Notes under the pieces: model-generated | Database searches by the model: none | What the model saw: the letters and a program-made list of their open reading frames with translations, nothing else | What the model was told of the DNA's origin: nothing | Virus record (IMG/VR): IMGVR_UViG_3300017763_003980 | DNA from: a virus | Taxonomy: Duplodnaviria > Caudoviricetes | DNA: 64,000 bases | Direction: 5' to 3' (one strand) | In this document: positions 1 through 64,000 of the stretch, one piece after another | Position numbering within the stretch: the first letter of the stretch is position 1 | How the letters are laid out: each line of letters starts with the position of its first letter | Translations under genes and position numbers: made by a program

Positions 1-614
1 TCAATATCATATATACAGTCTAAAATAAATTTCCCATTTACTATTCTGCCCGATACACTTACTGTTGGTCCTTCTATATATTCTTGGAATATATAACCTG
101 CATCTAAATCATTATAGTGTATGTCATCTAAAAAATAACGGTATTGACTCCAATTTTCAAGAACCTTTATACCGATGCCGCCTGTACCGTTTGCAGGTTT
201 TGCTACTACAGGGAATGTTTTACGTAAAGATGTGTGAGTCATTGGTACTGGTATACCAATATTGTAAGCATGTGCAGTATAATTTTCTTTGTTTGATAGT
301 ATATTACATTGTTCTTTTGTGATACCGACTAGGTCGTGTATGTAAGGAAGCAACATGTCGTTATATAAGGGAAATATATAATCTATATTATTTTCATTTA
401 TAATTTTACGTAACTGATTAGCAAGGTCTGATCTATCTTTAGCTTTAATAGCATAGTGTTCTATACCGTCAGGAACACTAGGTATCATTTTATCTAGCAA
501 TGGAAATTGAGAGTTAGTATTTGCTTGCCAAGTACATAGTTTGTAATTTGTTAGTTCTTGTAGGGTATACCTTAAATTATTGCTTTGGTAATTTATAATT
601 ACTTTAGGCTCCAT
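1..614 (-). CDS. ATP-grasp domain ligase, 3' end truncated by the window edge (not in ORF track)
   Basis: Translated by hand from ATG at 614, open to position 1: MEPKVIINYQ...FPVVAKPANGTGGIGIKVL...YIFQEYIEGPTVSVSG. KP-x-x-G-x-G-G and QEYIEG are ATP-grasp motifs. Overlaps the stop of the upstream gene. Confidence 0.82.
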   Translation of the reverse strand, partial: MEPKVIINYQSNNLRYTLQELTNYKLCTWQANTNSQFPLLDKMIPSVPDGIEHYAIKAKDRSDLANQLRKIINENNIDYIFPLYNDMLLPYIHDLVGITKEQCNILSNKENYTAHAYNIGIPVPMTHTSLRKTFPVVAKPANGTGGIGIKVLENWSQYRYFLDDIHYNDLDAGYIFQEYIEGPTVSVSGRIVNGKFILDCIYDI

Positions 615-1224
615 AAGTAATTTTATCCCTCATAATAGTATTGGTATACTTTATTTTCATAGTAATAAATCTTATAGTAGAATCATATGGTAAGGGTTTG
701 TTGCCTAAGCAATAGTCATACAACTTATTACCAGTTAAATGGCCAGCTTTGACAAAAGCAGCATCTGTAACATTATATTTTTCTTCATATATTGAAGCAT
801 ACTTCTTACCATACTTTGAAACATCTAAGCCTTGTACATTATGTGTATTTCTTTCTTTGTTTGCTCTTTCAATGTCTTCACTGCGTACCCAAAAAAATCC
901 CCATTTGCCTCGAGACTCACATTCATTTAATTGGAATTGCATTACTTTCAAAATGTTTCTAAAATTAGCAAAATGGCTTTGGTCTTTTCTTGCCAGTAAT
1001 GTATCACATAACACCCACGGCATATTTGGTAAATCTTCGCCTGCAACAATTGCTTGTATTTCTTTATTTTTTAATACAGCATAAATGTGTCTATTAGGTT
1101 CTATAAATTTTATATTTTGCCAATGAAAATCGTTCTGTAAATTATGTGATTTAATTTGGTCGTTTATAAAATTAAAGAATAAATCTTTATGATCAGGCGT
1201 TAATTTGATACATTCATCAATCAT
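604..1224 (-). CDS. hypothetical protein, possibly GNAT-like fold
   Basis: 206-aa ORF overlapping both neighbours. The pattern HIYAVLKNKEIQAIVAG...WVLCDTLLARK only weakly suggests an acetyltransferase fold. Confidence 0.6.
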   Translation of the reverse strand: MIDECIKLTPDHKDLFFNFINDQIKSHNLQNDFHWQNIKFIEPNRHIYAVLKNKEIQAIVAGEDLPNMPWVLCDTLLARKDQSHFANFRNILKVMQFQLNECESRGKWGFFWVRSEDIERANKERNTHNVQGLDVSKYGKKYASIYEEKYNVTDAAFVKAGHLTGNKLYDYCLGNKPLPYDSTIRFITMKIKYTNTIMRDKITYGA

Positions 1225-1561
1225 AGTTTATAGTCTTTTCAATAGTATTGTACTTATTTGTGTATATTACTGTAGCTCCATCAAATTGAAAAGAAGTAGT
1301 ATAACTAAGGACTACACATGGATCTCCTATTTCGCCTAATCTTGCACCACCGCCGTTTAGTTCAAACACACCTTTGTTTCCTGGAATTACATATGTAGTC
1401 CAACGGTCACCGGTATTCATATTTACAATATCAACTTTTTGATACGGATCAAGATCAACTTTAGACATTAAATCACGACAGATAGTTACACTACCATCGT
1501 AGTCTAACGATTTATCAGTAACATGAATATTTTGAATTTTAGATTGGATATACTCTCTCAT
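1217..1561 (-). CDS. panD: aspartate 1-decarboxylase (pyruvoyl-dependent)
   Basis: 114 aa. SKI (conserved Lys), YDGSVTI (Gly-Ser autocleavage site), GDRWTTY (Arg/Tyr) and LNGGGAR are collinear with PanD. The His near the N-terminus appears replaced by Gln. Confidence 0.88.
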   Translation of the reverse strand: MREYIQSKIQNIHVTDKSLDYDGSVTICRDLMSKVDLDPYQKVDIVNMNTGDRWTTYVIPGNKGVFELNGGGARLGEIGDPCVVLSYTTSFQFDGATVIYTNKYNTIEKTINYD

Positions 1562-1567
1562 AGTACT

Positions 1568-1596
1568 ATTGTACTATAAAAAATTTGTGTTGTCAA
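1568..1596 (-). promoter_or_regulatory. sigma70-like promoter for panD
   Basis: TTGACA-N17-TACAAT, 6 nt before the ATG. Confidence 0.75.
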
Positions 1597-1600
1597 CCTA

Positions 1601-3130
1601 TTAGTTTAAGTCTACCCAAGCTGAGCCAGTATAGCCTTGGAATTTAGTGCCAGTACTATTAAAGATTATCATACCTGCAGCTGGTGTTGTTACAGCCGCT
1701 GACCTTGCAGTATCGTCAGCAACTACTTTAAGCTGGATTGCTCCACTAAATGATGCTACAGAATCTGTTTGTGCAATTTGTAGCACTACAGTTTGATCGC
1801 CATTTGCTGCTGAATTGTATAATTCAATATTTGTTGGTATTCTGTTTGCCTCTGGAGCTGCCGAAGCAAGGAATCTAATACCTCCTGAGGCCCTATAAGC
1901 TGTACCGTTATATCCAGCTGCTGCATATGCTCCGAGTTGATCACCCGATTGTACTGCTGTTGGTGCAGCCTTTGTACCTCTAGATCTTAATGCACCATAT
2001 GTACTTCCGTAGCCTGCATCAGAAGCATGAAATGTTCTTATTGTTGTTGTACCTTGTGTGACAGCGTCATTATAAACACCAAGTGTTCTGTTGTTGCCTG
2101 TGTCTGTAACACCGCCAACTTGTGAACTTCTGCCTAATACTATCGATCCAGCAGTATTTTCAGTAGTGATTGTAAAAACATTACTTTCAGTATTTTGCTC
2201 TAAGAACATTGTATTCTTACTAGTAGCTGAAGTTAGTTTAATATTGCCAGCTAGTACGCCTAATTGTGTACTAACTTGTCCAGTAATCTTATTGTTAATA
2301 CCATCTACAAGTAATGAACTATCTTCACCAAACACACTACCGCTCATAGTACCAAGTAATTGACCATTTACAGTACCGTTAAATACTGCATTAAAACTAT
2401 CTAATATCTTAGACGAGTCATCAGTTGAGCTGAATATATCACCTTGTATATCACCTAACCATTGGCCTGTAGCTTTATCAAATACCTTCCTTAAACCAAG
2501 ATCAAAAATGTCACCTTGGAAATTACCAATAATATCACCGGTAAACAATTTAGTAGTTGGATTATATGCTGTTGTTCCATCACCGGCTTCGATGGTCATA
2601 TTTTTAACAGTGCTAGTACTTGTATCAACTAGCTGGGTGCCATCAAGTTTGTATAAATCTCCGCCATATACATCGCCCATAAGTCTATTATTATCATGAT
2701 CAACTAATAAACTACTATTGTTTCCTACAATACTTAATCTAATCTGTGAGTCTTTTAATTGTTCAACTTTAAAGTTACTTCCATCATGTATCAGGATCTG
2801 ACCCCAACCCGGGCCACCATCTGGATATATTACATCGTCATGATTATTTAAATTGCCTAGTGTTGCACCTGCAGGGTTTACTGCTGTCCAATAGTTGTCG
2901 CTTGAAGACCATGCTAAAACTTGCCCATCACTAATGCTACCCAGTGTAACATCATTTAAATCATTTAGTGATGATGCGCCACCGCCGCTTCCTTGTACTA
3001 CAACACCGCCAGCAGTTGTACCATCACCAACATATAACGACTTTGTATCAGTTGTGTAGATAAGTTCGCCCGCTGCTGGTGTAATAAGCTGACGCTCAGC
3101 GTTGGTACCTCGTCTTAGCCTTAATGCCAT
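1601..3130 (-). CDS. tail fibre / receptor-binding protein
   Basis: N-terminus MALRLRRGT...GELIYTTDTKSLYVGDG is typical of phage fibres; Gly/Thr/Ser-rich repeats; C-terminal FNSTGTKFQGYTGSAWVDL. Confidence 0.75.
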   Translation of the reverse strand: MALRLRRGTNAERQLITPAAGELIYTTDTKSLYVGDGTTAGGVVVQGSGGGASSLNDLNDVTLGSISDGQVLAWSSSDNYWTAVNPAGATLGNLNNHDDVIYPDGGPGWGQILIHDGSNFKVEQLKDSQIRLSIVGNNSSLLVDHDNNRLMGDVYGGDLYKLDGTQLVDTSTSTVKNMTIEAGDGTTAYNPTTKLFTGDIIGNFQGDIFDLGLRKVFDKATGQWLGDIQGDIFSSTDDSSKILDSFNAVFNGTVNGQLLGTMSGSVFGEDSSLLVDGINNKITGQVSTQLGVLAGNIKLTSATSKNTMFLEQNTESNVFTITTENTAGSIVLGRSSQVGGVTDTGNNRTLGVYNDAVTQGTTTIRTFHASDAGYGSTYGALRSRGTKAAPTAVQSGDQLGAYAAAGYNGTAYRASGGIRFLASAAPEANRIPTNIELYNSAANGDQTVVLQIAQTDSVASFSGAIQLKVVADDTARSAAVTTPAAGMIIFNSTGTKFQGYTGSAWVDLN

Positions 3131-3162
3131 GTTTATAACTCCTGAAACTTATTTCTTATTAG

Positions 3163-3170
3163 TATTTATA
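3163..3170 (-). promoter_or_regulatory. T4-type late promoter
   Basis: TATAAATA upstream of the SD (CAGGAG) of the tail fibre gene. Confidence 0.7.
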
Positions 3171-3195
3171 CCTTTTTAAAGATAAACTATATTAA

Positions 3196-3510
3196 CTAAG
3201 ATCTCTTCATAAAGGTTTTTGTATGAGATTTTACATCATTTACAAGTGAGGGAGTATCTAACTTAAATTCTACTGTTTTAATTACATCATTAAATTCATT
3301 AAAAAACAAGTTTAGTGTTTCTTCTAAATCAATTTCAGCAGATTCTTTCTTTTTCTTATCTTCGTCTAAATCTATTTGCCATTCTTTGCCGTCTTTAAAG
3401 ACTACTTGTACTTTGGATATGTATTTGATGGGTACTGCTTTGATTTCGATATGCTCAAAAACTTCAGGCCAGTAGTCGACAACTTCTGTAGGGAGTTTAT
3501 TTTTAGACAC
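3196..3510 (-). CDS. hypothetical protein
   Basis: 104-aa ORF overlapping its upstream neighbour. Confidence 0.7.
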   Translation of the reverse strand: MSKNKLPTEVVDYWPEVFEHIEIKAVPIKYISKVQVVFKDGKEWQIDLDEDKKKKESAEIDLEETLNLFFNEFNDVIKTVEFKLDTPSLVNDVKSHTKTFMKRS

Positions 3511-4117
3511 TCTCTACGGTCTTTTTAGCAGTCTTCTTCTTTGTAGGAACTAGCTCTTCTGCCTGTTCTCTTAGAGCCTTTGCTTCTTTAAAAAGAGCAT
3601 CTGCTTGTGACCTATATTGAGCTGCTAAATCAGCATCACTTAAAACACCATCATTGCTTGCACCTGCTGCAACCTGTTCAGCACTCAAACTTGGATCTGT
3701 AGTTTCTGTAACAACTTCTGGTCTGTTTCCAGCTTCGTCAGCTAATGCTAAATCAGCAACAGTAACACCTTTTTGTTCTGCAATAACTTCGTTAAGTTCA
3801 GCAAGGCTTATTGATGTATTATTGTTAGGAGTCATTTCCACATCAGCTGATGCAACTTTCATCATTTTGCCTGTTGCATGGAATCGTGCTAGCATATTAG
3901 AACCGTCTGGTAGTTGTGTTCTTGCCATTACAGTTGCAAATTCATCTGCTTCTTGTCCTGCTGATCCTTCAACAGTTTTAATAAGTGTGTCATGCTCTTC
4001 TGCCATTAAACTACTAGTGTCAACAATAACACTTTGATCAGGCTCTCCTGGTACTACCCTATAAGCTACAACAACTCCTCTTTGATTTTTGGCCATTCGA
4101 CCTACATGTTTTAACAT
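3503..4117 (-). CDS. hypothetical protein
   Basis: 204-aa ORF, acidic with a basic tail, tightly packed. Confidence 0.75.
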   Translation of the reverse strand: MLKHVGRMAKNQRGVVVAYRVVPGEPDQSVIVDTSSLMAEEHDTLIKTVEGSAGQEADEFATVMARTQLPDGSNMLARFHATGKMMKVASADVEMTPNNNTSISLAELNEVIAEQKGVTVADLALADEAGNRPEVVTETTDPSLSAEQVAAGASNDGVLSDADLAAQYRSQADALFKEAKALREQAEELVPTKKKTAKKTVESV

Positions 4118-4118
4118 A

Positions 4119-4394
4119 TTATGCTCCTTGTGGCTGTTCCTGTTGATTCTGGGAGACAGCTTCTAAAAATGCTTCTAATTTATTATAAGTTTGACCAACT
4201 GTCATCATTTCGTTAGGCTTAAATGCTCCGCGTTGACTAGCAACGTCGATTATGCTTCTTAATGCCTGAAGATCTTGTACAGTTAGATCAGGACCTGCTG
4301 GTGCTTGTTGCTGAGGTGCTTCTACAGGTTCTCCTGATAGTGCTGCCGCAACATCTGCAGAATCAACTGCGTCATTTACTTCATTCTCGCTCAT
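4119..4394 (-). CDS. hypothetical protein
   Basis: 91-aa ORF with a strong SD (AGGAGA). Confidence 0.75.
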   Translation of the reverse strand: MSENEVNDAVDSADVAAALSGEPVEAPQQQAPAGPDLTVQDLQALRSIIDVASQRGAFKPNEMMTVGQTYNKLEAFLEAVSQNQQEQPQGA

Positions 4395-4432
4395 AATTTC
4401 TTTCTCCTATATAATTAATTATGCGTAAATTT

Positions 4433-4714
4433 TTAGGTATACTTTAAATGTGGACAAGCCAACATAAAGTAACTCATTTCTTTGGTTTCTTCGAAGCCAA
4501 TAGTAATTACCTGATTAACTTTGTTGTCGTTATCTAAAGTGACTTTCCTACCAATATAATAACGGTTACGAAGATTAGAGTCAATCCAATTAGATAAACT
4601 TTCTTCTATATTATAAGATGATGGTAGATTTACGTATTCAAAATAAGGAATAGGTGTTTTAACCTTCCTTATTCCAAATACATCATATGGATTTGGTTTT
4701 TTATTTTTTATCAT
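4433..4714 (-). CDS. hypothetical protein
   Basis: 93-aa ORF with ATGA overlap to the vWA gene. Confidence 0.7.
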   Translation of the reverse strand: MIKNKKPNPYDVFGIRKVKTPIPYFEYVNLPSSYNIEESLSNWIDSNLRNRYYIGRKVTLDNDNKVNQVITIGFEETKEMSYFMLACPHLKYT

Positions 4715-6069
4715 GCAGCTTCGTCATAGTGTGCAGTAACACCAAATGGTGCCTGCAAGTTTTTATCTCTATTACTGTGTATAACAAATACTGTATCACA
4801 GTAATCCTCATCGCCCCATGAGTCCCATGCATATCCATCTGTAAACATAAGGAACTTTTTAGGTTGAATGTCATTTTCTTTCATATAAGTCCAGTTAACC
4901 ATAAAGTCAGTGCCGCCTCCACCTTTTACTTCATAGTCTTCTAGACTATCTCCGCCATCTGCACTAAAGTCAGCTTCGTTATAAACTTCTGTATCGAAGC
5001 ACCACAATTTAATATTGTAGTCTCTGTATTCGTCCATAATGCCTTTTACTTCGCTTAAGAAGTCTTTGGCTTGCACATCACCAATTGAACCTGACATATC
5101 AATACAAATACATAGATCAATTGTTTCTTGAAAGTTCATTCCTGGAAGTATAGCACCAGTGTGCCAACCTTTTCTGCCTGGACGACTAAAAGTGTAATCA
5201 TCACGTATAGTAGACTGTATCTGCTGACGTAGTATTTCACGCCAGTTCATTTTAGGCTCTGTAAGTTCTTTAATCATACGTTCAACACCTGCAGGAACAT
5301 TACCAGCACCTGCACTCTGTGCCGCGGAAATCATATTCTCTTTGATTTCGTCACGTATCTTTCTAAGCTCTTCGTCACTGTAAGTTGGACGACCTTTACC
5401 TTTTTGGGTTCCACCGTCACCGTTGGCACTAGCGCCTTGGCCTTGTTCTTCTTCACCCGGATCTTTACCCCAGTCAACGTGTTCGTCAAGTAATTCACCA
5501 AGTTGTTTTAGTTCTTCTTCGTCATATTTCTTGTGAATATCATCATATACTTCTTCAGAAGTCCAATTTTCGTATTTAAAGTCTTGATAGCAATCAATAA
5601 TCTTTGGTTTCTCTCCAATACGATCACGTACTAATATATTGTTTACAATATAGTCAGCCGCGATATTATAAATTAATGCATCGCGATCTTCACGTCTAAT
5701 AAGGTGATCAAAAACGCAATGTAATATTTCGTGTGCAATAACAAATTCAATTTCACGATTTGAAAGTGCATTAAAGAATTGGGTATTAAAGTATAAGTTT
5801 CTGCCATCAACTGCGGCAGTAGGGCACCAGTCATCTGCACATTGTATTCTAAGGCGTGTTGCCATGTTACCAAAAAATGGATGTCTAAGGAGTAAGCCTA
5901 CACGAGCAACAATAATTCTATCTTGGACGTCTTCACGCATTGTGTCCAATTCTGCTTCAGTAAGATCTGGGTTAGGTTGCCAATGTTTTTTACCTGCAAC
6001 ATTATAAATTGGAGCATGTAAATTAACTAAATCGGAATAGTGTGTTTCTATTTGTGCCAGTGCGTTCAT
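4711..6069 (-). CDS. HExxH metallopeptidase-like plus vWA domain protein (DUF2201-type)
   Basis: AHEILH in the N-terminal part; MIDAS elements DMSGS, GGGTDF and FTDG in the C-terminal part. Confidence 0.85.
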   Translation of the reverse strand: MNALAQIETHYSDLVNLHAPIYNVAGKKHWQPNPDLTEAELDTMREDVQDRIIVARVGLLLRHPFFGNMATRLRIQCADDWCPTAAVDGRNLYFNTQFFNALSNREIEFVIAHEILHCVFDHLIRREDRDALIYNIAADYIVNNILVRDRIGEKPKIIDCYQDFKYENWTSEEVYDDIHKKYDEEELKQLGELLDEHVDWGKDPGEEEQGQGASANGDGGTQKGKGRPTYSDEELRKIRDEIKENMISAAQSAGAGNVPAGVERMIKELTEPKMNWREILRQQIQSTIRDDYTFSRPGRKGWHTGAILPGMNFQETIDLCICIDMSGSIGDVQAKDFLSEVKGIMDEYRDYNIKLWCFDTEVYNEADFSADGGDSLEDYEVKGGGGTDFMVNWTYMKENDIQPKKFLMFTDGYAWDSWGDEDYCDTVFVIHSNRDKNLQAPFGVTAHYDEAA

Positions 6070-6104
6070 TGTGCTTATACCCTCTTTTCTAACTTTATAT
6101 ACTT

Positions 6105-6132
6105 ATTATAACATCTATACATAGTTTGTCAA
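6105..6132 (-). promoter_or_regulatory. sigma70-like promoter for the vWA gene
   Basis: TTGACA-N16-TATAAT. Confidence 0.7.
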
Positions 6133-6141
6133 CCGAAAAGA

Positions 6142-6167
6142 ATGGAGGGGGCGTTAACCCCCTCCAT
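6142..6167 (-). terminator. intrinsic terminator after the AAA+ gene
   Basis: Perfect 10-bp stem ATGGAGGGGG/CCCCCTCCAT with a 6-nt loop, followed by TCTTTT on the minus strand. Confidence 0.8.
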
Positions 6168-6174
6168 AATTACA

Positions 6175-7266
6175 TTAAACGCCTTGTGCGGCCTTAATGT
6201 ATTTGCCATAACGCTCGTGGAATTCATCAAAACAATCCACTTCGTCTGGATCAATGGGTAATGCATACTGTGTAAGTGCGAGCTTAATGCCCATAACCAC
6301 TAGTTCAGTATCGAAGTTATCCATTGCAAATCGCAGGAAGTTATTGACTTTAGAGTCGAACTTCTTATCACCTTTATCACAAGCTTCTTTCAGCTCGTAG
6401 CATAATGACACAGTGAGGGAATACATAGCACTGATTTCTTTACTGGTCATTTCAGTGACTTTGCCTGCGAGTATTTCAGTTGGATTGGGCATTTCGCTAG
6501 CTACTTTACGGTGTGCCATAAATTTAACTGCTAGTCCTTCACCAACTGCACCACTAACCAAATCGGTTAATGTGGTTTCGTCAATGTCGTCATCCAATAA
6601 TTCGGATACAAACGACCATGAACGAGGTGTTGCAAACGAACGACTTGGACTTTTTGGATCAAAGTCATACAAGTCTTTCTTTGCAAATGTCAAGTAACCA
6701 ACAACGTCTTGGTGCTGATTATTATTTACTGACCACTGGAACCAATCATCCCAACCAACTACAAGTTCTAAGTGGATAAATCTGTTAGCTAACGGAGCAG
6801 GCATTCTGTAAGTAACGCCCTTGTCAGCTTCTCTATTACCAGCTGCAATAATTAAAACATTGTCTGGAAGCTTGTATTGTCCAATACGTCTGTTAAGAAT
6901 AAGCTGATATGCAGCCGCTTGCACACTAGGCGCAGCTGAATTCATTTCGTCTAAGAAAAGAACAACCCAATCAAATTGTGCCGCAAACTCTTCACTTGGA
7001 AGTTCTGCAGGAGGTGCCCAAACCATTGTACCTGCATTACTATCAAAATACGGAATACCTTTAATATCTGTAGGTTCCCATAGTGATAATCGAATGTCAA
7101 TCAAATGACTGTTACCTAAGTCATTTGTAATTTGTCCAACAATGTCGGATTTACCAATGCCTGGAGGCCCCCATAAGAAGATTGGACGCTTCTTTTTCAA
7201 AGCGACATTAATGCTCTTCTTTGCTTTATTTGGTGTTACGGTTCTAAGTGCTGTTGCAGTTTCCAT
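6175..7266 (-). CDS. MoxR/dynein-related AAA+ ATPase
   Basis: Walker A GPPGIGKS, Walker B FLDE, sensor AAGN, arginine finger NRF; adjacent to the vWA gene. Confidence 0.9.
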   Translation of the reverse strand: METATALRTVTPNKAKKSINVALKKKRPIFLWGPPGIGKSDIVGQITNDLGNSHLIDIRLSLWEPTDIKGIPYFDSNAGTMVWAPPAELPSEEFAAQFDWVVLFLDEMNSAAPSVQAAAYQLILNRRIGQYKLPDNVLIIAAGNREADKGVTYRMPAPLANRFIHLELVVGWDDWFQWSVNNNQHQDVVGYLTFAKKDLYDFDPKSPSRSFATPRSWSFVSELLDDDIDETTLTDLVSGAVGEGLAVKFMAHRKVASEMPNPTEILAGKVTEMTSKEISAMYSLTVSLCYELKEACDKGDKKFDSKVNNFLRFAMDNFDTELVVMGIKLALTQYALPIDPDEVDCFDEFHERYGKYIKAAQGV

Positions 7267-7329
7267 CTTGTGTTTCCCTCTTATCTGTTATCAAGTAAGT
7301 TATCAGTGCTAATTTCTAACTATACATAT

Positions 7330-7357
7330 AGTATAGCACCTTTTAAGGAAATGTCAA
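7330..7357 (-). promoter_or_regulatory. sigma70-like promoter for the AAA+ gene
   Basis: TTGACA-N16-TATACT. Confidence 0.7.
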
Positions 7358-7367
7358 CCAGAAAATG

Positions 7368-8027
7368 CTATTTTTTTGAAAAAAGATTGGAAATATCTTG
7401 GGCAGATAGTGTATTAAAGTCGACTCCTACATTAATACGTAGACTGTTTGGATTGGATTTTTGCACACTATGCCACTCAAAATGATTAAAAATTAACCAT
7501 TTATCTTCTACTAATTGTGCTTGATCTGCTACTTCTAACTTAGTTACATCAGGAATGCGATATTCGTCTACTACTTTAAAGTCTTCTGTGTTCTTCCACC
7601 ATGTAGTAGTCTCTTGGTCGCCTTGTAGTAGCTTAAAAATACTTGCTTTTCGATAGTGTCCTTTGTGTGGATATAACATAGTTCCGCCTGTGCTAACTTG
7701 TAGAATTGGAACCATTTCGTCTCTACCAAGTTCTTTTAAAAATTCAGGTAGACTATCTATCAGTTCATCTGCTAGATCATCTGGTAAACTGTATTGACTA
7801 AATTCTAGTCTAGTAGCATCTGGAAACTTGCGAAGCATTAATAGCTTGCGCCGCATTAGTTCTTTGGCATCGCGTACTCCGACAATAGCTTCCATTTCTT
7901 TTATTGTACTACTGTGGCTTAGTTTCCTCCATGCAGGGTTTCGTAATATAAATTTATCAAGAGGAGTATTTTTTATTTTATTACAGATATTTGTAGAAAA
8001 ATCAGTTTCAATATATTCGTAATACAT
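7368..8027 (-). CDS. putative cupin / 2OG-Fe(II) oxygenase-fold protein
   Basis: YPHKGH...FNHFEWHSV His pattern in a beta-rich C-terminal half. Confidence 0.5.
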   Translation of the reverse strand: MYYEYIETDFSTNICNKIKNTPLDKFILRNPAWRKLSHSSTIKEMEAIVGVRDAKELMRRKLLMLRKFPDATRLEFSQYSLPDDLADELIDSLPEFLKELGRDEMVPILQVSTGGTMLYPHKGHYRKASIFKLLQGDQETTTWWKNTEDFKVVDEYRIPDVTKLEVADQAQLVEDKWLIFNHFEWHSVQKSNPNSLRINVGVDFNTLSAQDISNLFSKK

Positions 8028-8647
8028 TATTCTTGATCCATAAATGAATTAAATCTTATGTTAAAGCTAAGGCTTATTCGTTCGTGATCAGTTTTATTAG
8101 TAGCAGTTTGATGTTCTATCATTCCTGGCCAAAGATATAATGCACCTACTTCTGGCATAATAAGTTTATCTGGATTTATCATTGACATTACATAATTACT
8201 CTGCAACATTACATTAGGATTGCGTAAACTAAGTTCACCATCTTGATTATTTGATTGTACATAATACACGCCAGCTATATCAGCATCACCATGGGAATGA
8301 AGATGGGCATGTTGTCCTTTTTTAGTTTTAGTGAACCAACTTGCAGTAATTCTATAATTAGGATGTTTACTTAAATTGTTTGAAACTTCTGAATTAGGAA
8401 GTGTATTAAGATATTGCTTGATACAAAAGTCTAAATGTCGTAAAAAATTATTACACTCATTTTTAGTAAGAATACATTCATTAAACGGATTTTCACTTAG
8501 TTCATGTGTATTACTAGTCCAGTGTCTATTTTGTGCAAACTTTACACTATCACAAGCCTCAAATAATTCTTTCTGGACTATATCTAATCCAGAGCCTTCT
8601 AGCATTTTTCTATAAATAGGAATACCAAAGAGTTCTATAGTATGCAT
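8027..8647 (-). CDS. 2OG-Fe(II) oxygenase superfamily protein (TIGR02466-like)
   Basis: ASWFT...HLHSHG...AGVYY...LWPGMIEH...RISLSFN. Confidence 0.8.
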   Translation of the reverse strand: MHTIELFGIPIYRKMLEGSGLDIVQKELFEACDSVKFAQNRHWTSNTHELSENPFNECILTKNECNNFLRHLDFCIKQYLNTLPNSEVSNNLSKHPNYRITASWFTKTKKGQHAHLHSHGDADIAGVYYVQSNNQDGELSLRNPNVMLQSNYVMSMINPDKLIMPEVGALYLWPGMIEHQTATNKTDHERISLSFNIRFNSFMDQE

Positions 8648-9153
8648 TATATAGCCTCCAAGCTTGGTAGTTGTCCTGTAATTTGTAATGTATAACGGTC
8701 TTTAAGACCAAGATTAGCTGCAGAATGTTCACAAAAAGCGTCAAATAAAACAAATTCTCCGCGTTTGTAATTTACAATAGCACGATGCTCGATATCAAAA
8801 TAATGTCCAGGCTCCCAATCTTGAAGCACAACTACAGCTCTCCATACTTTGGATTTTTCTACATTAAATATTTTTTGGTAAGTATTAAAATGATCTGTGT
8901 GTCTTGGCATTATATCACCTGTAGACATTTTATAAAATGTAAATCCACAATTTGACAAGCCAATTTTTTCTGCTATTTTGTTAAGCCAGATATAGTTTTC
9001 TTTTACTACATGCATTGCACCAGTAAAACTAGTATGAGTATAACCTTGTCTTTTCCAATCTGTTATATCATATTCGTATGCTGAACGTTTTTCGTATGCT
9101 AAATTTTTATATTCGTTATAGACGGGAAGTTCTACTTGTCCTTGAAACCACAT
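8647..9153 (-). CDS. 2OG-Fe(II) oxygenase-like protein
   Basis: HxD motif (PRHTDH), distal His (EHSAAN) and RYTLQ. Confidence 0.7.
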   Translation of the reverse strand: MWFQGQVELPVYNEYKNLAYEKRSAYEYDITDWKRQGYTHTSFTGAMHVVKENYIWLNKIAEKIGLSNCGFTFYKMSTGDIMPRHTDHFNTYQKIFNVEKSKVWRAVVVLQDWEPGHYFDIEHRAIVNYKRGEFVLFDAFCEHSAANLGLKDRYTLQITGQLPSLEAI

Positions 9154-9542
9154 TATTCACCTTTCTCTGTTGATCTTGACATTGCTTTAGTAAGTCCATA
9201 TTTTCTTAAATCTCCCGAAAAAAGAGTTAGTTCGACTGCTTTCTTTTCATTAGTAACTATAATAGATCGAGGACTAATGTAATATGGACAATCTATAAAT
9301 TTATCTAGGAATATAATTACTTGGGTAGTTAATGGCATATCTTTTGGATAAGGAACATCGTATGTTGCTAAGTCTATTTCATTAACTACTTCAAATCCTA
9401 GATCTGTTAATCGTAAACCGCTTGCTCCTTTGTTTCTAGTGTTCTTCCACCATAGTGGCATGAACTCTTTTATTGTCAATTCGTTTGCACTTTTACCTTG
9501 TTCTTTTAAAAAGATCTTAGTATATGCTTCTTTCCAGTTCAT
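9153..9542 (-). CDS. hypothetical protein
   Basis: 129-aa ORF with overlapping start and stop codons. Confidence 0.7.
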   Translation of the reverse strand: MNWKEAYTKIFLKEQGKSANELTIKEFMPLWWKNTRNKGASGLRLTDLGFEVVNEIDLATYDVPYPKDMPLTTQVIIFLDKFIDCPYYISPRSIIVTNEKKAVELTLFSGDLRKYGLTKAMSRSTEKGE

Positions 9543-9829
9543 TCTTCAATAACTACTTCGCCGTCTGTTAATCTATAAACAGCAAACTCTTCACTTGAAA
9601 ACATATCGTTTAGTTTTTTAGCTAGATTATGTGCATGGCCTGGGTTGGAAAAAGAAACTTTCTTGTATTTCGGACCTGGGTAGTTAGTCAGCATGTTTGC
9701 ACTTTTTAAATTAAAAGGTTTATCTTTATAAAAAACTGCCCAAATAGCTTCAGCTTCTAACACTTGATCTGACTTATAATTATCGTTATTAATATGCTCC
9801 AATATCACTGTGGGTTTTGGTCTGCTCAT
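9539..9829 (-). CDS. hypothetical protein
   Basis: 96-aa ORF with SD GAGGA; late promoter upstream. Confidence 0.75.
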   Translation of the reverse strand: MSRPKPTVILEHINNDNYKSDQVLEAEAIWAVFYKDKPFNLKSANMLTNYPGPKYKKVSFSNPGHAHNLAKKLNDMFSSEEFAVYRLTDGEVVIEE

Positions 9830-9857
9830 ATGCGTATCCTCTTATTAACTACGCATA

Positions 9858-9864
9858 TATTTAT
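9858..9864 (-). promoter_or_regulatory. T4-type late promoter
   Basis: ATAAATA in the intergenic gap. Confidence 0.6.
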
Positions 9865-9876
9865 CTCTTTTAGAAG

Positions 9877-10674
9877 TTAAGTACCTATATATCCTCCAGC
9901 AAAGTCATAGTAAAAATATTGTGTACCTGTTCGAGGAACATTTGTTACCCATTCTCCGTTTATTATTACTCCACTTTCACTACTAGTTTTGCCATGATAT
10001 TCTTCGCCAGTCATATGTATGCTATTATCTACAGTAAAGATAGGAATTTGTGAAGCTCTAGACAATAATCTAAAATGTGCATCGTGCCACCTTTCGAAGT
10101 ATTCATCTTCATCGTTACCTCTATTGCCGTTTGTACTATGTATAAAGAGACCTACGCCGCCCGTTTTTTGTGCTTCATTTATAATACATTTTCCACCTAA
10201 CCAACTGTGTCCCCATAGATCATTACATATTAATCCAACTATTGGTATATTACACTTTTCTGTAGTCAACCAATGAATTCGAATGCCATCCTTTTCTAAG
10301 TCATTAGGTAATGATGCATCGTGTTCGATAATATGACTTTTATTAGTTACACCAATTAATTCACCATTATTATAAAAACGTATTTGGTTCCTTCTAACTC
10401 TTCCAAAATATTCATCTTCTTGCCACATTGTTCCTAAACAAAGACCTACTTTTTTCTCTGCGGAATATTTTTCTATTTCTGTAAGGGCGGCTTGTACATC
10501 CTCAAAGTTATAATATGGCACATACCCACTAAGACTTCCTTCAGGAGTAACTAAGTAATCAACTTTATTTTCAGAAGCCCAATCAATTGCAGTTTTTATG
10601 GTGATAATATTTTTTTGTATATCTGCTCTTACTGGAATTTGTGCTCCGCCGATACGTATTGATCTTACTTCCAT
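9877..10674 (-). CDS. carbon-nitrogen hydrolase (nitrilase superfamily)
   Basis: E-K-C triad: VTPEGSLSGY, NKSH, LICNDLW. Confidence 0.85.
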   Translation of the reverse strand: MEVRSIRIGGAQIPVRADIQKNIITIKTAIDWASENKVDYLVTPEGSLSGYVPYYNFEDVQAALTEIEKYSAEKKVGLCLGTMWQEDEYFGRVRRNQIRFYNNGELIGVTNKSHIIEHDASLPNDLEKDGIRIHWLTTEKCNIPIVGLICNDLWGHSWLGGKCIINEAQKTGGVGLFIHSTNGNRGNDEDEYFERWHDAHFRLLSRASQIPIFTVDNSIHMTGEEYHGKTSSESGVIINGEWVTNVPRTGTQYFYYDFAGGYIGT

Positions 10675-10907
10675 CCAGACCCGCCATCAAGATTTATTTC
10701 TATTTTTTCATCTGATTGGCTACTTTGTGATACTAATTTTTCCAAGTCGCCTTCTAATCTACTCATTACAATTCCTAATGTAAAAGCTAAATTTTTGGCT
10801 GTTGCAATATCTATTTTAATTTCTCTAGATTGACTAGATTCAGCACTCTTTACCTGTTGAATAAAAAGTTGTAAAGGTATTGTGTTTAATGGCTCAACGG
10901 TTTGCAA
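10665..10907 (-). CDS. hypothetical protein
   Basis: 80-aa ORF overlapping both neighbours. Confidence 0.65.
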   Translation of the reverse strand: MQTVEPLNTIPLQLFIQQVKSAESSQSREIKIDIATAKNLAFTLGIVMSRLEGDLEKLVSQSSQSDEKIEINLDGGSGWK

Positions 10908-11361
10908 TTGACAACTCCGATCTCATTTCAACATCTGTTTTAAACGGTCCTTTATATCCATATCTTTCCACAGTAACTAATTTAGGACAAAAACTTTTAA
11001 CCCATCCTTTATCAAACTTAATAATATAATATCCTGCACAATACAAACTATTTGATTTTAAAGACTTTGTAAACAAAGGTAGTTTGCGTTGTACATCATA
11101 CATTGTATTATGTGGTGTAACACTAGTTGGATAACCGTGTACAATTTTTTCTGATGTTGTTATAGTCTTTGGGACATCCTCGTCCCAGTGTATTGTTCCT
11201 AATTTTTTACTAATTTGCTTTGTATTGTCAAAGAAACAAGTTTCGTTATTACACGAATATAGGTATCGTTCGTCATTATAACTTAGTGTTCCAACTTTTT
11301 TACCATCATCTTCTACTATCCAAAATTTATTTTTTAAAACAGTATTTGCTTTTATTGTCAT
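10894..11361 (-). CDS. hypothetical protein
   Basis: Start refined to the ATG at 11361 (MTIKANTVLKNKFW), which forms an ATGA overlap with the RNase H stop. Confidence 0.7.
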   Translation of the reverse strand: MTIKANTVLKNKFWIVEDDGKKVGTLSYNDERYLYSCNNETCFFDNTKQISKKLGTIHWDEDVPKTITTSEKIVHGYPTSVTPHNTMYDVQRKLPLFTKSLKSNSLYCAGYYIIKFDKGWVKSFCPKLVTVERYGYKGPFKTDVEMRSELSIANR

Positions 11362-12344
11362 ACAGGGTACCTCGCTTGTAAAGGGGTTGCATATAGCTGT
11401 GCTTGATCTGCAATACGTTGCATATCCCACTTAGCACAGAACTTCATAAGACGCATACCTACTTGTTGTACTTCTTTAGGGGTCATTGCTTCTTCTATAG
11501 TATCGTTAATAATAGTTCTAATGTTATCAGGCTGTGCAGTGAGATCGCACAATATAACATTACGTTGATAATCTTCTAGCACACGATGCTCTACACCATC
11601 ATGATCAGTCCAACGTTGTAGCATCATGTTATTCCAGTTGTAGCCCTTTGTGTCTTTGTCTGCAAATGCTTCTAGTAGTCCAACTTTATTTTTAGTACCT
11701 TTCTTACGTACACCTGGATATGCACTAAACACGTTGTCGCTAGTGTCACCACGCATACATTTCTCAAATAACATAAATGCAGGCACAGGTGCAGGCTTCG
11801 GCTCTTTAGTTTTCTTATCAATAACATGTTCACCTTTGTCTGTAAAATAGCCTTCATGAGTGATAGTTGTATTACTAACACCATTGTATTGTTTACAGTT
11901 AGGAGCAATTAGTTGTGCAAAGTCACCGTCTGTACTAATGATTACATGTGTGTCTTTAGGATGTGCTTGTACCCAGCCTGCAATAAGATCATCTGCTTCT
12001 AGTTGCGGATGTTGCATAACAGTACAATTAGTTTTGTCTGTAACAAAGTCCTTAAACTCATCAAAGATCTCCCAAAACAATGTATCTTCTTCTGCTTCTT
12101 TTACTGTAAGTGCATCACGTGCTACTTGCCTATTACGTTTGTAAGGTTCGTAAAAGTCCTTACGCCAACTACGACCTTCTAAGCAAAACACAACATGATC
12201 AGCATCAAAGTCTTGCCAAGCCTTCTTAATGCTGTTAAGTGTAATATGTAGTGCCATGCCTACCTTAGTGTCAAGGTCACCACGAACTACATGTCTAGCA
12301 CGAAAGAATGTATTTGCAGTGTCTACTAGTACATATGTACTCAT
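11358..12344 (-). CDS. rnh: T4 RNase H-like 5'-3' exonuclease (FEN/PIN fold)
   Basis: VLVDTAN, FCLEGRSWRK, EADD, STDGDFAQL and GDTSDNV acidic motifs. Confidence 0.88.
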   Translation of the reverse strand: MSTYVLVDTANTFFRARHVVRGDLDTKVGMALHITLNSIKKAWQDFDADHVVFCLEGRSWRKDFYEPYKRNRQVARDALTVKEAEEDTLFWEIFDEFKDFVTDKTNCTVMQHPQLEADDLIAGWVQAHPKDTHVIISTDGDFAQLIAPNCKQYNGVSNTTITHEGYFTDKGEHVIDKKTKEPKPAPVPAFMLFEKCMRGDTSDNVFSAYPGVRKKGTKNKVGLLEAFADKDTKGYNWNNMMLQRWTDHDGVEHRVLEDYQRNVILCDLTAQPDNIRTIINDTIEEAMTPKEVQQVGMRLMKFCAKWDMQRIADQAQLYATPLQARYPV

Positions 12345-12373
12345 AAGTCAATCCTTAAATAATTTATAATACT

Positions 12374-12402
12374 ATTATAGCACCAGATCTGGCTTGCGTC
12401 AA
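12374..12402 (-). promoter_or_regulatory. sigma70-like promoter
   Basis: TTGACG-N17-TATAAT upstream of rnh. Confidence 0.7.
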
Positions 12403-13088
12403 CCACTTTCGTTAGACTGTAAATCATCTTCTATATTGAAAAATTCTTCTGATATTATATTTTCGCCAACACTATAATATGGAGGCATATCGAGATATAA
12501 ATCAAATGCTATACTTACCCTTGGAGTTGTTCCAGTATACTCTGGAACAGCATGTTCGACGTAACTTGGAAATAGAGTCATTCCACCTTTGAAGTTTGAT
12601 ACCTCTTGACCTTGCTCCATATGCTCGTAGTATGTACATGTCTCATAGTCATCCAAATGCATATTACCACTTAAATATGCACTAAACATAGCACTGTGCC
12701 TATGTTTTGTAATACGATCTCCTTTGCGTACTACATTAAACCAACTACCAATACGTAGATTATATGGTCTAGTTCCATCTTGCATAATATAGTTAAAGTA
12801 TTGAAATTTAAGCCATTTTAGTAAATCTCCTATTTCAGGACATTCATCTTTAAATTCAAATGTATTAAATCGACCATGCCTAGTAGTAACATTGTTAGCG
12901 TCTAATCCTGTTCTACCATCATTACGATAAGGTAAGTCATTAATAATCTTTTTTTCTTTAGCTAAAAGGAATTCTCGAATAGTGTCTACTTTGTCGCTTT
13001 CATCCCATTGTGCAAATCCAAGAGGAGCGTTCCAAACTGGAGCATAAGGAGATATTGGATGCTCACTTTTAAGTCTAAGTATTTCCAT
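12399..13088 (-). CDS. 2OG-Fe(II) oxygenase superfamily protein (TIGR02466-like)
   Basis: SWFNV...KHRH...LSGNMH...FPSYVEHAV...RVSIAFD. Confidence 0.78.
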   Translation of the reverse strand: MEILRLKSEHPISPYAPVWNAPLGFAQWDESDKVDTIREFLLAKEKKIINDLPYRNDGRTGLDANNVTTRHGRFNTFEFKDECPEIGDLLKWLKFQYFNYIMQDGTRPYNLRIGSWFNVVRKGDRITKHRHSAMFSAYLSGNMHLDDYETCTYYEHMEQGQEVSNFKGGMTLFPSYVEHAVPEYTGTTPRVSIAFDLYLDMPPYYSVGENIISEEFFNIEDDLQSNESG

Positions 13089-13498
13089 TAGCTAACCTCA
13101 GACTTTCCATCTCCTGTTGAAACTATTTTAATATGTCCCATATCTCTATCTGTAGACTGTCCTTCTTCCTCTAACATTTGTACTACAATACTCTTAAACC
13201 AAGCATCTACTATAGCTTCATTTGTTTCGCCTTGATACCCTGCATCTAGTAGTTCTTCAATAAATTGATTGTTCCAATCTAATTCAAAGAATCCATTTTT
13301 AATATTTTCTGGATTAAGTTGTGTATCAAGAACTGCTACCCAAGCCTTACCTGCTTTAGTAGCTTCTTCTTTTTCACGTTCAAGCACTGCCCTACGTTCT
13401 TCTTCTGAAGTAGATTGCACTTGTACTTCAGGTTCGACTTTCTTTTTACCTAATGTATTGTTTACAAAGTTTGCAAACCAACTTTTATCTTTTTTCAT
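13088..13498 (-). CDS. hypothetical protein
   Basis: 136-aa ORF with SD GGAGAGG. Confidence 0.7.
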   Translation of the reverse strand: MKKDKSWFANFVNNTLGKKKVEPEVQVQSTSEEERRAVLEREKEEATKAGKAWVAVLDTQLNPENIKNGFFELDWNNQFIEELLDAGYQGETNEAIVDAWFKSIVVQMLEEEGQSTDRDMGHIKIVSTGDGKSEVS

Positions 13499-13506
13499 AT
13501 CCTCTC

Positions 13507-13611
13507 CTAAAAACCTTTCTGTCTTAGCCTTTCTATATCTATCGGTGCTTTCATAGCTTTTGATAGTTTTTCTTGTCTTTCGCGTTCGACTTTATCATGT
13601 ACCCCATGCAT
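13507..13611 (-). CDS. possible 34-aa peptide
   Basis: MHGVHDKVERERQEKLSKAMKAPIDIERLRQKGF fills the gap after queE and overlaps its end; weak SD. Confidence 0.35.
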   Translation of the reverse strand: MHGVHDKVERERQEKLSKAMKAPIDIERLRQKGF

Positions 13612-14494
13612 TTCCGAATAAGGATATGTGGAGTCTTGGGGTGAAACGCCATCCTCTTTCCATACACGCCTCCGCAACTTCTTGAACATTAAGGTTGTAC
13701 TCTTCCGAACGTCCGCCCAGCGGCATAAGATATACTGGACAGTCGACCCCGGCGCTACGATACTCTTCGACAGCTCTAGTAACTTCATCAAAGTCATCTT
13801 TAGTAGCAACCACAAACTTAAGATAGATATTGCTACCATCCACATTGCTATACTCACTAGCAACATCAGGCTTAATAGCAGTATCCCAAGGTTCTCCGCT
13901 AACTGATAGTTTTGGGGAACAAGACCAAGTAACTTCAAATCTGTCTTGATTGCTGAGATAGTCGCAGAAATCATCTTTGAGACGTTGCGTAGTATTTGTT
14001 TCAAATGTAACATTTTTTAAATCCTGCATGCGTGGATGTTCGAATAGCTCAATGTAAAGCCGTTGCCACGCTAACAACGGTTCACCGCCTGTCATAATTA
14101 AATGTATATCTTGTCCATTATCCATTGTCCACTTACCTTCAGGAGTAAGTGAAAGAAGATGTTCTACTACTTCATCTACTTCTTTTTGCTTATTAAAATG
14201 CTTAAACTCAGGATAGATACTTGCATAAGTATCACAGCCTGTGTGTATAATAGGCAAATCGTTAAAGTCTACAGTTGTTTTATGTACATCTTTTGCAATT
14301 AATTCTGCAACCTCTGCATTATGCTTTTTACCTGCTTTGTGTTGTTCCCAACGATCTCTTGTTTCATCTGTACCAAAATTCATACAACGAAAGTTACAAC
14401 CGAAGGTACGTAGGAATACACTAGGGACTCCTACAAATCTACCTTCACCTTGTACAGAGTAAAAAGCTTCTGAGTATCTAAGCTTATTTCCCAC
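13595..14494 (-). CDS. queE: 7-carboxy-7-deazaguanine synthase (radical SAM)
   Basis: Start refined to GTG at 14494. EAFYSVQGEG, VFLRTFGCNFRC...GCDT, MTGGEP, TFETN, SCSPK and PRLH motifs. Confidence 0.9.
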   Translation of the reverse strand: MGNKLRYSEAFYSVQGEGRFVGVPSVFLRTFGCNFRCMNFGTDETRDRWEQHKAGKKHNAEVAELIAKDVHKTTVDFNDLPIIHTGCDTYASIYPEFKHFNKQKEVDEVVEHLLSLTPEGKWTMDNGQDIHLIMTGGEPLLAWQRLYIELFEHPRMQDLKNVTFETNTTQRLKDDFCDYLSNQDRFEVTWSCSPKLSVSGEPWDTAIKPDVASEYSNVDGSNIYLKFVVATKDDFDEVTRAVEEYRSAGVDCPVYLMPLGGRSEEYNLNVQEVAEACMERGWRFTPRLHISLFGNAWGT

Positions 14495-15173
14495 ACGCGA
14501 ACTCCTGCTGAAGTTTAACATTATCGATAAACTCTTTTTTAGTTGCAGGATCGTCTTTAAATGCACCACGCAATACAGTTGTTTGTGTTAGACTACTTTT
14601 TGCTCTAATACCTCTGTTCTCACAACAACCATGTGTCGCTTGTACGTATACGCCAACGTGTTCACTACCAGTTTGCTCTTGTATTGCATTTGCAATCATA
14701 ACATTAAGCTCTTCTTGTAGTGTTCCTCGCATAGCACACCATTGTGCAATACGTGTGTACTTGCTAAGACCTAATAGTTTAGGACCTGCAATAATACCAA
14801 TGTATGCCACACCTTTTACTGTTTGGTGATGATGCGAACATAAACTTGTAAGTTCACTACGCACAACCAACATACCTTCATAACCACCTTCAATGTAGTT
14901 AGGAAATGCACTTGGGTTAGGCATTGTATCATAACGACCAGACATAATTTCATTAATGTACATCTTAGCCATACGCCTTGCGGTGTCTTGACTGTTAGGA
15001 TCTGTTTTTGTATCAATTAACAGTGTTTGTAATACATTTTCGAAAGCAGGAACTGCTTCTTCAATTAGTTGTTGCTTGTCGCCTTCTTCAAGTACTTCAC
15101 TAATGTTATCATTAGCCCAGTATCTAATACCAGCTTCTTCTAGCTTTGTTTTAATTTCTTCTACTTTGCTCAC
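14484..15173 (-). CDS. folE: GTP cyclohydrolase I
   Basis: TARRMAKMY, SLCSHH, GLSKYTR, RGTLQE, HGCCENRG. Confidence 0.95.
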   Translation of the reverse strand: MSKVEEIKTKLEEAGIRYWANDNISEVLEEGDKQQLIEEAVPAFENVLQTLLIDTKTDPNSQDTARRMAKMYINEIMSGRYDTMPNPSAFPNYIEGGYEGMLVVRSELTSLCSHHHQTVKGVAYIGIIAGPKLLGLSKYTRIAQWCAMRGTLQEELNVMIANAIQEQTGSEHVGVYVQATHGCCENRGIRAKSSLTQTTVLRGAFKDDPATKKEFIDNVKLQQEFACGK

Positions 15174-15240
15174 GTTTTATATCTCCGATGTTAAGGCAGT
15201 GGATTGCCATTAATAATAAAATACAATGCACAATAATATT

Positions 15241-15269
15241 ATTATACATTGTATTTAGGTTTTTGTCAA
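15241..15269 (-). promoter_or_regulatory. sigma70-like promoter for folE-queE
   Basis: TTGACA-N17-TATAAT. Confidence 0.8.
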
Positions 15270-15274
15270 GTATT

Positions 15275-15484
15275 TTATACAAAATACTTTTCTAGCATAT
15301 CAATACGGTCTTGTGCGGCCGCCATTTGATCAAGCTCTTTCTGTATCGTTTCAATGATATCAGAATGTTCACCAATGCCTACAACCTTTTGCATGTAAAC
15401 TTCGATGTTAGTCTTATGCAACTCTAACTCCGCCTCGGCGTGTTTGATAGCTGCATTCACCATTTGTTGCTTCAAATTATCCAT
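15275..15484 (-). CDS. hypothetical protein
   Basis: Start refined to the ATG at 15484 after SD GGAGAAAGG; helical, contains VGIGEHSD. Confidence 0.7.
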   Translation of the reverse strand: MDNLKQQMVNAAIKHAEAELELHKTNIEVYMQKVVGIGEHSDIIETIQKELDQMAAAQDRIDMLEKYFV

Positions 15485-15503
15485 ACCTTTCTCCAATATT
15501 TGG

Positions 15504-15887
15504 TTAACTTAACTGGTAATTACCTTTTTCTGGAATAACATGTCTAACGCCACCACGTGGGTCTTTAGTGTCACCATCTCTTCTAAAAATCAAATGCACG
15601 TGGGGGTACATGCAAGTTTGCCCTGCACTCTCGCCTACATTCAACCCGACATTGTATCCAGTAATATTGTTTCTATTACTTTGCACATTGTCGTAACCCA
15701 TAGTAACTGCATAATTAAAACACTTGAGGATATTCTCTTGTGTTGCTTCTCTAGGTACGATAAGAGTATGTCCTTCTGTAACCGGATAAGCATCTTTATA
15801 TACTATGAAATCTCGTGTCTCCAATTCGACATCTGTCCACGGAGCTCTGTTGTCTTGTTGTGCTAATGTTAGTGTATCAGCTTTCAT
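15504..15887 (-). CDS. HIT family hydrolase
   Basis: DAYPVTEGHTLIVP, GLNVGESAGQT, PHVHL. Confidence 0.9.
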   Translation of the reverse strand: MKADTLTLAQQDNRAPWTDVELETRDFIVYKDAYPVTEGHTLIVPREATQENILKCFNYAVTMGYDNVQSNRNNITGYNVGLNVGESAGQTCMYPHVHLIFRRDGDTKDPRGGVRHVIPEKGNYQLS

Positions 15888-16444
15888 TCGTATTTACCTA
15901 CGTTTTCCCAAGGGTAAACTAACCAAACATCTTCCTCAGCTTTGTTTACTTCGTGGGCATAAAAATTAGTATGATGGAAGTCGCTAGCTAAGTTTTCTGT
16001 AAGCACTGCAAACTTTACACTGTTGCCCCAAACACTTGCCCAAGCATTATCTTCATGGGGGAAACAACCTGACATCCAGTCATTTCTAATCCAATTAAAA
16101 GTAGCACCAGTGTCATTGATATCGTCTACAATAAGAATCTTTTTTCGTCTATCAGGATCCCATCTGCTTTTATATGTTCCTTGCTCATTATAAGGAACAA
16201 TGCCAAATGCATCTTCGGCCATTGAACAGTTACTTTCTAATATGCTACCGTCACGTAGGCTAACTTTAATTGCTTCACATGGTATACCAGTCATGTTACT
16301 AATAATTGTAGCGGGAACATTGCCACCCCTTGTAATACCTACAATATAATCAGGCTTATAGTTACTTGTATACATTGTAGTTACAATTTCTGTACACATT
16401 GTTTCAACGTCTTTCCAACTATAGAAATGCTTATTGATTACCAT
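15884..16444 (-). CDS. type I phosphoribosyltransferase (xanthine/guanine PRT-like)
   Basis: VGITRGG, PRPP loop ILIVDDINDTGAT, C-terminal WLVYPWE. Confidence 0.88.
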   Translation of the reverse strand: MVINKHFYSWKDVETMCTEIVTTMYTSNYKPDYIVGITRGGNVPATIISNMTGIPCEAIKVSLRDGSILESNCSMAEDAFGIVPYNEQGTYKSRWDPDRRKKILIVDDINDTGATFNWIRNDWMSGCFPHEDNAWASVWGNSVKFAVLTENLASDFHHTNFYAHEVNKAEEDVWLVYPWENVGKYE

Positions 16445-16913
16445 TTAAATACTCCTCACTGTCTACCCAAGTATAACCACCGTCTGAATAAGAAGTGCCA
16501 AACTTAAAAGGCATAAAGCCCCAGCTTTTTGCTTTCTTACCCATATAAAAAAGACTCCAACAAGGTATTTCATTACCATCTTCGTCTTTAGCTAATTCTA
16601 ACCAATGTAGATCATCTGAATCACGATATCTAAAATGCCCTGGTCCTCGCCATACTGACTTACTACCTACAACAGCACCTTCTCGTGATCGAATAGGTAT
16701 ATGCTCATAGTAACCGCCTTTAAGAATTAGTGTTGCATAAGACCATGGATGATCATGTAACACTTCTTCGTCACTCTTTAAAACTTTGTGTAGAGTAAAG
16801 TTAAAAGGAAACCATGTACGATCTTTTAAAAATAGATAGTATCTTATAAGATAAGGAATTTTACCTGCTCTATCGTAAATTACTCTTTTTCTGTTTTTGA
16901 AAAAACTAATCAT
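16431..16913 (-). CDS. cupin-fold protein
   Basis: LHKV...LHDHPWSYATLILKGGY-E...HWL, WSLF. Confidence 0.7.
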   Translation of the reverse strand: MISFFKNRKRVIYDRAGKIPYLIRYYLFLKDRTWFPFNFTLHKVLKSDEEVLHDHPWSYATLILKGGYYEHIPIRSREGAVVGSKSVWRGPGHFRYRDSDDLHWLELAKDEDGNEIPCWSLFYMGKKAKSWGFMPFKFGTSYSDGGYTWVDSEEYLNGNQ

Positions 16914-17301
16914 TTACTTTTTTCTTCCCCATCCAATCTTGATGAACCATTTTGTAAGTAACTTTAAAATTATCAAATGCTTTGCTCAATCCTGGATACT
17001 CTGCACACATGTCTTGTATTTTATTTAAAGTAGGTAATTGGTCTACAAAATCTACTGGATCGTGTGTAGTTAAAGTAATATCATCACTACCAAATGTAAT
17101 ATCACCACCAGTACTGATTGTAAATGTTGATGCAGGATTACTACCAATTGTAAGTGTATCAGTTGTCCAAGAGCTCATTGTAGCAGAACTGTCGATATAA
17201 CTAGTATCAATAGTATCACTTACACCAGTAAGTTTTATAGTATAATCATTATCATTTGTAAAAATATCTAACTGCTCTTTCCAATCATCGTTATTACTCA
17301 C
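16906..17301 (-). CDS. hypothetical Thr/Asp-rich protein
   Basis: Start refined to GTG at 17301 after SD GAGGAG. Confidence 0.65.
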   Translation of the reverse strand: MSNNDDWKEQLDIFTNDNDYTIKLTGVSDTIDTSYIDSSATMSSWTTDTLTIGSNPASTFTISTGGDITFGSDDITLTTHDPVDFVDQLPTLNKIQDMCAEYPGLSKAFDNFKVTYKMVHQDWMGKKKVND

Positions 17302-18352
17302 CTTTAATCTCCTCGTAAAGATCCTTGCCACTAAAAAAGTTTTTCTTAAGTTTGTTAGTTTGCTTTTGTAAAGCTGGAAGATAGTCGTCATAATTTTCCA
17401 TGTACTCAATTATTTTATCTATTACGTCTTGCTTATGTAACAAATAAGTTTGAAAATCTTTAGTCCATTCACTTGGATACTTAAATGTATCTGTAGCCAT
17501 TTCTGAATAGCTAAGTCTGTCTGGTACCATAGGAATTGCATCAACTACTGCGCCTTCATACCAACTAATACCTAGTGTTTCCTGTAAGTTTGCACTAAAC
17601 ACCATCTTAGCTTCACCAAGTAAATTATGATATTCATTCTTTGTTAGTTGTTGCTCTTGGCATACAATAAAATCATATTGTGGAAGTGACTGTCGAAGAT
17701 CATTAAAGATATCAACTTGCTTTTCAGGAGCAATTCTATGTGGAAATAATATTACATCACGTTTTTCCATATGTCGATATTGCTCTAAAGAAGTACAAAG
17801 ATACTCCATAGGCCATCCAACACGTACACTTTTTCTTTCAAAGTCTAATTCAGCTGATGCAAAGGCATCTTCGAACATATCAATGTGGAATTCGGTTGCA
17901 AAAAAATTATGATCATAACACTCATACATACTTGCTTCTGCAAGCCTAACCCAAGGTTTATCACCTATGAGTCTACCTAAAAAGTCTTGTGGATCATAAC
18001 TACCTGCATGCCACATGCCACCAATATAAATGTCAACACCTAGTAGCTCTGCCATATAACGAAGCTGTATAACAGTAGGGTTCCAAGCGTCGGTATACAA
18101 AAAATAGTCGCCATCACTAATCTTTCCTTTGCAGAAAAGCTCACCGATTTGTTCGAGTTGCTTGCTTTTATATACATTTGTTCCTCCGAAATTAAGGAAA
18201 GCTCCAGGCGTAGTTGCCTGAGGCGTTTCCCCTCCACTTATAACTAAAACTTCTTCATTTGTAGCTCGCTTTAATTGCTTTGGAAGATGCTCCTTCCATT
18301 GTGCAGTGTAACGAGTATCAACTGCTTCGATATCTACAATATGAATTGTCAT
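17294..18352 (-). CDS. GT-B glycosyltransferase (GT4-like)
   Basis: FPHRIAPEKQ and the E-x7-E motif ETLGISWYE; N-terminal WHAGSYD. Confidence 0.78.
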   Translation of the reverse strand: MTIHIVDIEAVDTRYTAQWKEHLPKQLKRATNEEVLVISGGETPQATTPGAFLNFGGTNVYKSKQLEQIGELFCKGKISDGDYFLYTDAWNPTVIQLRYMAELLGVDIYIGGMWHAGSYDPQDFLGRLIGDKPWVRLAEASMYECYDHNFFATEFHIDMFEDAFASAELDFERKSVRVGWPMEYLCTSLEQYRHMEKRDVILFPHRIAPEKQVDIFNDLRQSLPQYDFIVCQEQQLTKNEYHNLLGEAKMVFSANLQETLGISWYEGAVVDAIPMVPDRLSYSEMATDTFKYPSEWTKDFQTYLLHKQDVIDKIIEYMENYDDYLPALQKQTNKLKKNFFSGKDLYEEIKGE

Positions 18353-18355
18353 TAG

Positions 18356-18547
18356 TTACTTCCTTTTATTAAAGCCGGCCTTCTTAGCACGAAGCCACCC
18401 ACGATACCTTTCGTAAGCTTGCCAGTTTGGATCGCTCTTTTTGTAAAGAGCTTTTTCATCAAACTTCTTTCCCTCAAAGCGGCAATAGTCGCGATAAGCG
18501 TCGAGGTCGTTGAAGATCTTTGCCACAACCGGGTTTTTAATAGACAT
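18356..18547 (-). CDS. hypothetical basic protein
   Basis: Start refined to the ATG at 18547 (MSIKNPVVAKIF), 63 aa. Confidence 0.6.
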   Translation of the reverse strand: MSIKNPVVAKIFNDLDAYRDYCRFEGKKFDEKALYKKSDPNWQAYERYRGWLRAKKAGFNKRK

Positions 18548-18569
18548 AGTATAATTCTTCCTTTTGTCA

Positions 18570-19103
18570 TTAACTATTTGGATAAAAAATTGAACAGCCG
18601 TTTTCGTTATCTTCACTTACTTCAATTTCGACAAAACGGCCGGGATGTCGATTTGAAATTTCTTTATATAGTTCATCTGCAATCATTTCGCAGGATTTAT
18701 GATCTAGAACAAGCACTTGACCTTCAGCGGAATCACTGTATAGTCTTTCAAGCCATCGCTTGAACTGAATGAATTCAATGTCTCTATCATCGTGAAACAC
18801 CTCAATACGCACCCTGAAGTGGAAAATGTGACGATGAGGATGACCAAGAAAACTAACATCATCCCACCCACCTGTTGCAAGTTTGGGATCATCTAATGCT
18901 GCCGGATAACAATGAATACCTTCCTTTGAGAATGTAACCCATATACTTCGTTGTGCATTATTTAGTGCATTTTCTTTTTGCATTTTAGCATCTTCCTCTC
19001 TCATTCGTCTACCCATGTAATCATGATAGCTTTCACGATTGACTGCATCATACGATGGGTAACCTTTTTCAAAAACTGGTGATGTGTGTTCATCTTCTAC
19101 CAT
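18570..19103 (-). CDS. QueD-like T-fold protein (candidate DpdL)
   Basis: LGHPHRHIF (LxxxHRHxF) in place of the QueD CxxxHGH; DRDIEFI; SCEMIA. Confidence 0.7.
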   Translation of the reverse strand: MVEDEHTSPVFEKGYPSYDAVNRESYHDYMGRRMREEDAKMQKENALNNAQRSIWVTFSKEGIHCYPAALDDPKLATGGWDDVSFLGHPHRHIFHFRVRIEVFHDDRDIEFIQFKRWLERLYSDSAEGQVLVLDHKSCEMIADELYKEISNRHPGRFVEIEVSEDNENGCSIFYPNS

Positions 19104-19109
19104 ATTATT

Positions 19110-19138
19110 AGTATACTTTCATTTAATAGGTTTGTCAA
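19110..19138 (-). promoter_or_regulatory. sigma70-like promoter for the QueD-like gene
   Basis: TTGACA-N17-TATACT, 6 nt before the ATG. Confidence 0.7.
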
Positions 19139-19634
19139 GGCCATATTTGGACCAATTAGTAAATTTATTTGCATCCATCAAGTCATGAAGTCTGTGACTC
19201 CAAACACCTGGATTAGTTGCGGCAAATCCTTTGTCATCAATTTTAATCATAGTGTTGTAGTTCCATAGTTTTACATATGGAATCGGAACACGGATTTGCG
19301 GAATAAAATTGTCGTACTCTGTGAGACCGTCTTCCAAAATCTCTTCTGCACAAGTAATCGGAATATCTAAACTACACCAATAATCTTGTTTTAAGAAGTG
19401 TGTAATCATTTCTCCCCAACCAGGTCCGACCTTATTTGCTTGCACACTATGATTAGCACCAAAGAAAATATGTTTTACTTGATTATATGCCAATAGTTGT
19501 TCTTCGATATCTTTAACAGGTTGTACTCCTGTTACAAACAATGTATACATACCATATGCAGGAGTATGCTCTACTTCTGTACCAGTAAAGTATGTTACGT
19601 TATCAAACTCGCCTGCGTCATAATTTCTTTTCAT
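19119..19634 (-). CDS. conserved-looking hypothetical protein in the deazaguanine cluster
   Basis: 171 aa; GTEVEHTPAYG, HIFFGANHS, KIDD...NPGVW; alternating beta/alpha pattern. Confidence 0.7.
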   Translation of the reverse strand: MKRNYDAGEFDNVTYFTGTEVEHTPAYGMYTLFVTGVQPVKDIEEQLLAYNQVKHIFFGANHSVQANKVGPGWGEMITHFLKQDYWCSLDIPITCAEEILEDGLTEYDNFIPQIRVPIPYVKLWNYNTMIKIDDKGFAATNPGVWSHRLHDLMDANKFTNWSKYGLDKPIK

Positions 19635-19843
19635 GATATAGGTCCTAGGTCAACAAGTTTCTTTTCAATTCGATGTATTTCGTCTTTAAACCATAATTTT
19701 TTTGTTTTGAGTACTACAAGTTCTTGATCTGGCATTAATTTTTTATATCCTTCGATAATTTCTTTGTCCAGTGTTCTATGCTTTTTATAAAGTTCTTGTA
19801 GGTATATTGCATATTTTTCATGCTTCGCTGTGAAGTTGCTCAT
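19631..19843 (-). CDS. small coiled-coil protein (DUF465-like)
   Basis: KHRTLDKEI...LKTKKLWFKDEI. Confidence 0.6.
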   Translation of the reverse strand: MSNFTAKHEKYAIYLQELYKKHRTLDKEIIEGYKKLMPDQELVVLKTKKLWFKDEIHRIEKKLVDLGPIS

Positions 19844-21377
19844 CCTCTAGTACCTCTAACTTTTCTTCATTAAGTTCCTGCTCTTGTTCTTCTTCAACAT
19901 TATCGTCTGTGTCAAACAATGAATTAAAGTAGGTTTGTGCATTAACAGTCTTTTTACCAATAGCACCTCTAGTACCTGGTATTGACATCCAGAATTTTGA
20001 AAATTCTTCAATTACTGCATTCGCTTCGTCTCGACTGTCAGTTGCGAATATTGCTTCCACAACATCTCTAAAAAATAACCTGTCGAAACGTTCTTCAACA
20101 AGCATGTTCGGAATGATTCCATTGTCGTATTGTCTATTTGCTTCTTGTACTGCATTAATATGACTCCATACATTATGACCCATTTGGATCGCATATGAAA
20201 AACTATCCCAAGATGTTTTTCCTTCTTTACCTATTTTATTTAGATCTCCTGGACCATATATGCATATATCTTTGGCTTGTAGTTCAGCAGTAATAGGAGA
20301 ATCTTTAAAGCTAGTGTGCTTACCTTCTCTTACAAATGCACTGCCAAATGGTGTAGTATCTTGTGATAATCCTTTATCATCAATACTAGGAACCATTCGA
20401 TATACCCATTTCAATCTATCTTGTGTTTCGAGTTCACAATAAATCTGTCCATTAGCAGTTGCTAAGAAAGGACTTGCACAATCAAATGTAATCATAAAGT
20501 TTGGATTATGATATTTACGAACTGCTCTTTGTATATCAGTTAGTAGTGTAGCCCACTCTAGTTTTGATGTACCTAAGAAGTGCATTACATCATGTATGCC
20601 TGTTTCCAGTAGTCCGTCGAATCTCAATGCAACTAGACGTTTAAGAACCAAATGTACATCACACATGTTCTGACCACCCATTGACCACCCATTAAAATGT
20701 GTGTCTGGATATACTTTAGGATCGCAGTAGTCTTTCATTTGATTGTACCAATCATCTGCGTCTGCGTGATTTTCGCCTTGTAATACATTTAAAAATTTAC
20801 AAGCACCTGTTCTGTGCTTCATAAAATAATCATTGTTAATACGTGTTGCGGCTACTGCTTCTGCATATGTTGAAATACCTGTTGCTTTTGCACCTTCTGG
20901 AGAACGTGCTACCCAAGCTGGAATATCAAGTATCATTCCATAGTCCATGTAAGCATCCATCCATTTAAGAACACCGTCACGTTTCTTTTGTGCTTTAGGA
21001 CAGTTGGGATCTTTCCAGTCTCCTTCCCAAACGCCTTTACCAATTTGGAAACCGCCACTATCACCTAATAACCAAGTATTTGCTCTGTCTCTGTTTCGTA
21101 CCATATCTTCTTTAGGTACAAACTTAGTTGTGTCTAAGTCGGCATGCCCTGCAGAATACAAACACCATTTGTATTGGAACATACCTTCTTGTTTATTAAG
21201 ATAGTTTAAGCTTTCAACTCCATTTGGAAAGTTGCTAGGTACTCTAGCCGGATCAACATACGGACCTTTCACAGGATCAGGATGTCGCTGTTTACCAACA
21301 TACGTTGCAAAGAACCCGCTAAGTGCTGGTAAAAAAGTTGCGTAATCCTGTTGTGCTTTTGTCAAGTCTGTAATCAT
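19818..21377 (-). CDS. TGT-fold guanine transglycosylase, DpdA-like DNA modification enzyme
   Basis: GDSGGFQ, MILDIP, NVLQG, GWSMGG, HFLGTS and TFDCASP TGT motifs; clustered with folE and queE. Confidence 0.8.
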   Translation of the reverse strand: MITDLTKAQQDYATFLPALSGFFATYVGKQRHPDPVKGPYVDPARVPSNFPNGVESLNYLNKQEGMFQYKWCLYSAGHADLDTTKFVPKEDMVRNRDRANTWLLGDSGGFQIGKGVWEGDWKDPNCPKAQKKRDGVLKWMDAYMDYGMILDIPAWVARSPEGAKATGISTYAEAVAATRINNDYFMKHRTGACKFLNVLQGENHADADDWYNQMKDYCDPKVYPDTHFNGWSMGGQNMCDVHLVLKRLVALRFDGLLETGIHDVMHFLGTSKLEWATLLTDIQRAVRKYHNPNFMITFDCASPFLATANGQIYCELETQDRLKWVYRMVPSIDDKGLSQDTTPFGSAFVREGKHTSFKDSPITAELQAKDICIYGPGDLNKIGKEGKTSWDSFSYAIQMGHNVWSHINAVQEANRQYDNGIIPNMLVEERFDRLFFRDVVEAIFATDSRDEANAVIEEFSKFWMSIPGTRGAIGKKTVNAQTYFNSLFDTDDNVEEEQEQELNEEKLEVLEDEQLHSEA

Positions 21378-21580
21378 TATTTTCCCATATTCATTGGCGA
21401 ATATTGTTCGCCATTATATTGAGACCCAGTTTTATTTGGTCCAGTCTCAACACCGTTATTACATGCAAATACTACAACGCAAAGAAAAATTGCACTCCAC
21501 ATCAAGCCTTTCTTAGACCAAGCCATAAAGCCGTCCATAGCTTGTTCTGCTTGTTTTTGTGCTTGTTCTGCTGGAGTCAT
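21377..21580 (-). CDS. small membrane protein or lipoprotein
   Basis: Hydrophobic stretch LMWSAIFLCVVVFAC. Confidence 0.6.
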   Translation of the reverse strand: MTPAEQAQKQAEQAMDGFMAWSKKGLMWSAIFLCVVVFACNNGVETGPNKTGSQYNGEQYSPMNMGK

Positions 21581-22312
21581 TTATTTGCTCTGTGCTGGAA
21601 GTATGTAATCATATTTTGCCAAACCACTATCTACACTAATTTGCATAGCACCTTGATCACTAATACTCATAGTAATATCACCATCTAAATTTAAGATAGC
21701 TTGCACTTGTGCAACAGGCCAACTCCATGTATGAGATAATGTACCTTCGACACCAGCTTCAAAAACAAATGTACCTGCGTGTGTACTTGCATCACCAAAG
21801 CTAAACACTAAGTCATTGTCTTTAGTTGAAACATTAAATGTAGGCTCTTCTGAGTGTGCCGCACTTTGCAATTTCATTCTACCAATTGCTGCCATACTAG
21901 GTTGAAATGTTACATTCCAAGACGCACCTTTAAATTTTACACTTTTAAGTTTTTCTTCAATGATCTGTTTATTCATAAATCGATAATCATTTTCAAAGTC
22001 ACCACTTGCGTTTTCAAAGTGTATATGTGTAGGAATAACTTCACCGTTCCTATCAGCAGTTACTACATCAATTTTAGCATCTTTTTGATACTCAGGATTT
22101 TTTAAATGTAATGCTAGTTTATCTAGGTTAGGCATTCCAAATGTGCCGTTAAATTCTGACACAGCTGAGTGCGTAGTAGAATTTAAAATCACAGAACGAT
22201 CTTCTGCCATACTTTCGAAAGTTGTTGCTTCGCTTTCACTGTTTACCTTTACTAAGCTTAAAAAGCCTAGTGCGTGGGTTTTAGCAACAACGTCTTGTAA
22301 AATGTCTTTCAT
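21581..22312 (-). CDS. DNA polymerase sliding clamp (gp45/PCNA-like)
   Basis: 243 aa with a repeated beta/alpha pattern, located between replication genes; assigned from size, pattern and context. Confidence 0.65.
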   Translation of the reverse strand: MKDILQDVVAKTHALGFLSLVKVNSESEATTFESMAEDRSVILNSTTHSAVSEFNGTFGMPNLDKLALHLKNPEYQKDAKIDVVTADRNGEVIPTHIHFENASGDFENDYRFMNKQIIEEKLKSVKFKGASWNVTFQPSMAAIGRMKLQSAAHSEEPTFNVSTKDNDLVFSFGDASTHAGTFVFEAGVEGTLSHTWSWPVAQVQAILNLDGDITMSISDQGAMQISVDSGLAKYDYILPAQSK

Positions 22313-23073
22313 GCGGGTTCTCCATTAGTTATATTAAGTATAATGCCTTTATCAGCGTTTGTCAAGTAGTTTTCTATACTATATTTAGGTTTAAAGCCTA
22401 AGCTTTTCATTTTTTCTGTATTAGCACATGTAAATGTCCTTTCGTTCGGGGTATTTAGACGAATAGGAGCATCAGGTGCTAAGTCACGGACTTTAATCGG
22501 GTTACCTGATCCGATGTCTAATACTCCTTTGACATGGGGTTTATTAATTAGTATTTGTATAGCATCGCAAACATCATTAATATGTATGAAGTCTCGATGA
22601 TGGTTAGTTACGTATTCTAATTTATTGTTAAAAAGTTTATCAAGAAACATTCCTTTTCTTGGAGTGTCACTCCATACAGTATGAAATCTCATACCTAATG
22701 TATTTGGATAGCGTTCTGCTAATTCTTCTAGCACATATTTACTTGCCGCATAAGGATTTAAGTCTGGTTCGTATGCACTCGAACTGCTCGCATACAATAT
22801 ACGTGTTTCAGGATAACGCTCAAACAATCGCCTACTTGCTTCTATATTATTCTGCCAATATGCCGCAGGATCATTAATGCTTTCACGAACACCAGAACGT
22901 CCTGCTAAGTGTATAATTAAATCAAAATCTACGTTAGGTAAATCACAAGTAAGCAAGTCTTGTCCGTCTAATAAATCGATACCTACTACGTCATTGTGTA
23001 ATAGTCTTTTGTGCAATCTACTACCAATAAATCCTCTATGACCTGTTAGTAGTATTTTTTGTACGGCTATCAT
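22309..23073 (-). CDS. NAD-dependent epimerase/dehydratase (extended SDR)
   Basis: Start refined to the ATG at 23073. TGHRGFIGS, IHLAG, ASSSSAY, YAASK, RDFIHINDV. Confidence 0.9.
   Translation of the reverse strand: MIAVQKILLTGHRGFIGSRLHKRLLHNDVVGIDLLDGQDLLTCDLPNVDFDLIIHLAGRSGVRESINDPAAYWQNNIEASRRLFERYPETRILYASSSSAYEPDLNPYAASKYVLEELAERYPNTLGMRFHTVWSDTPRKGMFLDKLFNNKLEYVTNHHRDFIHINDVCDAIQILINKPHVKGVLDIGSGNPIKVRDLAPDAPIRLNTPNERTFTCANTEKMKSLGFKPKYSIENYLTNADKGIILNITNGEPA
22337..22365 (-). promoter_or_regulatory. sigma70-like promoter for the clamp gene
   Basis: TTGACA-N17-TATACT within the 3' end of the epimerase gene. Confidence 0.65.
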
Positions 23074-23789
23074 GATGCTATTCCAGACTCTTGAAAAAAT
23101 TGTAGATACTCTCTTGTTTGCTGCCAACTACTTACTGCTCTAGTGTGGTTCACAACTTGTGCTAAAGGATAATCGTTTCCGTCCTTATCCATTCTATCTC
23201 CGAAGAAATATTTAGTATCTTCGGCATCAAAGTCTTTTATAATTTGTGCTTTATCAGTGCCGATAGGTGATATATCGATACCTGTTTCTCCGCCTACTGT
23301 TGCCTTGATCTTAGGAAACAATGCATTGAATTGTCTTGCAATTATTTCACGTTCAGAAGTTAAAGAGTCATAAACTACATATTTTTCTCTTTGTTCTTTT
23401 GTTGCATTGCGACCAACAACACTAAAATTTACCATACCAGGACGATGTTCAAAATGCAATCCTGTTCGTAAGTTGAAATCACTTTCTGTGAGCTCAATAC
23501 TAAGCCACTCGTGTGCATCTTCTGGTAATATCCAATCGTTAGATCTAACATTTACATCTTTTTCCCAAACATCATTACCATTGCAATTATATACACGTTT
23601 ACAGCTATTATAAATTGTTTCGCCGATTTGTTCGAGCGTTTTAGGCCGATCACTGCCTGTAACAAGATAAACATCATTTGATTGGCAAAACGATTTAAAC
23701 CAAACTGCAAATCGTTCATCGATTACTTGCCTGCTCGGAGTTAATGTTCCGTCAACATCAAAAATAAATTTATTTTTTACTTTTTTCAC
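23070..23789 (-). CDS. phosphomannomutase, HAD-IIB (eukaryote PMM-type)
   Basis: Start refined to GTG at 23789. FDVDGTLT, VTGSD, EHRPGMVNFSVVGR, GGETGID, FFGD...GNDYP. Confidence 0.88.
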   Translation of the reverse strand: MKKVKNKFIFDVDGTLTPSRQVIDERFAVWFKSFCQSNDVYLVTGSDRPKTLEQIGETIYNSCKRVYNCNGNDVWEKDVNVRSNDWILPEDAHEWLSIELTESDFNLRTGLHFEHRPGMVNFSVVGRNATKEQREKYVVYDSLTSEREIIARQFNALFPKIKATVGGETGIDISPIGTDKAQIIKDFDAEDTKYFFGDRMDKDGNDYPLAQVVNHTRAVSSWQQTREYLQFFQESGIAS

Positions 23790-23949
23790 CCTTCTTTTTC
23801 CTTTTTGCATACATACCACTAGTATATTCTACTTCTTCAGATCTAGCACCATATGGATAAACTGTAATTTCGTTGCCTTTAGCTAACCATTCTTTGACTA
23901 ATTTTCTGTCTGCTTCAATAGCCAATCTCTTTTCTTCTGCGTCAGTCAT
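23770..23949 (-). CDS. hypothetical 59-aa protein (not in ORF track)
   Basis: MTDAEEKRLAIEADRKLVKEWLAKGNEITVYPYG...; ATGA overlap with the upstream stop. Confidence 0.6.
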   Translation of the reverse strand: MTDAEEKRLAIEADRKLVKEWLAKGNEITVYPYGARSEEVEYTSGMYAKRKKKGEKSKK

Positions 23950-24362
23950 TTCTTCTCCGTGTCAGCTACTCGTGAACGTAAATCACTTGTGCTGAATCGG
24001 TGATCTCGTTTATTAAAATGCAAATCTATATCTCTACTACGACATATATCCTTGCCAGTAAAATCCTTATCGCGATATTCTTCTCCTAATATTCTAATGT
24101 TTATAGGATACATCTGCAAAATATCTTCTAAATCTTCTTCTGTGCCATAAGGGATAATTTCATCTACATAACCAACTGCTTTTAATTGTGTATAACGTTC
24201 TACAATAGTTTGTATTGGTGAGTTCTTTTCTTTTCTATCTACGCTAGGATCAACTTGTAACCCCACTAACAAATAGTCGCATTGCTCTTTCGCTTCACGT
24301 AGCATAATTACATGTCCTGCATGTAATAGATCAAATGTACTGCAAGTAAATCCTACTTTCAT
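23946..24362 (-). CDS. cytidylyltransferase (TagD/RfaE-like)
   Basis: FDLLHAGH (HxGH), LLVGL, RDHRFSTS. Confidence 0.88.
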   Translation of the reverse strand: MKVGFTCSTFDLLHAGHVIMLREAKEQCDYLLVGLQVDPSVDRKEKNSPIQTIVERYTQLKAVGYVDEIIPYGTEEDLEDILQMYPINIRILGEEYRDKDFTGKDICRSRDIDLHFNKRDHRFSTSDLRSRVADTEKK

Positions 24363-24691
24363 TAGTGTTTCCTTTGCCCGTCAAAGACGCAAATAAAATA
24401 CATGTCTGCATCACGTGGATTTATTACTTTATGGAATACACCATCATTGATAGGTACTACATCGCCTGCTTCTACTTCGATAAATTCATTATCCAATTGC
24501 ATTTGTCCTGCCCCTTCGATAAACAAATATACTTCTTCTTGTCCATCATGTTTATGTCCACTTGTTTCTTTATGTCCGTGTAATCTGGTACTGCTTAGGA
24601 CTAGTGTATTACCAAAAGGATTGTCTTTAACAACATACCTATCATCTTGTTTTGCAATATAACCGCCTATGTCATCCAGATTTACTTTCAT
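24362..24691 (-). CDS. cupin protein (mannose-6-phosphate isomerase-like)
   Basis: GHKHDGQEEVYLFIEG...GVFHKVIN. Confidence 0.8.
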   Translation of the reverse strand: MKVNLDDIGGYIAKQDDRYVVKDNPFGNTLVLSSTRLHGHKETSGHKHDGQEEVYLFIEGAGQMQLDNEFIEVEAGDVVPINDGVFHKVINPRDADMYFICVFDGQRKH

Positions 24692-24792
24692 TGTCTCTCC
24701 TTTAGTTCTTTTAGTACATCCATTATTTGTTCTACTAAGTCTGCATCATCAGGCTTATCAGAATCAATTTCAATCTCTACTTTAATTTTCAT
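24688..24792 (-). CDS. hypothetical 34-aa protein (not in ORF track)
   Basis: MKIKVEIEIDSDKPDDADLVEQIMDVLKELKERQ; SD GGAGA; ATGA overlap with the cupin gene. Confidence 0.6.
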   Translation of the reverse strand: MKIKVEIEIDSDKPDDADLVEQIMDVLKELKERQ

Positions 24793-27462
24793 TTATTCTC
24801 CAAAATCAAATAAACTGTTAAACGTATTGTTACGCTTTGTATCTTCTAACGGATAGTTTAGCACACCAATTAAGTTGTCTAGCTTATTATCAATAATAGT
24901 TTCTGCCATTGCTGCATCGTCAAATGGCAGTTCTTTGAACCAATCAGGTATATGAAGCTCATCTGTTGGATAAGCAACACTTGTATACCCTAGTGGGTTC
25001 TGTTTTAATTTACAAACAATAACTTTCATACCGTCAACAATTTCTTGCGAATACTTGTCGCCATTCATGCGTTTAAGTGTATTCCAGTTAATGCTTGCTC
25101 GTACATGACCAGGCATATTTGCCTTGCCTTGTTTTTCTTCTAGTCGCTGATAGTGACCAATTTTATTAGCACGTTTCGGCGAACCCTTTTCCCAACCAGG
25201 ACGTTCACTAAACTCTTTACGGAATACAGTAATACGTTCTAGTACATCTTCTACTGGCTTGTCTGTTAGTACCATTAGTAATAGTTCACTTAAAAACTCT
25301 TGCATAAACACAGGTGTATCTGATCTACGCAAGTCTAAGCCCATAGCTTTTACTTTTCCAGCTTTGCCATCAACGTCAGTTCTAAACCCTTCGTTGTCAA
25401 TTACTAGTGCTGCATAACGTTTCTTAGTAATATATAATCCGCTTTCTGCAACAATTTCTCTACCAGCTGCAATAACTTCTGCACGACTTGCTGGACAGTG
25501 AAATGCTTGGGCCATAAATTTTGTAAACGTACTATCTACAGCCTCGCTTACTTGATCATAAAGCTTAATAGCATTTTCTTTTGACCATGGAATTTTACCT
25601 GAATCAATATCAGCTTTAAGTGTTGGGTATGCACTAAAATATACAGAGTCAGTGTCACCATAAATTACTGCTTCACCTGTGTGATCATACTTACCTGCAA
25701 TGACGTTGTTAGCTTCTGCACTCATATGCTTAACAATAGTTCGACCACTTAGTGTGGTTGATTGACCAATTCTTTTATCAAAAAATCTACAGCCTGGATT
25801 TAAAATAGCACCATACAAACTATTCAAGTTAATCTTCTTAACAAGTTGACGTTTGTCCCAGTATTCAATTTCAATAGAATTGCCTGCGTCTTTTGCTTTT
25901 TTAAGTTGTGCTTGTAGATCTTTACGTTCACTATACCAACGCTTTAGAAGTCCAGGAATAACACCTTCGTATTCTGTTGTAAAAATTGTGCCATTTGAAC
26001 TAAGCATCCAAGGTTTATTACTATCAAAGATTACTTTGTATATTTCAGCACCACTCATTACCTTTGATTCGCCGTTCTCAAAGTCAACTGTAAGTGCAAC
26101 ATCTTTGCGTTGCTCCATAACAGCTTCGTATTCTTCTGTACTAAAACGCCCTTCCCAACTACCTGCAAATGACTTTTTCTTTAGACCCATATCTTCTGTT
26201 ACACGAGCATCTGAAATATCAGGACGTATTTGTCCAACAATAGTTGCCGGATCCATATTCAATGCACGAATTACACTAGGATATAGACTGTTCAAGTCCA
26301 TACTTGCAATCCATTTGTGCAGTCCTTTTTTCGGAAATGCCACATACGCACCTGCGGCTTGTGTGTTTTCATCATCACGTTTTGCACGATTAGGAACTTG
26401 CATGCCTCGATGATGTGCTTCGTTGACAATGGCTTGTTCTGTAACTGCTACGGCCCCCATAGTGGTTTGTAGCAAAACAGTGTTTGCATGAGCAAGTTCG
26501 TTACTAAGATCAATAAATCTTAGTTTTTTGTCCAGCTTGTCCAGTAGTGCGGTATCTTGTATGTTGTATTCGATGAACTTTCTAAAGTCATTGTTGTACA
26601 ATGCGTCCAAAGTACCTTCATAAGGGACCTTGTTCTCGCCAACTTCGATTTCGCCAATGGCATCAAGTCTATATGTGTGTCTTTCTTCATATGTATATTT
26701 ACGATATAAATTCAAACTATCTAAATGCACTCTGCCTATTAGGTCAAAGGTTTGTGCTATTTTACCATACTTTTCATATTCACGCTTCTTAGGAAGTTGT
26801 CCCCACAAGCAAAATCTACGTGTGTCATCTTTGCTTAGTACACGAGCAGTTCTGTTTACAGTATAAGGAATATCATAACCTTCGCTGTTCCAACCTGATA
26901 AGATATCACTATCTTCAATCAGTGTCAAGAAAGTGTCAATCATGTCACCTTCTTTTTCAAACAACATTACATTGTCGATACCTTCAAGTTCTTTTTTAGC
27001 TTCGTCCATAGTAAGTGTCTTAGGAGGAACAGCCAAGCATACCATTGTTTCTAACCATTGCAAGTATACTGAGATACTTGTAATAGGCATAAAGGGATCA
27101 CTTGGATCAGCAAAGCCTCTCTCTGGATCAAAGTCAGTCTCAATATCAAAGAATGCAATGTTTAGTTTAGGTGCATCTTGATTAAGATAGTTTTCACTTA
27201 AACATTGAAATATAGGATTAATGTCGCTTTCGAATAGTTGCTTGTCTCTATTAATAGCAACTTCTTTGCGGAAGTCTTTTGTGTTTTTGCAAACAATACG
27301 ACTTAGTGGGTCACCGTATATACTTTTATACTTGCCACGTTGGTCTTTGTAATAAAAAGTATACTTTACCGGATACTCTGTAAAATGTCTTTTGCCTTCT
27401 CGACGTTCAACAGCTCTAATAATATCAGAATCTCTATCGAACATTGCGTCCACGTAACTCAA
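24793..27462 (-). CDS. family B DNA polymerase (gp43-like)
   Basis: ExoI DIETD, ExoII WNSEGYD, ExoIII YNIQD; polymerase motifs DLNSLYPS, KINLNSLYG, YGDTDS; TTG start after SD GAGGAGG. Confidence 0.96.
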   Translation of the reverse strand: MSYVDAMFDRDSDIIRAVERREGKRHFTEYPVKYTFYYKDQRGKYKSIYGDPLSRIVCKNTKDFRKEVAINRDKQLFESDINPIFQCLSENYLNQDAPKLNIAFFDIETDFDPERGFADPSDPFMPITSISVYLQWLETMVCLAVPPKTLTMDEAKKELEGIDNVMLFEKEGDMIDTFLTLIEDSDILSGWNSEGYDIPYTVNRTARVLSKDDTRRFCLWGQLPKKREYEKYGKIAQTFDLIGRVHLDSLNLYRKYTYEERHTYRLDAIGEIEVGENKVPYEGTLDALYNNDFRKFIEYNIQDTALLDKLDKKLRFIDLSNELAHANTVLLQTTMGAVAVTEQAIVNEAHHRGMQVPNRAKRDDENTQAAGAYVAFPKKGLHKWIASMDLNSLYPSVIRALNMDPATIVGQIRPDISDARVTEDMGLKKKSFAGSWEGRFSTEEYEAVMEQRKDVALTVDFENGESKVMSGAEIYKVIFDSNKPWMLSSNGTIFTTEYEGVIPGLLKRWYSERKDLQAQLKKAKDAGNSIEIEYWDKRQLVKKINLNSLYGAILNPGCRFFDKRIGQSTTLSGRTIVKHMSAEANNVIAGKYDHTGEAVIYGDTDSVYFSAYPTLKADIDSGKIPWSKENAIKLYDQVSEAVDSTFTKFMAQAFHCPASRAEVIAAGREIVAESGLYITKKRYAALVIDNEGFRTDVDGKAGKVKAMGLDLRRSDTPVFMQEFLSELLLMVLTDKPVEDVLERITVFRKEFSERPGWEKGSPKRANKIGHYQRLEEKQGKANMPGHVRASINWNTLKRMNGDKYSQEIVDGMKVIVCKLKQNPLGYTSVAYPTDELHIPDWFKELPFDDAAMAETIIDNKLDNLIGVLNYPLEDTKRNNTFNSLFDFGE

Positions 27463-27538
27463 ATCTTTGCCTCCTCGTTGCTTGCGGCCAACGCTAACCT
27501 TACTTGCTCTTTAGTGAGCGAATCTATACTAATATATA

Positions 27539-27820
27539 TCACTGTAACACAAACAATTGTATTAAAGCGATTGTATTCATTACAACAAACCAGCTACATA
27601 ATATAATTGTAAATGCCGCTTTGCGTATAACAGTACTAATCAAACCTAGCAAACTACCTATGAGATACATAGGAATAAAAATTTCAGTTGCAGGATCGAG
27701 TACTGTAAATGTTAGTACTGCACTAGCACCTACTAGGAAAATAGTTTCAACTAATTCACAGTAGAATGCAAATGGACTTAGTCGATAACTTTCTTTGAAG
27801 TAGCCAACGATACCATTCAC
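27539..27820 (-). CDS. small multi-pass membrane protein
   Basis: Three to four hydrophobic segments. Confidence 0.7.
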   Translation of the reverse strand: MNGIVGYFKESYRLSPFAFYCELVETIFLVGASAVLTFTVLDPATEIFIPMYLIGSLLGLISTVIRKAAFTIILCSWFVVMNTIALIQLFVLQ

Positions 27821-28077
27821 TTATCTTTACCCACTGTTACAACAAGTGTTTCAAGATCATCAAACGCATCGGCATGTTGTGCCCAATCGCCTTTTTGTGC
27901 AATCTTAATTGCTTTGTTAATAAGAGTAGGTTTCATGTCCAATTCTTCTGCTACTGCTTTAACAGTTTCCTTTAGACCTGTGCTTAAATCTTCAATTTCT
28001 TGTAATACTGTTACGCCTTCGTTGACAAGACGTTCTAACTTAGCTTTTTCTTCAGCGCCATAGGTGCGATCACTCAT
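27817..28077 (-). CDS. T4 DsbA/GapR-like dsDNA-binding protein
   Basis: 86-aa helical pattern LERLVNE...IEDL...LKETVKAVAEELD...LINKAIK. Confidence 0.6.
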   Translation of the reverse strand: MSDRTYGAEEKAKLERLVNEGVTVLQEIEDLSTGLKETVKAVAEELDMKPTLINKAIKIAQKGDWAQHADAFDDLETLVVTVGKDK

Positions 28078-28112
28078 ACAATTTCTCCATTAGGTGTTAG
28101 TGTAATTGTATT

Positions 28113-28141
28113 ATTATACTACAGTTTTAAGGGGTTGTCAA
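28113..28141 (-). promoter_or_regulatory. sigma70-like promoter
   Basis: TTGACA-N17-TATAAT. Confidence 0.8.
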
Positions 28142-28966
28142 CTACTTTTTTGAGTTTAATGCTGCCCAGAGTTGGGACTTTATGGATTCATTAGTATCTT
28201 TATGTTTTTGTTTACGGGGAATGGTTTTTGTTTTATCTTTATGACCGCCTGCGGCACCACTTTTTCGTAGGTCATTCATATACTGAGCATTTGGATCTCT
28301 TGCTTTGATAGGTTTTTGTTTGTTCTTTTTATTTGCTGTTAATTTGTCAACAGCGCCACCAACTGCTTTGGCTGCTAATCCTCTAGCTGCCATACCTGCT
28401 ATTGCTGGTAATATTTCATCTAGCTCTTGTGATATTGCTTCAATTAAAGAATCTTGATCAAAATTTAACGATTCTTTTTGACCTTGTTGCGCCTTGTATT
28501 CATCTTTATAATCTTTAGATGTCTTAGGCTTTGGCTTGGCTGTAGGTACTTTTGGCTCTTTAGCTTTATCGTATTCGTCTTTAGCAGCCTTAAACGCTGG
28601 ACTTAGTTTATGAGGATCTTTATAGCCTGCTTTTGCTCCAGTTTTAAAAGAGCTGGCACCGGACTTGACTGCAGCTTTTGCCGCTTTAGCACCAGTTTTA
28701 ATAGTTTTCTTAAAATTATCGAACTTTTCGCCTTCATTAAGTTGAACGCCTGCTAGTTTAGCAAAATCACTTATACTATAATCTTTATCTACTGGCATAG
28801 TGCCTTCTGGAATATCAGAAACACTTTCTTCTAAATGATTTACTGTTAAATCTTCAGATCCAACGGATGCTTTTCCTGAAGCCATTTCAGTAAGCTTGCG
28901 TATATCTTCTGCAGGATCTGCAGGATCAATTTCAAATAGTTTTTGCTGGAGAGCATGATAGTCCAT
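28142..28966 (-). CDS. putative internal head protein (Lys/Ala-rich, modular)
   Basis: LAGVQLNE motif; basic segments separated by xxE sites. Confidence 0.55.
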   Translation of the reverse strand: MDYHALQQKLFEIDPADPAEDIRKLTEMASGKASVGSEDLTVNHLEESVSDIPEGTMPVDKDYSISDFAKLAGVQLNEGEKFDNFKKTIKTGAKAAKAAVKSGASSFKTGAKAGYKDPHKLSPAFKAAKDEYDKAKEPKVPTAKPKPKTSKDYKDEYKAQQGQKESLNFDQDSLIEAISQELDEILPAIAGMAARGLAAKAVGGAVDKLTANKKNKQKPIKARDPNAQYMNDLRKSGAAGGHKDKTKTIPRKQKHKDTNESIKSQLWAALNSKK

Positions 28967-29682
28967 TATCTCTTGCCTGAAGCTTTCGCGGCATGTACTG
29001 CTTTACGGTGTGCAGCTGATTTGAACTTTTTCTTACCTTCTAATTTTAAATGTAGTTCTTCTTTGTAAGATTCTTTCTTTTTTGATAACCGGTTCATAGC
29101 TTTTTTTGCTCTAGCCGCCTTGTCCATATGACCATGATAGAAATCTGACTTCATATCCCCAACCTCTTCAGGTGATTTTCCGCTTGTGTCTATTCCTGAC
29201 TTATCGAAATTTGCAAGGTCTGATTTTTTATATTGTTTCTTGAGCTTTCGCTTCATCATCACTTTACCGGCACCTTTAAATGGACCTTCGTTAGTTGATT
29301 CATTAGTTGCATTGCAATTACAATGCTTGCATGTCGGAGGACATCCACAGTCTTCTGCTTTAACATCTGCGCCACAGCATTTGTCTGAACAGTGTGTGTC
29401 TTTTTTTGCTTCGCCTACTACAACAGCTTCGTCTGCTAGTCCACTTTCCTCATAGTCCATATGATGATAAACACTACCGAGCATGTCTGCTGCTTTGGTA
29501 ATTTTGGATTGTACCCAACCTTCTAAGCCTTCTGCTTCACTTACACCTTTGAGCATGTCATGTAGCTTAATTGCATATTTGGCAGACTTATAAAGGTCAG
29601 CACGAGCCATTTGTACTTCGTGATCACGTTCGGCAATATCTGCTAATTCGCCTAATCCTTCAGTAATCTCTTTTTCTCTCAT
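28966..29682 (-). CDS. putative internal head protein (modular, with a Cys-rich segment)
   Basis: N-terminus MREKEITE; CSDKCC...CGCPPTCKHCNC; Lys-rich C-terminus. Confidence 0.55.
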   Translation of the reverse strand: MREKEITEGLGELADIAERDHEVQMARADLYKSAKYAIKLHDMLKGVSEAEGLEGWVQSKITKAADMLGSVYHHMDYEESGLADEAVVVGEAKKDTHCSDKCCGADVKAEDCGCPPTCKHCNCNATNESTNEGPFKGAGKVMMKRKLKKQYKKSDLANFDKSGIDTSGKSPEEVGDMKSDFYHGHMDKAARAKKAMNRLSKKKESYKEELHLKLEGKKKFKSAAHRKAVHAAKASGKR

Positions 29683-29707
29683 CTTACAGTTCCCGTTATT
29701 CTATATG

Positions 29708-29714
29708 TATTTAT
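29708..29714 (-). promoter_or_regulatory. T4-type late promoter
   Basis: ATAAATA. Confidence 0.6.
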
Positions 29715-29920
29715 CGTTTAATAGCTTTGCCGCCCATAACGTTGGCCTTCATATCTAGTGCGTTTTTAGCAGTTCCGTCTGCTTTAGTAGCTTGGGGAGC
29801 CTTAGGTGCACCGTACTTACCTTTTTTAGTTTTAACAGTTGGATTTGCTACTACTGCCATACTACTTGCGTTAGTGCCGCCTGCTGTTGCTTCTTCGTCT
29901 AATATTTCGTACATTTTCAT
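29711..29920 (-). CDS. putative small internal head protein
   Basis: MKMYEILDEEATAGG then Lys/Ala-rich; ATAAATA at 29926-29932, 5 nt before the ATG. Confidence 0.6.
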   Translation of the reverse strand: MKMYEILDEEATAGGTNASSMAVVANPTVKTKKGKYGAPKAPQATKADGTAKNALDMKANVMGGKAIKR

Positions 29921-29937
29921 AATAATATTTATCCTTA

Positions 29938-30228
29938 TTATTTTCTTTTGCCACGAAATCTACGTACATGACCTGTGTAGAATATCATAGTATACCAAGG
30001 ATTGTGCCTATACATTTTACGAGTATATTCCCAAGCTACATTATCTTGGTCTACCCATACTACATGATAACCTCTCCATCTACGTGAAGGATACCATTCA
30101 ATACTACCGCCGTCTTTAATTAATTTTTCTAGTGTCCAAAAGTAACAGTTGTTCTTGCTAGTAAATAGTCTCATAGGCCAAAACCAAAAAAAGACTGCCA
30201 TAAGCAGTCCTGTGTTTAGTAACTTCAT
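29938..30228 (-). CDS. hypothetical protein
   Basis: 96 aa, aromatic-rich, hydrophobic N-terminus. Confidence 0.6.
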   Translation of the reverse strand: MKLLNTGLLMAVFFWFWPMRLFTSKNNCYFWTLEKLIKDGGSIEWYPSRRWRGYHVVWVDQDNVAWEYTRKMYRHNPWYTMIFYTGHVRRFRGKRK

Positions 30229-30956
30229 GATAAAAATTTATTCTCTTTAAGATACTGATATATCTTAAAATGTCCTTCTCTATTTGGATGGTGTCCATCT
30301 GGCCACATTATAGACTCTTTAGTATATAGTTCCCATAAATTATTTTGTGCATATATTCTTTTTACAGCTTTTTTGTTTGTGTTGTGTTTACTGATAGTAC
30401 TAAGATGATGTACAAACATTACATCGTGTTGCTTACTATTAGGTACAAGTAATTCTAATATACTAGGTATTGCTATTTTAAGTTGTGTGTCTTTTAGTAA
30501 ATCACTTGTTACTTTAGATAATCCTCCTATTAAATATACCTGACCAAGTATTTTATTGTTTATACGAGATATATCAGCAATAAATTCACGTAAATTATTG
30601 TTATGCATCTCAACATAATCTTGGTACGAGTAAGCTTTATCCCATATTTTGCCTCTCTCAATATTACGAAGAGTATCGGTTACTATAATAAAGGTTGCAT
30701 CATATGGTTTATATGGTTTAGAATCATCTTCAACTTCTTTATCTAGTAAGTGTTTCTTTCCTTGCATTCTTATTTGATAATGTATAGTTTTGAGACTAGC
30801 CCCAGGTACAGAAACATTTTTTACCTCATGATTATCTTGTGTTAGATATTCTTCTAAACCTTTATGGGCAACAGCATCATGTCTTCCTTCTAATAGACGA
30901 TTATATTCTTTCCATTCGCCGCAGCCCCAACTATCCCCTGCTAACAATATTCTCAT
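30225..30956 (-). CDS. SGNH/GDSL hydrolase-like protein
   Basis: N-terminal AGDSW, NVSVPGAS, C-terminal DGHHP (DxxHP). Confidence 0.7.
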   Translation of the reverse strand: MRILLAGDSWGCGEWKEYNRLLEGRHDAVAHKGLEEYLTQDNHEVKNVSVPGASLKTIHYQIRMQGKKHLLDKEVEDDSKPYKPYDATFIIVTDTLRNIERGKIWDKAYSYQDYVEMHNNNLREFIADISRINNKILGQVYLIGGLSKVTSDLLKDTQLKIAIPSILELLVPNSKQHDVMFVHHLSTISKHNTNKKAVKRIYAQNNLWELYTKESIMWPDGHHPNREGHFKIYQYLKENKFLS

Positions 30957-30967
30957 ACTAGTAATTA

Positions 30968-32941
30968 TTATTTTTTAGAACGACCGCTCTTCATGTTGGC
31001 ACACCAGTGATACATTTTACGCTTTTCACCACTTGCGCCTTTGGCACGTTTGCGTAGATCAGTTACTGAGCCTTTACAACTAGCACCAGACTTTTTAACT
31101 CTACCTGGACGACTTTTGCCTTTTTTCTTACCGTCAGCAAAGTTTTCAGTCATGCCTAGTTCTGCTCTTTTAATCCAATCACGTTCGTATTCTACTGGAA
31201 TAAAGTCTTCGAGTTCTTCGTCTTTATATTCTGAACCCATCCAATCAAATACCATAGCAGGATCAAACTGCATTTTTTCACTTGCTTTGTAGTATGCTAC
31301 GTAAGGATCTAAGCCGTTTTTAATTAACTTCATAGCAAGTAATCTAATGTCTAGATATTCATCTTCAATGTCTGTAAATGCACGACTTGTCTTGCCTGTA
31401 GTATTAGTTTGTTGATACTTGTCAATTGCTTTACTAGTATCCTTGCTCATATTGCCTAATGCAACCGCTGTGTCTTTAGACATGCCAACAGGACTGTTTT
31501 CTTTTAGCTCTGGATGATATTTCCAGTGAACATTTTTTGCATCTTTACTAACTGACTTACCGTCAACTTGAACTTCAATAGGATATTTCTTTTTAGGATC
31601 ATTATACCAATAGTACGAATCATAACTGCCATCAGCATTACTACGTATAACAAGTCCTCTTGTATATTCGTCATCGTCTGCTTGCAAAACTATATTTTTA
31701 CCATTTGGTAATTTTAAATCTGCATCAAATTTAACTTTTTTTATATCACCACTATGTGCATCTTCGTCTACGTGTGCATCATCACCCTTACTACCGGCGT
31801 CTTGTGTTTTGTAGCCTGCTTTTTTAAGGCCTTTCTTAAGGTGTTTCTTTTCTTTTTCGCCACCGAAAGGAACAACCATTACATCAGGTTCATCTCTGTT
31901 GTCGCTCTTTTTTGCGTTAGATAGATTAGAAATTGTTTTGCCTACACGTAGAAAATCGTATGCTGTGTCAGCTTTTGTAAGAAAAGTATTTTTTGGGTTT
32001 TTAAAATGATGTGCTTCAAAAACTTCTAGTATTTGTTCTAGTGTATAAGGTAACCTAGCAACATCTGCTTCTTTAATACCCAGCATTTGTAGTGCAGTAT
32101 ATCTATGATGTCCGTTAACAATTCTATTTTTGCTATCAACTATAATTGGATTGTACTCGCCTGCAACAATATTGTCTACTTGCTTTTTAAAGTTTTCTAC
32201 TATACGTTCCTCTTGTACTGGTATAAGTTTTTTTACGTTTACTGTTTCAAGAGTATGTTTGATATTTTCAAGTTGCTTGTTTTTAATTTGTGGTAGTTCA
32301 TTGCGATTGTAATTTGCTTTAAGTTTTTTTGTTTTCTTTTTAGGTTTTTTATCTAATGATAGCTTTTTTACATTCATGTATTCGCCACCAACAGGTACAT
32401 CCTTTGTTGCATTTTGTTTTGTTACAATGCCAACACCGTATTCTTCAATACTGTCTTTTACTTTATTTTTTACATTTTTAGCTTTACCACGTCTGTCCGG
32501 ATTAGGATCATTCTTTCTTTTTCTTTTCACAGCGTTACTTATAGCTTTTTTACCACCACTTGATCTAAGACTTGCTGCCTTAGACTTGCTTAAACATTTT
32601 GGTTTGCCTTCACCTGGTTTAGAATCTCCGCATTTTCCAATGCGTTCGCCTTTTGAATTGTAACGATCCCACCCGCCGCCGCCAGCGCCGCCTTTTTTAC
32701 CTTTGCCAAACCATGCACGTAGATCTTCTTTTACTAGGATTCCATCGTTGTCCACTGTATGACCATCAGGAATTGGTTTGCATTTTTGATCTGTATTACA
32801 AAAGTATTCGCCTTCTTTGCATTGTGCTTCTGCTTCATTCTTTACACAATTAGGCACACGTTTGCCAAACATGGTTTTCATGCCCTTTTTCTTGTAGCCC
32901 TTCCAGCAACGTGTTCCTTCTTTAAAATCGTCGAACTTCAT
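30968..32941 (-). CDS. modular Lys-rich putative internal head polyprotein with a ParB/Srx-like domain
   Basis: 657 aa; short basic or Cys-paired modules separated by xxE; PIIVDSKNRIVNGHHRYTAL is ParB-like. Confidence 0.6.
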   Translation of the reverse strand: MKFDDFKEGTRCWKGYKKKGMKTMFGKRVPNCVKNEAEAQCKEGEYFCNTDQKCKPIPDGHTVDNDGILVKEDLRAWFGKGKKGGAGGGGWDRYNSKGERIGKCGDSKPGEGKPKCLSKSKAASLRSSGGKKAISNAVKRKRKNDPNPDRRGKAKNVKNKVKDSIEEYGVGIVTKQNATKDVPVGGEYMNVKKLSLDKKPKKKTKKLKANYNRNELPQIKNKQLENIKHTLETVNVKKLIPVQEERIVENFKKQVDNIVAGEYNPIIVDSKNRIVNGHHRYTALQMLGIKEADVARLPYTLEQILEVFEAHHFKNPKNTFLTKADTAYDFLRVGKTISNLSNAKKSDNRDEPDVMVVPFGGEKEKKHLKKGLKKAGYKTQDAGSKGDDAHVDEDAHSGDIKKVKFDADLKLPNGKNIVLQADDDEYTRGLVIRSNADGSYDSYYWYNDPKKKYPIEVQVDGKSVSKDAKNVHWKYHPELKENSPVGMSKDTAVALGNMSKDTSKAIDKYQQTNTTGKTSRAFTDIEDEYLDIRLLAMKLIKNGLDPYVAYYKASEKMQFDPAMVFDWMGSEYKDEELEDFIPVEYERDWIKRAELGMTENFADGKKKGKSRPGRVKKSGASCKGSVTDLRKRAKGASGEKRKMYHWCANMKSGRSKK

Positions 32942-33132
32942 TTTTTTGACTTATTGCCCCAATTCTTTGCGCCTACTTTTCGACAGCGTACTAATGCTCC
33001 ACTTGCATATGCACTTGGCCAAACTTTGTAGCGACTTTTAACTTTGTTATAGCAAGCATCTTTTTCACCTGCAGCTTCGTCAAATTCTGCTTCTGTCATA
33101 AGTTGTTGTTCTGTTACTTCATTTACTTTCAT
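32938..33132 (-). CDS. putative small internal head protein
   Basis: MKVNEVTE...DEA then CYNKVKSRYKVWPSAYASGALVRCRK. Confidence 0.65.
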   Translation of the reverse strand: MKVNEVTEQQLMTEAEFDEAAGEKDACYNKVKSRYKVWPSAYASGALVRCRKVGAKNWGNKSKK

Positions 33133-33133
33133 T

Positions 33134-33379
33134 TCACCACACCTTCTTAATATGATATTCTATTGGTTTCAAAAATTTTAATTCGTTTCTATTATTATCT
33201 AAATCTTTAAAAATAATGTGCTTTGGTGTTACCTTTACAAGTTTCTTTGCTTTGTATTTAACCTGTTTAGTAGATTCAGTTCTAGTTCCGTCAGCATGAA
33301 CCAATGTATCATTAGATACTGTTAAAATTAGTTCGTATTCTTCTTTAGTAACTCTTTGCCACCAAGTTTTTAAGCTCAT
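33134..33379 (-). CDS. hypothetical protein
   Basis: 81-aa ORF, coupled to its neighbours. Confidence 0.6.
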   Translation of the reverse strand: MSLKTWWQRVTKEEYELILTVSNDTLVHADGTRTESTKQVKYKAKKLVKVTPKHIIFKDLDNNRNELKFLKPIEYHIKKVW

Positions 33380-33585
33380 TACTTCCTTCCTCTAAAAGTT
33401 GCTCCTGTCATATAAGGTTTACTAAACCAAAGCTCAAACCATTCCTTATCTCCAGGCTTTATATTGTTTTTCTTTTCCTTCTTCTTTAGCTCGTTAGCAG
33501 TTTTGCTCATGTTTTCTAGTGTATATTCTGTATAGCCTTTGTATTCATTTACACCTGCTAGCTCTTTAAGTCGTTCGATATTCAT
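33379..33585 (-). CDS. putative small internal head protein
   Basis: MNIERLKELAGVNE; NIKPGDKEWFELWF. Confidence 0.6.
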   Translation of the reverse strand: MNIERLKELAGVNEYKGYTEYTLENMSKTANELKKKEKKNNIKPGDKEWFELWFSKPYMTGATFRGRK

Positions 33586-34598
33586 TTTTTCTTCTTTAAA
33601 CGTTTTCTAAGTTTATCACTTATATCTGCTGGATGATCTGGATTGTCTTTGTCTAATGAGTAATATCCTGGTCCCCTAAGTCCCTTTAATACACGCCCAA
33701 TACCTTCTTGAATATCTTCATCGCTAATAGTGTAGTATCTATTATTACGTGTTTTAATTTTCTTACCACTTAGTTGTTTTAGTATGTAGCTTAACTTTTC
33801 TACATCATCCTCTTCACGAGCAAAACGTTCTATTTCTTGTTGTAAGTGATTAACTAACGCACTTTTGTCTAAAACAAGATCGCCTTCGTTAACATTATCT
33901 TCTTTAGCAAGTTTTGTTGCTGTTGCATACATTACTGCATCCGCATCTTTGCCATAACGCTTTTTGAATCCGCCTTTAGCTTTCTTCATTCCTTTGACAA
34001 TACGTTCTTTTTCTTTTTCTTCGCCTTTACTAAGTTCACGCTCGGTAAGTCCCATACCCTTACGTACTGCGTCATATAATGCATTAGCTAATGACTGATC
34101 GACTACACCCTGTTTAAATGTATCAAAGTCATCTGACATCGCAGACGCCCGCATTTTGCTAGCACTCATACCTTCAGCACCATCTGCGTCAGGATCACGT
34201 TCGCCTGCACTAACAACACTAATATTATTAAAGTTATAGTCCTTGCCGTTGTATTTGGTAATAAGATTTTTAAAGTCTTCAACTCTATCACTACCTGCTA
34301 CATATGTAATACTTGTGTAGCCCATTGATTCTAGCTTTTGTAGTGCTTTTATAATTGTGTTTACTTCACTATCTCCAACAGTTACATTAGGAAAAAACTT
34401 TGTTGCAAATTTTAATTTAGTTTGAAAATCTAAAGGATCTGTTTTAGGTTTTTGTGTGTGGGTTATAAAAAGGAAAGGATCGCCAGGCTGAGATGCTACA
34501 ACGTCAACAAGTTTTTTATGTCCAATAGTAGGAGGATTCATTCTTCCGAATGCTAGTGATGCAGCTTTTTCAGCTTCGTATAATTCCCTGAGTAGCAT
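33582..34598 (-). CDS. cytidyltransferase-like nucleotidyltransferase with C-terminal basic modules
   Basis: FGRMNPPTIGH (HxGH-type), VAGSDR, VSAGERDPD, MSASKMR. Confidence 0.8.
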   Translation of the reverse strand: MLLRELYEAEKAASLAFGRMNPPTIGHKKLVDVVASQPGDPFLFITHTQKPKTDPLDFQTKLKFATKFFPNVTVGDSEVNTIIKALQKLESMGYTSITYVAGSDRVEDFKNLITKYNGKDYNFNNISVVSAGERDPDADGAEGMSASKMRASAMSDDFDTFKQGVVDQSLANALYDAVRKGMGLTERELSKGEEKEKERIVKGMKKAKGGFKKRYGKDADAVMYATATKLAKEDNVNEGDLVLDKSALVNHLQQEIERFAREEDDVEKLSYILKQLSGKKIKTRNNRYYTISDEDIQEGIGRVLKGLRGPGYYSLDKDNPDHPADISDKLRKRLKKKK

Positions 34599-34928
34599 TT
34601 AGTATGCTCCGCATTCAATCATTTTCATTTCTTCGCCATATACCTTGTTAATGCACTCATCTCGGTCTTCTAGCTTAAAAATTTTTTCTCTTTTACCTAG
34701 TTTAAATTTATTGCAATATAACTCCATAGCTTCGTCAACTATAGGTCCTAATAACTTTTGTGGTGCAATACTTTGTTGCCTACCATAAGCATCTTTCATT
34801 TGCATAATGCAAGGAAACATTTTCTTTCTATAAAACATAGGATCATTACGCATAAAGATAGAAAGATCGTCTACCACATCAAATGGCATACGAGCTTCTT
34901 CTGGTTTTGTAAACTCGTCTATACGCAT
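34599..34928 (-). CDS. hypothetical protein
   Basis: 109 aa, N-terminus MRIDEF. Confidence 0.65.
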   Translation of the reverse strand: MRIDEFTKPEEARMPFDVVDDLSIFMRNDPMFYRKKMFPCIMQMKDAYGRQQSIAPQKLLGPIVDEAMELYCNKFKLGKREKIFKLEDRDECINKVYGEEMKMIECGAY

Positions 34929-34929
34929 T

Positions 34930-35523
34930 TTACCACTTCCTACATGACCAGTAACGTGCCTTAGTGCGTGGACCTGGATTGTCGCAGTTATGTCTTGCTC
35001 TAAAACTTCTACGTGCTTTAGGATTATTTTTTCTAATACGCATGGACTTGCCTTTTACACTTGATCCACCATGGCCAAAGTTAACTTTTTTAACATTACC
35101 AGTCTTTGGATCCTTAACGTAAACTTTAAACTTTTTTACGTCACCGGCCATTGGCTTTCCCAATTTTACTTTACGTCCTTGATACTCTGCTTCGTCCATT
35201 GGATCGTCATCTTCGTTATACCAAAGCATACCATATTCTTCATAAAACTCGTCATCGTCATCATAAGTTTCTTCGTCAATTGGGTCTGTCATATCTGTAC
35301 TAATTTCGATATCAAAGTCTTCGAAGCCTGATTCAAACATATAGTTTGCTAAACGATTAGCATACTCTGTTGCTTCATCTTCGTCAAGTAATCTGTCTAA
35401 AGGTATTTCAATTACTGTTGCACCTTGCTCTGATTCATACACCTCGTTATTAGGAAGTATAGACTCGTCTAGCTTAGTTATACTCTCGTCTTTTTCCATT
35501 ACTATTCTTACAAAGTGTTCCAT
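34930..35523 (-). CDS. two-module protein: acidic N-terminal domain and basic C-terminal module
   Basis: Acidic region, then DEAE|YQGRKVKLGKP...RARHNC...YWSC. Confidence 0.65.
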   Translation of the reverse strand: MEHFVRIVMEKDESITKLDESILPNNEVYESEQGATVIEIPLDRLLDEDEATEYANRLANYMFESGFEDFDIEISTDMTDPIDEETYDDDDEFYEEYGMLWYNEDDDPMDEAEYQGRKVKLGKPMAGDVKKFKVYVKDPKTGNVKKVNFGHGGSSVKGKSMRIRKNNPKARRSFRARHNCDNPGPRTKARYWSCRKW

Positions 35524-35532
35524 ATTATTTCC

Positions 35533-35874
35533 TCAATGATTCATTACTATTGAATTTACAGTTCCGTCAGTATATGTTATTTGGGCTTTTAGCCATACAT
35601 AATTTCCGGTAAAATTACTAATAGTACTTCCTGTACTATTTGATAGTGTTATACTGTCAACTTGAAACCAATCACCGTCTACAGGTGTAGTAGTTAATGT
35701 AGCTTCTATTTTCATTGTTCCAGTAAATCCAGTATAATTATATTGGACAGTATGCAAGCCGTCGCTACGACCGTAATATCCGTCTCCTTTGAAATGAGAG
35801 CTTTCTACTGCTACAGAAGTACTATCTCCTGGGTGGGTGTTTGCTGATAAAATTATTTCACTATTACTGCTCAT
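35533..35874 (-). CDS. hypothetical, probably virion, beta-rich protein
   Basis: Start refined to the ATG at 35874, 5 nt after the late promoter ATAAATA (35880-35886). Confidence 0.65.
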   Translation of the reverse strand: MSSNSEIILSANTHPGDSTSVAVESSHFKGDGYYGRSDGLHTVQYNYTGFTGTMKIEATLTTTPVDGDWFQVDSITLSNSTGSTISNFTGNYVWLKAQITYTDGTVNSIVMNH

Positions 35875-35878
35875 ATAA

Positions 35879-36580
35879 CTATTTATCAATAGTTGGAGGC
35901 ATATGTAATAATTTGTATACACCGCGTATAGCATGTCCTATTAACATATGTACAATTGATAGCACCTTTTCATCACGTACATGTAAGTAAAACCCTCCCA
36001 TATGTAGATTATCGTCAATACATTGCAATGCTTTATCACCTATCCTAGACTTATCTCTATTTGCACGTAACCAATTAGCAAAGTCAGGTGATATCTTTTC
36101 ATCTTTAAGCATTATTCGAAATGGAAACTCTGGAGGGCGATCAACTATAATCGTATCATGTTCTAATAAATGTTTTCCTCTAGAATTTGGTTTCCATATA
36201 TTTTCTAAAGTATATTGAATACGATTAGTAATGTTATCCAATAAATTATCATCGTTAGTATAGATAGATAAACTAGTTCCGGTTTCGACTCTAACTTTAA
36301 AATTTCCGTTTTGATTCTTTAATATTAAGTATAAGTTCTTAGCATCTAAGTAATGATTCATAGGTACTTCACGTTCTGTTCTAAAGAATGTTTGTACTAA
36401 TGGCTGACCATTACGATAGTTACTAGCAAATTCGTCTAGCTTATCTCTTGTATAAGAAAGATTTTTACTTTTTTGAAGTTCGGCTCTAAAAATATGATTA
36501 AGTTCATTATTTAAGGATATTTTATAAAGATACTTTTTATAAAAAAGTTTTTTTGTTTCATGCAGATTCGGTGATTTCAT
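35879..36580 (-). CDS. hypothetical protein
   Basis: 233-aa ORF overlapping the clpA end. Confidence 0.7.
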   Translation of the reverse strand: MKSPNLHETKKLFYKKYLYKISLNNELNHIFRAELQKSKNLSYTRDKLDEFASNYRNGQPLVQTFFRTEREVPMNHYLDAKNLYLILKNQNGNFKVRVETGTSLSIYTNDDNLLDNITNRIQYTLENIWKPNSRGKHLLEHDTIIVDRPPEFPFRIMLKDEKISPDFANWLRANRDKSRIGDKALQCIDDNLHMGGFYLHVRDEKVLSIVHMLIGHAIRGVYKLLHMPPTIDK

Positions 36581-38804
36581 CTTCTACACAATCCAACTGT
36601 ATCTCTTTATCACGATAATCGATAATGAGTGAACCGCCATTTTTCAGTTTACCAAATAACATTTCTCTTGCTAGTTTACGTTTGATATCTTTATCGATTA
36701 CTCTTTGTAAAGGTCTTGCACCCATTTTAGGATCAAATCCTTTATCTACTAAGTAATCTAATGTATCGTCTGTAATAGTTAGTGCAATATCTTTATCTTT
36801 AACCATGTCCTTTAGCTCAACAAGGAATTTGCCAACAATTTTCATCATTATCTCTTTGCTTAGTTTAGCAAAAGTAATTGTACCATCAAGTCTATTTCTA
36901 AATTCTGGTGCAAAGAACTGTTTAAGATCAGTGTCTTCATACTGTTGTTCTAGTTCTCTTGTAAAGCCAATTGAATTTTGTTCAGCTTTATGTGAACCTA
37001 AGTTAGTTGTTAAGATAAGTGTACAATTACGTGCATCAGCTACTTTACCATTGGATCCGGTTACTTTACCATTATCCATTAGTTGCAATAAAATTTGAGA
37101 AACATCCGGGTGTGCTTTTTCAATTTCGTCAAGTAGCAGTACACAGTTAGGTGATTCCTGTAATTTAGTAATTAGGATGCCGTTATTCTCTTCATAACCT
37201 ACATATCCTGGAGGCGACCCAATAAGTTTTGCTACACTATGTCGCTCCTGGTACTCACTCATATCAAAACGTATAAGTTTAACACCAAGATTTTTTGCAA
37301 GTTGTTTTGCAGTTTCAGTTTTACCTGTGCCTGTCGGTCCCATGAATACAAACGATCCAATAGGCTTATCGTCTGCTTTCAGACCTGCTTGATTTACAAG
37401 AACTTTGTCTACAATTTGTTCAATAGCTTCGTCTTGACCATAAACAACCCCTTTAAGATTCTTCTCTAAGTTTGCAAGGCTGTCTGTTTCTTTTTCGGCA
37501 ATACGCTCTGTTGGCATATCAACTATTTTAGCAAGTTCAAATTCAATATTAGTAGCTTCAACAATTTTTTCTTTGTTTTTACTATCAGTTACTTTGAATC
37601 TTGAACACGCAATGTCAATTAGATCTATTGCTTTATCAGGAAGTTTTTTATCGCTTTGATATTTTACACTTAGTTTTATGGCTGTATCAATTGCATCTTC
37701 TGTAATAGTAGTGCCATGAAACTCTTCATAATATTTTTTAATGCCTAGTAAGATTTCTTTAGTAGTTTGATTAGACGGCTCACCTATAGTTACTCTTTGA
37801 AATCTTCTCATTAATGCACGATCAGATTCAAAATATTTTCTGTATTCTTCCCATGTAGTTGAAGCAACTACTTTTAAGTCTCCCTTAGTAAGAGCAGGCT
37901 TTAGCATGTTTGCTAAATCATTTGAATTTCCACCGCCTGCAGCGCCAGCACCATTCATCATATGTGCTTCATCAACAAACATAATAGTTTTACCTTGTTT
38001 TGTTAATGCTGATAGTACTAGTTTGAATCGCTCTTCAAAATCACCTCTATACTTTGATCCTGCAAGCATAGCTCCAATGTCAAGGTTATATACTTTGTAC
38101 TCTTTTAAAAAGCTAGGAACATTATCGTTTTCGATATTATATGCAAGTCCTTCAGCAATAGCAGTTTTACCAACACCAGGATCACCTACCATTAGCACAT
38201 TATTTTTTTGTCTACGTCCTAATGCTAATGCTAAACTTTCTAATTCAGTTGAGCGACCTATAATAGGGTCAATTTTTTGTTTTTTTACTTCTTCGTTTAA
38301 ATTAGTAGTAAATGCACGTAGAGCACGTTTTGCTTCGCTAGAAACTTCGTCCTCCTCTAACAATCCTTCTTCTATTTCATTATGTAAAAATTCTCCAAAC
38401 TTGGATTTATCAATGCCGCCTTTTTCTAGATAAAATACTGAAATAGATTTTCTTTCATTAAGCATACTCAATACTACGTCAGTTAATTCAATAGTATTCC
38501 TGCCTGCAAATAAAACTTGTGTAAATGCTCTATTAAGAACTCTTTCTACAGTATGCGTTTTTTTAGGTTTAACTTTATCATTATCAGTAATAATTTCAGT
38601 CAAATTATTTTTAAGATAGTGTTCAAGATTAGATTTGATATATTCTATGTCTGCTCCAAACATGCCTACTATATTACAGAACTTTTCTTCACAAAAAATA
38701 GCATAAAGCAGATGCTCTAAAGTAACATACTCATGCATAAGCTTTTTAGCATCATTAATTGCTTTATCAAATACTAACTGTAACTCTTTACTTGGTTCGA
38801 CCAT
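36558..38804 (-). CDS. clpA: ClpA-type Hsp100 AAA+ chaperone
   Basis: Clp N-domain (VTLEHLL), NBD1 GDPGVGKT/FVDEAH, NBD2 GPTGTGKT/LLDEIEKAH, IGF loop, GARP; no ClpB middle domain apparent. Confidence 0.9.
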   Translation of the reverse strand: MVEPSKELQLVFDKAINDAKKLMHEYVTLEHLLYAIFCEEKFCNIVGMFGADIEYIKSNLEHYLKNNLTEIITDNDKVKPKKTHTVERVLNRAFTQVLFAGRNTIELTDVVLSMLNERKSISVFYLEKGGIDKSKFGEFLHNEIEEGLLEEDEVSSEAKRALRAFTTNLNEEVKKQKIDPIIGRSTELESLALALGRRQKNNVLMVGDPGVGKTAIAEGLAYNIENDNVPSFLKEYKVYNLDIGAMLAGSKYRGDFEERFKLVLSALTKQGKTIMFVDEAHMMNGAGAAGGGNSNDLANMLKPALTKGDLKVVASTTWEEYRKYFESDRALMRRFQRVTIGEPSNQTTKEILLGIKKYYEEFHGTTITEDAIDTAIKLSVKYQSDKKLPDKAIDLIDIACSRFKVTDSKNKEKIVEATNIEFELAKIVDMPTERIAEKETDSLANLEKNLKGVVYGQDEAIEQIVDKVLVNQAGLKADDKPIGSFVFMGPTGTGKTETAKQLAKNLGVKLIRFDMSEYQERHSVAKLIGSPPGYVGYEENNGILITKLQESPNCVLLLDEIEKAHPDVSQILLQLMDNGKVTGSNGKVADARNCTLILTTNLGSHKAEQNSIGFTRELEQQYEDTDLKQFFAPEFRNRLDGTITFAKLSKEIMMKIVGKFLVELKDMVKDKDIALTITDDTLDYLVDKGFDPKMGARPLQRVIDKDIKRKLAREMLFGKLKNGGSLIIDYRDKEIQLDCVEDEITESA

Positions 38805-38805
38805 A

Positions 38806-39660
38806 CTATTTTATCTCATCTCTTAATTGTTGTATTTTATTTAACAGACTTTCGTCATTAATTTCAGGTGTTTTAACGTCAATAATAACGTGTATATTTC
38901 CCCTGCGTCTTGTATTAATATCGGGTATACCATACTCTGGAATACTGAATCTTTGTCCTGGGTTTGTGCCTTTTGGTATAGTTAATTTAACGTTTCTATT
39001 GTCTAATGTGTTTACTATTATAACACATCCTAGCAATAAGTCAAACAAATTTATGGTTTTTCTTGTAATTAAATCATTATTTCTTCGTTCCCAACCAGAT
39101 ACAGGCTTTACTTGTACAACAACATGTAAATTTCCTCTTCTTAGTTCTCTGTGCCTATCATCACCTAATCCTTCATATTGGATAGTATCACCATCTCTTG
39201 CACCAGGAGGAACATCTATGTTTATAGTTTCAATTCTGCCAGAACCTAGTTGTATTTGAGCGACTAAGCTTTTGCCTAATACTACATCTCGCAAATCTAT
39301 TTGTGCTGCGATACGCATATCTTGATTTCTAGGTTGCTGCCTTTGTCCGAATGGACTATTGCCTGAAAACATATCAGCAAACGGTGTACCAGCAAATGGG
39401 TTGCCACCTGCAAAGTCGTTTGAATTAAAATTAAAACCCTGTGGACCAGCTTGCTGAGGATCAGCAGTTCCGTATTGATCGTACATTTGACGCTTTGATG
39501 GATCTTTTAATGTACTATATGCTTCGTTAATTTTTTTGAACGTATCTTCGTTACCACCCCGATCAGGGTGATGTTGCATGCTAGCTTTTTTGTATGCTTT
39601 TTTAAGCTCTGCGTCAGATGCTTGTTTGCTTACGCCAAGTATATTATAAAAGTCGCTCAT
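38806..39660 (-). CDS. dnaJ: DnaJ-class co-chaperone (type II, no zinc finger)
   Basis: J domain with HPD, G/F-rich linker, C-terminal domain; no CxxCxGxG repeats. Confidence 0.9.
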   Translation of the reverse strand: MSDFYNILGVSKQASDAELKKAYKKASMQHHPDRGGNEDTFKKINEAYSTLKDPSKRQMYDQYGTADPQQAGPQGFNFNSNDFAGGNPFAGTPFADMFSGNSPFGQRQQPRNQDMRIAAQIDLRDVVLGKSLVAQIQLGSGRIETINIDVPPGARDGDTIQYEGLGDDRHRELRRGNLHVVVQVKPVSGWERRNNDLITRKTINLFDLLLGCVIIVNTLDNRNVKLTIPKGTNPGQRFSIPEYGIPDINTRRRGNIHVIIDVKTPEINDESLLNKIQQLRDEIK

Positions 39661-39665
39661 ACTAC

Positions 39666-39672
39666 TACTTAT
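39666..39672 (-). promoter_or_regulatory. late-promoter variant
   Basis: ATAAGTA, 5 nt before the dnaJ ATG. Confidence 0.5.
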
Positions 39673-39697
39673 TTGTAGTAGTATTTGCGTTAGCTAG

Positions 39698-40066
39698 TCA
39701 CGATTCTTTTTTAGGACCGCCTGCGTTTGAGTTTACATATAAACCAAACCACGCTGCGCCAGCACCTACAACAACACTTACAAGTGCTGCTTGTTCTGCT
39801 ACTGGTGCTTGTAAAGCCATGAACCAAGTTACTACTCTCCAAAGCAAGTATATGTACATTGATATAAATGCTCTTGGAAAAATTCTCCAACGACTAAAAT
39901 ATTCAGGAGCAATCCATAACCAACCTTCTTTAGAAACTGGTCTAGTTTTCCACCATCCATCTGAGTCAGCCGGTGCAGGAGCATCTGCTTCTAATGCTGC
40001 AATTTTATCACGCATTGCATCATATTCTGCTCTATCAACATTTACTGTGTTCTTTCCCTCTGCCAT
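39698..40066 (-). CDS. holin-like two-TM membrane protein
   Basis: Two TM segments after WRIFPR; lies in the lysis cluster. Confidence 0.5.
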   Translation of the reverse strand: MAEGKNTVNVDRAEYDAMRDKIAALEADAPAPADSDGWWKTRPVSKEGWLWIAPEYFSRWRIFPRAFISMYIYLLWRVVTWFMALQAPVAEQAALVSVVVGAGAAWFGLYVNSNAGGPKKES

Positions 40067-40485
40067 TATTTCTTTCCTCCGTTTTTAATTTTGTGAATTT
40101 CTTGTGCATTTTCTTCTATCTTAGACTCGTTATGCACAGGCTTTGTATCAAATATAACTTTTTCAAGTTTTAAAAATGGAATACGCTCATTAGGAACATA
40201 TCTCCATACATAATCTCCGTCAAACTCACCAGAAGTTTTAGTTACACCGAATACTGTTTGGGTAATTCCAATCTTTACAATTAATGCACGTTCACCATCA
40301 AGTATAACTTTATCACCTTCTTGAAATTGCTTGTTCATACTGAAAGATAAACCTTTAGCAATCTTACTTGCGAAGTCTCTGAACCACAAGGTAATTACTA
40401 CCATTACAAGTACACTTATAAATGGCATTATTAGTAAAGTTATATCATTTGCTAGTGTTGCTACATCCATTATTTCATTTTCCAT
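40066..40485 (-). CDS. membrane protein with an MscS-like beta domain
   Basis: TM helix followed by FQEGDKVILDGERALIVKIGITQT. Confidence 0.55.
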   Translation of the reverse strand: MENEIMDVATLANDITLLIMPFISVLVMVVITLWFRDFASKIAKGLSFSMNKQFQEGDKVILDGERALIVKIGITQTVFGVTKTSGEFDGDYVWRYVPNERIPFLKLEKVIFDTKPVHNESKIEENAQEIHKIKNGGKK

Positions 40486-40759
40486 TACCCTTACCTTTCT
40501 GTAACCTTCTGATCTCTAACTCAAGATAGTTAATTCTTTCTTCGAGCTCATCAGTCCTCTTCGCTACATTTGGATATTTTGATCTCCATGCAATATCCTC
40601 TTTATTGAGAATATCTATGCCATAGCGATCAGTTGCCCAATTCGCTATTGCTTCGTATTTTTTATAGCACCAAATGCCTGCTTTTGTATCTTTGAACCAC
40701 CTGGTAGTAGCTGCTCCAAGCAGACTGCCTGCGATACTCGATACCAGCCATAACCACAT
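40475..40759 (-). CDS. membrane-anchored hypothetical protein
   Basis: Hydrophobic N-terminus, C-terminal coiled coil; late promoter TATAAATA at 40784-40791. Confidence 0.65.
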   Translation of the reverse strand: MWLWLVSSIAGSLLGAATTRWFKDTKAGIWCYKKYEAIANWATDRYGIDILNKEDIAWRSKYPNVAKRTDELEERINYLELEIRRLQKGKGNGK

Positions 40760-40805
40760 TTAGTACTCCTGTTTAGTTATATGTATTTATAACTATTTGG
40801 AGTAA

Positions 40806-41282
40806 TTATTTGAAGGGATTTAATTTATCTAACACAGATTCTTTTTTACTATTAGCATCTTGTTGCGAATCAATTTCATCTTGTGTAGATTCAATTTGTT
40901 GATTAGCACTATCTAATGCATCACTTGATGCTTCATAATATTGTCTATATGCAGCAATAATAGTCTGTTGCTGTTGCACCATTGCTCTAATTGCACTAAA
41001 GTTTGTACTTAAATTTTCATATCCTTGTCCGGATAATCCAAAGATAGCAAGTGGCTGTCCTGAAGTTTTTAATTCTGCAATAACTTCTTCAAGATTTTCT
41101 TCTGTTACAATAATCCACTTTACTTCTTTCATAGTAACTTGGTCAATTGGTGGTACAATCAAGGTAGGTTTTTCAATAGGCTTTGTACTTACTGTTATGC
41201 TCGGCGGTAAACTAGCACAACTACTCAGCAGTAGTAGGGCCAGGCCACAACCAAGGACATTCTTTGTTGAACGATGTAGCAC
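40806..41282 (-). CDS. o-spanin-like lipoprotein
   Basis: Lipobox LLLLSSC; GTG start with SD AAGGAGG inside the i-spanin gene. Confidence 0.7.
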   Translation of the reverse strand: MLHRSTKNVLGCGLALLLLSSCASLPPSITVSTKPIEKPTLIVPPIDQVTMKEVKWIIVTEENLEEVIAELKTSGQPLAIFGLSGQGYENLSTNFSAIRAMVQQQQTIIAAYRQYYEASSDALDSANQQIESTQDEIDSQQDANSKKESVLDKLNPFK

Positions 41283-41685
41283 TTTTTGCCTCCTTTTCTT
41301 TATCGTTTAATTCTGCACCGCTTAATATTTCAAAACATCTATTAGCATTAACAGTTCCTCTGTTAATTAACCTTTTAATACTCTTAGGTCTTTCTGCAGC
41401 TAATACATTTATATCATGTTCTGCTAGCTTAGTTGATAGTACATTATTTTGAGCTCTTGTAGCTTGAAACTCTGCATTAACTTCTTCTAAGTTTTTTTGT
41501 AGAGCTATATAGTTTTCTTTTTGTACTCGTAATGCTTCTTCATTTTGTTGTGCAGCTTGTTCGAACTTTAAGGCATTCAATCGATGAATTTCTGAAGTTT
41601 TTTGTAAGTTAGTTACATATGTGTAGGCTCCCCCTGCTCCTGCGAGCAGCATCAGGATGAGCACTATTTTAATTGATCCGAACAT
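41221..41685 (-). CDS. i-spanin-like protein
   Basis: N-terminal TM, long coiled coil, two C-terminal Cys; directly after the endolysin. Confidence 0.7.
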   Translation of the reverse strand: MFGSIKIVLILMLLAGAGGAYTYVTNLQKTSEIHRLNALKFEQAAQQNEEALRVQKENYIALQKNLEEVNAEFQATRAQNNVLSTKLAEHDINVLAAERPKSIKRLINRGTVNANRCFEILSGAELNDKEKEAKSATSFNKECPWLWPGPTTAE

Positions 41686-41703
41686 AAAGTTAGTTATCCA
41701 AAG

Positions 41704-42216
41704 TTAGACCATTTTGATAGCTAATTCGGTTGTCTCCGTTACTCTACGTGTCCAACCTCTACCAAAGGTTTCAAAAGTTTTTAATCTTTCGTAGTATCCT
41801 TGACGTGCTTCTTGAAAGTTTTTAACAGCACCTTCAGCACCTACTTCGTCAACGTAATTCCATACTGCTTTTAACGTATTTGGTCCAATACCACCGTCTA
41901 CTGTAGTACCAATCATTTTCTGTAGGTACTTGGCTGACCGGCCTGTTCCAGCATTAACGCCAAAATCAAACACACATAAGTCTAAGCCTTTAGGTAGATC
42001 GTCGCATTTCATTCTATCCCAATAGTTTTTTCTATAGATAGGAGCAACGTCTTCGACTAATAAGTCTTTCATATTTTTATTTCCGCCCCATTCGTCGTAA
42101 ACTCTTTTTGTAACACCCAAGTTAGTTTCTCCACCCGGATCTTTAGGATGGTTTACATATCCACCTTCATGATGTAGTATAGTTTCTAAACATTTATCGT
42201 AATTTTCTTTAGCCAC
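41704..42216 (-). CDS. endolysin, glycoside hydrolase family 108
   Basis: HEGGYVNHPKDPGGETNLGVT; C-terminal FGRGWTRR peptidoglycan-binding motif. Confidence 0.92.
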   Translation of the reverse strand: MAKENYDKCLETILHHEGGYVNHPKDPGGETNLGVTKRVYDEWGGNKNMKDLLVEDVAPIYRKNYWDRMKCDDLPKGLDLCVFDFGVNAGTGRSAKYLQKMIGTTVDGGIGPNTLKAVWNYVDEVGAEGAVKNFQEARQGYYERLKTFETFGRGWTRRVTETTELAIKMV

Positions 42217-42230
42217 ACTGTGTCCTTTCT

Positions 42231-42389
42231 TTACTCATTGCAGTCACAGTCATCGCACGTAGCAACAACATCAGTTATATTACCTTCTGTATCTCGTAGA
42301 AAGTAAGTTATTTCGTATCCTTCGTGACACGGTTGGCCACAATTTCTACATCTCTTTAGTTCTTCATCGGTATATTGTTGTACCGCCAT
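42231..42389 (-). CDS. 52-aa Cys-rich protein (not in ORF track)
   Basis: MAVQQYTDEELKRCRNCGQPCHEGYEITYFLRDTEGNITDVVATCDDCDCNE; SD AAGGAGG. Confidence 0.65.
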   Translation of the reverse strand: MAVQQYTDEELKRCRNCGQPCHEGYEITYFLRDTEGNITDVVATCDDCDCNE

Positions 42390-42398
42390 AATGCCTCC

Positions 42399-43127
42399 TT
42401 ACACAACTACACGTTCTAATACTAATGTACTACCACTATTATCAAAAGTTAGTTTATTTCCATATTTGGTAATATTGTAATCACCTATATATTTGCTTAA
42501 AAAGATAATTTCAGCAAAATCATCTGCATTAAAAGATTCTTTAATATTTTTTATTGTTTGTACAGTAGGACCAAAATCTACAAATTTAAATTGTATAGGA
42601 TCTGCGTATTTTTTCTTAATTGTAATTTTATTACCTGTCATTGCAATAGATTCTACAAAGCTTTTATTGAAAAAATCTTTATAATTGTTAAGAATGTCTT
42701 CATTCATACCTTTTTGGTCAACGCCGTATAAGTCTGGATCTAAAGGCATAACTTCTTCTAGTGCTTCCTGTGTTAACCCTTGACTGCGAAATTCTTTGTG
42801 ATATCTAAATCTTAAATCTTTTACACCAGATAGATTTTCAACACCATTTGCTAGTTCCATTATATTTTCGCCAGCCTGATTATCTCTTTCTATTTCAACA
42901 AATACTTTATATGTACCATCCACTTGTTCGCCGCTAGTTTTATCTGCATCTAAAACAAAAGAATAACCTCTTTCAAAAAACCCTGCTAAGTCATCTGCTG
43001 ATTCTTTAGTAACAGTACTAAAGGTAACTGTAATAATATCAGCATCGTCTCCCATTTTTGACTTATCAGAGTCGATCTCTATTACTTCACTTACTAAATC
43101 TTGTAAATCATTTTGTTGTAGTGTCAT
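42399..43127 (-). CDS. hypothetical protein
   Basis: 242-aa acidic ORF. Confidence 0.75.
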   Translation of the reverse strand: MTLQQNDLQDLVSEVIEIDSDKSKMGDDADIITVTFSTVTKESADDLAGFFERGYSFVLDADKTSGEQVDGTYKVFVEIERDNQAGENIMELANGVENLSGVKDLRFRYHKEFRSQGLTQEALEEVMPLDPDLYGVDQKGMNEDILNNYKDFFNKSFVESIAMTGNKITIKKKYADPIQFKFVDFGPTVQTIKNIKESFNADDFAEIIFLSKYIGDYNITKYGNKLTFDNSGSTLVLERVVV

Positions 43128-43648
43128 TATGTACTCTCAACTTCATCCATAGTTTCTGCTGCTACTTCCTCTGCTGGCTGAGCCACTGGTGGCGGGCTTG
43201 CGGGAATGTTTAACGGATCCATAATCGATTCGTCTCTATATCCTGTATAGATATCTGCAATTAATTTTTTAGGCATTTTAATCGTTACAATCCAGATAGG
43301 TTTTCGATCAAGTTTACCTTTCTTTGTTCCCGGGCGAATATCGTCAGGTTCTTCAATTTTTCTTGGTACAATTAAATGTGACTTTGAATAAGATACCTTG
43401 CAATCATAATCTAATAAACGCTTTCCACCTTGAGGATCTGGCATTTCGTCTTGTGGCCACATAAAACAACATGTAACCCAGTGCCTATCTATTTTAGGTC
43501 CTTCGCACAGTTCGCCTTCTTTCCAATTTTTATACACATAGATATCTAATTCATCTAATACTCTTTCAAAGTCTTTAAGAACTTGAAAAGAAGTATTTGA
43601 ATCGTATATAGACTCAATGTTTTTTATAATATCTAAAACGTCTTGCAT
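43127..43648 (-). CDS. hypothetical protein
   Basis: Start refined to the ATG at 43648; late promoter ATAAATA at 43675-43681. Confidence 0.75.
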   Translation of the reverse strand: MQDVLDIIKNIESIYDSNTSFQVLKDFERVLDELDIYVYKNWKEGELCEGPKIDRHWVTCCFMWPQDEMPDPQGGKRLLDYDCKVSYSKSHLIVPRKIEEPDDIRPGTKKGKLDRKPIWIVTIKMPKKLIADIYTGYRDESIMDPLNIPASPPPVAQPAEEVAAETMDEVEST

Positions 43649-43727
43649 ATGAATTTCCAATTATTTGCTATAGTTATTTATCGACTTTTTAGAGTTAACT
43701 TGTCTTTTTTCGGCGGATGGAAGAAAG

Positions 43728-43734
43728 CTAAATA
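43728..43734 (+). promoter_or_regulatory. late-promoter variant for phoH
   Basis: CTAAATA in the divergent intergenic region. Confidence 0.45.
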
Positions 43735-43804
43735 TTAATGTAGGGACGATAAGCCTTACGGTTTATTAGACTTACTTCTTTAATATCCCAAAGGAGGACA
43801 CTTT

Positions 43805-44536
43805 ATGGGTGCTAAACGAGCTTCTCGTAAGAGAAATCAAAATAACAACTTTTCAAATGTTGTACAACTAAACACATCATACACAAAACAAAAACAAAAA
43901 CACGTTACAATACTCCCCCGAAATAGAAATCAAGAAACTTATGTTCTAAAACTGTTAGATGACACCAAGGATATAGTCTTCGGAATCGGACCAGCTGGTA
44001 CAGGTAAAACACTACTAGCAGTTCAGGTCGCAGTTAAACAATTTCTCGAAGGGAAAATTGATAAAATCATTGTTACTAGACCAGCTGTGTCTGTAGACGA
44101 AGATTTAGGATTCTTACCAGGTACGCTAGAACAAAAGATGGCGCCTTGGACTAGACCTATTTTCGATGTATTGCGTGAATATTTCCAAGCAAAGGAAATT
44201 GAAGGTATGATAGAAGAAGGAATTATTGAAATTGCACCGCTTGCATATATGCGTGGGCGTACTTTCAAAAGAAGCTTTATTCTAGCAGATGAAATGCAAA
44301 ACGCAACCCCTAATCAAATGAAAATGTTGCTTACTAGACTAGGTGAAGAAAGTCAAATGGCTGTTACTGGAGATTTAGCACAAGCTGATCGGAAAGCAGA
44401 TAATGGATTAATTGATTTTACTAACTTACTAGCTAAAAGTAATTCAACACATTTGGACATAGTCCACTTCGCTCAAGGAGACATTGAGCGCCATAACGCT
44501 GTTAAGGAGGTGTTACAAGTTTACGGAGATGAATAA
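43805..44536 (+). CDS. phoH: PhoH-like ATPase
   Basis: GPAGTGKT, VTRPAV, LGFLPG, YMRGRTF, DEMQN, TGDLAQAD; SD AAGGAGG. Confidence 0.95.
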   Translation: MGAKRASRKRNQNNNFSNVVQLNTSYTKQKQKHVTILPRNRNQETYVLKLLDDTKDIVFGIGPAGTGKTLLAVQVAVKQFLEGKIDKIIVTRPAVSVDEDLGFLPGTLEQKMAPWTRPIFDVLREYFQAKEIEGMIEEGIIEIAPLAYMRGRTFKRSFILADEMQNATPNQMKMLLTRLGEESQMAVTGDLAQADRKADNGLIDFTNLLAKSNSTHLDIVHFAQGDIERHNAVKEVLQVYGDE

Positions 44537-44539
44537 AAT

Positions 44540-44563
44540 AATTGGGGGATTCGTCCCCCAATT
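44540..44563. terminator. bidirectional terminator between convergent genes
   Basis: Perfect stem AATTGGGGGA-TTCG-TCCCCCAATT with a UUCG loop. Confidence 0.85.
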
Positions 44564-45026
44564 ATATTACTACGTAGATTAATCCGCCGACAATACTAAG
44601 CCCAATACTTACTAAAATTCCTATTAGTATTACGTCAGCTAAAAACTTTTTGCGTTCAGCTAAAGCTCTTGCAGCCTGTAAACGTCTTTGTCTTTCTTTT
44701 TGTCTTGTCCTCATCATAGATTTATACACATCACCTTGACCTGAATACACAAACAATTCTCGTAATTGTTTTTCCATGTCTTTTGTTTTATGCTCAGCTA
44801 ATGCTACTTCTAGTGCATACGACTCGACAGATTGTTTGGAAAACATTTTACTGCCAATAGTAGGATTTTCAGATTCTGTTTTAGCTGTATCTATTTTATC
44901 TTTAGCATCAAAAAAGGTAGAGAACTGACTTGCTAAGTCTTGAGCTTCTCTACCAGCTTTTAACCCTTTGGATATTACATTAACGGCTTTGGAAGCTGCC
45001 GCTATCGCCAAAGATATTTCAACCAT
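44562..45026 (-). CDS. hypothetical protein with a C-terminal TM anchor
   Basis: 154 aa, coiled coil then VILIGILVSIGLSIVGGLIYVVI; TAATG overlap with the pqqA-like stop. Confidence 0.7.
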   Translation of the reverse strand: MVEISLAIAAASKAVNVISKGLKAGREAQDLASQFSTFFDAKDKIDTAKTESENPTIGSKMFSKQSVESYALEVALAEHKTKDMEKQLRELFVYSGQGDVYKSMMRTRQKERQRRLQAARALAERKKFLADVILIGILVSIGLSIVGGLIYVVI

Positions 45027-45097
45027 TACCTCGTTGAAAAATACATAGTGATTTCAAATCCAAGTCTTATATTTTCGTAAGTTGGTTTAGTCCACAT
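45026..45097 (-). CDS. pqqA: PqqA-like PQQ precursor peptide, 23 aa (not in ORF track)
   Basis: MWTKPTYENIRLGFEITMYFSTR. Matches the PqqA pattern W-x-K-P...R-x-G-x-E-x-T-x-Y with the E-x3-Y core. SD AGAGGAGA 5 nt upstream. Confidence 0.88.
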   Translation of the reverse strand: MWTKPTYENIRLGFEITMYFSTR

Positions 45098-45109
45098 AAT
45101 TCTTCTCCT

Positions 45110-46348
45110 CTATAAGTTTTTCCACGTAAATGCTCCAAAGAACATTTCATCTTCTGACATTTGCCCCCAAGGTACACTTCTGCTTGGATCAGGATTCATA
45201 GGATTATCTTCTGAATTATCAAATGCTCCTTCTACATGCAACACAGTACCTGCAGGGATAAATTTAGGTTCACGCCAAGTATATGAAAGTTGCCAAGCAT
45301 AGTCATATTTGGGAATATCTATTAGTTCTTCCCATGTTCCATCTGGATAATATGCTGTTGCTTTCATGCTTTTACCACGAAAATGCATATGCGGTAAAAA
45401 TGTATGTAAGTTTACATTGTTTTGTACAGTTATTTCAGCTTTTTGTACAAAGTTAGGATCATAAGGAGGTATATTTGTCCAAGTGTTAGGGAATATACAA
45501 GCACAATCACCTGCCATTCTTTCTTGAGGTACTACTCCCTCATCATGAAAGTATAAACCAATCCTTGCTTTGTCTGTTCTAGCAGTTCCGTCTGGTGTAT
45601 AGTGTAACTGTAGATTTACAATTGATCCTGCACGTAGTAACCCACCAGTATTTTCGTCATAGTATTCTGGATCGCCGCCAGGAACATATGCACTAATAGT
45701 TGCATAGTTCATATCTCCTTGGCCTTCGCCTTGTGCGCCTAAAAGATTCATATTTCGTTCGCCAGGTAAACTTACTGTATTAAGCATATGATGCATTACT
45801 GTAGGCTCGCTTGGTAAAAACTGTGATCCACGTAGCCAACGATCCTCTGTTAGTCCTAGGTCTGCTTGTGTGTATCTATAAGGTATTGCATTAGGTCCAA
45901 GTGTTCCTATTGCTGGTATTTCTTGTGCTGGTACCTCAATAATCATATCAGGTTCACCATGTACCCATTCTGAAGTTGAGTATACTGTTTCTGTTAGAGG
46001 ATCTCTATCACCTTCTACAGGAGTACCTGCATCAATCCATTGTACAATAGTCTCTATTTCTGTATGACTTAGTGTCCTGTGGTTTATAATACGGTCTGCA
46101 TACACAGGATTTATTTGTCCTGGTGGCATATGTTTAGTTTCAATAGCTTCTTTAATTGCAGGAGCAAATGCTTGTAGCATTTTATAGTTAGTCATTGCCC
46201 ACGGTGCTATACCGTTTTCTCTATGACATGCTTGACACTGCTCTACAAATATAGGTGCTACGTTTTCAGCATAGTCTATATCTACATCTTCATGTGCATA
46301 TGCAACAGATGTTAATAAACTACCTACTAGCAATATTAATTTTTTCAT
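45110..46348 (-). CDS. secreted cytochrome c / copper type II (PHM/DbM-like) monooxygenase
   Basis: Signal peptide (VAYA), CQACH heme motif, CuH ligands MHHM and LHY, CuM ligands PHMH and DEM. Confidence 0.78.
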   Translation of the reverse strand: MKKLILLVGSLLTSVAYAHEDVDIDYAENVAPIFVEQCQACHRENGIAPWAMTNYKMLQAFAPAIKEAIETKHMPPGQINPVYADRIINHRTLSHTEIETIVQWIDAGTPVEGDRDPLTETVYSTSEWVHGEPDMIIEVPAQEIPAIGTLGPNAIPYRYTQADLGLTEDRWLRGSQFLPSEPTVMHHMLNTVSLPGERNMNLLGAQGEGQGDMNYATISAYVPGGDPEYYDENTGGLLRAGSIVNLQLHYTPDGTARTDKARIGLYFHDEGVVPQERMAGDCACIFPNTWTNIPPYDPNFVQKAEITVQNNVNLHTFLPHMHFRGKSMKATAYYPDGTWEELIDIPKYDYAWQLSYTWREPKFIPAGTVLHVEGAFDNSEDNPMNPDPSRSVPWGQMSEDEMFFGAFTWKNL

Positions 46349-47603
46349 TCCTTTCTTCCTTTAGTTTCTCATATCCTTCTTCGTCTAGATGTGTAATAGC
46401 AAGCCAAGCATGTGTCATTTCATCACCTGTTCTTGATCCTCCCATTACCCACATATCAGGGTCTGGATTGTTTGGATTGTTTGCAGTATTATCGTACCAC
46501 TGCTTTAATATAATAACTGCTCCTGCAGGTATTAATGGTGCTACGTCTGGTTCGTACAAATGGCTGTGATGCCATGTTGCACTCCAATTACTTACTTGGC
46601 TAATCTGTTCTGTACGTCCTGTGTTAGGATAGAATATTTCCAAACTTGCTGCGTTCATACGCAAGTGTCCGTGCGGTTGAAAACTATCTAATCTTACAGG
46701 ATGATCAAAACTGTGAAACCCTTGGGTCATATGAAAACCATGCGGGGGGATAACTATATCTGCCTGATCTCCTAAGCGATATAAACTTAAATCTTGTTTG
46801 TATTTCAGTTCTTGGCTTTCCTCTTCGCTGTATAACCAAAGACCAATTTCCACTACGTTGTCTCGAATAACTGATCCTGGTGCCATTGCTCCAAGTCCAC
46901 CTGGGAACATATGTATGTCCCAACGTACTTGCGAGTTCGCCGGTAGTGTACGACATACTCCTTCTGGAACAATCTCTCCCCACTTTCCCATAGCATACTC
47001 CGTGAGCATGCCTTCACGACCTCCGTCGATCACAACATTAGAGTTTGCATGATGTACAACTGATTTTGCATCACCTCTAGGCTTTACTTGGACTGCTTTT
47101 ATACATCTATCTTCAGTTAGCCCTGTTGGTACTAGGTGCTTATGCCACAGATCGTTACCACTTGCTGGAATATCTATTGGAACGCTAGGAATAATTAGAT
47201 TAGGTTGACCAAGGTCACCAGCAAAATTCCATTCGTCAGGGTCAGCAAGATTTGGAGGTTGGACGACTATATCGTTATCTCCATATTGGGAGCCTGAGTC
47301 AACCCAAGCTACTACAGTATCTATTTCTTTTTGTGACAGTCGCCAATCACCTTGTAGGTCTTGTATGCCTATACCGTGATCGTATGCATACGGTGGCATT
47401 TCTCTATTAGCTACTTTCATTTGTATTAAAGGTGCCCACGGACGAACTGCTTCATAGCCTACAAAACTCATAGGACCAATGCCGCCTGGACGATGACATA
47501 CTACACAATTGTCGTTTATTATTTGTGCAACACTATCAGTATAAGTCTGAGCAGATAATGTCATTGGGAATAGCACAGCGAACGCTGCGATTAATTTTCT
47601 CAT
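46320..47603 (-). CDS. secreted cytochrome c / copper type II monooxygenase (paralogue)
   Basis: Signal peptide (TLSA), CVVCH heme motif, VHHA, IHM, PHGH, DEM. Confidence 0.78.
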   Translation of the reverse strand: MRKLIAAFAVLFPMTLSAQTYTDSVAQIINDNCVVCHRPGGIGPMSFVGYEAVRPWAPLIQMKVANREMPPYAYDHGIGIQDLQGDWRLSQKEIDTVVAWVDSGSQYGDNDIVVQPPNLADPDEWNFAGDLGQPNLIIPSVPIDIPASGNDLWHKHLVPTGLTEDRCIKAVQVKPRGDAKSVVHHANSNVVIDGGREGMLTEYAMGKWGEIVPEGVCRTLPANSQVRWDIHMFPGGLGAMAPGSVIRDNVVEIGLWLYSEEESQELKYKQDLSLYRLGDQADIVIPPHGFHMTQGFHSFDHPVRLDSFQPHGHLRMNAASLEIFYPNTGRTEQISQVSNWSATWHHSHLYEPDVAPLIPAGAVIILKQWYDNTANNPNNPDPDMWVMGGSRTGDEMTHAWLAITHLDEEGYEKLKEERNEKINIASR

Positions 47604-47625
47604 AGTAATTCTCCTGGAACTTACT

Positions 47626-47655
47626 AATATTTAAGCACATCTTTTTAAAAATGCA
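47626..47655 (-). promoter_or_regulatory. promoter for the monooxygenase-pqqA operon
   Basis: TTGCAT-N17-TAAATA, which also reads as a late-like TTAAATA; SD CAGGAG downstream; coordinates approximate. Confidence 0.45.
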
Positions 47656-47689
47656 ACCTAAATACTAGCTTTGTTACAAAAGATTACAT

Positions 47690-48442
47690 TTAGTCTAGGT
47701 CGGAAGGAACATCAGTGTCGCGGGCGTCAACTATATAGTTGTTTTTTTCATCTGCCATAAAGAAGCGCCAGCCTTTGAATGTAAGTACTGCTGTTTTTAT
47801 TAATGAATGATATCTTCGACTTGTTGTTTTACTGATATCACCTGTTCTTGCTACTACAGTTTCTCTGGGATATGGTATAACTTGAACCAAAGGAGTGCCT
47901 TGTTTGATAACAAAGTCTTTATTTGTTTTTAGCATTATGTTTATTGGAGTTTGACCTGGTCCTTTATCATGATTGATAGAACCAGGAACAGCTTCAAAGT
48001 AAGGATTTTCGTGAAAAAGCATTGGCAAGTATGTTGTACTCCATCCTTTTTTAGTATACATAATCCACGGATTATCTAATTTGACCGGAGTTTGTAAACT
48101 AAATCTTGTATTTAAAAAATCTCCCATTTGCTCTTTACTGTGATATGCGTGATTGCAATCTGGATCAGAGTATGTAACATGGGGATGGTCGTTTATTATT
48201 TTAACATCAATGTCACACCAAGCAGGTATTACAAATCCTTGTCCTATATAATGTTGCAACCCCGGACAAATTTTGACACTGTAAACATTTTGTTTTTGAA
48301 ATTCTCCCTTATGTAAAACTGTAGGAAGATTTTTAAATTTTTCTGGTATAAATTCTGCCGCGGGTCTAATTGGGCTATACTTCCGTGTTGCCCAATTTTC
48401 ACATTCAAATAATATAGTTGGTTCTGGTTTCTTTTTAAACAT
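47690..48442 (-). CDS. hypothetical protein (DUF6065/dUTPase-like beta fold possible)
   Basis: PWIMYTKKGWS and GTPLVQVIP motifs. Confidence 0.6.
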   Translation of the reverse strand: MFKKKPEPTILFECENWATRKYSPIRPAAEFIPEKFKNLPTVLHKGEFQKQNVYSVKICPGLQHYIGQGFVIPAWCDIDVKIINDHPHVTYSDPDCNHAYHSKEQMGDFLNTRFSLQTPVKLDNPWIMYTKKGWSTTYLPMLFHENPYFEAVPGSINHDKGPGQTPINIMLKTNKDFVIKQGTPLVQVIPYPRETVVARTGDISKTTSRRYHSLIKTAVLTFKGWRFFMADEKNNYIVDARDTDVPSDLD

Positions 48443-49119
48443 CAAAGTTCCTCAATTAGTGGAAATATCTCAGCAATAATCTTAGCACACTCTTTTGCAA
48501 TATCCATATGTTCTTTTTGTGTACCATTTGCACTACGAAGATCGATATAATGTACCCAACTGCGTAATGTGCCATTCATATATAATGTAGTTTTTGTTAA
48601 ACCTTCAGGCAATACTTTACGTGCTACTTCTTTGGCAATACCTGCTTTTATAGCCCAATCATATGCTCTTCCTGCTGTATAACAAACATCTTGTTGTAGT
48701 TCTTCCCAGCGATTAATAAGCTCAGGCATTCCCTCTTCACCGAGATCAATGTCAATCGAGTTTTGTCTATTCTTAGTGTCTTGCAAACGTGCTTCGCTAG
48801 TAACAAATACTTCTCCTTGTTCTTTGGGATCTGCATAACGCTGACTAAACTCTTGGAATGCAAAGCTACGATGTCTAACTATTTGATGTGCAATATCTCT
48901 AGTAGTTTCAATCTCTAAAACAGCATTTACCATTTCTAATGGTGACCAATGTTGATGTTTGATCAGGTACTTAATAAGCTTTTCACTAGTTTCACTGTTA
49001 ATTTGTGCTGAAGGATTACTTACCCTAGCACAAAATGCAATTAAATCTTGAACATTTTCAAGTCCTTCGTCTAAAAATTCCTTGCTGGGTGCATTATAAC
49101 TTACTAATCTAACGGCCAA
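48442..49119 (-). CDS. thyX: flavin-dependent thymidylate synthase
   Basis: HWSPLEM, RHRSFAFQEFSQRY, RSWVHYIDLR, TQKEH. Confidence 0.95.
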   Translation of the reverse strand: MAVRLVSYNAPSKEFLDEGLENVQDLIAFCARVSNPSAQINSETSEKLIKYLIKHQHWSPLEMVNAVLEIETTRDIAHQIVRHRSFAFQEFSQRYADPKEQGEVFVTSEARLQDTKNRQNSIDIDLGEEGMPELINRWEELQQDVCYTAGRAYDWAIKAGIAKEVARKVLPEGLTKTTLYMNGTLRSWVHYIDLRSANGTQKEHMDIAKECAKIIAEIFPLIEEL

Positions 49120-49166
49120 AGTGCTTCTCCTTTATATGTACTATATAATTTATCAGTTTTTTATTG

Positions 49167-49511
49167 TTAATCGCCTTCTCCTGGCTCCTCTGAAAAATGT
49201 TCTTCAAATTTGTTTTCTACTCCATCCCAATCAGCTGCATCAGCTGGTGCTTCTTTCTTTTCTGTAATGACGGGCCATATTAAACTGTACTTAGAGTTAA
49301 TTTCTAACAAATCAATTGAATGATTACTAGCTTCTGCATCTGGAATAATAGCATCTACTGGACATTCTGGCACACAAACTCCACAATCAATACATTCATC
49401 TGGATTAATAACAAGCATATTCTCACCCTCGTAAAAACAATCCACAGGACATACTTCTACGCAATCCATATGCTTGCACTTAATGCAATTTTCATTTACA
49501 AGGTAAGTCAT
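49167..49511 (-). CDS. fdxA: 7Fe ferredoxin (FdxA-type)
   Basis: [43 protein letters not shown]. Confidence 0.92.
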
Positions 49512-49514
49512 TAA

Positions 49515-50096
49515 TTAGTATCCCTTTACGACTTGTTCAAGCCATGTTGTTAGTATGTACTTATCCTCCTTTCCAATAGGGGGATTTCCTCTGTGAGAAT
49601 GAGTCCAATCTGCCGGCCACATAAGCACTCTACCTTGCTTAGGACTAATACGTTTGTTTTGGTATAAAAATTCTGTTTCGCCTGCTTCGTCGATGTCATT
49701 TAAGTATAATTGTACAACAACTTTTCTTGGAGACCTTTCTCCAATAGACTCGTAATGCCAGTTATGAAAGCCGCCACCTGGTTTTATTTTTTTCATTTTT
49801 AAACCAGCACCTTGCATGTCCATATTAATTAATGTGCTAAATTCTTTTAAATAAATTGGAAATAATTGCTTCCATATGATTTCAAAAAAATGATCTACAA
49901 AAGAAGGATGCACATCGTGAAGTGTCTTTGGATCATCTAAAAATATTTCTTCCATATCATTGTCGTGTTTTAGTCCTCGTGTAGGAGAAATAAATCTATT
50001 GCCTTTGAGATTAAAATATTTAATTAAATCATTACAATAATTTTCATTAAATGCATTATCAAATATTCCAATAAAGCCTTCTTTTTTAAAATCCAT
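49515..50096 (-). CDS. 2OG-Fe(II) oxygenase
   Basis: GFHNWHYE, QLYLND, GETEF, WTHSHRG. Confidence 0.82.
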   Translation of the reverse strand: MDFKKEGFIGIFDNAFNENYCNDLIKYFNLKGNRFISPTRGLKHDNDMEEIFLDDPKTLHDVHPSFVDHFFEIIWKQLFPIYLKEFSTLINMDMQGAGLKMKKIKPGGGFHNWHYESIGERSPRKVVVQLYLNDIDEAGETEFLYQNKRISPKQGRVLMWPADWTHSHRGNPPIGKEDKYILTTWLEQVVKGY

Positions 50097-51010
50097 TATA
50101 GCCTTGCCAATCTAATTAGCGTTGCTGCTAGGTTAATCTCCGGATCAGCTACTAACGTATGATCAACTAAGCCCTGTTTAATAGTTAGAACTGCTGTGTC
50201 TTGCTTTTCTTCGTCACCAAATAATTCAATATTATCATATAACCAGCGGTAAATCTCTTCCATTTCTTCTGGACGGACTGCGCCACACAATAGCTTACGT
50301 GCTTCTTGTATTTTACCAGCTTTGAACAATTCAACCATATCAAGCTTCCAATCTGCTTCGCCTGTGTCGCCTTCATTGGGTTTTAGTAAACTGTTGTCTT
50401 GCACATTCATTTGTACTGTATTAATACACTTACGTAAATCAGGATATGTTGCTTTTACATAGGTATCGAGCGTATCCAGATCAGGAGTAACACCTTCGGT
50501 AATAAGGATTTCAGCAACTCTAGCTGTGAATTCAGTTTGGTCAATTTTAGCAATGTGGAAACCTTGGCACCTACTATGCAAAGCGGGTATAACACGATTT
50601 GGATAGTTACAAGTAAGAATGAAACGAGCAGTAGTATGATACTCTTCCATAACACCACGCAATGCCGCTTGAGCGTTGGGAGATAAGTAATCAGCTTCAT
50701 CTAATAATACAACCTTAAAGTCCCCAAATGGGATCATTTGTACAAAGTTTACAATTTTATCACGTACATCATCTACAGAATTTGTACGTGATGCGTTTAT
50801 TTCTAATATATCTAAATCATTTATTTCAAGTTCGTTAAACAATAGTTTTGCAAGTGTAGTTTTACCAATACCTGCATTACCGCTAAACAACAAATGCGGA
50901 ATAGTCTTTTCTTTAATCCAAGTTTTTACTTGTGATCGTTGTGCTTCATCACGAAACACATAACCATCAACTGTTTTCGGTCTATATTTTTCTACCCATA
51001 AATCTTTCAA
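50096..51010 (-). CDS. clamp loader subunit (RFC/gp44-like)
   Basis: WVEKYRP, GNAGIGKT, EINAS, LDEAD, SRC. Confidence 0.93.
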   Translation of the reverse strand: MKDLWVEKYRPKTVDGYVFRDEAQRSQVKTWIKEKTIPHLLFSGNAGIGKTTLAKLLFNELEINDLDILEINASRTNSVDDVRDKIVNFVQMIPFGDFKVVLLDEADYLSPNAQAALRGVMEEYHTTARFILTCNYPNRVIPALHSRCQGFHIAKIDQTEFTARVAEILITEGVTPDLDTLDTYVKATYPDLRKCINTVQMNVQDNSLLKPNEGDTGEADWKLDMVELFKAGKIQEARKLLCGAVRPEEMEEIYRWLYDNIELFGDEEKQDTAVLTIKQGLVDHTLVADPEINLAATLIRLARL

Positions 51011-51543
51011 CGTTGCACTCCTAGTTCTTTGTATGCTACTTGTACTGATTTAGCCTGAAAGTATGCATCTGCTAGTGCATTGTGGAGATCACTTTGCATT
51101 GCTTTACGCGGATCTACTTTACAACAACTAAACAGTGTGCGACTATCTTTGACTTGCCAAAATTGCCATGGAATAGGACGACTCCAATTTCTATATAGGT
51201 CTTCTAAAATTGTAATATCAAATCCATAGCCATGACCCCAAATAGTGTCAACACCAACTAACCATTTTGTTAGCTGATCTAACATTGTATCTACATCCAT
51301 GCGTCCTGCTTCGGAGAATGCTTCTTCCATTGCTTTAGGATCTTGTTTACTCCACCATTCAATCGTGCTATCACTAGCAGTCCTGCCAGCACTATCTTGC
51401 TGATCAATATCAGGTTTAATGTATAGTTCAGAATGAGGTTCGTCACTAGTAAGTGCATTAAATTTTACAGCACCTAAACTAAGTATTTGGCAACTTGGTT
51501 TAGTATCTAGTGTTTCTAGATCAATCATTGCATGTATAGCCAT
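51007..51543 (-). CDS. DEDDh 3'-5' exonuclease
   Basis: MIDLETL, HGYGFD, HNALADA. Confidence 0.85.
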   Translation of the reverse strand: MAIHAMIDLETLDTKPSCQILSLGAVKFNALTSDEPHSELYIKPDIDQQDSAGRTASDSTIEWWSKQDPKAMEEAFSEAGRMDVDTMLDQLTKWLVGVDTIWGHGYGFDITILEDLYRNWSRPIPWQFWQVKDSRTLFSCCKVDPRKAMQSDLHNALADAYFQAKSVQVAYKELGVQR

Positions 51544-51707
51544 TATTTAATTTTCCTATTTTCTTGCCCAATACCAGATAATATAAGAAGTATGTATAAG
51601 ATAGGCCACCACCATCCTGTTAAATAATCAGTTAAATGAAGTGTCATTAATACAACGCCTGTTAGGCCAGTTGTACCTAAGCCACTAAGTTGTGTAGGTA
51701 ATTTCAT
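51543..51707 (-). CDS. 54-aa membrane protein (not in ORF track)
   Basis: MKLPTQLSGLGTTGLTGVVLMTLHLTDYLTGWWWPILYILLILSGIGQENRKIK; SD GAGGAG; TAATG overlap. Confidence 0.65.
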   Translation of the reverse strand: MKLPTQLSGLGTTGLTGVVLMTLHLTDYLTGWWWPILYILLILSGIGQENRKIK

Positions 51708-51730
51708 ACAAACTCCTCATTAATATTATT

Positions 51731-51759
51731 ATTATAACTTATAATGCGGAGTTTGTCAA
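51731..51759 (-). promoter_or_regulatory. sigma70-like promoter
   Basis: TTGACA-N17-TATAAT. Confidence 0.8.
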
Positions 51760-51768
51760 GCGGTTTTA

Positions 51769-52179
51769 TTACAAATCGCCTTCTTTTCTATTTTCAGAAT
51801 AATATGCATCGAAGTCACCACCTGGATATCGTGCTTTTAGCTTGTCAATATTCATTTGGATTACTTCGTTTGGATCAATATTAAGAGCCATACAGCCTTG
51901 CATCCAGTACCACATAACATCACCTAGCTCACGTTGCATGTGCCAAATGTTATCTTCGTCAAGTGGTTTACCTTGAAATACAATTTTTTTGATAACTTCG
52001 GTAAATTCTCCAGCTTCTGCACTAAGTCCTAAACATGCTGTTAATAGCCTTGGCATATTGACAGTACGCTCATTTTGTAGCTCAGTCCACCGAGTGGAAA
52101 AGTCGTTATTATTTTTACTTTCGTTGCTAGTTACTGCATCAACGAATTCTTGATACTTGTTAAGATCAATATTTTTCAA
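51769..52179 (-). CDS. mazG: MazG-like nucleotide pyrophosphohydrolase
   Basis: GLSAEAGEFTEVIKK, RELGDVMWY, NIDKLKARYP. Confidence 0.88.
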   Translation of the reverse strand: MKNIDLNKYQEFVDAVTSNESKNNNDFSTRWTELQNERTVNMPRLLTACLGLSAEAGEFTEVIKKIVFQGKPLDEDNIWHMQRELGDVMWYWMQGCMALNIDPNEVIQMNIDKLKARYPGGDFDAYYSENRKEGDL

Positions 52180-52194
52180 AGGAGCCTCTTTCTA

Positions 52195-52602
52195 TTAAGC
52201 TGTTACGAATGCTGATGGATCAATAGTTGCATGCTGACCATCTGTAAATTCCTGTCCGATTTGTAAATCGTTTGGTTTCTCTTTACTATAAGCTAAGATA
52301 CTTTCTAGCTCAACTTTACGCATTTCAATTTCACCATCGGCTTCTGTTTCGAGTTTTAATCCTCTAGTCCATCTACCATGTGATATTAAAATCCAATCTC
52401 CTACTTCATAAGGGTCTTTATTATGTGGACCTTTAGAATAAACTTTACCCCAGCGAGGATAAATTCCTCTTGTGTCGCCGTCATCGCTACTAATTATAAG
52501 TCCTGCGGCAGTAGTTTGCTCGCCAAAATGCATCTCAGTTACTAATACATCTTCGCCTTTAGCTCGTGGTGTACCTTTAATTGCATTATAGTTTTGCGCC
52601 AT
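52195..52602 (-). CDS. groES: GroES-like co-chaperonin
   Basis: EQTTAAGLII mobile loop, GKVYSKG, EVGDWIL, ESILA. Confidence 0.75.
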   Translation of the reverse strand: MAQNYNAIKGTPRAKGEDVLVTEMHFGEQTTAAGLIISSDDGDTRGIYPRWGKVYSKGPHNKDPYEVGDWILISHGRWTRGLKLETEADGEIEMRKVELESILAYSKEKPNDLQIGQEFTDGQHATIDPSAFVTA

Positions 52603-52604
52603 TA

Positions 52605-53033
52605 TTAGCTTCCTTTTTGTACAAAGTTACCGTCTGCATCTTCAACCCATTCGTCTTCAGCCGCTGCTTCTTCCATCATTTCGGCTTCTTCAGTTGTAAG
52701 ATCAGCTACTTCAATTGCAGGTTCGTCTTTTACTTTTACTTTACGCTTAGTTTTTTTAACAGCTGCTTCTGTTTCAGCTACATCTTGTTCTACAACTGTA
52801 TTTTCAGGAGCCGGAGCATGAGCTGCTGTGCCTGCTTGTGCATAATGATCAGCTACAATTTCTTCTCTTTTACGAAGAATTTTTCCACCTGGTCCTAACT
52901 CGTCGCCTCGAGCGTTTACTCGAGCGTTACCCATAGCTGGGGTTAATTCATTACGTTTACGAAGTAAGTCCATATCTACAACTTTACCACGTAAACTTCG
53001 GATTTGTTTTTTTCCACCTGTTACTTTTGACAT
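52605..53033 (-). CDS. hypothetical protein
   Basis: Basic N-terminus, acidic C-terminus; ATAAGTA at 53061-53067. Confidence 0.7.
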   Translation of the reverse strand: MSKVTGGKKQIRSLRGKVVDMDLLRKRNELTPAMGNARVNARGDELGPGGKILRKREEIVADHYAQAGTAAHAPAPENTVVEQDVAETEAAVKKTKRKVKVKDEPAIEVADLTTEEAEMMEEAAAEDEWVEDADGNFVQKGS

Positions 53034-53063
53034 ATTAATTGCCTCCTAATGTTATATACATAC

Positions 53064-53585
53064 TTATCTCATGAACTCATTGAAGTCCAGGCCATACTGG
53101 ATTGAGTCTACTTTATGTACGCCTATTAAATATAAAATATAGCTTGCTACACTAGATCCACGTCCTACACCCCACACAATGTCATTCTCACGCATAAAGT
53201 CTACAAGATATACCATGTAACATAAAAGATCTAGCATACCACGTTTGCTATATTCTTTAAATTCTAGTTCAACTCTATCTAAAGAGATGTTGTCTGGACA
53301 TCTTTGTTCTAAGTATCTGTAAACATCCATATTTTTATATTCATCTGGCATAAACCATTCACTTTGTAATACGCCGTCAAAGTCTTTTTTCTCTACTTCT
53401 AATGGAATATACTTAGTTAGCTTTGACAACCCTTGTTCTTCTGCAGCTTTATTAAATAAATTAACATCGTCACTTTCATCACACAAAACAACATGGCATT
53501 TATCCACATTACCTGTGTAAATCATATCGATAAGATCCTTGTTAGAGAATCTTGGAATACCTAGTTCGTCTGTTTTCATAAGCAT
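53064..53585 (-). CDS. stand-alone fragment of DNA polymerase III alpha (DnaE palm N-part)
   Basis: RVELE...LVDFMRENDIVWGVGRGSSVASYILYLIGVHKVD...LDFNEF; ends before the PDIDxD aspartates. Confidence 0.8.
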   Translation of the reverse strand: MLMKTDELGIPRFSNKDLIDMIYTGNVDKCHVVLCDESDDVNLFNKAAEEQGLSKLTKYIPLEVEKKDFDGVLQSEWFMPDEYKNMDVYRYLEQRCPDNISLDRVELEFKEYSKRGMLDLLCYMVYLVDFMRENDIVWGVGRGSSVASYILYLIGVHKVDSIQYGLDFNEFMR

Positions 53586-53592
53586 ATAGTAT

Positions 53593-53621
53593 ATTTTAAC
53601 TGATATTAATCAAATTGTCAA
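53593..53621 (-). promoter_or_regulatory. sigma70-like promoter for the DnaE fragment
   Basis: TTGACA-N17-TAAAAT, 7 nt before the ATG. Confidence 0.7.
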
Positions 53622-53835
53622 GAGAATTTTCGTCGTTATCTTGATTTTGTTGGCGTTTTAATTCTTTTATTCTTCTATCTTGTAGTTCGAGTTTGTATAT
53701 GTCAAGTACATTTGCGATCTGTACTTGAACTTGAGGATTTCTAGTGAGAAAATATTTACGTTGTAAATCAGCTATTTTATCTTCTAACTCTTGTAGCGTA
53801 AAATGATCTAAGCTATCTATTAGAGGATTTATCAT
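53596..53835 (-). CDS. hypothetical coiled-coil protein
   Basis: 79-aa ORF. Confidence 0.65.
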   Translation of the reverse strand: MINPLIDSLDHFTLQELEDKIADLQRKYFLTRNPQVQVQIANVLDIYKLELQDRRIKELKRQQNQDNDENSLDNLINIS

Positions 53836-53838
53836 TTT

Positions 53839-54423
53839 TTAAGTATATTGGCCCAAGTATTGTGCAAACACTGTAACACCGGTATTGTATGTCCAAAATT
53901 TCACAACAACTGGATTTTCAGAACTATCTATAGTCAATGTAGGCGTACCTGCTTGCCTAGGATAGTTTGTATCATACTTAATTGGACCAGCTGTATTAGT
54001 AAAGAAACAAGTTTTTGCAGTATCATTGCCTAAGAAGTGAGCAGTCATTTCAGCATACCCTTGCGTATCGGGCCAATCTGCAAGAGCAAAAGAAATGCTT
54101 GCTGTACCTACTGGTAAATTTACATTCATAGTTTGATAATGTCCATTTAAAAAACTAATGTTTTGTCCTGTAAGGACTGTTCCTACATTATGGTATTGAT
54201 GTGTTGTCAATTGCATATTTGCAGCACTAATATTTGTACCATTAAAATTGTTAGATGCATTTAGTTTTGCAGTGGTACTCTGTAATGTTGATATTTCTGA
54301 ACCTGCTGTAGATAATCCTGTTTTGATTATTGAAAAATTATCACGAAATCCTTGTGTGTCGTTATCAACGCCTGCAACAGGATATGTTGCATCAATTGTA
54401 TCACTTATAATATTACTGGCCAT
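53839..54423 (-). CDS. putative virion structural protein
   Basis: YPVAGVDNDTQGFRDNF then coiled coil; late promoter ATAAATA at 54443-54449. Confidence 0.65.
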   Translation of the reverse strand: MASNIISDTIDATYPVAGVDNDTQGFRDNFSIIKTGLSTAGSEISTLQSTTAKLNASNNFNGTNISAANMQLTTHQYHNVGTVLTGQNISFLNGHYQTMNVNLPVGTASISFALADWPDTQGYAEMTAHFLGNDTAKTCFFTNTAGPIKYDTNYPRQAGTPTLTIDSSENPVVVKFWTYNTGVTVFAQYLGQYT

Positions 54424-54454
54424 TTTATTTCCTCTACTGTATTATTTATCGCTA

Positions 54455-57400
54455 CTAGACATTATATTGATAATTTGCGAACAAAATATAAGTCTCATTT
54501 TCAGTGTCTTGCGTATTCTTTACTATATATCTGTCAATGTCAAAACTAATAGATTTGGGGTCAAAGCCACTTGCTGTAATATTTCTCATAATATCATCTG
54601 CTTGCCCTGGTTTACAATAACAAATTGGTATTGCTGTAACATAATCTAATTCTTGAAGTCCTTGTTGAGGTGTTCGCATCCATAAAGGCAAATAATCTCT
54701 ATCGCTAGCACCAATGACACTAATATTATCACGCATATTATCTATATTTGATATATATCTCTTATTATCTAGTCCTTGACTAATTTTGACTGCGTCACTA
54801 TCAATAGTAATAGGATTAGTTTTTGGTCTTAATCTTAATGGTTCTGAATCTGTAAGCTCTAATGTAACTATAGTTGTACCACCATCTTTAAGTGTAACTT
54901 CAAAATCATTATTATCTGTACTAACAAATTGATTTTCACTACTATCGCTACTATCTCTAGTTTGTACTATTAATGTATCTTCTAATTCTTCAAATATAAA
55001 TTTAGTAACGCTCCGTGTGTATACTGGTACTGCGTTATAACCTGATCTAAATCTTCCTTCATCGTCTTTAGGACTATATGCTATACTGTCTACTGTAATT
55101 TCATTCTTTGTAATAATCTCAAAGTTTGATTTAGTTTTTCCTTTTTTAGCATTGGCAGGATCAATAACTTCTATATAAATTACTTCGTAAATATCTTTTG
55201 CTGTTGAACCTATTCCTGTTGTAGCCTTAGCTGTTTTAAAATCTCCTAGTATATAATTCTTTCTTTTATGATTTTTAGCAGATGCTGCAACAAAATTTTC
55301 TATGTTCTTTGCTTCAATACCGGCATATACCAGCATTTCTAATTGTGTTTTAGTACCATATGTAGGATCTTCTGCACGATACATTTTATCAGGTTCAAAA
55401 ATTGTTATGTCTGATATAAAGTTCGCATATGATGTTCTCTGGTCGTCTTTTAACAACGGACGCATATAGATATCAGTATATTTCTTTGTATCAGGATCTG
55501 CTACAGTTAGTGTAAACTCATTTTCTATTTCAGTATATTGGAATCTATCCTTTGCAGCAACTGTAAATTTATAAGTTCTATCAAAAGTTGTGTCTCCTGG
55601 CAAAACACCGTCCCATGATACGTTTTTGTTTTCAAAAATTGTCAACCCTGGACCAGACGGAGTTTGGAATTGTCTTGCTTTACCTATCAATTCTCCATCA
55701 AGTTCCAATGAAAGCCCAAACGGCAATTTGCCTGCCTTAACATAATATACCATTTTAGAATCAGGAACGGTTGTTTCAGCTTCAATATTTAAATTAGTAA
55801 TTTTATTAGCTTGTATAGTTCCTAAGTTTGAATTTGTTATCCATTTAATAGAGCTATCTATTTCTCCTATCATCCTGATAGTAAATGTTTTCTTAGTGCT
55901 TGGAATATCTTTTGAATTTGCAACAATAATATTTTCAGAAAATCCGTTTCCTTTAAACAAACCTATACCATAGTTGTTACCTTGGGTAAGTTGCGTTGTA
56001 AGATTAACATCGAATCCTAATCTATCTTCGTTATCTCTTAGCAAGTTTACCTTTAATTGTGTACTATCATCTGTTGCAAAATGTGATTTAATATTGCTTA
56101 AAATTCTACTTGTAGCTGTGCTTGGTATATGAATTCTCCAACGTGTAGCTTCATCATTCATAACTTGTACGTGTGCAGGGCCTTTATACGTATTTTCTAA
56201 CACTTGTTTAGTTGCTAATACTCTATCTGCAAGAGTCATACCAGCTACAGTTTCTGCAATTTCAGTCCATTTACTTGCTTCAAATGTAATTTGTGCTATG
56301 TTATTTACAGTGGTTCCTGATGCTTGTATAGTATGGGCTGTTACGCATTTGTAAATTTTTCCATCTCCACCGGTTGATGCAGTGTTTATAACCATATCTC
56401 CTATAAAGAAGTTCTCACCAATTTCGATGTTACGTGGAATGCCTACTGGGTATATTTCATCATTAGCTGGGGATTGTTGCACAATTTCATATTCAATATA
56501 AGGAACTATGCTTGTAATTTTATATGCTTCTGTTTCGGAAAATTTTAATATTCTATTAGCATATGAATCTTTTTGGGATTCGTTTAGCCTATTTACATAT
56601 GCAAACGACTGTCCTACTATAGCGGTCCTACTAGGTATCAAGTTTATACTAGGTGCAATTGTTTGATCAACAAAGATAATATCGTAATCTGGATTGTTAT
56701 CATCAACGTTTGTAACTCTTACTAACTGGTTACCTAATAAAATATCTCTACCATTTAATTCAAATAAATCATTTACACCATCAAGTGCTCCAGTAAGATC
56801 AATTTTATTAATTTTAAAACTACTTTTGCCCATTAATGTGTCTTCAAAATAATTGGCTACAATGTCAACGCTTTCTAAGTCTGTTGTCATTCTTGTTGCT
56901 TTAACAGTAAACTTATAATCTTTGGTAATTTCCTGTTGACCTGGAACAGCTCCGACTAGCTCTCCTAGTCTTGAATCAAGTTTAAGTCCGGGAGGCAATA
57001 TACTTTTTGTATTGTCATCATTTACGTCTTCAAGTGTAAAAAGCATTACTCCTTCTAAGGTAGGATTATCTACTACGTCTAAATATATAGTTTGATAATT
57101 TCCTGCTCTTCTTATCCCAAGATTACCAGGAGTAATCCAATTAGGTTGTCTAACATTTGTGTTATCTGCTTTGAATACTCCACTGCTTGCAGTTAATTGT
57201 GTATTATCAGCTTTTAGATAATCGTCACCTACTACATAAATTTGGAATTCTCTTTTTACAAACGATTCACCGTCAGTAACTGTAACTCTAAAAGGATAAT
57301 ATCTATTTAATTTTCTTGGATTTGACGTAGGTTCATTATAATCATATGTGTTTGTATCATAGAAGAAGCTAGAAAATCCATTTGAGCTTACAGTGCCGTA

Positions 57401-59869
57401 ATCTAATGGTAACGTCCCATACCCATAATCATCCTGATCATATCCTCCGCCTTCAAATCGTTTATCTAAAGATAAAAGAGGATCAGTAATACCTGTTAGA
57501 AGTCCGCTTTCCGACATAGTTATTCCAGGAGGCAAAGATCCATCGCCGTCTGCAATAAAGAAACTTAACTCATCTCCTGCTGGTAAATCTGTATCAGTTG
57601 CAGACAATTGAAAGTTTATTCTTGCACTATCTAATATATAATATGTATTGTTAGGACCTACTGCTAGATCACCCTCTGGTGTATTCCATACAGGATCATC
57701 AGGACCTGTTACTGCAAATTCAATAGTTCTATCTTCCCATAGTCCATTAAACATTGCTCTTATTGTTGCAGAAAATACTTTGTCATATGCTACTTCATAA
57801 ACTGTGCCTACTACACTTGTACCTTCTATTCTAGTACCATTTGGTAAACTACCGCTTATTACTTCTAAACTAGGAGTCACGCCGTTAGCTAATGGCATTT
57901 TAATATCAACAACACTACGTTCGATTAAGTTTGAAATTTTTGTACCTGTAGGCACATTCCATAATGCACTTTGAATTAATGCAGCATCTAATGTTACTTG
58001 ATCTACATCTTGTATAAGTAATCTACGCTGTTTTGTTTCACTACCAAAGATATAAGGATAAGCAGGTTTGGATGAAGATATTCCTACATCAACTGTTGCT
58101 TCCTCAAAGGTTAAAAAGTAAGCATATGTGCCTTCTGGAAAATCTGGAGTTACGGTATATCTACCATTGTATCTATCAAGAGTTCCATGACCATCTTTGA
58201 ACTCAAAATCTTGTATAAATGAACCTGCATCAAGTGTAATAGTACCTAAGTTCGGAATTTCAACAGTTTTGTCATATCTACAATCTCTAGGACGATGGTT
58301 ATCATTAGGAAATACTTTGTAACTCGATGTCATTTGTATTACAGGAGTATTAATATCTGTACCAAGAGTATATCCGTAAGGGCCATAAATTGGATAACCA
58401 TCAAAACAATATCCTACAATCTTACTATGCCCATCAGCATGTCTAAACCTATCACTATTAAAGTTTGTTAGATTATAATATGAATTAGTACCGTATAACT
58501 TAGCCGTGTCCCATGCATTATATAAAAACGAACCGTTGCGATAATGGTAACTGCCATCTCTTTCAGGATGCCCGCCGGCTTGGTCTGTACCGTATACTTG
58601 TCCTAAGTGTGATACGTTGTAATTGAATCCAATAGGAGGAAATTCATTAGTATTTGGTAAAGAATGATCTCCTGCACTTGGACCAGTTGCTAGTACGCCG
58701 TTTGCAAAAATTCCCATGCCTCCTAATTCTGTAGGTTGTGGGCTTGCAGTATTTTCGCCTGCTCTATTTTTAAATTTAAAGTTATATGTTTGATCTTTTA
58801 TAACAAATGAATTAACTCCAAATCCCCTGTTTACTGTATTAGTAAATTCCTGTCCTGCTAGTGCAGGAAAAGGATCACCATCACTAGTAGCTGTTACCAA
58901 TTGCCCATCAAATGTAAACTTTGTAGCACTAGGATAAGTTCCGCTTGTATCTAAAATATCTAGTTTATTAGGATGCCATTTTGTTGTAGGAATTATACTA
59001 GGTTGATCAGGTTGATTAGCATGAATAAATGTAAAGTTATTATTTACAAGAGTTTTAACTGAGTCAGTTACAGTATGCCCCTCAGGATACTTATAGTGTA
59101 AGACATCACCATGTGGAGTATCATATGTATACTTAAATGTTCCTCCAATATCAGACGCTCCTACATTATCTGCTATCTGTGTTGGTAAAATATAACCTTG
59201 ACCTTTTGCTATAGCAAACGCATTTGCTTGTGCTGATAAGAATGTATAACCGAAACTATGAAATCCACCATTATATGGAATAGTAGAATCGTTTACTCCG
59301 TGAAACGTTATAACCTTTCTTGGTCTAAATGGTATTTTAATAGTAGGGTAGTTGCTGTTATTAATTCCTGTGCTGCTTTCTATAGACGGAATATAAAAAT
59401 TATCATCTCTATATGCAAAAGATCCCATTTGGCTTGCAATAGCAACAATTTGATCTACACCTTGTTCGTCTAATTGAACATAAGCTCGTTGAGCTAAAGC
59501 TGCGCCGTTACTAAATCCTAATATTCTTATTTTTTGCCCGTCAACATTATTATAAGATTTAAGTTTAGTACATAAATCTTGTAACATAGATACATCAGGC
59601 GCTTTGCTTGCTTCTGTGGCTATATTCCAACTATTTTGATAACCTGTTGGAGCTATTAAAATATGATCCGGAAGTATTGAATTCCATTCATTAAGAATGC
59701 TTTCACCATTACTGCCTAATCCGTGTAGTAAGATAGCTACAGGAATTCTTTTATTATCCAAAGAATTTATATTTGGTACTCTAACTGCTATTGGATACGT
59801 AAATCCGTTAGGTTGCTGGAACCATGATTTTGTTATGGTAATATTAGTACTGGTTAGTAGTTTGGCCAT
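54455..59869 (-). CDS. large baseplate wedge-type protein with N-terminal alpha/beta-hydrolase, YHYH and Ig-like repeats
   Basis: GFSNG elbow, HGVND, EGH; GSYHY and GYCFDGYPIYGP; repeated SLPxG...GxLxG Ig-like units; late promoter ATAAATA at 59888-59894. Confidence 0.7.
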   Translation of the reverse strand: MAKLLTSTNITITKSWFQQPNGFTYPIAVRVPNINSLDNKRIPVAILLHGLGSNGESILNEWNSILPDHILIAPTGYQNSWNIATEASKAPDVSMLQDLCTKLKSYNNVDGQKIRILGFSNGAALAQRAYVQLDEQGVDQIVAIASQMGSFAYRDDNFYIPSIESSTGINNSNYPTIKIPFRPRKVITFHGVNDSTIPYNGGFHSFGYTFLSAQANAFAIAKGQGYILPTQIADNVGASDIGGTFKYTYDTPHGDVLHYKYPEGHTVTDSVKTLVNNNFTFIHANQPDQPSIIPTTKWHPNKLDILDTSGTYPSATKFTFDGQLVTATSDGDPFPALAGQEFTNTVNRGFGVNSFVIKDQTYNFKFKNRAGENTASPQPTELGGMGIFANGVLATGPSAGDHSLPNTNEFPPIGFNYNVSHLGQVYGTDQAGGHPERDGSYHYRNGSFLYNAWDTAKLYGTNSYYNLTNFNSDRFRHADGHSKIVGYCFDGYPIYGPYGYTLGTDINTPVIQMTSSYKVFPNDNHRPRDCRYDKTVEIPNLGTITLDAGSFIQDFEFKDGHGTLDRYNGRYTVTPDFPEGTYAYFLTFEEATVDVGISSSKPAYPYIFGSETKQRRLLIQDVDQVTLDAALIQSALWNVPTGTKISNLIERSVVDIKMPLANGVTPSLEVISGSLPNGTRIEGTSVVGTVYEVAYDKVFSATIRAMFNGLWEDRTIEFAVTGPDDPVWNTPEGDLAVGPNNTYYILDSARINFQLSATDTDLPAGDELSFFIADGDGSLPPGITMSESGLLTGITDPLLSLDKRFEGGGYDQDDYGYGTLPLDYGTVSSNGFSSFFYDTNTYDYNEPTSNPRKLNRYYPFRVTVTDGESFVKREFQIYVVGDDYLKADNTQLTASSGVFKADNTNVRQPNWITPGNLGIRRAGNYQTIYLDVVDNPTLEGVMLFTLEDVNDDNTKSILPPGLKLDSRLGELVGAVPGQQEITKDYKFTVKATRMTTDLESVDIVANYFEDTLMGKSSFKINKIDLTGALDGVNDLFELNGRDILLGNQLVRVTNVDDNNPDYDIIFVDQTIAPSINLIPSRTAIVGQSFAYVNRLNESQKDSYANRILKFSETEAYKITSIVPYIEYEIVQQSPANDEIYPVGIPRNIEIGENFFIGDMVINTASTGGDGKIYKCVTAHTIQASGTTVNNIAQITFEASKWTEIAETVAGMTLADRVLATKQVLENTYKGPAHVQVMNDEATRWRIHIPSTATSRILSNIKSHFATDDSTQLKVNLLRDNEDRLGFDVNLTTQLTQGNNYGIGLFKGNGFSENIIVANSKDIPSTKKTFTIRMIGEIDSSIKWITNSNLGTIQANKITNLNIEAETTVPDSKMVYYVKAGKLPFGLSLELDGELIGKARQFQTPSGPGLTIFENKNVSWDGVLPGDTTFDRTYKFTVAAKDRFQYTEIENEFTLTVADPDTKKYTDIYMRPLLKDDQRTSYANFISDITIFEPDKMYRAEDPTYGTKTQLEMLVYAGIEAKNIENFVAASAKNHKRKNYILGDFKTAKATTGIGSTAKDIYEVIYIEVIDPANAKKGKTKSNFEIITKNEITVDSIAYSPKDDEGRFRSGYNAVPVYTRSVTKFIFEELEDTLIVQTRDSSDSSENQFVSTDNNDFEVTLKDGGTTIVTLELTDSEPLRLRPKTNPITIDSDAVKISQGLDNKRYISNIDNMRDNISVIGASDRDYLPLWMRTPQQGLQELDYVTAIPICYCKPGQADDIMRNITASGFDPKSISFDIDRYIVKNTQDTENETYILFANYQYNV

Positions 59870-59904
59870 ATTTAATTCCTTACGAAGTATTTATCGGAAT
59901 TATT

Positions 59905-60702
59905 TTATACAGCAATAGCGCCAAAGTCTACAATCGTGTTTGTTGGTGAAGTTATAGTACCCATATCTTGATCAGTTTCATTTACTATAAAATCAATCAT
60001 GTTATTAACTGTTGCGTTAATACCACCAAAGTCCATATTTTCAAAATGATTAACAAGTACAGCTGGGTCTTTACCATTTATTAATCCAGTTACATTACCT
60101 GTTAAATTACCTGTAAATCCTGTTGATGTAATAGCACCAGCATTTGCAATATTAAATCCGCCTGCGTCTAAGTTACCGCCTAGTACAGGAGTTGTATCAT
60201 CTGATAATTCAGATGGATCTGATTTGTTTGCAAGCTCTACCCAAACACCGCCGTGACTATAATATGCTCCGCCGGCACTATGAACATGCACAAACATTCC
60301 GTGATACGTACTTGCACTAGGCAAGTCTGCTAACGTAGCATACACATTATTATATTTTATCCTAGCATCAGCAAAGTCATATTCTTTTGTAACGTAATTA
60401 TCGCCTGTTACGGCAGTCTGTGTAAGGTCATAAACTTTATCGTTAGCAATAGTAATGTTGTCGTCTGTGGCAGTAAGTGTAAGGCCTGCGCCTCCTATTA
60501 TTTTCTTAAACTTTAAATCGTAATTAACTTTTTCTTTAAACAATCCTTCGCCAGTAGCACCAAGATTACTTACCGTAGTTTGCTCATCATCACGTAGATC
60601 TAATTCATTAAAGTTAGCATTTACTTTTACAAATGCTTCTCGCAAATCATCACCAGTTCCGTCATTTGCTGTATTACCTAAATTTACTAGTTGTATTGCC
60701 AT
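59905..60702 (-). CDS. baseplate/tail-fibre connector-like protein (gp9/gp10-type N-terminus)
   Basis: NLGNTANDGTGDDLREAFVKVNANFNEL; late promoter ATAAATA at 60722-60728. Confidence 0.75.
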   Translation of the reverse strand: MAIQLVNLGNTANDGTGDDLREAFVKVNANFNELDLRDDEQTTVSNLGATGEGLFKEKVNYDLKFKKIIGGAGLTLTATDDNITIANDKVYDLTQTAVTGDNYVTKEYDFADARIKYNNVYATLADLPSASTYHGMFVHVHSAGGAYYSHGGVWVELANKSDPSELSDDTTPVLGGNLDAGGFNIANAGAITSTGFTGNLTGNVTGLINGKDPAVLVNHFENMDFGGINATVNNMIDFIVNETDQDMGTITSPTNTIVDFGAIAV

Positions 60703-60724
60703 CGATTTTTCCTTGTTATACTAT

Positions 60725-63190
60725 TTATGTTGATATGCCTGCTGGAACACTAGTAGTAAAAGTATTTGGATTAGCAAAAGGAGTATATATAATCCTATTT
60801 GTATTTGCGTTCGGAGCATATCCTGATGCAGCACTTGCTGTATGTATAGCAGTTAGTATAGTTTGAGAAGGTTTAACAAGAACCTTCTTGCCATAATCGT
60901 TATATAATGCATATCCTAAAGAGTTATTAGTTTGTATTCCTGCTTGTGTCCTGCTATTGTCGTTCCATTCAGGACTTAGAGATCCGCCATCTACAAAAAC
61001 ACTAAAGTATTCCCACATTCCTAATGTTAGCAAATAATAATATTCACGCATTATCAAAGCTCTAACATCAGCATCAGTTCCTGGCCATGTTCCATAACCG
61101 CTTGGATCAAATACATTATTAGTAATAGCTTGAGCACAGGCATCATACAAGGCACTGGTTTGATTGTTTTGTGCAAATTGTGTAGGATATGCAGATGGCA
61201 ATCCATATACAGTAAGTGTGTGTAGTGCATGTTCCATAATTTCTATAATTTGATTGTTTGCACTATATGATCCACCGGTATCATCATATTCCCAAATAAA
61301 ATCTACATTCTGAAACGTGTTCCTAATAATATCTAATCCAGGATAGTAATCATTTGAATCGTCTGCTAGTATACTAGGACTGTAACTTCCTCCTGAAGTA
61401 TGACCAATAAATTGTCCTACATTATATTGCTTCATTCCTGCTATAGCTGCAGCTTGTGCAGTAGCATCAATATCTGCTCCTGTAGGATCTAACATTAATT
61501 CATAGTGTCTTGCAACTTTTTGTATAAATGAATCTGATACTGCTGTTGCTCCGCCTTTTGCTCCCCAAGCTAAAAGTCTTACTCCACGCACATCTAAATG
61601 TTTTGATAAAGGAGACATTTCTGTACTTGTTATAACTGCTTTAGATTGATAATCTGTCGTACCGGCACAGTTGATACTATCGTAGTCATCCCAATTATCC
61701 TTTGTACCTTGATACATCATATTCTTTGTTGCGTTATTGTGTGTCCATTCTTTTAGTCCTGCTGGAGTCATTCCTGGACTAGATTCTAGTACTGTTGCAA
61801 GCATTCCACACACATTAGGAGATGCCATGCTAGTACCAGATACCTTCATTAACCATTGACTACCGTTTAATGGACTAGCAACCCTAGTATATCCATCTTC
61901 TGACACCATATCATTTGTACCACTGCTATCGTCTGAACTTGCTCCTATAATATTATTTCCCGGAGCATAGATGTCTACGCCAGGCCCACAGTTACTAAAT
62001 TCACTTTTATGTTCTTTACCGCCTTGGTATGTAATATCTAAAGAACCAACCATAAATGCTTCTGTATCGTATGGACTACCTCCTCTATGATAATAGTAAG
62101 TTACTCCGTTTATAACTACACGGTTATCCCAGTCTTGATCACCTTCACTTGCAGTGTAGTAATAACTATTTCCGGAAGCAATACACACATGAATGCCTGC
62201 GTCTATAAGTTCCTGAATATCAGTATCAACTGATGAAATTCTTAAAGGTATTTTTCTGTTTGTGCCACTACTAAAAATCTTTTCTATTATTCCAGCATTA
62301 TCTCTAAGATTTGCATCAGATGCAAATCCACTATCACCATAGTTCCAAGTGCCTCCTCTATAGGTTCCACTTGATGGTGTATTTGATAGGTTAGAATTAT
62401 ATCCCCAACTCATGTTTACAATAGTAGGACGTTTTAATCCTGTTGCAGGGTCTACAGGTTTATTATTGTGCCAACCTTTTATTACATCAAAACAGTTAGA
62501 TACAGAAATACCTGTACTACTATCGCCTGTACCTTCTAGTCCTGAAACTTTTATTGAGTAAATGTGTGCATCTTTTGCCCAGCCCATTGTACGGCCTGCT
62601 ACTGTACTTGTAACATGTGTGCCGTGCCCATCATAGTCTCGATAATGATTTGCATTTTGAGAGCCTGCTACGCCACTAGCTGAATACCAATCAATTGGTT
62701 TTATCCTGCTCACACCGTTAGCATCAGTAAACTCAACATGTCCTGTATCAATTCCTGAATCTTGTATTACTACATCTACACCTTTTCCTGTTAGATTGTA
62801 GTTAAATGGTCTAGTCGAACTTGTCACTCCGCTACCCCAAACATCTTCTTTTGTAGTTGCTCGTAGCATACCCCAATTTAAATCACTGCCTGTTACAGCT
62901 GAAGTTTTACGCCAAGTACCGGTTTGTACTGCTTGAGTACCAATTTGTACATCGTCTCGATTTTCTGGTGGTTCTTGTATATCTAGCACACGTTCGTCTT
63001 TAAGAAGCTCAGTAACTTCTGCTTCTTCTAAAATATAGTGTGTGTTGCGTTGTGATAATGGTCTAGCGTTAGCTACTTCAACCATTCTATTTGTTATTAA
63101 ACCACGCCCAATGCCTGCTTGCATTTCATCGTCAAATTCAGCATAGTCTACACCACGCTTGAGACTAATAATATATTCTTTTTCAGCCAT
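60725..63190 (-). CDS. subtilisin-like S8 serine protease with an extra C-terminal domain
   Basis: VVIQDSG (Asp), GHGTHV (His), ASGN (oxyanion Asn), SGTSMASP (Ser). Confidence 0.9.
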   Translation of the reverse strand: MAEKEYIISLKRGVDYAEFDDEMQAGIGRGLITNRMVEVANARPLSQRNTHYILEEAEVTELLKDERVLDIQEPPENRDDVQIGTQAVQTGTWRKTSAVTGSDLNWGMLRATTKEDVWGSGVTSSTRPFNYNLTGKGVDVVIQDSGIDTGHVEFTDANGVSRIKPIDWYSASGVAGSQNANHYRDYDGHGTHVTSTVAGRTMGWAKDAHIYSIKVSGLEGTGDSSTGISVSNCFDVIKGWHNNKPVDPATGLKRPTIVNMSWGYNSNLSNTPSSGTYRGGTWNYGDSGFASDANLRDNAGIIEKIFSSGTNRKIPLRISSVDTDIQELIDAGIHVCIASGNSYYYTASEGDQDWDNRVVINGVTYYYHRGGSPYDTEAFMVGSLDITYQGGKEHKSEFSNCGPGVDIYAPGNNIIGASSDDSSGTNDMVSEDGYTRVASPLNGSQWLMKVSGTSMASPNVCGMLATVLESSPGMTPAGLKEWTHNNATKNMMYQGTKDNWDDYDSINCAGTTDYQSKAVITSTEMSPLSKHLDVRGVRLLAWGAKGGATAVSDSFIQKVARHYELMLDPTGADIDATAQAAAIAGMKQYNVGQFIGHTSGGSYSPSILADDSNDYYPGLDIIRNTFQNVDFIWEYDDTGGSYSANNQIIEIMEHALHTLTVYGLPSAYPTQFAQNNQTSALYDACAQAITNNVFDPSGYGTWPGTDADVRALIMREYYYLLTLGMWEYFSVFVDGGSLSPEWNDNSRTQAGIQTNNSLGYALYNDYGKKVLVKPSQTILTAIHTASAASGYAPNANTNRIIYTPFANPNTFTTSVPAGIST

Positions 63191-63202
63191 GTGCTACTAA
63201 TC

Positions 63203-64000
63203 CTAAGTTACAATATTAATAGTGTTGCCCATTCCACTGTGTGCAGTACATTGGTAATAGATAGTGCTCGGTGCCGTCATTGGTACTGTCCAAGTTATAG
63301 TTCCATTTGTTTGTGTATTGTTAGTTACCCCTGTATTGTAAGCTGAACCACCGTTGCTTTGCCTTAGCTGGAATGGATGACCTCCTGCATTAACAACAAA
63401 TTTGTATGTTTCACCTCTACGCACATAAAGTACTGGATCATTTTCTGCACCTAGTGGAAAGTATCTTGTGTCTTGTGCAAATACGTAGTCGCTTGAACCA
63501 TTAGATGTAATATTAAATGTTGAAGTAGGGTCAGGAGCGGATGTAATGTATCCAGCACCGTTAGTCAACTGATTGTTGTTTGTTGGAACATCATCACTAA
63601 GTGTTATAGTTTTCCATGCACTAGCTATTCTTAACTGTAATTTTGTTAGTGTTGAGTTATAAATTACATCACCAGTTGATGCTGTAAGAGCATCACGCTC
63701 TGCTGTAGTAAAACTTTTTATCCTAAGTTGGCTACTTCCAATAATTACTGCACCTTGTGCATTAAGTTCTATATTAGTAGCTGATGTAATCTTTGGACTA
63801 CCAACTGCTGTGCTAACAAATTTATTTGCTCTAACCGTATTATTAACTACAAGATCGTTTTCTACAGTTAAATCACTTTGTATTACCATTGCAGGAGTTA
63901 CTGTAATGCTACTACTATCGTTAGTATCCATTACGCTACCAGTAAGAGTAAATGCTCCTAGTGAGCCGCCTCCACCGCTTTGTGCTACCCATGCATAGTC
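63203..64000 (-). CDS. tail/virion protein with a C-terminal cupredoxin-like domain, 5' end outside the window
   Basis: Frame is open from 63931 to the window edge (DYAWVAQSGGGG...); C-terminal GHPF...YYQCTAHSGMG Cys/His/Met motif. Confidence 0.7.
   Translation of the reverse strand, partial: DYAWVAQSGGGGSLGAFTLTGSVMDTNDSSSITVTPAMVIQSDLTVENDLVVNNTVRANKFVSTAVGSPKITSATNIELNAQGAVIIGSSQLRIKSFTTAERDALTASTGDVIYNSTLTKLQLRIASAWKTITLSDDVPTNNNQLTNGAGYITSAPDPTSTFNITSNGSSDYVFAQDTRYFPLGAENDPVLYVRRGETYKFVVNAGGHPFQLRQSNGGSAYNTGVTNNTQTNGTITWTVPMTAPSTIYYQCTAHSGMGNTINIVT

What the first reader, a model, noticed from the sequence alone, without database searches (positions are those of the whole stretch)
13595..21377. 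7-deazaguanine DNA-modification cluster with no queC/queF and an atypical QueD-like protein
Seen: folE, queE, a T-fold gene with LGHPHRHIF instead of CxxxHGH, a 171-aa unknown and a 519-aa TGT-fold gene; no queC, queF, archaeosine synthase or canonical queD in the window. Established: FolE, QueD and QueE make CDG, QueC makes preQ0, and DpdA-family transglycosylases insert the base into DNA to block restriction. From memory, to be verified: LxxxHRHxF marks DpdL, a proposed CDG decarboxylase. Inference: the DNA may carry CDG, unsubstituted 7-deazaguanine or a new derivative shaped by the co-clustered unknown genes.
Basis: partly seen in the sequence, partly recalled or inferred. Interest (0 to 1): 0.7.

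Follow-up and report, generated by a model that had tools for sequence, protein, structure and literature searches.

The report
Phage deazaguanine DNA-modification cluster with glycosyltransferase
An uncultured giant marine phage carries a conserved gene set that should replace guanine in its DNA with a 7-deazaguanine base. The set also includes a sugar-transferring enzyme that always travels with it, so the final base may be a sugar-decorated purine that nobody has described yet.

Summary
The interval encodes FolE, QueE, a T-fold protein with LGHPHRHIF, a 171-aa unknown and a 519-aa protein whose model is a tRNA-guanine-transglycosylase (TGT) fold (pLDDT 90.6; Z 17-18 to TGTs) with the DSGGFQ and FDC catalytic motifs.

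- **T-fold protein:** it is a DpdL homologue (56% to ACP17, 31% to phiST). The LxxxHRHxF motif is confirmed in PMC10516641.
- **QueD:** the "missing" QueD is an effect of the window edge. A phiST-type QueD (PF01242, CxxxHGY) lies about 17.5 kb past the window end, on contigs that chain to the window at 99.9-100% identity.
- **QueC/QueF:** none in the window. None passes the Pfam cut-off in a related complete 357-kb genome.
- **171-aa protein:** it is not DpdM.
a GT4 glycosyltransferase (EX7E motif) and a purine phosphoribosyltransferase. Both are present in 29/29 related contigs. The GT sits next to or near DpdL in six cultured phage lineages (PA5oct, ACP17, Phosso, BUDD, BCSR5, BUCT-ZZ01). 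Sugar-nucleotide genes lie close by.

Most likely this is a DpdL-type 7-deazaguanine DNA modification inserted by a new, unannotated DpdA clade. A glycosylated derivative has about 0.4 odds. Overlapping windows of this same genome were noted earlier in the scan, but no other DNA was.

The parts
13595..14569 (-). QueE-like radical-SAM CDG synthase. The 324-aa ORF starts at GTG and overlaps folE, so the real start is probably Met17. It has CNFRC, then an insert of about 50 aa, then a third Cys.
   Evidence: phrog_2076 E 4e-54 over full length; QueE NCBIfam partial hits; phmmer to 9g QueE E 3.6e-9; present in 29/29 long related loci
14484..15173 (-). FolE, GTP cyclohydrolase I
   Evidence: PF01227 E 1.8e-37; NF006824 E 2.6e-41, below its curated cut-off; 27/29 loci
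15504..15887 (-). HIT-family nucleotide hydrolase/transferase (PHVHLIF in place of HxHxHxx); role unknown
   Evidence: PF01230 E 3.3e-7; PDB HIT proteins and Ap4A phosphorylase E 1e-6; 28/29 loci
15884..16444 (-). Purine (6-oxopurine-type) phosphoribosyltransferase. Proposed to salvage the guanine released by base exchange, or to ribosylate the deazapurine.
   Evidence: PF00156 E 1e-8; PDB purine PRT/HGPRT E 3e-8; 29/29 loci; homologues inside the clusters of BUCT-ZZ01 (annotated XGPRT) and PA5oct
16431..16913 (-). Cupin-like protein (HDHPW... motif), function unknown
   Evidence: phrog_4786 E 1.6e-29; 25/29 loci; not found in the cultured-phage clusters
16906..17409 (-). 167-aa unknown, poorly conserved
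   Evidence: No family hit; 15/29 loci
17294..18352 (-). GT4-family (GT-B, retaining type) glycosyltransferase with EX7E motif (E258...E266)
   Evidence: Alignment A3; 9/12 family members hit PF00534, best 6.8e-12; Atlas feature hits to viral GT1-family clusters; 29/29 loci; next to or near DpdL in six cultured lineages
18356..18616 (-). 86-aa unknown between GT and DpdL
   Evidence: ORF only; 24/29 loci
18570..19103 (-). DpdL-family T-fold protein (QueD paralogue; LGHPHRHIF). The N-terminal 50 aa or so are extra relative to the 115-127-aa homologues.
   Evidence: phrog_17812 E 1.3e-32; tblastn ACP17 56%, phiST 31%; alignment with DpdL and QueD; 29/29 loci
19119..19634 (-). 171-aa conserved unknown, enzyme-like: many invariant polar residues and a partial beta/alpha barrel weakly resembling the QueE/radical-SAM core, but without the Cys cluster
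   Evidence: A2 alignment; 5100 homologues; AF2 pLDDT 72; VIA best hits QueE at Z 6-6.8, not significant; Atlas TM 0.60 to a QueE cluster; homologue inside the ACP17 cluster and elsewhere in PA5oct
19631..19843 (-). 70-aa unknown
   Evidence: ORF only; 20/29 loci
19818..21377 (-). Divergent TGT-fold, DpdA-like transglycosylase (DSGGFQ at 106-111, D151, HFLG at 266-269, FDCASP at 298-303; no CxCxxC...H zinc site)
   Evidence: AF2 pLDDT 90.6; Foldseek and VIA matches to TGT; invariant residues; profile links to ACP17, BUDD, BUCT-ZZ01 and phiST DpdA-type proteins
21581..22312 (-). Sliding-clamp homologue. It marks the border with the replication module and is not part of the pathway.
   Evidence: The family HMM hits the annotated sliding clamp of Phosso (E 2e-47) and PA5oct EST35_0314
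22309..24691 (-). Sugar-nucleotide mini-operon: SDR epimerase 22309-23127, HAD-IIB/PMM-like mutase 23070-23819, adenylyl/cytidylyl-transferase 23946-24362, cupin 24362-24691. It is a possible donor supply for the GT (inferred).
   Evidence: Pfam and NCBIfam; conserved upstream of the TGT-like gene in 46, 23, 27 and 17 of 55 related loci

Best explanation
This is a DpdL-type 7-deazaguanine DNA-modification module of a roughly 300-350-kb marine T4-like jumbo phage, set inside its replication genes (polB and clamp on one side, RNase H on the other). Proposed chain: GTP is turned into H2NTP by FolE, into CPH4 by a phiST-type QueD encoded about 60 kb away (just outside the window), and into 7-carboxy-7-deazaguanine (CDG) by QueE. 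With no QueC, the pathway stops at CDG. The DpdL paralogue then processes CDG; the published proposal is decarboxylation to 7-deazaguanine. The 519-aa TGT-fold enzyme belongs to a large, so far unannotated DpdA-like clade. It exchanges guanine in phage DNA for the deazapurine by the usual two-aspartate transglycosylase chemistry. The purine PRT recaptures the excised guanine as GMP, which feeds FolE again. What is shown here: gene identities, folds, motifs, synteny and co-occurrence. What is inferred: every enzymatic step, DNA as the substrate, and the identity of the final base. Sub-reading with its own odds (about 0.4): the GT4 glycosyltransferase that always accompanies this DpdL/DpdA type, using a phage-made NDP-sugar, adds a sugar to the deazapurine or its precursor. 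The virion base would then be a glycosylated 7-deazaguanine derivative rather than plain dDG.
For: Gene identities. DpdL: the motif and its role as proposed CDG decarboxylase are in PMC10516641; homology to ACP17 and phiST DpdL and Leu at the QueD Cys position are. TGT fold. Invariant D106/S107/G109, D151, H266/G269 and D299 across 49 sequences of 28-46% identity. Profile links to phage DpdA-type proteins: ACP17 E 2e-9, BUDD hhalign 96%, BUCT-ZZ01 5e-4, phiST DpdA3 hhalign 64%. QueD: found 17.5 kb past the window end on contigs chained to the window at 99.9-100% identity, carrying the same CxxxHGY motif as phiST and ACP17 QueD. A PF01242 gene is also found about 55 kb from the cluster in two of the related contigs, G001 and G004. 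No QueC or QueF. Module conservation: u171, DpdL, GT, PRT and QueE in 29/29 related contigs, HIT 28/29, FolE 27/29. Closest cultured relative: PA5oct has the same TGT-like/GT/DpdL/PRT/QueE block. Its DNA resists G-containing restriction sites and is attacked by nucleases that sense modified G (PMC12191111). Evidence for the sugar sub-reading: a GT homologue lies next to or within about 3-4 kb of DpdL in PA5oct, ACP17, Phosso, BUDD, BCSR5 and BUCT-ZZ01. In Phosso the DpdL-GT pair stays adjacent although the TGT-like gene is 170 kb away. There is an SDR epimerase-like gene in the PA5oct cluster and a second GT in BUCT-ZZ01. A sugar-nucleotide operon lies beside the marine cluster.
Against: No chemistry has been measured for this phage or any close relative. 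DpdL activity has never been shown: phiST and ACP17 dpdL plus dpdA gave no dDG in E. coli (PMC10516641). The TGT-like family matches no Pfam TGT or DUF6610 model (1/49 members at E 0.043). It lacks the TGT zinc site, and its link to phiST DpdA3 is weak, so DNA as its substrate rests on context only. Against the sugar sub-reading: 7-deazaguanine has no hydroxyl for an O-glycosyltransferase. phiST (measured dDG), RHph_I1_18, Ahp1, D479 and Bakedbeans have DpdL without this GT.
Confidence: 0.75

Rival explanations
1. Plain dDG (or dCDG), as in Cellulophaga phage phiST. FolE, QueD, QueE, DpdL and DpdA do the whole job. The glycosyltransferase, the sugar-nucleotide genes, the 171-aa protein, HIT and the cupin serve another target (virion proteins, host envelope, other metabolites) and are merely co-transcribed with the replication-stage genes.
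For: phiST has DpdL without any GT, and its DNA carries dDG (PMC10516641). Vibriophage VP1 has full 7-deazaguanine substitution (10.1101/2025.10.29.685425). 7-deazaguanine offers no obvious O-acceptor. Five DpdL lineages lack the GT.
Against: The DpdL-GT linkage survives in seven otherwise rearranged lineages, including Phosso, where the pair is separated from the TGT-like gene. GT is present in 29/29 marine relatives. Sugar-epimerase or second-GT genes recur inside the PA5oct and BUCT-ZZ01 clusters. ACP17 dpdL plus dpdA alone gave no dDG in E. coli, and the authors suggested that further enzymes may be needed.
Confidence: 0.4
2. Nucleotide-level (pre-replicative) route, analogous to toyocamycin and tubercidin biosynthesis. 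The PRT couples CDG or 7-deazaguanine to PRPP, DpdL or other enzymes tailor the nucleotide, and the phage polymerase incorporates the deaza-dGTP. The TGT-like protein would then have a repair, proof-reading or tRNA role.
For: A purine PRT is part of the cluster in three lineages (marine group, PA5oct, BUCT-ZZ01). A HIT nucleotide enzyme is adjacent. phiST has a kinase-like AAA_18 protein and MazG beside DpdL. An ADG nucleoside was reported in CP220-infected cells (cited in PMC10516641). That PRTs act on CDG in tubercidin synthesis is from my own knowledge and was not checked here.
Against: A TGT-fold enzyme with intact catalytic aspartates is conserved in every cluster. ACP17, BUDD and BCSR5 show no PRT in the fetched cluster regions. 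The published view is that all known phage 7-deazaguanines are inserted post-replicatively by DpdA. Guanine salvage explains the PRT equally well.
Confidence: 0.12
3. The module modifies tRNA (a queuosine/archaeosine-like anticodon or D-loop base), not DNA.
For: The only solved structural matches are tRNA-guanine transglycosylases. Jumbo phages often carry tRNA genes.
Against: No Pfam TGT hit, no zinc site and no tRNA-binding extension was recognised. Profile relatives are phage DpdA-type proteins. The genes sit between the clamp and RNase H in the replication module. PA5oct virion DNA behaves as G-modified. There is no QueC, QueF or QueA for a queuosine-type product.
Confidence: 0.05

Closest known systems
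Cellulophaga phage phiST dDG system: FolE, QueD, QueE, DpdL (CGPG_00067), DpdA3 (CGPG_00065); Cui, Hutinet et al. 2023, PMC10516641
   Same: FolE, QueD and QueE without QueC. A DpdL paralogue with LxxxHRHxF. A TGT-superfamily protein that Pfam cannot see. QueD of the CxxxHGY type.
   Different: phiST DpdA3 is 259 aa and only marginally similar to the 519-aa family (hhalign 64% over 83 columns). phiST has no GT4, no 171-aa protein and no PRT, but has MazG and a kinase-like protein. DpdL identity is only 31%.
Acidovorax phage ACP17 cluster: QueD, FolE, ASD50402, ASD50403, ASD50404, DpdL, QueE. Its dpdL and dpdA were tested without success in PMC10516641.
   Same: The same gene set in the same neighbourhood of replication genes: a homologue of the 171-aa protein (E 1e-24), a TGT-like protein (E 2e-9 to the family profile), the GT4 (37% identity), DpdL (56%) and QueE.
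   Different: The TGT-like protein is 424 aa and very diverged. QueD is inside the cluster. No PRT, HIT, cupin or adjacent sugar-nucleotide genes were seen in the fetched region.
Pseudomonas jumbo phage PA5oct (Wroclawvirus), EST35_0316-0322
   Same: Closest cultured relative of the 519-aa protein (36% identity, 81% coverage). The order is clamp-like, TGT-like, GT (44%), DpdL (51%), epimerase-like, PRT-like, QueE. Its DNA is reported to behave as G-modified (PMC12191111).
   Different: DpdL has HFH instead of HRH. The 171-aa homologue lies elsewhere in the genome. The modification has not been identified chemically.
T4-type glucosyl-hydroxymethylcytosine (alpha/beta-glucosyltransferases acting on DNA)
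   Same: A phage GT-B-fold glycosyltransferase of about 350 aa, encoded with base-modification and replication genes. This gives a functional precedent for post-replicative sugar transfer onto a modified base.
   Different: No sequence similarity was found (no PDB hit). The acceptor there is a hydroxymethyl group on a pyrimidine. No hydroxyl-bearing deazapurine is predicted here.
Mannosyl- and galactosyl-queuosine in animal tRNA (QTMAN/QTGAL; PMC12518689)
   Same: The only known sugar-decorated 7-deazaguanine nucleosides. They show that glycosyltransferases can act on deazaguanine derivatives within a nucleic acid.
   Different: There the sugar goes on the cyclopentenediol of queuosine in tRNA, a group this pathway cannot make (no QueC, QueF or QueA). 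No homology was tested.

Membership tests
DpdL (proposed CDG decarboxylase, QueD paralogue) | Signature LxxxHRHxF replacing the QueD motif CxxxHGH | tested here: met
   L-GHP-HRH-I-F in window 18570-19103. The motif definition was read in PMC10516641, section 16. The alignment puts Leu at the QueD Cys column.
DpdL (proposed CDG decarboxylase, QueD paralogue) | Sequence homology to the named DpdL proteins of phiST (CGPG_00067) and ACP17 | tested here: met
   tblastn: 56% to ACP17 (E 5e-34) and 31% to phiST (E 7e-7). The family HMM scores E 1e-46 and 1e-16.
DpdL (proposed CDG decarboxylase, QueD paralogue) | Genomic context: FolE, QueD, QueE and a DpdA present, QueC absent | tested here: met
   FolE, QueE and the TGT-like gene are in the cluster. 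QueD lies 17.5 kb beyond the window on a 99.9-100% identical contig chain. There is no QueC in the window, and none passes the Pfam cut-off in the related 357-kb genome.
DpdL (proposed CDG decarboxylase, QueD paralogue) | CDG decarboxylase activity | not testable with these tools
   This has never been shown for any member.
QueD / PTPS (PF01242), tested for the 177-aa T-fold protein | Catalytic Cys in CxxxHG(H/Y) and a Pfam PF01242 match | tested here: not met
   No PF01242 hit at E<=0.01. Leu replaces Cys. The true QueD of this phage is a different gene.
DpdA (DNA guanine transglycosylase, TGT superfamily) | TGT (beta/alpha)8-barrel fold | tested here: met
   AF2 pLDDT 90.6. The top 50 Foldseek hits are all TGT, prob 1.0. 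VIA Z 17-18 over about 300 aligned residues.
DpdA (DNA guanine transglycosylase, TGT superfamily) | Catalytic aspartates (the DSGGFQ motif Asp and the nucleophile Asp in FDC) | tested here: met
   D106, S107, G109 and D299 are invariant, and D151 too, in 49 sequences of 28-46% identity. Equating them with Z. mobilis D102, D156 and D280 rests on the motifs and on my own knowledge.
DpdA (DNA guanine transglycosylase, TGT superfamily) | Membership of a named subfamily (bDpdA, DpdA1, DpdA2 via PF01702; DpdA3 phiST type; DpdA4 via DUF6610) | tested here: inconclusive
   PF01702 is hit by 1/49 members at E 0.043 and DUF6610 by 0/49. 9g DpdA1 is not detectably similar. phiST DpdA3: hhalign 64%. The nearest relatives are the ACP17, BUDD and BUCT-ZZ01 types. 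It is probably a separate clade allied to the DpdA3-like proteins.
DpdA (DNA guanine transglycosylase, TGT superfamily) | Inserts a 7-deazaguanine base into DNA | not testable with these tools
   Only context supports this: the replication module, the co-clustered CDG pathway, and G-modified DNA in PA5oct.
DpdM (preQ1 methyltransferase, DUF3109), tested for the 171-aa protein | DUF3109 domain and the CxxxCxxCC metal motif | tested here: not met
   No Pfam hit. Only one conserved Cys, C87, in alignment A2. The motif definition is from PMC10516641.
GT4 / Glycos_transf_1 retaining GT-B glycosyltransferases | PF00534 match and the C-terminal EX7E motif | tested here: met
   9/12 family members hit PF00534 (best 6.8e-12), although the window protein itself does not. 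E258-x7-E266 is conserved, with E266 invariant. The PDB profile's best hit is the WlaC protein, E 0.002; that it is a GT4-type enzyme is from my own knowledge. The fold itself was not modelled.
QueE (CDG synthase) | Radical-SAM core with a cluster-binding Cys triad and a QueE family match | tested here: inconclusive
   phrog_2076 E 4e-54. The NCBIfam QueE models score far below their cut-offs. The Cys spacing is unusual: CxxxC, then about 49 aa, then C.

The most novel reading that the evidence does not exclude
The virion DNA of this abundant marine jumbo-phage group, and of PA5oct, ACP17, Phosso, BUDD, BCSR5 and BUCT-ZZ01, carries a sugar-decorated 7-deazaguanine derivative. This would be the first glycosylated purine in DNA. 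It would be made by the conserved team of DpdL, a GT4 glycosyltransferase and a new DpdA clade (with the 171-aa QueE-fold-like protein as a helper), using a phage-made NDP-sugar. DpdL would then not be, or not only be, a simple CDG decarboxylase.
Probability: 0.35. Interest if true: 0.9.

Novelty: new variant of a known kind. Interest (0 to 1): 0.66.

Why it matters
7-deazaguanine DNA bases are a major phage counter-defence, and the chemistry of the DpdL branch is unproven.

- **A new gene set.** This locus shows that the commonest DpdL context is a seven-gene set: FolE, QueD, QueE, DpdL, a long unannotated TGT-fold enzyme, a GT4 glycosyltransferase and often a purine PRT. The gene set described for phiST does not include the GT4 or the PRT.
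- **Abundance.** More than 7,800 homologues of the transglycosylase (E <= 0.001; the 120 best listed are 77-86% identical) and 965 clusters at 50% identity were found. The system is widespread in the ocean.
- **A possible explanation for a failed experiment.** dpdL plus dpdA alone failed in E. coli; missing partner genes could be the reason.
- **A candidate for an unidentified modification.** The G modification of the therapeutic-candidate phage PA5oct has not been identified, and this gene set is a candidate for making it.
- **A testable idea.** The possibility of a glycosylated purine in DNA can be tested by LC-MS on phages that are already in culture.
- **Annotation.** Whatever the base turns out to be, the 519-aa family deserves annotation as a DpdA-like clade.

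Tried and rejected
- **Near-identity search.** Megablast of the whole interval against 50,697 phage records found nothing; only protein-level relatives exist.
- **Own genome.** No whole genome is held for the window, and the 280-kb ENA contig could not be searched by family. QueD was therefore located by walking with identical proteins.
- **PTPS scan of viral contigs.** The scan with the G001 PTPS returned the wrong (G001-like) lineage and was not needed.
- **Supplements.** The supplementary tables of PMC10516641 are not held, so I could not see how the authors classed ACP17's DpdA.
- **171-aa protein.**
  - The Atlas feature search gave only a 0.75 hit.
  - Foldseek against PDB gave no hit at E<=0.001.
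  - VIA and Atlas shape searches put QueE and radical-SAM cores first, but only at Z<=6.8 and TM 0.6.
  - hhalign against the phage's own QueE gave 0.07% probability.
  - The QueE-like fold is therefore only a lead.
- **Cupin 16431-16913.** No PDB sequence match.
- **GT.** No PDB match with the single sequence.
- **Direct BLASTP.** The 519-aa protein against ACP17 ASD50403, and ASD50403 against phiST DpdA3, was not significant; only profiles link them.
- **Literature.** No paper in the held library reports a glycosylated deazaguanine in DNA.
- **Complex prediction.** None was run, because I do not claim that any of these proteins bind each other.

Full report
**What is there**

All genes in 13595-21377 lie on the minus strand. 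Read in the direction of transcription, the region holds:

| Gene | Coordinates | Evidence |
|---|---|---|
| Clamp homologue | 21581-22312 | |
| 519-aa protein | 19818-21377 | |
| 70-aa ORF | 19631-19843 | |
| 171-aa protein | 19119-19634 | |
| 177-aa T-fold protein | 18570-19103 | |
| 86-aa ORF | 18356-18616 | |
| 352-aa protein | 17294-18352 | |
| 167-aa ORF | 16906-17409 | |
| Cupin | 16431-16913 | phrog_4786 |
| Purine phosphoribosyltransferase | 15884-16444 | PF00156; PDB purine PRTs |
| HIT protein | 15504-15887 | |
| 73-aa ORF | 15275-15496 | |
| FolE | 14484-15173 | PF01227, E 1.8e-37 |
| QueE | 13595-14569 | phrog_2076, E 4e-54 |

Upstream lie a sugar-nucleotide mini-operon (SDR epimerase, HAD-IIB/PMM-like mutase, rfaE-domain-II-like nucleotidyltransferase, cupin; 22309-24691) and the family-B DNA polymerase. 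Downstream lie a conserved 136-aa ORF and RNase H. The cluster therefore sits inside the replication module.

**The phage**

Megablast finds no cultured relative. The 519-aa protein has more than 598 matching stretches in IMG/VR; the 80 kept are 78-97% identical, on contigs of up to 357 kb. It has more than 7,800 homologues at E <= 0.001 among 5.8 billion proteins (the 120 best listed are 77-86% identical) and 965 clusters at 50% identity.

Synteny is strict. Among 29 related contigs with at least 9.5 kb downstream of the gene, the 171-aa protein, the T-fold protein, the 352-aa protein, the PRT and QueE are present in 29/29. HIT is in 28, FolE in 27 and the cupin in 25. Earlier notes of this scan describe the same genome as a giant marine T4-like phage.

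**The T-fold protein is DpdL**

The paper that defined DpdL says that the QueD signature CxxxHGH is changed to LxxxHRHxF. It also says DpdL occurs in phages with DpdA, FolE, QueD and QueE but no QueC (PMC10516641).

The window protein reads L-GHP-HRH-I-F. It hits ACP17 (56%) and phiST CGPG_00067 (31%) by tblastn. It aligns with them with Leu in the Cys column of phiST, ACP17 and related QueDs. It is not a PF01242 member.

**QueD is not missing**

Three of five related large contigs carry a PF01242 gene. One of these is the 357-kb contig rated complete by CheckV. In G001 and G004 the gene lies about 55 kb from the cluster. The window holds no homologue of it.

I walked outward from the window end using identical proteins:

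- The window matches L100 at 99.91% over 13.3 kb.
- L100 and L183 are the same 280-kb contig.
- L183 matches L185 at 100% over 11.2 kb.
- L185 carries a 159-aa PF01242 gene (motif HCRFLHGY, the same CxxxHGY as phiST and ACP17 QueD).

This gene falls at a position equal to roughly window coordinate 81.5 kb, about 17.5 kb past the window end. The FolE-QueD-QueE route to CDG is therefore complete.

QueC is absent from the window: phmmer with 9g QueC-type proteins finds nothing, and no ORF has an SGGxDS motif. It does not pass the Pfam cut-off in any of the five relatives. QueF is absent from all five.

**The 519-aa protein is a TGT-fold enzyme of an unannotated clade**

- No Pfam, PHROG or NCBIfam model hits it. 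Only 1 of 49 diverse relatives touches PF01702 (E 0.043), and none touches DUF6610.
- With a 49-sequence alignment, AlphaFold2 gives pLDDT 90.6.
- The top 50 Foldseek hits are all tRNA-guanine transglycosylases (prob 1.0).
- VIA-align gives Z 17-18 over about 300 residues.
- The invariant residues fall in the TGT catalytic motifs: D106-S-G-G-F-Q, D151, H266-F-L-G and F-D299-C.
- The CxCxxC...H zinc site of TGTs is not conserved.
- The family profile reaches ACP17 ASD50403 (E 2e-9), the BUDD protein annotated as queuine tRNA-ribosyltransferase (hhalign 96%), a BUCT-ZZ01 protein (5e-4), BCSR5 (0.01) and, weakly, phiST DpdA3 (hhalign 64%). It does not reach 9g DpdA1.

I read it as a new DpdA-like clade allied to the DpdA3-type proteins. 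Its DNA substrate is inferred from context only.

**The conserved companions**

*The 352-aa protein is a GT4-type glycosyltransferase.*

- The EX7E motif is present (E258...E266).
- 9 of 12 family members hit PF00534 (best 6.8e-12).
- Atlas neighbours are viral GT1-family clusters.
- Its homologues lie beside or within about 3-4 kb of DpdL in PA5oct, ACP17, Phosso, BUDD, BCSR5 and BUCT-ZZ01.
- In Phosso, DpdL and GT stay adjacent while the TGT-like gene is 170 kb away.
- PA5oct has an SDR epimerase-like gene inside its cluster, and BUCT-ZZ01 has a second GT.
- DpdL without this GT occurs in phiST, RHph_I1_18, Ahp1, D479 and Bakedbeans.

*The purine PRT* recurs in the clusters of BUCT-ZZ01 and PA5oct.

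*The 171-aa protein:*

- It has 5,100 homologues and many invariant polar residues.
- It has a homologue inside the ACP17 cluster and one elsewhere in PA5oct.
- It is not DpdM.
- Its model (pLDDT 72) is a partial beta/alpha barrel whose best shape matches are QueE cores. These scores are not significant, and there is no sequence support.

**Mechanism**

Most likely (0.75):

1. GTP is converted to CDG by FolE, QueD and QueE.
2. DpdL processes CDG; the published proposal is decarboxylation.
3. The DpdA-like enzyme swaps G in phage DNA for the deazapurine.
4. The PRT recycles the released guanine to GMP.

Every enzymatic step is inferred. Independent support comes from PA5oct, whose DNA resists G-containing restriction sites and is targeted by nucleases that sense modified G. 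The base itself has not been identified (PMC12191111).

Whether the GT and the neighbouring sugar-nucleotide genes decorate the base is open. I give it about 0.35-0.4. The linkage argues for it. The lack of an obvious acceptor hydroxyl, and the existence of GT-less DpdL phages with plain dDG, argue against it.

Rivals: a plain dDG system with an unrelated GT (0.4), a nucleotide-level route through the PRT (0.12), and a tRNA target (0.05).

**Novelty**

The system belongs to the known DpdL/DpdA kind, so it is a new variant of a known kind. Three things look new:

- the large unannotated DpdA-like clade;
- the recurrent GT4, PRT and 171-aa companions, none of which is mentioned in the defining paper (no "glycosyl" or "phosphoribosyl" in its text);
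- the possibility of a glycosylated purine in DNA, for which I found no report.

Overlapping windows of this same genome had already been flagged by first readers of this scan.

Noticed in passing
window 22309-24691: A four-gene sugar-nucleotide mini-operon (SDR epimerase with best partial hit to heptose 6-epimerase, HAD-IIB/PMM-like mutase, rfaE-domain-II-like nucleotidyltransferase, small cupin). It is wedged between the DNA polymerase and the sliding clamp and is variably conserved in relatives (46, 23, 27 and 17 of 55).
   Followed up: partly
L185:5047-5526 (about 17.5 kb beyond the window end): The phage's QueD (PF01242, CxxxHGY). It sits next to a 2OG-Fe(II) oxygenase, a UvdE-like endonuclease and an E1_FCCH-domain protein, far from the rest of the pathway. 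A 2932-aa protein and an Fe-S assembly (IscA-like) gene lie between it and the window.
   Followed up: partly
window 8033-8488 and 12399-13088: Two paralogous PF13759 2OG-Fe(II) oxygenase genes. One lies two genes downstream of queE, but it was not detected there in any of the 14 related contigs with enough sequence. Similar paralogues flank QueD in the related genome G001.
   Followed up: partly
L094:6260-7411 (Vibrio phage Bakedbeans gp176): Here DpdL is the C-terminal part of a 383-aa protein. The N-terminal 250 aa or so have no Pfam hit. This fusion partner could hint at DpdL's real function.
   Followed up: partly
L090:2897-3391 (Xanthomonas phage BUDD): A gene annotated as 'PAPS reductase family' (PP-loop) sits inside the BUDD FolE-GT-TGT-DpdL-QueE cluster. 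It could be a QueC-like ATP-dependent step in that lineage.
   Followed up: no
L089:7323-7802 (phiST CGPG_00066): The phiST gene between DpdL and DpdA3, described as unknown in the paper, matches the nucleotide-kinase-like AAA_18 domain (E 9e-7). BCSR5 has an AAA_28 protein next to its DpdL.
   Followed up: no
window 13595-14569: This QueE carries an insert of about 50 residues between the CxxxC pair and the presumed third cluster Cys. Its called GTG start overlaps folE by 86 nt.
   Followed up: no
L001:12772-13149 (PA5oct EST35_0318): PA5oct DpdL reads HFH where all other DpdL proteins read HRH.
   Followed up: no
window 54455-63190: Very large genes near the window end: an 1804-aa YHYH/He_PIG-domain protein and an 821-aa subtilisin-like Peptidase_S8.
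   Followed up: no

Follow-up and report, generated by a model that had tools for sequence, protein, structure and literature searches.

A glycosyltransferase linked to a DpdL/DpdA-type 7-deazaguanine DNA-modification system in the replication module of a marine jumbo phage

The window, that is, the whole 64,000-nucleotide stretch analysed here (IMG/VR record IMGVR_UViG_3300017763_003980), contains the replication module of an abundant and widespread marine jumbo (giant) phage, and encodes a DpdL/DpdA-type 7-deazaguanine DNA-modification system, i.e., one whose base takes the place of guanine in DNA. Among its genes is that of a GT4-type glycosyltransferase (GT). The reading which we favour, with modest confidence, is of this GT as a dedicated add-on to the DpdL/DpdA system, one which would glycosylate the deazaguanine and so contribute to nuclease protection. 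A glycosylated deazaguanine in DNA is a plausible, serious and testable possibility, though the sugar would be placed on the base by interpretation of the gene content. In an initial annotation of this DNA, such a base was called one not known to be described, and we too found no description of it in the literature searched. If it does exist, then a sugar-bearing purine without precedent in that literature would be shielding phage DNA from nucleases.

The deazaguanine locus

Every gene is on the minus strand. The coordinates of the initial annotation were confirmed, and the gene content that it described is real, with both the GT neighbours and a cassette between polymerase and clamp found where they had been placed. 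The genes around the GT, including those for making 7-carboxy-7-deazaguanine (CDG), are as follows:

19818..21377, minus strand: divergent TGT-fold DNA transglycosylase, DpdA3-like, 519 aa (motifs; AF2/Foldseek)
19119..19634, minus strand: 171-aa conserved protein, function unassigned (travels with DpdA3)
18570..19103, minus strand: DpdL-type T-fold protein (QueD-like gene, QueD paralogue) with LxxxHRHxF, proposed CDG decarboxylase (motif; tblastn)
18352..18570, minus strand: very basic 72-aa protein between DpdL and GT (computed pI 12)
17294..18352, minus strand: GT4-type GT-B glycosyltransferase, 352 aa (AF2 fold; Foldseek/VIA matches; PF00534 in family; E258-x7-E266)
15884..16444, minus strand: 6-oxopurine-type phosphoribosyltransferase, PRTase (PF00156)
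15504..15887, minus strand: HIT-family protein (PF01230)
14484..15173, minus strand: GTP cyclohydrolase I, FolE (PF01227, E 1.8e-37)
13595..14569, minus strand: QueE-like radical SAM CDG synthase (weak Radical_SAM/Fer4_12 matches; homology)
13088..13498, minus strand: 136-aa conserved protein, function unassigned (homologues)

The gene previously noted as a TGT gene near the cassette (19818-21377) was correctly recognized. Its product, which has no Pfam match, carries invariant DSGGFQ and FDCASP motifs, and the top 50 Foldseek PDB matches of its AF2 model (pLDDT 75) are all tRNA-guanine transglycosylases. Homologues of this DpdA adjoin the GT in PA5oct, BUDD and ACP17. The 171-aa protein, without a match in family scans, has homologues adjoining DpdA3 in ACP17, in the metagenomic lineages L013/L014 and in all marine relatives. 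The DpdL carries FLGHPHRHIF, in agreement with the published DpdL signature LxxxHRHxF (PMC10516641); with tblastn it matches DpdL of phages phiST, phi13:1 and phi19:2 (30.6% identity, E 7e-7), the phiST group being one with 2'-deoxy-7-deazaguanine (dDG) in its DNA. Homologues 56-65% identical to it are next to the GT gene of PA5oct, of Phosso and of ACP17.

The remaining genes are more varied in their distribution. BLAST homologues of the 72-aa protein are seen only in the closest relatives, L008-L012, with none among 80 IMG/VR loci. The PRTase, whose best PDB relatives are purine/hypoxanthine-guanine PRTases, is conserved in marine relatives, L014 and L015, and weakly so in PA5oct. The HIT gene comes after that of the PRTase in L008-L012 and was detected in most, not all, IMG/VR relatives. 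The QueE-like protein is homologous to QueE of PA5oct, ACP17 and 9g; its relatives are 294-298 aa long, and the true start probably is later than called. Homologues of the 136-aa protein are PA5oct gp324, Phosso gp235 and proteins of marine relatives. A canonical QueD was not found within the 64-kb window.

The glycosyltransferase

The initial annotation described a GT4-like gene with an E-x7-E motif between the QueD-like gene and the PRTase/HIT/folE block, a description that coordinates, fold and motif all confirm. Searched by itself, the window protein is matched by nothing in Pfam, PHROG or NCBIfam; among 64 family members, 35 match PF00534 (Glycos_transf_1) in a Pfam scan, and the family profile searched against PDB reaches 8xsg, a glycosyltransferase, at 2.9e-06. 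The AlphaFold (AF2) model is of high quality (pLDDT 96.5, pTM 0.93). Its closest structural counterparts are without exception GT-B enzymes of GT4 type, i.e., BshA, MshA, glycogen synthase, sucrose-phosphate synthase and PimA, at a Foldseek probability of 1.00 and VIA Z of 22-26 over approximately 300 residues (Z about 26 for BshA, MshA and sucrose-phosphate synthase). LmbT also is among the top matches; T4 AGT and BGT do not appear in the list of structural matches, and a QTMAN_N domain is absent from Pfam scans of the 64 family members.

The motif E258-x7-E266 reads ETLGISWYE, with E266 invariant and E258 at least 90% conserved, and R206 and K211 likewise are invariant or nearly so across these 64 sequences at 26-53% identity. 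The region containing these four residues, which aligns to Glycos_transf_1, probably binds the donor. As the residues are kept in lineages both with and without the polymerase-clamp cassette, one common donor is suggested. The GT is strongly acidic (computed pI 4.85, net charge about -21), and because its best structural matches also act on small molecules, a free-base acceptor fits better than does DNA.

Linkage of the glycosyltransferase to deazaguanine genes

The GT lies beside DpdA, DpdL or both in approximately 10 phage lineages, including those of the cultured phages PA5oct, ACP17, Phosso, BUDD and BCSR5. Deazaguanine genes are within a few kb in 22 of 22 phage records possessing a GT homologue; in 17 of these there is a DpdL gene, in most cases next to that of the GT, the stop codon of one often overlapping the start codon of the other, and in five there is Gat-QueC. 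Thus DpdA, GT and DpdL are contiguous in the PA5oct group, their codons overlap or abut in ACP17, DpdL and GT overlap by 4 bp in Phosso, the order is GT-DpdA-DpdL-QueE in BUDD, and in BCSR5 the GT is found within 3 kb of deazaguanine genes. The metagenomic lineages L013/L014 and L015/L016 repeat this pairing, and in 80 IMG/VR relatives the core genes are present wherever the locus spans them. Xanthomonas and Erwinia phages have GT homologues, at 26% identity, that adjoin Gat-QueC and a PIG-L deacetylase, with that of PhiXhv-15 flanked by sugar-tailoring enzymes, i.e., PIG-L deacetylase and a GFO/IDH/MocA oxidoreductase. Exact matches to GT, DpdL, DpdA and cassette sequence occur in RNA-library contigs from three studies, a weak sign of expression given that DNA carry-over is possible.

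In bacterial genome assemblies the GT adjoins a DpdA-like gene in about 34 of 40 loci, with a YhhQ-like membrane protein added in 16 alphaproteobacterial ones. These loci are near defence genes, e.g., GmrSD and ABC-3C, and PADLOC models matched neither their DpdA-like proteins nor the neighbours. As they carry GT and DpdA together without any biosynthetic genes, DNA is indicated as the end point. With the pairing recurring in phages, in bacterial loci and even, for 26%-identical homologues, beside Gat-QueC, the GT is seen to belong to the deazaguanine system; it is not a chance neighbour. The earlier idea of linkage therefore survives, the distribution of the GT across phages not being independent of dpdA/queE.

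Dependence does not run in the other direction. The GT is absent from seven DpdL lineages, and a DpdA of the window's subfamily occurs without the GT in Vibrio phage 2.275.O. Given those seven lineages, and as phiST makes dDG without a GT, the latter is not required for deazaguanine insertion. PA5oct DNA resists cleavage at G-containing restriction sites, the chemical identity of its modification not having been established (PMC12191111). ACP17 dpdL plus dpdA, expressed in E. coli without the GT, gave no dDG, and the authors propose that additional enzymes may be required (PMC10516641).

Proposed mechanism

From folds, motifs and gene linkage, which are observed, we infer an acceptor, a donor and an order of steps. 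FolE and QueE would make CDG, with the QueD step, which falls between them, supplied perhaps from elsewhere in the genome or else by DpdL as substitute. DpdL, as a T-fold protein, is proposed to decarboxylate CDG, and the large TGT-fold DpdA would then exchange guanine in DNA for the deazaguanine. Most likely the GT would use an NDP-sugar common in the host as its donor and the deazaguanine as its acceptor, either on DNA, post-insertion, or on the free base prior to its insertion by a roomy DpdA. The product would be a glycosylated deazaguanine guarding DNA against nucleases. A plausible role of the 6-oxopurine PRTase is to salvage the guanine that is displaced, or else to activate the base. 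What DpdL should yield, 7-deazaguanine without substituents, offers no hydroxyl, so that the sugar would have to be attached at N2, at O6 or at a carbon atom, unless DpdL catalyses some reaction other than decarboxylation. Of the sugar-decorated 7-deazaguanine suggested by the initial annotation, then, the tie of GT to deazaguanine genes stands, through recurrent linkage, and the sugar on a DNA base is what we infer.

The polymerase-clamp island and alternative explanations

Upstream of the deazaguanine genes is the cassette:

24793..27462, minus strand: family B DNA polymerase, PolB, upstream boundary of the island (PF00136/PF03104)
24362..24691, minus strand: small cupin, Cupin_2, accessory island (PF07883)
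23946..24362, minus strand: cytidylyltransferase-like nucleotidyltransferase (NTase, CTP_transf_like), accessory island (PF01467)
23070..23819, minus strand: HAD-IIB phosphomannomutase-like (PMM) gene, accessory island (PF03332, phrog_29277)
22309..23127, minus strand: extended-SDR nucleotide-sugar epimerase/dehydratase-like gene, accessory island (PF01370/PF16363)
21581..22312, minus strand: sliding-clamp homologue (phrog_12062)

Pfam domains and positions agree with the cupin, cytidylyltransferase, HAD phosphomannomutase and SDR epimerase noted previously between polymerase and clamp, the Phosso homologue of the latter being annotated as sliding clamp. The NTase comes nearest to RfaE domain II, TagD and ethanolamine-phosphate cytidylyltransferase, scoring in each case below the cut-off of the family, and PDB relatives of the SDR are dTDP-glucose 4,6-dehydratase and GalE. 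Among relatives the cupin gene is present in a minority, the PMM-like gene is variable, and the SDR gene is in most, not all. The interval itself ranges from 0 to 3.9 kb among 51 close relatives and can contain unrelated genes, including those for Trp halogenase, ALAD, an exoribonuclease and an HhH-GPD protein. The cassette is best viewed as an accessory island of its own, hypervariable and no obligatory part of the deazaguanine system.

The full model of the initial annotation, in which the cassette makes a special NDP-sugar that the GT uses on deazaguanine, accordingly is one we doubt. All four cassette domains are real, they are 4-6 kb upstream of the GT in the same transcription direction, and certain relatives additionally carry genes for an aminotransferase, for a UDP-glucose dehydrogenase-like enzyme, or for KdsA plus KdsB, which suggests sugar diversification. 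The hypervariability and the non-sugar genes nevertheless argue against a supply route dedicated to the GT, which is not supported. Moreover, the interval is gene-free in two of the 51 relatives, and L011/L012 retain the NTase alone, with the GT always kept; the cassette is absent beside the polymerase in PA5oct, Phosso, ACP17 and L013/L014, i.e., outside the clade, as judged on GT-bearing lineages whose polymerase-clamp region was seen; the PMM-like gene has homologues in cyanophages S-SSM7 and P-TIM68, neither of which turned up in the GT or DpdL searches; and the closest enzymes to the NTase are alcohol-phosphate cytidylyltransferases. The conserved donor region points, as noted, to a common donor. 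Slightly less improbable is that the acceptor of the GT is a free small compound from the pathway, for example a deazapurine base, as with huimycin, or an intermediate of pterin type, and that the product stays out of DNA, perhaps serving as soluble antimetabolite or signal, or in trapping or exporting an intermediate. Consistent with this are the acidity of the GT, the small-molecule enzymes BshA, MshA and LmbT as top structural matches, the T-fold of the neighbouring DpdL, a fold which binds pterins and purines, and HuiG, which shows free 7-deazapurines to be possible acceptors for an enzyme of GT4 type. The most constant partner of the GT, however, is a TGT-fold DpdA, which acts on nucleic acid, and the bacterial loci likewise point to DNA.

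Both remaining alternatives are very unlikely. The GT might be unrelated to the base, acting on host or virion glycans, frequent targets of phage GT4 enzymes, or on another base such as a hydroxymethyl-pyrimidine, and merely share a conserved position, jumbo-phage replication modules being syntenic. Yet linkage persists across unrelated genomic settings, in T4-like ACP17, in jumbo phages and in bacterial loci by defence genes, survives changes in gene order, and includes overlapping codons, while no thymidylate-synthase-like hydroxymethylase is among the window genes scanned. Least probable is a GT-fold protein serving as non-catalytic partner of DpdA, e.g., as a DNA- or base-presenting subunit that assists it as DpdB does bacterial DpdA. 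It would fit that several lineages have start and stop codons of the GT gene overlapping those of DpdA or DpdL, but the EX7E, K211 and R206 expected of an active GT4 enzyme are (near-)invariant, and the PhiXhv-15 homologue has its sugar-tailoring neighbours. We retain as preferred the GT as an add-on that glycosylates deazaguanine.

Comparison with known systems

T-even phages glucosylate hmC via the T4 alpha- and beta-glucosyltransferases. In common with the window is a GT-B enzyme among replication and nucleotide-metabolism genes and, by the present reading, a GT that would decorate a non-canonical DNA base, evading nucleases. The window's acceptor would differ as a purine analogue without a hydroxymethyl; no hydroxymethylase was found among the genes scanned. 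The bacterial Dpd system, with DpdA, DpdB and DpdC, gives rise to dPreQ0 and dADG in DNA. There too a TGT-fold DpdA places a deazaguanine into DNA, and the bacterial GT-DpdA loci near GmrSD and ABC-3C resemble it; in place of DpdB and DpdC, though, they have the GT and the YhhQ-like membrane protein as partners.

QTMAN and QTGAL add mannose or galactose to queuosine in animal tRNA, as far as the citation of Zhao et al. (Cell 2023) in PMC11782371 goes. On that account, a sugar is likewise added to a 7-deazaguanine derivative following TGT insertion into nucleic acid, but with tRNA, not DNA, as substrate and with a cyclopentenediol hydroxyl, absent in the window's system, as acceptor. HuiG of huimycin biosynthesis in Kutzneria albida, a Glyco_transf_4-type GT, attaches GlcNAc to a 7-deazapurine base at its 2-amino group (PMC7439116; bioRxiv 2026.04.15.718813), and thus a hydroxyl-free deazaguanine can serve as acceptor. 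The likeness is by domain and reaction, i.e., a GT-B enzyme with Glyco_transf_4 (PF13439) encoded beside folE, queD, queE and queC; HuiG, however, works without a DpdA, on free O-methylated preQ0, and its product is a secondary metabolite.

The DpdL/DpdA3 system of Cellulophaga phage phiST makes dDG (Hutinet, Cui et al., NAR 2023, PMC10516641), replacing every G without a GT of the window's type. Shared with the window are FolE, QueE, a DpdL with LxxxHRHxF, a TGT-fold DpdA, the lack of QueC and a location beside replication genes. phiST differs in having no GT homologue and in the length of its DpdA3, 259 aa versus 519 aa in the window, with weak profile similarity between them (hhalign E 5e-4). 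Without a canonical QueD in its 64 kb, the window possesses, beyond what is seen with phiST, the GT, the PRTase, the HIT protein and the 171-aa protein.

The glycosyltransferase (GT) considered here belongs to a deazaguanine system, this being the main result of the analysis. What follows is a description of the region, of the GT and its neighbors, and of where else this association is seen, and then a consideration of whether the sugar in fact reaches DNA.

Gene Content and Order

All genes of the region are found on the minus strand. The initial annotation had placed a glycosyltransferase gene within a deazaguanine cluster, with sugar-related genes found instead between polymerase and clamp, and this account of gene content and order is correct as judged by Pfam, PHROG and NCBIfam scans.

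Genes of the region in transcription order, polymerase first
24793-27462 (-), family B DNA polymerase
24362-24691 (-), small cupin
23946-24362 (-), cytidylyltransferase-like nucleotidyltransferase (NTase)
23070-23819 (-), HAD-IIB phosphomannomutase-like (PMM-like) protein
22309-23127 (-), extended-SDR epimerase/dehydratase-like protein
21581-22312 (-), sliding-clamp homologue
19818-21377 (-), 519-aa TGT-fold DpdA-like protein
19631-19843 (-), DUF465 protein
19119-19634 (-), 171-aa protein
18570-19103 (-), 177-aa QueD-like protein (DpdL type)
18352-18570 (-), 72-aa basic protein
17294-18352 (-), 352-aa GT
between GT and PRTase (-), two small proteins
15884-16444 (-), PRTase
15504-15887 (-), HIT protein
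14484-15173 (-), FolE
13595-14569 (-), QueE
after QueE (-), 136-aa protein, then 2OG oxygenase and 5'-3' exonuclease

The same scans supply no informative family for the GT, for the DpdA-like and DpdL proteins, or for the 171-aa, 160-aa and 136-aa proteins, and an 8-kb megablast against the phage collection gave zero matches. The 72-aa ORF that separates DpdL from GT is strongly basic (pI 12; 16 K+R versus 1 D+E), with homologues found by BLAST only in the closest relatives (L008-L012). The PRTase is nearest to 6-oxopurine (guanine/hypoxanthine) PRTases and recurs in several GT/DpdA clusters. Plausibly, it recycles guanine released by transglycosylation to GMP, and from there to GTP for use by FolE; an alternative and also plausible role is in activation of a deazaguanine base. 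Found elsewhere in the window, and all on the minus strand, are genes for a protein whose N-terminus is of the Mtd_N (major tropism determinant) type (1601-3130), a CN_hydrolase (nitrilase-superfamily) protein (9877-10674), a ClpB-like AAA+ chaperone adjoining a DnaJ homologue (36558-39660), and an 821-aa subtilase (60725-63190).

Near-identical DNA is present in seawater and other marine metagenomes, which come from ten studies of 2016-2025. When window positions 12300-24800 were compared with short contigs from RNA libraries (four libraries, three studies), those contigs, within the bins that they cover, were mismatch-free to parts of GT, DpdL, DpdA, QueE, FolE and the sugar cassette, i.e., the four genes at 22309-24691. 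These contigs may hint at transcription of those genes, carry-over of DNA into the libraries being possible as well.

Glycosyltransferase Identity

By itself the GT protein matches no glycosyltransferase family in Pfam, PHROG or NCBIfam, a sub-threshold match to Rsbr_N being the only one seen, and phmmer against PDB sequences returned nothing useful. It is instead at the level of structure and of family that the protein becomes recognizable. The AlphaFold model, built from 64 family sequences (pLDDT 96.5, pTM 0.93), displays the two Rossmann-like domains, i.e., the GT-B fold, of GT4-type enzymes. It matches BshA, MshA, SPS and PglA with VIA Z of 22-26 over approximately 300 residues (rmsd of about 3 Å), and its further best matches include glycogen synthase and PimA (Foldseek probability 1.00). 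Among 64 diverse family members, 35 match PF00534 (Glycos_transf_1; best E 6.5e-07) and two match PF13439 (Glyco_transf_4), while the family profile matches a glucosyltransferase, PDB 8xsg, at 2.9e-06. The E-x7-E motif, located in the C-terminal domain, is E258-TLGISWY-E266. Across the 64 homologues E266 does not vary and E258 is kept in 90% or more, and K211 and R206 are also invariant or nearly so in that alignment. By fold and motif, the GT4-like gene with E-x7-E that had been described holds up, with the product of 17294-18352 predicted to be a GT4-type, GT-B (retaining) enzyme. The family is a large one, comprising 1148 clusters (50% identity, E <= 0.001) and, at the 90%-identity level, at least 8000 scored homologues, all significant.

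The DpdL and DpdA Neighbors

The 177-aa protein carries FLGHPHRHIF, as do its homologues in phages PA5oct, Phosso and ACP17. The motif LxxxHRHxF, replacing the CxxxHGH of QueD, is the signature of DpdL, a QueD paralogue and proposed decarboxylase of 7-carboxy-7-deazaguanine (CDG) (Hutinet et al., PMC10516641). By tblastn (E 7e-7), 70% of the window's protein aligns at 30.6% identity with DpdL from Cellulophaga phages phiST, phi13:1 and phi19:2, in which 2'-deoxy-7-deazaguanine (dDG) replaces every G of the DNA (PMC10516641). Its only match in the Pfam, PHROG and NCBIfam scans is phrog_17812, function not known. On its motif and homology, the protein is of DpdL type and a candidate CDG decarboxylase. 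Two variations on DpdL may be mentioned as well. In Rhizobium phage RHph_I1_18 (L018:7971-9232), a DpdL that is 57% identical to that of the window has no GT beside it, the gene next after it being instead one for a macro-domain (Appr-1-p processing) protein. In Vibrio phage Bakedbeans, also lacking GT, DpdL appears to be the C-terminal part of a 383-aa protein, fused to a further domain at the N-terminus (gp176, L102:5260-6411).

The 519-aa protein has no Pfam or PADLOC match, and neither phmmer nor a profile search found anything useful for it in PDB. Its D106-S-G-G-F-Q and F298-D299-C are nonetheless invariant or nearly so among homologues down to 18-21% identity, and these we take to be the catalytic-aspartate motifs of tRNA-guanine transglycosylases (TGTs). 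Its model (pLDDT 75) has TGTs as all of its best 50 Foldseek PDB matches (E of about 1e-6, probability 1.00). By hhalign, its profile is weakly similar to DpdA3 of phiST, at E 5e-4 (probability 32%), and its match to DpdA1 of phage 9g is not significant, though the DSGG motif aligns. The protein is predicted, from its modeled fold, to be a DpdA3-like DNA transglycosylase. The 171-aa protein shows no similarity to CGPG_00066 of phiST, and tblastn with 9g and ACP17 QueD and QueC queries found neither QueC nor canonical QueD in the 64-kb window. The neighbors of the GT form a deazaguanine system of the DpdL/DpdA type.

Linkage Among Phages and Metagenomes

Searching of 50,697 phage records by tblastn yielded 22 records with GT and 28 with DpdL, 17 of which are common to both. 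Eleven of these 17 are from the PA5oct group, in which DpdA, GT and DpdL are contiguous. In the two ACP17 records the genes overlap or abut, in Phosso DpdL overlaps GT by 4 bp, and in BUDD and X1 the order is GT-DpdA-DpdL-QueE, with BCSR5 as the other shared record. The pattern is repeated in metagenomic lineages L013/L014 (53% GT identity), and L015/L016 (45% GT identity) possess canonical QueD, QueE, PRTase, FolE, DpdL and a DpdA-like gene. Among 80 IMG/VR relatives, sought with an 8-sequence alignment, DpdA, the 171-aa protein, DpdL, GT, PRTase, FolE and QueE are all present wherever the locus covers them. Co-occurrence of the GT with DpdA across phages, as had been proposed as a check, is thus borne out in the PA5oct, ACP17 and BUDD/X1 groups as well as in metagenomic lineages.

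The other five GT records are of Xanthomonas and Erwinia phages (PhiXhv-15, -12, -16, Ep026 and Ep032), with 26% GT identity and lacking DpdL. In PhiXhv-15, the one of the five that was inspected, L103:328-8755 encodes a GNAT protein, three unknowns, a GATase-QueC fusion, a PIG-L deacetylase, the GT and a GFO/IDH/MocA oxidoreductase. This is a deazaguanine context again, now with sugar-tailoring enzymes, and the row looks like an amino-sugar tailoring set on a G+/preQ0-type pathway.

The relation is one-sided, as DpdL/DpdA systems also occur without the GT; DpdL is found without GT in phiST, RHph_I1_18, Ahp1 and Bakedbeans, among others. The GT accordingly described would be an optional extra step, one that is taken on top of deazaguanine insertion. 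Vibrio phage 2.275.O._10N.286.54.E11 (L144:5908-12609) encodes a DpdA (596 aa) that falls within the same subfamily (HMM E 9e-60), also without GT, beside QueF, a YhhQ-type transporter, QueC, an aminohydrolase and FolE, which looks like a preQ1-type variant. A 370-aa DpdA neighbor in that phage was considered as a possible GT and rejected, as it has no GT homology.

Bacterial GT-DpdA Islands

Among bacterial assemblies, taken as one genome per species, 40 GT loci were found, and in about 34 of these a DpdA-like gene adjoins the GT, exceptions nearly all being short contigs. Several loci come from isolates of Alphaproteobacteria, where they reside on chromosomes or sizable contigs; among these isolates are Shimia, Sulfitobacter, Ochrobactrum, Devosia, Pelagibacterium and Methylobacterium. 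Many alphaproteobacterial loci are without DpdL, FolE and QueE, with DpdL retained by those of Methylobacterium and Aurantimonas. In 16 loci the GT is adjoined by a conserved and hydrophobic, membrane-type protein (approximately 170 aa) that weakly resembles Vut_1/YhhQ, and the resulting arrangement of YhhQ/Vut_1-like protein, GT, DpdA3-like protein and a conserved large unknown protein (585-853 aa) is seen in bacterial contigs L111-L114, L116-L122, L131-L134 and L136. With PADLOC, neither the GT nor the DpdA-like proteins nor the bacterial neighbors were matched. Defense genes lie near both of the annotated loci, namely GmrSD in Ochrobactrum (L113) and ABC-3C plus AAA_15 in Shimia (L132). The alphaproteobacterial set may represent an undescribed DNA-modification or defense system. 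As phage, metagenomic and bacterial loci share the pairing, GT plus TGT-fold DpdA is the minimal conserved pair.

The Sugar Cassette

The cupin, NTase, PMM-like and SDR genes had been seen initially as a dedicated NDP-sugar supply for the GT, an idea that co-inheritance does not support. In the 51 IMG/VR relatives that cover both polymerase and clamp, the interval between the two ranges from 64 bp to 3.9 kb and is very varied in its contents. SDR is found in most of them, with NTase found in many, PMM-like in some and cupin in few, and in two of the 51 the interval is empty of genes and yet the GT is retained. In L011 and L012, which are among the closest relatives, NTase is present alone. The polymerase has nothing comparable next to it in PA5oct, Phosso, ACP17 or L013/L014, and all of these keep the GT. 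The same slot elsewhere holds an Rv2179c-like exoribonuclease (13 loci), HhH-GPD, DoxX and UDP-glucose dehydrogenase-like proteins, ALAD/hemB (L062, L064), a tryptophan halogenase (L084), a 2OG oxygenase and a ferredoxin-reductase-like protein. Window positions 22309-24691, that is, are a hypervariable hotspot for accessory genes, as seen upon comparison of L019-L098.

Homologues of the PMM-like protein occur in cyanophages S-SSM7 (with annotated nucleotide-sugar epimerases nearby) and P-TIM68, neither of which is among GT or DpdL matches. For the NTase, the best matches are ethanolamine-phosphate and glycerol-3-phosphate cytidylyltransferases along with RfaE domain II, and each of these falls short of its family cut-off. 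Cassette and GT are therefore not tied to one another, some link between the two being possible. GT residues R206, K211, E258 and E266 are probable donor-binding positions, and their conservation both with and without the cassette points to a donor from among the common NDP-sugars of the host. In L009, a close relative, genes for KdsA (DAHP_synth_1) and KdsB (CTP_transf_3) lie as insertions on either side of a QueE-sized gene within the deazaguanine cluster (L009:13875-16445), and sugar genes therefore drift into the deazaguanine module.

Does a Sugar Reach the Base?

The function that we infer for the GT is deazaguanine glycosylation. This reading is favored by the resistance of PA5oct DNA to enzymes with G in their sites, a modification not chemically identified (PMC12191111), and by the outcome of expressing ACP17 dpdL plus dpdA, without GT, in E. 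coli, which yielded no dDG, with the authors suggesting that other enzymes may be needed (PMC10516641). Also favoring it are the precedents of HuiG, QTMAN and QTGAL, taken up below. The same E. coli failure bears on DpdL itself, for which decarboxylation of CDG to 7-deazaguanine is a proposed activity (PMC10516641).

Limiting the reading is that 7-deazaguanine has no hydroxyl group. The sole acceptor common to 7-deazaguanine, CDG, preQ0 and G+, i.e., to the bases that these clusters could make, is the 2-amino group. The GT, furthermore, is very acidic (pI 4.85) and its best structural matches are mostly small-molecule GTs, which together suggest that sugar may be added to the free base prior to insertion. 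Alternatively, and in keeping with these same two properties, the GT product may never reach DNA. Prediction of a GT-DpdL complex (score 0.00) carries no weight either way.

Combining the phage and bacterial sides, it is a tentative proposal, one to which we give somewhat less than even credence, that the DNA of GT phages (among cultured ones PA5oct, ACP17, Phosso and BUDD) contains glycosylated 7-deazaguanine and that, in some Alphaproteobacteria, the set of GT, DpdA and YhhQ-like transporter would mark the chromosome, thereby serving as the modifying half of a defense island that is undescribed and resembles restriction-modification. As part of that joint proposal, the sugar may, by analogy with huimycin, be N-linked at the 2-amino group.

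To our knowledge DNA glycosylation occurs only on hydroxymethyl-pyrimidines, and we know of no 7-deazaguanine in DNA that bears a sugar. The literature searched contained no description of such a base, and the word-stem 'glycosyl' is absent from the 2023 DpdL paper (PMC10516641). If glycosylated deazaguanine is indeed present, then no purine analogue bearing a sugar would have been found earlier in any DNA, and it would be a new class of DNA hypermodification, one found in very abundant marine jumbo phages. The G modification of PA5oct, a therapeutic candidate phage, would also gain its name. It would be a possible reason, too, for why dpdL plus dpdA of ACP17 alone gave no dDG, and it may bear on recognition of modified DNA by END nucleases, Dag glycosylases and GmrSD-type enzymes.

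Comparison with Known Systems

Glucosylation of hmC, as by phage T4, requires a pyrimidine hydroxymethylase, none of which was found among the window ORFs scanned (64 kb of an approximately 340-kb genome). QTMAN and QTGAL glycosylate queuosine in tRNA (Zhao et al., Cell 2023, as described in PMC11782371). In terms of sequence and fold, QTMAN_N (PF12038) is not among the families matched by the 64 GT members at E <= 0.01, nor is it among the best 30 Swiss-Prot fold matches of the GT model, though the two may be distantly related. In huimycin biosynthesis, HuiG, a GT with a Glyco_transf_4 domain, is encoded beside folE, queD, queE and queC (PMC7439116), and places GlcNAc onto the 2-amino group of a 7-deazapurine base (PMC7439116; bioRxiv 2026.04.15.718813).

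Follow-up and report, generated by a model that had tools for sequence, protein, structure and literature searches.

In phage T4, the internal proteins IPI, IPII and IPIII and the protein Alt carry a short N-terminal tag on unrelated, mostly basic proteins (PMC9026906, PMC3012670). IPII and IPIII start with MKTYQEFIAE, which ends in hydrophobic-x-Glu, the motif of the prohead protease gp21. The giant phages phiKZ, 201phi2-1 and SPN3US possess inner-body or ejection proteins that are cut after Glu (S/A-x-E) by gp21-related proteases. Many head proteins of these phages are processed after Glu; the propeptide regions contain several redundant sites, and the proteins, located with the DNA, are delivered to the cell (PMC9026906). 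In cyanophages, virion mass spectrometry detects gp154, gp160 and gp136 of S-CREM2 (PMC10665884) and ORF89-93, 95 and 97 of S-SCSM1, including the NMNAT-like ORF91 (PMC9602691). These virions were CsCl-purified, and the authors of both studies point out that non-structural proteins, when abundant, may be carried along in the purification; a loading mechanism, a targeting tag or processing is mentioned in neither paper (PMC9602691, PMC10665884).

We analysed a 64,000-nt stretch of DNA, here called the window, from an uncultured marine giant (jumbo) T4-like phage. Polymerase, capsid protein and protease mark this phage as T4-like and not phiKZ-like, and it is not known to have an inner body. An array of minus-strand genes (Table 1) lies among its replication genes, flanked by a ClpA-like gene and the DNA polymerase gene. 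We consider the block 35874-28142 to be, with fair probability, a late-transcribed and evolutionarily plastic locus that encodes phage-head cargo. To judge from the sequences, enzymes and basic mini-proteins carried inside the capsid are the most likely array products. Ten of the 12 ORFs in the region have a pI of 8.7-10.2, the 657-aa protein has a net charge of +42, and paired cysteines are present in several modules. An earlier note, made from the DNA sequence, had placed the array at 28142-35523. Most ORFs in this range fit, but not the 243-aa and 96-aa ORFs (29938-30956), and the transcription unit begins one gene further upstream, at 35874. The two excluded ORFs have no leader, and their homologues are absent from all 80 related loci; they are local insertions outside the leader-bearing set.

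Table 1. Features of the array and its borders, in window coordinates. A slash within a motif marks a junction.
Feature	Position	Strand	Remark
GATAAATA late-promoter-like motif	35880..35887	-	5 nt upstream of ATG at 35874
113-aa ORF (MSSNSEIIL...), putative first gene of late unit	35533..35874	-	syntenic in 36 contigs
197-aa protein	34930..35523	-	phrog_7595 match
Module F of 197-aa protein, basic, 86 residues	34933-35190	-	follows invariant MDE/AEYQGRKV junction
109-aa protein, leader MRIDEF	34599..34928	-	targeting-like half of tag
338-aa protein	33582..34598	-	phrog_3041 match, E 7e-54
Leader MLLRELYE of 338-aa protein	34575-34598	-	M[LFR]LRELFE/A in about 30 orthologues
Predicted HIGH-type nucleotidyltransferase domain, 338-aa residues 12-185	34044-34565	-	then helical basic tail
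68-aa protein	33379..33585	-	leader, then YKGY module
Leader MNIERLKELAGVNE of 68-aa protein	33544-33585	-	
81-aa basic protein, without leader	33134..33379	-	occasional array member; 6 related loci
64-aa protein	32938..33132	-	phrog_727 match, E 8.6e-25
Leader MKVNEVTE of 64-aa protein	33109-33132	-	then module D (KDACY..KVWPSAYASG)
657-aa modular protein	30968..32941	-	modules A, B, C, ParB-like domain, module E; PHROG matches
Leader MKFDDFKE of 657-aa protein	32918-32941	-	
Candidate ParB-like domain, about residues 228-318 of 657-aa protein	31988-32260	-	PHROG matches
Module E, C-terminal in 657-aa protein	30971-31144	-	after GMTE
243-aa ORF (SGNH-hydrolase-like motifs) and 96-aa membrane ORF	29938..30956	-	local insertions
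GATAAATA late-promoter-like motif	29926..29933	-	5 nt upstream of 69-aa ORF
69-aa protein	29711..29920	-	leader, then ATAGG...
Leader MKMYEILDEE of 69-aa protein	29891-29920	-	
GATAAATA late-promoter-like motif	29708..29715	-	25 nt upstream of 238-aa ORF
238-aa protein	28966..29682	-	module H, then Cys-rich stretch, basic tail
Leader MREKEITE of 238-aa protein	29659-29682	-	
274-aa basic protein, last array gene	28142..28966	-	conserved N-terminus MDYHALQ; synteny
FAKLAGVQLNE/G junction in 274-aa protein	28733-28765	-	
Perfect sigma-70-type promoter TTGACA-17-TATAAT	28113..28141	-	12/12 matches, directly after array

A leader of 8-14 residues is found on the 338-, 68-, 64-, 657-, 69- and 238-aa ORFs, and a partial one on the 109-aa ORF. 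All seven Glu-ended N-termini quoted in the earlier note, including MRIDE of the 109-aa protein, are true ORF starts. The consensus reads M-[KR]-hydrophobic-x-[ED]-hydrophobic-x-E. M-x-x-x-[ED]-hydrophobic (^M...[ED][VFLIM]) stands at the N-terminus of 6/12 ORFs of the region versus 2/73 elsewhere in the window (Fisher p 5e-5). In 36 syntenic marine phage contigs, which are anchored on the same flanking genes, broader leader patterns occur in 120/415 ORFs inside the array and 6/574 outside (odds ratio 38, p 2e-42), counts that are not independent because orthologues recur. The leader is kept among orthologues although the adjoining sequence varies. All-against-all BLAST of the tagged proteins gave zero matches; the array proteins are thus not paralogues, and the tag is common to unrelated proteins. 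The tag is real and confined to the array locus.

As with the T4-type propeptides, which span about 10-19 residues and end in L/I-x-E, a leader with conserved hydrophobic positions and a terminal hydrophobic-x-Glu is shared by unrelated proteins, with a spacing unlike that of T4. The prevalent array tag, known from sequence, has eight residues, hydrophobic at positions 3 and 6 and Glu at 8, whereas the experimentally tested T4 tag is spaced over positions 4, 7, 8 and 10. The proposed T4-type targeting leader stands as a tag-like, Glu-ended element, but as an 8-residue variant and not the 10-residue T4 tag. Some homologue tags (MKTFQEYLKE, MKSFLQFLKE) are nearly identical to MKTYQEFIAE. Membership of the array in the IPII or IPIII sequence families was considered and rejected: with T4 IPII and IPIII as BLASTP queries, no array protein and no ORF of the related loci reached an E-value below 1, and the mature parts share no sequence similarity with either.

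Six unrelated modules are found either behind an 8-14-residue leader or within longer proteins, and in both settings, N-terminal or internal, hydrophobic-x-Glu precedes each of them. Among the junction contexts, which stem from orthologues and are non-independent observations, Glu occupies P1 in 82-100% and L/I/V/M/F occupies P3 in 70-97%. P2 is variable, and the background of hydrophobic-x-Glu is 2.2% per position. A hydrophobic P4 occurs in 5-17% at four of the modules and in 11% and 53% at the remaining two. The claim that Lys/Arg-rich or Cys-paired modules follow xxE sites is thereby upheld, with hydrophobic-x-Glu marking the N-boundary of the six modules. At the junction of module F, P3 is hydrophobic and P1 is Glu in 97% each (40 contexts); hydrophobic-x-Glu precedes module E in 88% of its 64 distinct contexts, and module D is internal in 15/23 relatives. 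LAG[VI]NE/[FY]KGY is kept in 28 orthologues of the 68-aa protein (P3 V/I 89%, P1 Glu 82%), and [ILVF]-x-E stands before the helical module H (GLGELA..DHEVQMAR) whether the module is N-terminal or lies within a longer protein. The internal recurrence of LAGV..NE noted earlier was recovered as KLAGVQLNE in the 274-aa ORF, and 20 orthologues keep this junction near residue 65; array ORFs show a 12-fold enrichment of hydrophobic-x-x-LAG[IVL]. Between contigs, genes are fused or split at hydrophobic-x-Glu junctions. Also in favour of head cargo, the module F that stands alone in siphophage Kolga lacks a tag. Against it, hydrophobic-x-Glu could belong to each module's own fold.

The 338-aa ORF carries an N-terminal (T/H)xGH and a C-terminal SxxxxR signature (PPTIGH and MSASKMR) on a Rossmann-like fold. 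AlphaFold2 models this domain with a pLDDT above 90, and the fold is nearest to PPAT and NaMN adenylyltransferases (NaMNAT; TM 0.65-0.71 by target length); a Pfam CTP_transf_like match lies below the family cut-off. The ORF is thus a predicted member of the PPAT / NMNAT / cytidylyltransferase superfamily. PHROG ParB-like families match the 657-aa protein at residues 228-318 (E 6e-9 to 4e-3), and the ORF contains NGHHRYTAL, a ParB GxxR/HHR-type motif; Pfam is without a match there. Orthologues of the 109-aa protein start with MRIDEF, MKINEF, MKLFEL or MLLKELF, and no consistent hydrophobic-x-Glu site was found among them. The acidic residues 1-111 of the 197-aa protein contain nine hydrophobic-x-Glu sites, candidates that recall the redundant sites of giant-phage propeptides; P3 is hydrophobic here as in T4, but Ser or Ala in phiKZ, 201phi2-1 and SPN3US. 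AlphaFold2 predicts a folded alpha/beta domain at residues 1-75 of this protein, with MEHFVRIVME in a beta-strand (pLDDT about 80), so that the N-terminus is probably a folded strand and not a free tag.

The motif at 35880..35887 is the probable start of a transcription unit running into the array, and [GTC]ATAAATA-N5-ATG precedes the orthologous first gene in 29/37 relatives. ATAAATA is also found at most 60 nt upstream of the start in 10/36 orthologues of the 69-aa gene, and 17-50 nt upstream in 33/37 orthologues of the 238-aa gene versus 12% of background ORFs. Late-promoter motifs, as reported by the earlier note, are present and conserved in relatives, but with GATAAATA as their word; the canonical TATAAATA was not found in the region 28142-35523. 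There is no strong sigma-70 promoter within block 35874-28142, and the one directly after it probably starts the next unit, toward the DNA polymerase gene, which would be early. Going by these motifs, the array would be expressed late, when heads assemble.

The reading as capsid-targeted, protease-processed proteins is supported by independent comparative evidence, namely the conserved leaders, the junction motif, a protease of the lineage, the late motifs and homologues in cyanophage virions. Peptidase_S77 (the T4 gp21 family) lies above the Pfam cut-off in 3/5 long array-carrying related contigs, which assigns a gp21-type protease to the lineage, as in T4. We propose that most members carry a short amphipathic tag, a version of the T4 capsid-targeting sequence with eight residues. 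By analogy with T4, this tag would let its protein dock to the scaffolding core during prohead assembly, and the gp21-type protease would cut after Glu in hydrophobic-x-Glu, removing the tag and splitting multi-module proteins at their junctions. The filled head would retain the small Lys-rich or Cys-bearing modules, the HIGH-type nucleotidyltransferase and the candidate ParB-like domain, and the cargo would be expected to be delivered into the cell together with the DNA. Core docking, cleavage, copy number, ejection and the roles of the mature parts, for which the earlier note suggested anti-defence or DNA condensation, are what we infer.

Alternatively, the array products may be normal phage proteins, late or late-persisting, that act inside the cell, for example as nucleic-acid-binding factors or nucleotide enzymes, and are never packaged. 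The shared N-terminus would then be a helix start or a run of translation-favourable AAA/AUU/GAA-rich codons after AUG, hydrophobic-x-Glu would merely be how small modules begin, and the virion detection of homologues would be carry-over, as raised in both cyanophage studies (PMC9602691, PMC10665884). Since the array genes are tightly coupled and their ribosome-binding sites weak, an effect of the codons near the start is conceivable; the location of the block between the ClpA-like and polymerase genes fits as well, and Pfam gives no functional clue for the array proteins. However, a translational effect leaves unexplained why unrelated proteins have hydrophobic residues at 3 and 6 and Glu at 8, and why the same motif occurs at internal junctions and is nearly absent from the 574 other ORFs. 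Carry-over is countered by S-SCSM1, where seven neighbouring cluster genes are represented in virions and most surrounding replication genes are not, and the promoter motifs are of late type. We regard this explanation as unlikely.

A further possibility is that the array encodes structural or decoration proteins associated with the capsid, cleaved or uncleaved, which remain with the shell instead of being ejected. The motif ATAGATSAGNIATV of the 69-aa family reproduces the beginning of the conserved body of the major capsid protein: compared with the capsid proteins of related contigs, residues 43-56, the family profile matches at 13/14 positions, as if using a capsid-lattice contact, and the capsid segment directly follows YL[AS]E-x. 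The first gene of the unit, which matches phrog_13657 (E 9.5e-14) and phrog_14467 (E 2e-6), weakly resembles a PHROG family annotated as virion structural protein, and in cyanophages the modular homologue sits between the terminase genes. On the other hand, neither a HIGH nucleotidyltransferase nor a ParB-like domain would be expected as a component of the shell, the strongly positive charge agrees with DNA contact, and structural genes do not show such extreme plasticity as this locus does. We hold a shell role to be quite improbable. That the tag addresses another machine, be it the upstream ClpA-like unfoldase and DnaJ for controlled unfolding or degradation or a modifying enzyme, we hold to be very improbable. 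In its favour, the order dnaJ, clpA, two small genes, array is kept in >25 contigs, and ClpA and DnaJ are firmly identified. Against it, the chaperone genes are located upstream of the late-promoter motif and hence in a different unit, a modifying enzyme is not among the genes syntenic with the array, the tag ends in a protease motif in a lineage with a gp21-type protease, and tagged cyanophage and Melnitz homologues are found in virions.

Considered as head cargo, the array shares with the T4 internal-protein genes a variable locus, in this phage presumably also apart from the head operon, and it is highly plastic among related contigs. Unlike in T4, many array proteins are multi-module with internal junction sites, the modules are shuffled between genes, and the cargo would include a nucleotidyltransferase and a candidate ParB-like domain. 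The cyanophage clusters S-SCSM1 ORF89-97 and S-CREM2 gp154-160 lie, like the array, among replication and nucleotide-metabolism genes. The array is larger and occupies a fixed, different site between the ClpA-like gene and DNA polymerase, and its prevalent tag has 8 residues where those of the cyanophages are of the 10-residue T4 type. The NMNAT-like (cytidylyltransferase) protein of cyanophage virions is homologous to the domain of the 338-aa protein (37-42% identity over that domain) and starts with MKSFLQFLKE in S-SCSM1 ORF91 and MKNFSSFLTE in S-CREM2 gp154; the Syn9 gp184 homologue starts with MKKFSAFLSE, and a homologue of the 197-aa protein with MKTFQEYLKE. Modules A and D are both present in S-CREM2 gp160. 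Module C gave a weak BLAST match to gp160 (E 0.007) that a profile search left unconfirmed, and module D of the 64-aa protein is 76% identical to the gp160 C-terminus.

The array consists of twelve tightly packed, co-oriented ORFs (named here by length) in a window whose genes all lie on the minus strand, and many of its products start with a short leader ending in Glu. All seven N-termini that an earlier note had quoted do start ORFs. Of the 12 array ORFs, 6 begin with M-x-x-x-[ED]-[VFLIM], against 2 of the 73 other ORFs in the window (Fisher p 5e-5). In 36 related contigs that have both flank anchors, 120 of 415 array ORFs start with a leader pattern, compared with 6 of 574 ORFs outside the array (odds ratio 38); these counts include orthologues and are not independent. 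The association of leader and array is far beyond chance. We consider it probable that this is a late-expressed cargo locus: the tag would address the array products to the prohead, and a protease of the T4 gp21 type would cut them. This would be a variant of the T4 internal-protein system in which the tag is shorter and the architecture is shuffled and polyprotein-like.

Coordinates of the array, its signals and neighbours, and of related genes in other loci
Feature	Position	Strand	Detail
Array	28142-35523	minus	12 ORFs; transcription order 197, 109, 338, 68, 81, 64, 657, 243, 96, 69, 238, 274 aa
197-aa protein, residues 1-75	35299-35523	minus	acidic; predicted small ferredoxin-like alpha/beta domain, pLDDT about 80
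243-aa ORF and 96-aa membrane ORF	29938-30956	minus	SGNH/GDSL-hydrolase-like motifs in 243-aa: GDSWG near start, DGHHPN near end
69-aa ORF	29711-29920	minus	leader-E-x-ATAGATSAGNIATV
GATAAATA motif	35880	minus	precedes 113-aa ORF just upstream of the array
GATAAATA motif	29926	minus
GATAAATA motif	29708	minus
GATAAATA 5 nt before ATG	35874-35887	minus
GATAAATA 5 nt before ATG	29920-29933	minus
Sigma-70 promoter TTGACA-17-TATAAT	28113-28141	minus	perfect; immediately after last stop codon of the array
Family-B DNA polymerase	24793-27462	minus
ClpA-type and DnaJ genes	36558-39660	minus	immediately upstream of the array
Large ORFs	53839-60702	minus	one of 1804 aa
Bellamy gp123	L003:2710-4566		multi-module relative
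S-CREM2 gp136, gp137	L085:802-3022		multi-module relatives
Kolga gp56	L095:2501-2740		stand-alone module F, 79 aa
Gp23-type capsid protein	L090:1345-2532		matched by 69-aa family

The tag follows the consensus M-[KR]-hydrophobic-x-[ED]-hydrophobic-x-E and is retained in orthologues while the neighbouring sequence drifts. With a bar marking the predicted cut, the nucleotidyltransferase family starts M[LFR]LRELFE|A, the 238-aa family MR[DE]KEI[STK]E|GLG and the 68-aa family MDIERLKQLAGVNE|FKGY; the 109-aa family begins with MRIDEF, MKINEF or MKLFEL, and the 69-aa family with MKINELLNE, MRIRELITE or MKIKEILE. One start present in the array is MNIERLKELAGVNE. In T4 (NC_000866), IPII and IPIII both start MKTYQEFIAE|A, and residues 4 and 7 of the T4 tag control targeting, residues 8 and 10 processing (PMC9026906). 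The dominant tag of the window is two residues shorter than that of T4. Some homologues have spacing identical to T4, namely Syn9 gp184 (MKKFSAFLSE), S-CREM2 gp154 (MKNFSSFLTE), S-SCSM1 ORF91 (MKSFLQFLKE) and one homologue of the 197-aa protein (MKTFQEYLKE). The window's own 197-aa protein starts MEHFVRIVME, which AlphaFold2 places in a strand within a small folded alpha/beta domain; its T4-like spacing is thus probably a coincidence, which leaves the internal junction as the one part of this protein that bears on the question. On capsid-targeting sequences of cyanophages or marine phages, full-text literature searches returned nothing but T4 reviews.

The late promoters claimed in the earlier note stand in altered form, as promoter-like motifs. 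The array region lacks TATAAATA, the canonical late promoter of T4, which occurs only three times in the entire window. GATAAATA is present as three motifs. The word ATAAATA is 3.5-fold depleted in the window (11 sites, 39 expected), and ten of the eleven sites fall on the coding strand 5-32 nt ahead of an ORF start, where a late-promoter word would be expected. Among 37 relatives, 29 carry [GTC]ATAAATA-N5-ATG before the orthologous first gene; of 37 orthologues of the 238-aa gene, 33 keep the motif ahead of it, compared with 12% of background ORFs. A search for sigma-70 promoters within the block found no good one; the perfect copy lies just beyond it. Judged by these signals, the block appears to comprise between one and three late units. 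At the first late gene and the 69-aa gene, the short distance from GATAAATA to the ATG leaves no space for a ribosome-binding site, which points to late mRNAs that are leaderless, or nearly so, for both. The perfect sigma-70 promoter precedes the 86-aa gene, whose product is like a PHROG 'transcriptional regulator' family, and the DNA polymerase gene.

The T4 prohead protease gp21 cuts after Glu in the consensus L/I-x-E. Cleavage by proteases of this type is C-terminal to Glu at a short motif (PMC9026906). We built profiles for eleven modules, the short recurrent segments of the array proteins, and collected every occurrence in related loci. Modules A (CWKGYKKKG), C (EDLRAWFGKG), D (KDACY..PSAYASG), E (NFADGKKKGKSRP), G (ATAGATS), H (GLGELA..DHEVQMAR) and J stand either directly after a leader or internally in longer proteins, after other modules. 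The N-boundary of six unrelated modules is hydrophobic-x-Glu, a motif with a background of 2.2% per position in the same proteins. Counted back from the proposed cut, P1 is Glu in 82-100%, P2 is variable and P3 is L/I/V/M/F in 70-97%; P4 is hydrophobic in 5-17% at modules C, E, F and H, 11% at module I and 53% at module G, and acidic residues are frequent farther upstream. The clearest junction is that of module E, where all 64 distinct upstream contexts have Glu and 88% a hydrophobic P3. Hydrophobic-x-Glu is the motif at which gp21 of T4 cleaves. In the 197-aa protein, acidic residues 1-111 hold nine hydrophobic-x-Glu sites, recalling the redundancy of sites reported in giant-phage propeptides (PMC9026906), and are followed by an invariant junction, [MILV]DE|AEYQGRKV. 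The internal LAGV motif reported previously is likewise real: array ORFs are 12-fold enriched in hydrophobic-x-x-LAG[IVL]-x(1-3)-E, which now and then forms a linker ahead of other modules.

Pfam searches with whole proteins and single modules gave nothing above cut-off, only weak hits to DUF5872 (module D) and CTP_transf_like. Structure prediction confidently models residues 12-185 of the 338-aa protein as a HIGH-type nucleotidyltransferase, closest in fold to the PPAT and NaMN adenylyltransferases (about 15% identity; TM 0.65-0.71 by target length); the leader forms a short separate helix. A sequence search of the PDB with this protein found no match. The 657-aa protein has a ParB-like segment (PHROG matches) and a net charge of +42, and ten of the twelve array proteins have a pI of 8.7-10.2. 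Module F of the 197-aa protein is modelled at low confidence, and Foldseek with the whole model found nothing significant. Residues 1-75 gave weak, non-significant ferredoxin-like matches to S6 permutants, PII-like proteins and, lower-ranked, a subtilisin prodomain; they may be a pro-domain for the basic module F that follows. For the 238-aa protein, a protein atlas search returned only unnamed viral clusters with scores equalled by chance. Anti-defence or DNA-condensing roles for array proteins are a conjecture.

The DNA polymerase is 41-50% identical to those of jumbo T4-like phages such as Phosso (Sinorhizobium), Atu_ph07 (Agrobacterium), 2.275.O (Vibrio) and fHe-Yen9-04 (Yersinia), and the array region has short stretches similar to DNA of marine cyanophages and pelagiphages. 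Related IMG/VR contigs measure 91-210 kb at 23-60% completeness, which implies genomes of roughly 350 kb or more. An IMG/VR scan with the 657-aa protein as query yielded 80 loci, among which ten of the twelve ORF families recur, usually seven to nine together. The gene order dnaJ, clpA, two small genes, array, 86-aa gene, DNA polymerase is common to more than 30 contigs, and array content varies between these constant flanks. One contig encodes a 641-aa fusion of the nucleotidyltransferase with 657-type modules, another a 399-aa protein combining pieces of the 238-, 274-, 64- and 69-aa families, and 657-type genes vary in length between about 100 and 997 aa. The 243-aa and 96-aa ORFs have no counterpart in the 80 loci and no Pfam or PHROG match, and the former finding marks them as local insertions.

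In virions of cyanophage S-CREM2, mass spectrometry detected gp136 and the cytidylyltransferase gp154, together with the neighbouring gp155, gp156 and gp160 (PMC10665884, Table 3). The gene for gp136 is flanked by the terminase genes. BLAST and profile search place modules A and D in gp160, whose C-terminus is 76% identical to the 64-aa ORF; for module C there is a weak BLAST match (E 0.007), unconfirmed by profile search. The S-SCSM1 record labels ORF89-93, 95 and 97, including the NMNAT-like ORF91, as virion proteins, and this cluster lies amid replication genes. According to both proteome papers, NMNAT-like proteins are found repeatedly in cyanophage virions; both caution that carry-over into virion preparations is possible, and neither mentions a targeting tag (PMC9602691, PMC10665884). 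A search of the S-SCSM1 supplement for peptide-level data found none. We regard it as unlikely that the array products are late proteins that are not packaged.

We sought the protease and capsid genes in related contigs. Peptidase_S77, the family of T4 gp21, scores above the Pfam cut-off in three of five long array-carrying contigs, the other two being 23%-complete fragments, and Gp23-type capsid proteins adjoin its gene. The capsid N-termini of these relatives read ...KYL[AS]E-[AQS]-ATAGATSAGNVATL. The 69-aa family matches capsid residues 43-56 at 13 of 14 positions; in the capsid proteins of loci L090, L091 and L092, the segment follows KYL[AS]E-x. The 69-aa protein, which had no tblastn match in cultured phages, thus copies capsid-protein sequence around a probable processing site. 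The alignment of T4 gp23* with this segment does not begin until residue 14 of gp23*, and the segment is preceded by several Glu residues that could serve as sites, so the exact capsid maturation site cannot be fixed. That the array products are shell-associated rather than internal seems distinctly improbable.

The genes upstream of the array encode a full-length, 748-aa ClpA-type double AAA+ unfoldase (Clp_N, AAA_2, ClpB_D2-small) and a 284-aa DnaJ with J domain and C-terminal domain, and keep their position in more than 25 related contigs. The tag might be read by another machine, such as this adjacent ClpA-like chaperone, which we hold to be very unlikely. A role of the pair in unfolding or refolding head cargo is a guess. 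That one N-terminus spread among array members by duplication is ruled out, since an all-against-all BLAST of the array proteins found no pairwise match.

Extending the cargo-locus reading, we tentatively suggest, as a possibility we rather doubt, a combinatorial polyprotein system in a widespread marine jumbo-phage lineage. Here, address tags and protease-site linkers at a fixed cargo locus would act as universal connectors, so that any module (candidates are basic DNA-binding peptides, a nucleotidyltransferase, a ParB-like domain and others) could be fused to others, split off or exchanged without losing its loading into the head and its release as a separate mature protein. A pre-made protein kit would be delivered with the DNA, one member would copy the capsid N-terminal segment, and the neighbouring ClpA and DnaJ would possibly unfold and refold cargo. 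If true, proteins injected with the DNA by abundant uncultured ocean phages would be readable from sequence as tag plus hydrophobic-x-Glu junctions, and the recurrent, unexplained NMNAT-like enzymes and neighbouring proteins in cyanophage virion proteomes would gain a mechanism. The reading makes exact, cheap predictions, namely semi-specific peptides beginning after the predicted Glu in existing mass-spectrometry data, and points to a natural modular protein-loading system comparable with the T4 packaging tag of phage engineering.

T4-like cyanophages encode a multi-module relative of the 657-aa and 64-aa proteins, and its gene is flanked by those for the small and large terminase; the version in Bellamy, gp123, also has a candidate DUF192-like segment, identified by eye. 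Several ATAAATA copies precede the large ORFs of the window, which are probably structural. Module F stands alone in gp56 of the Pelagibacter siphophage Kolga, which starts MAKYQGR without a leader and whose gene lies a few genes away from one annotated 'head morphogenesis protein'. The modules therefore predate the tag system and have a wider distribution than it has.
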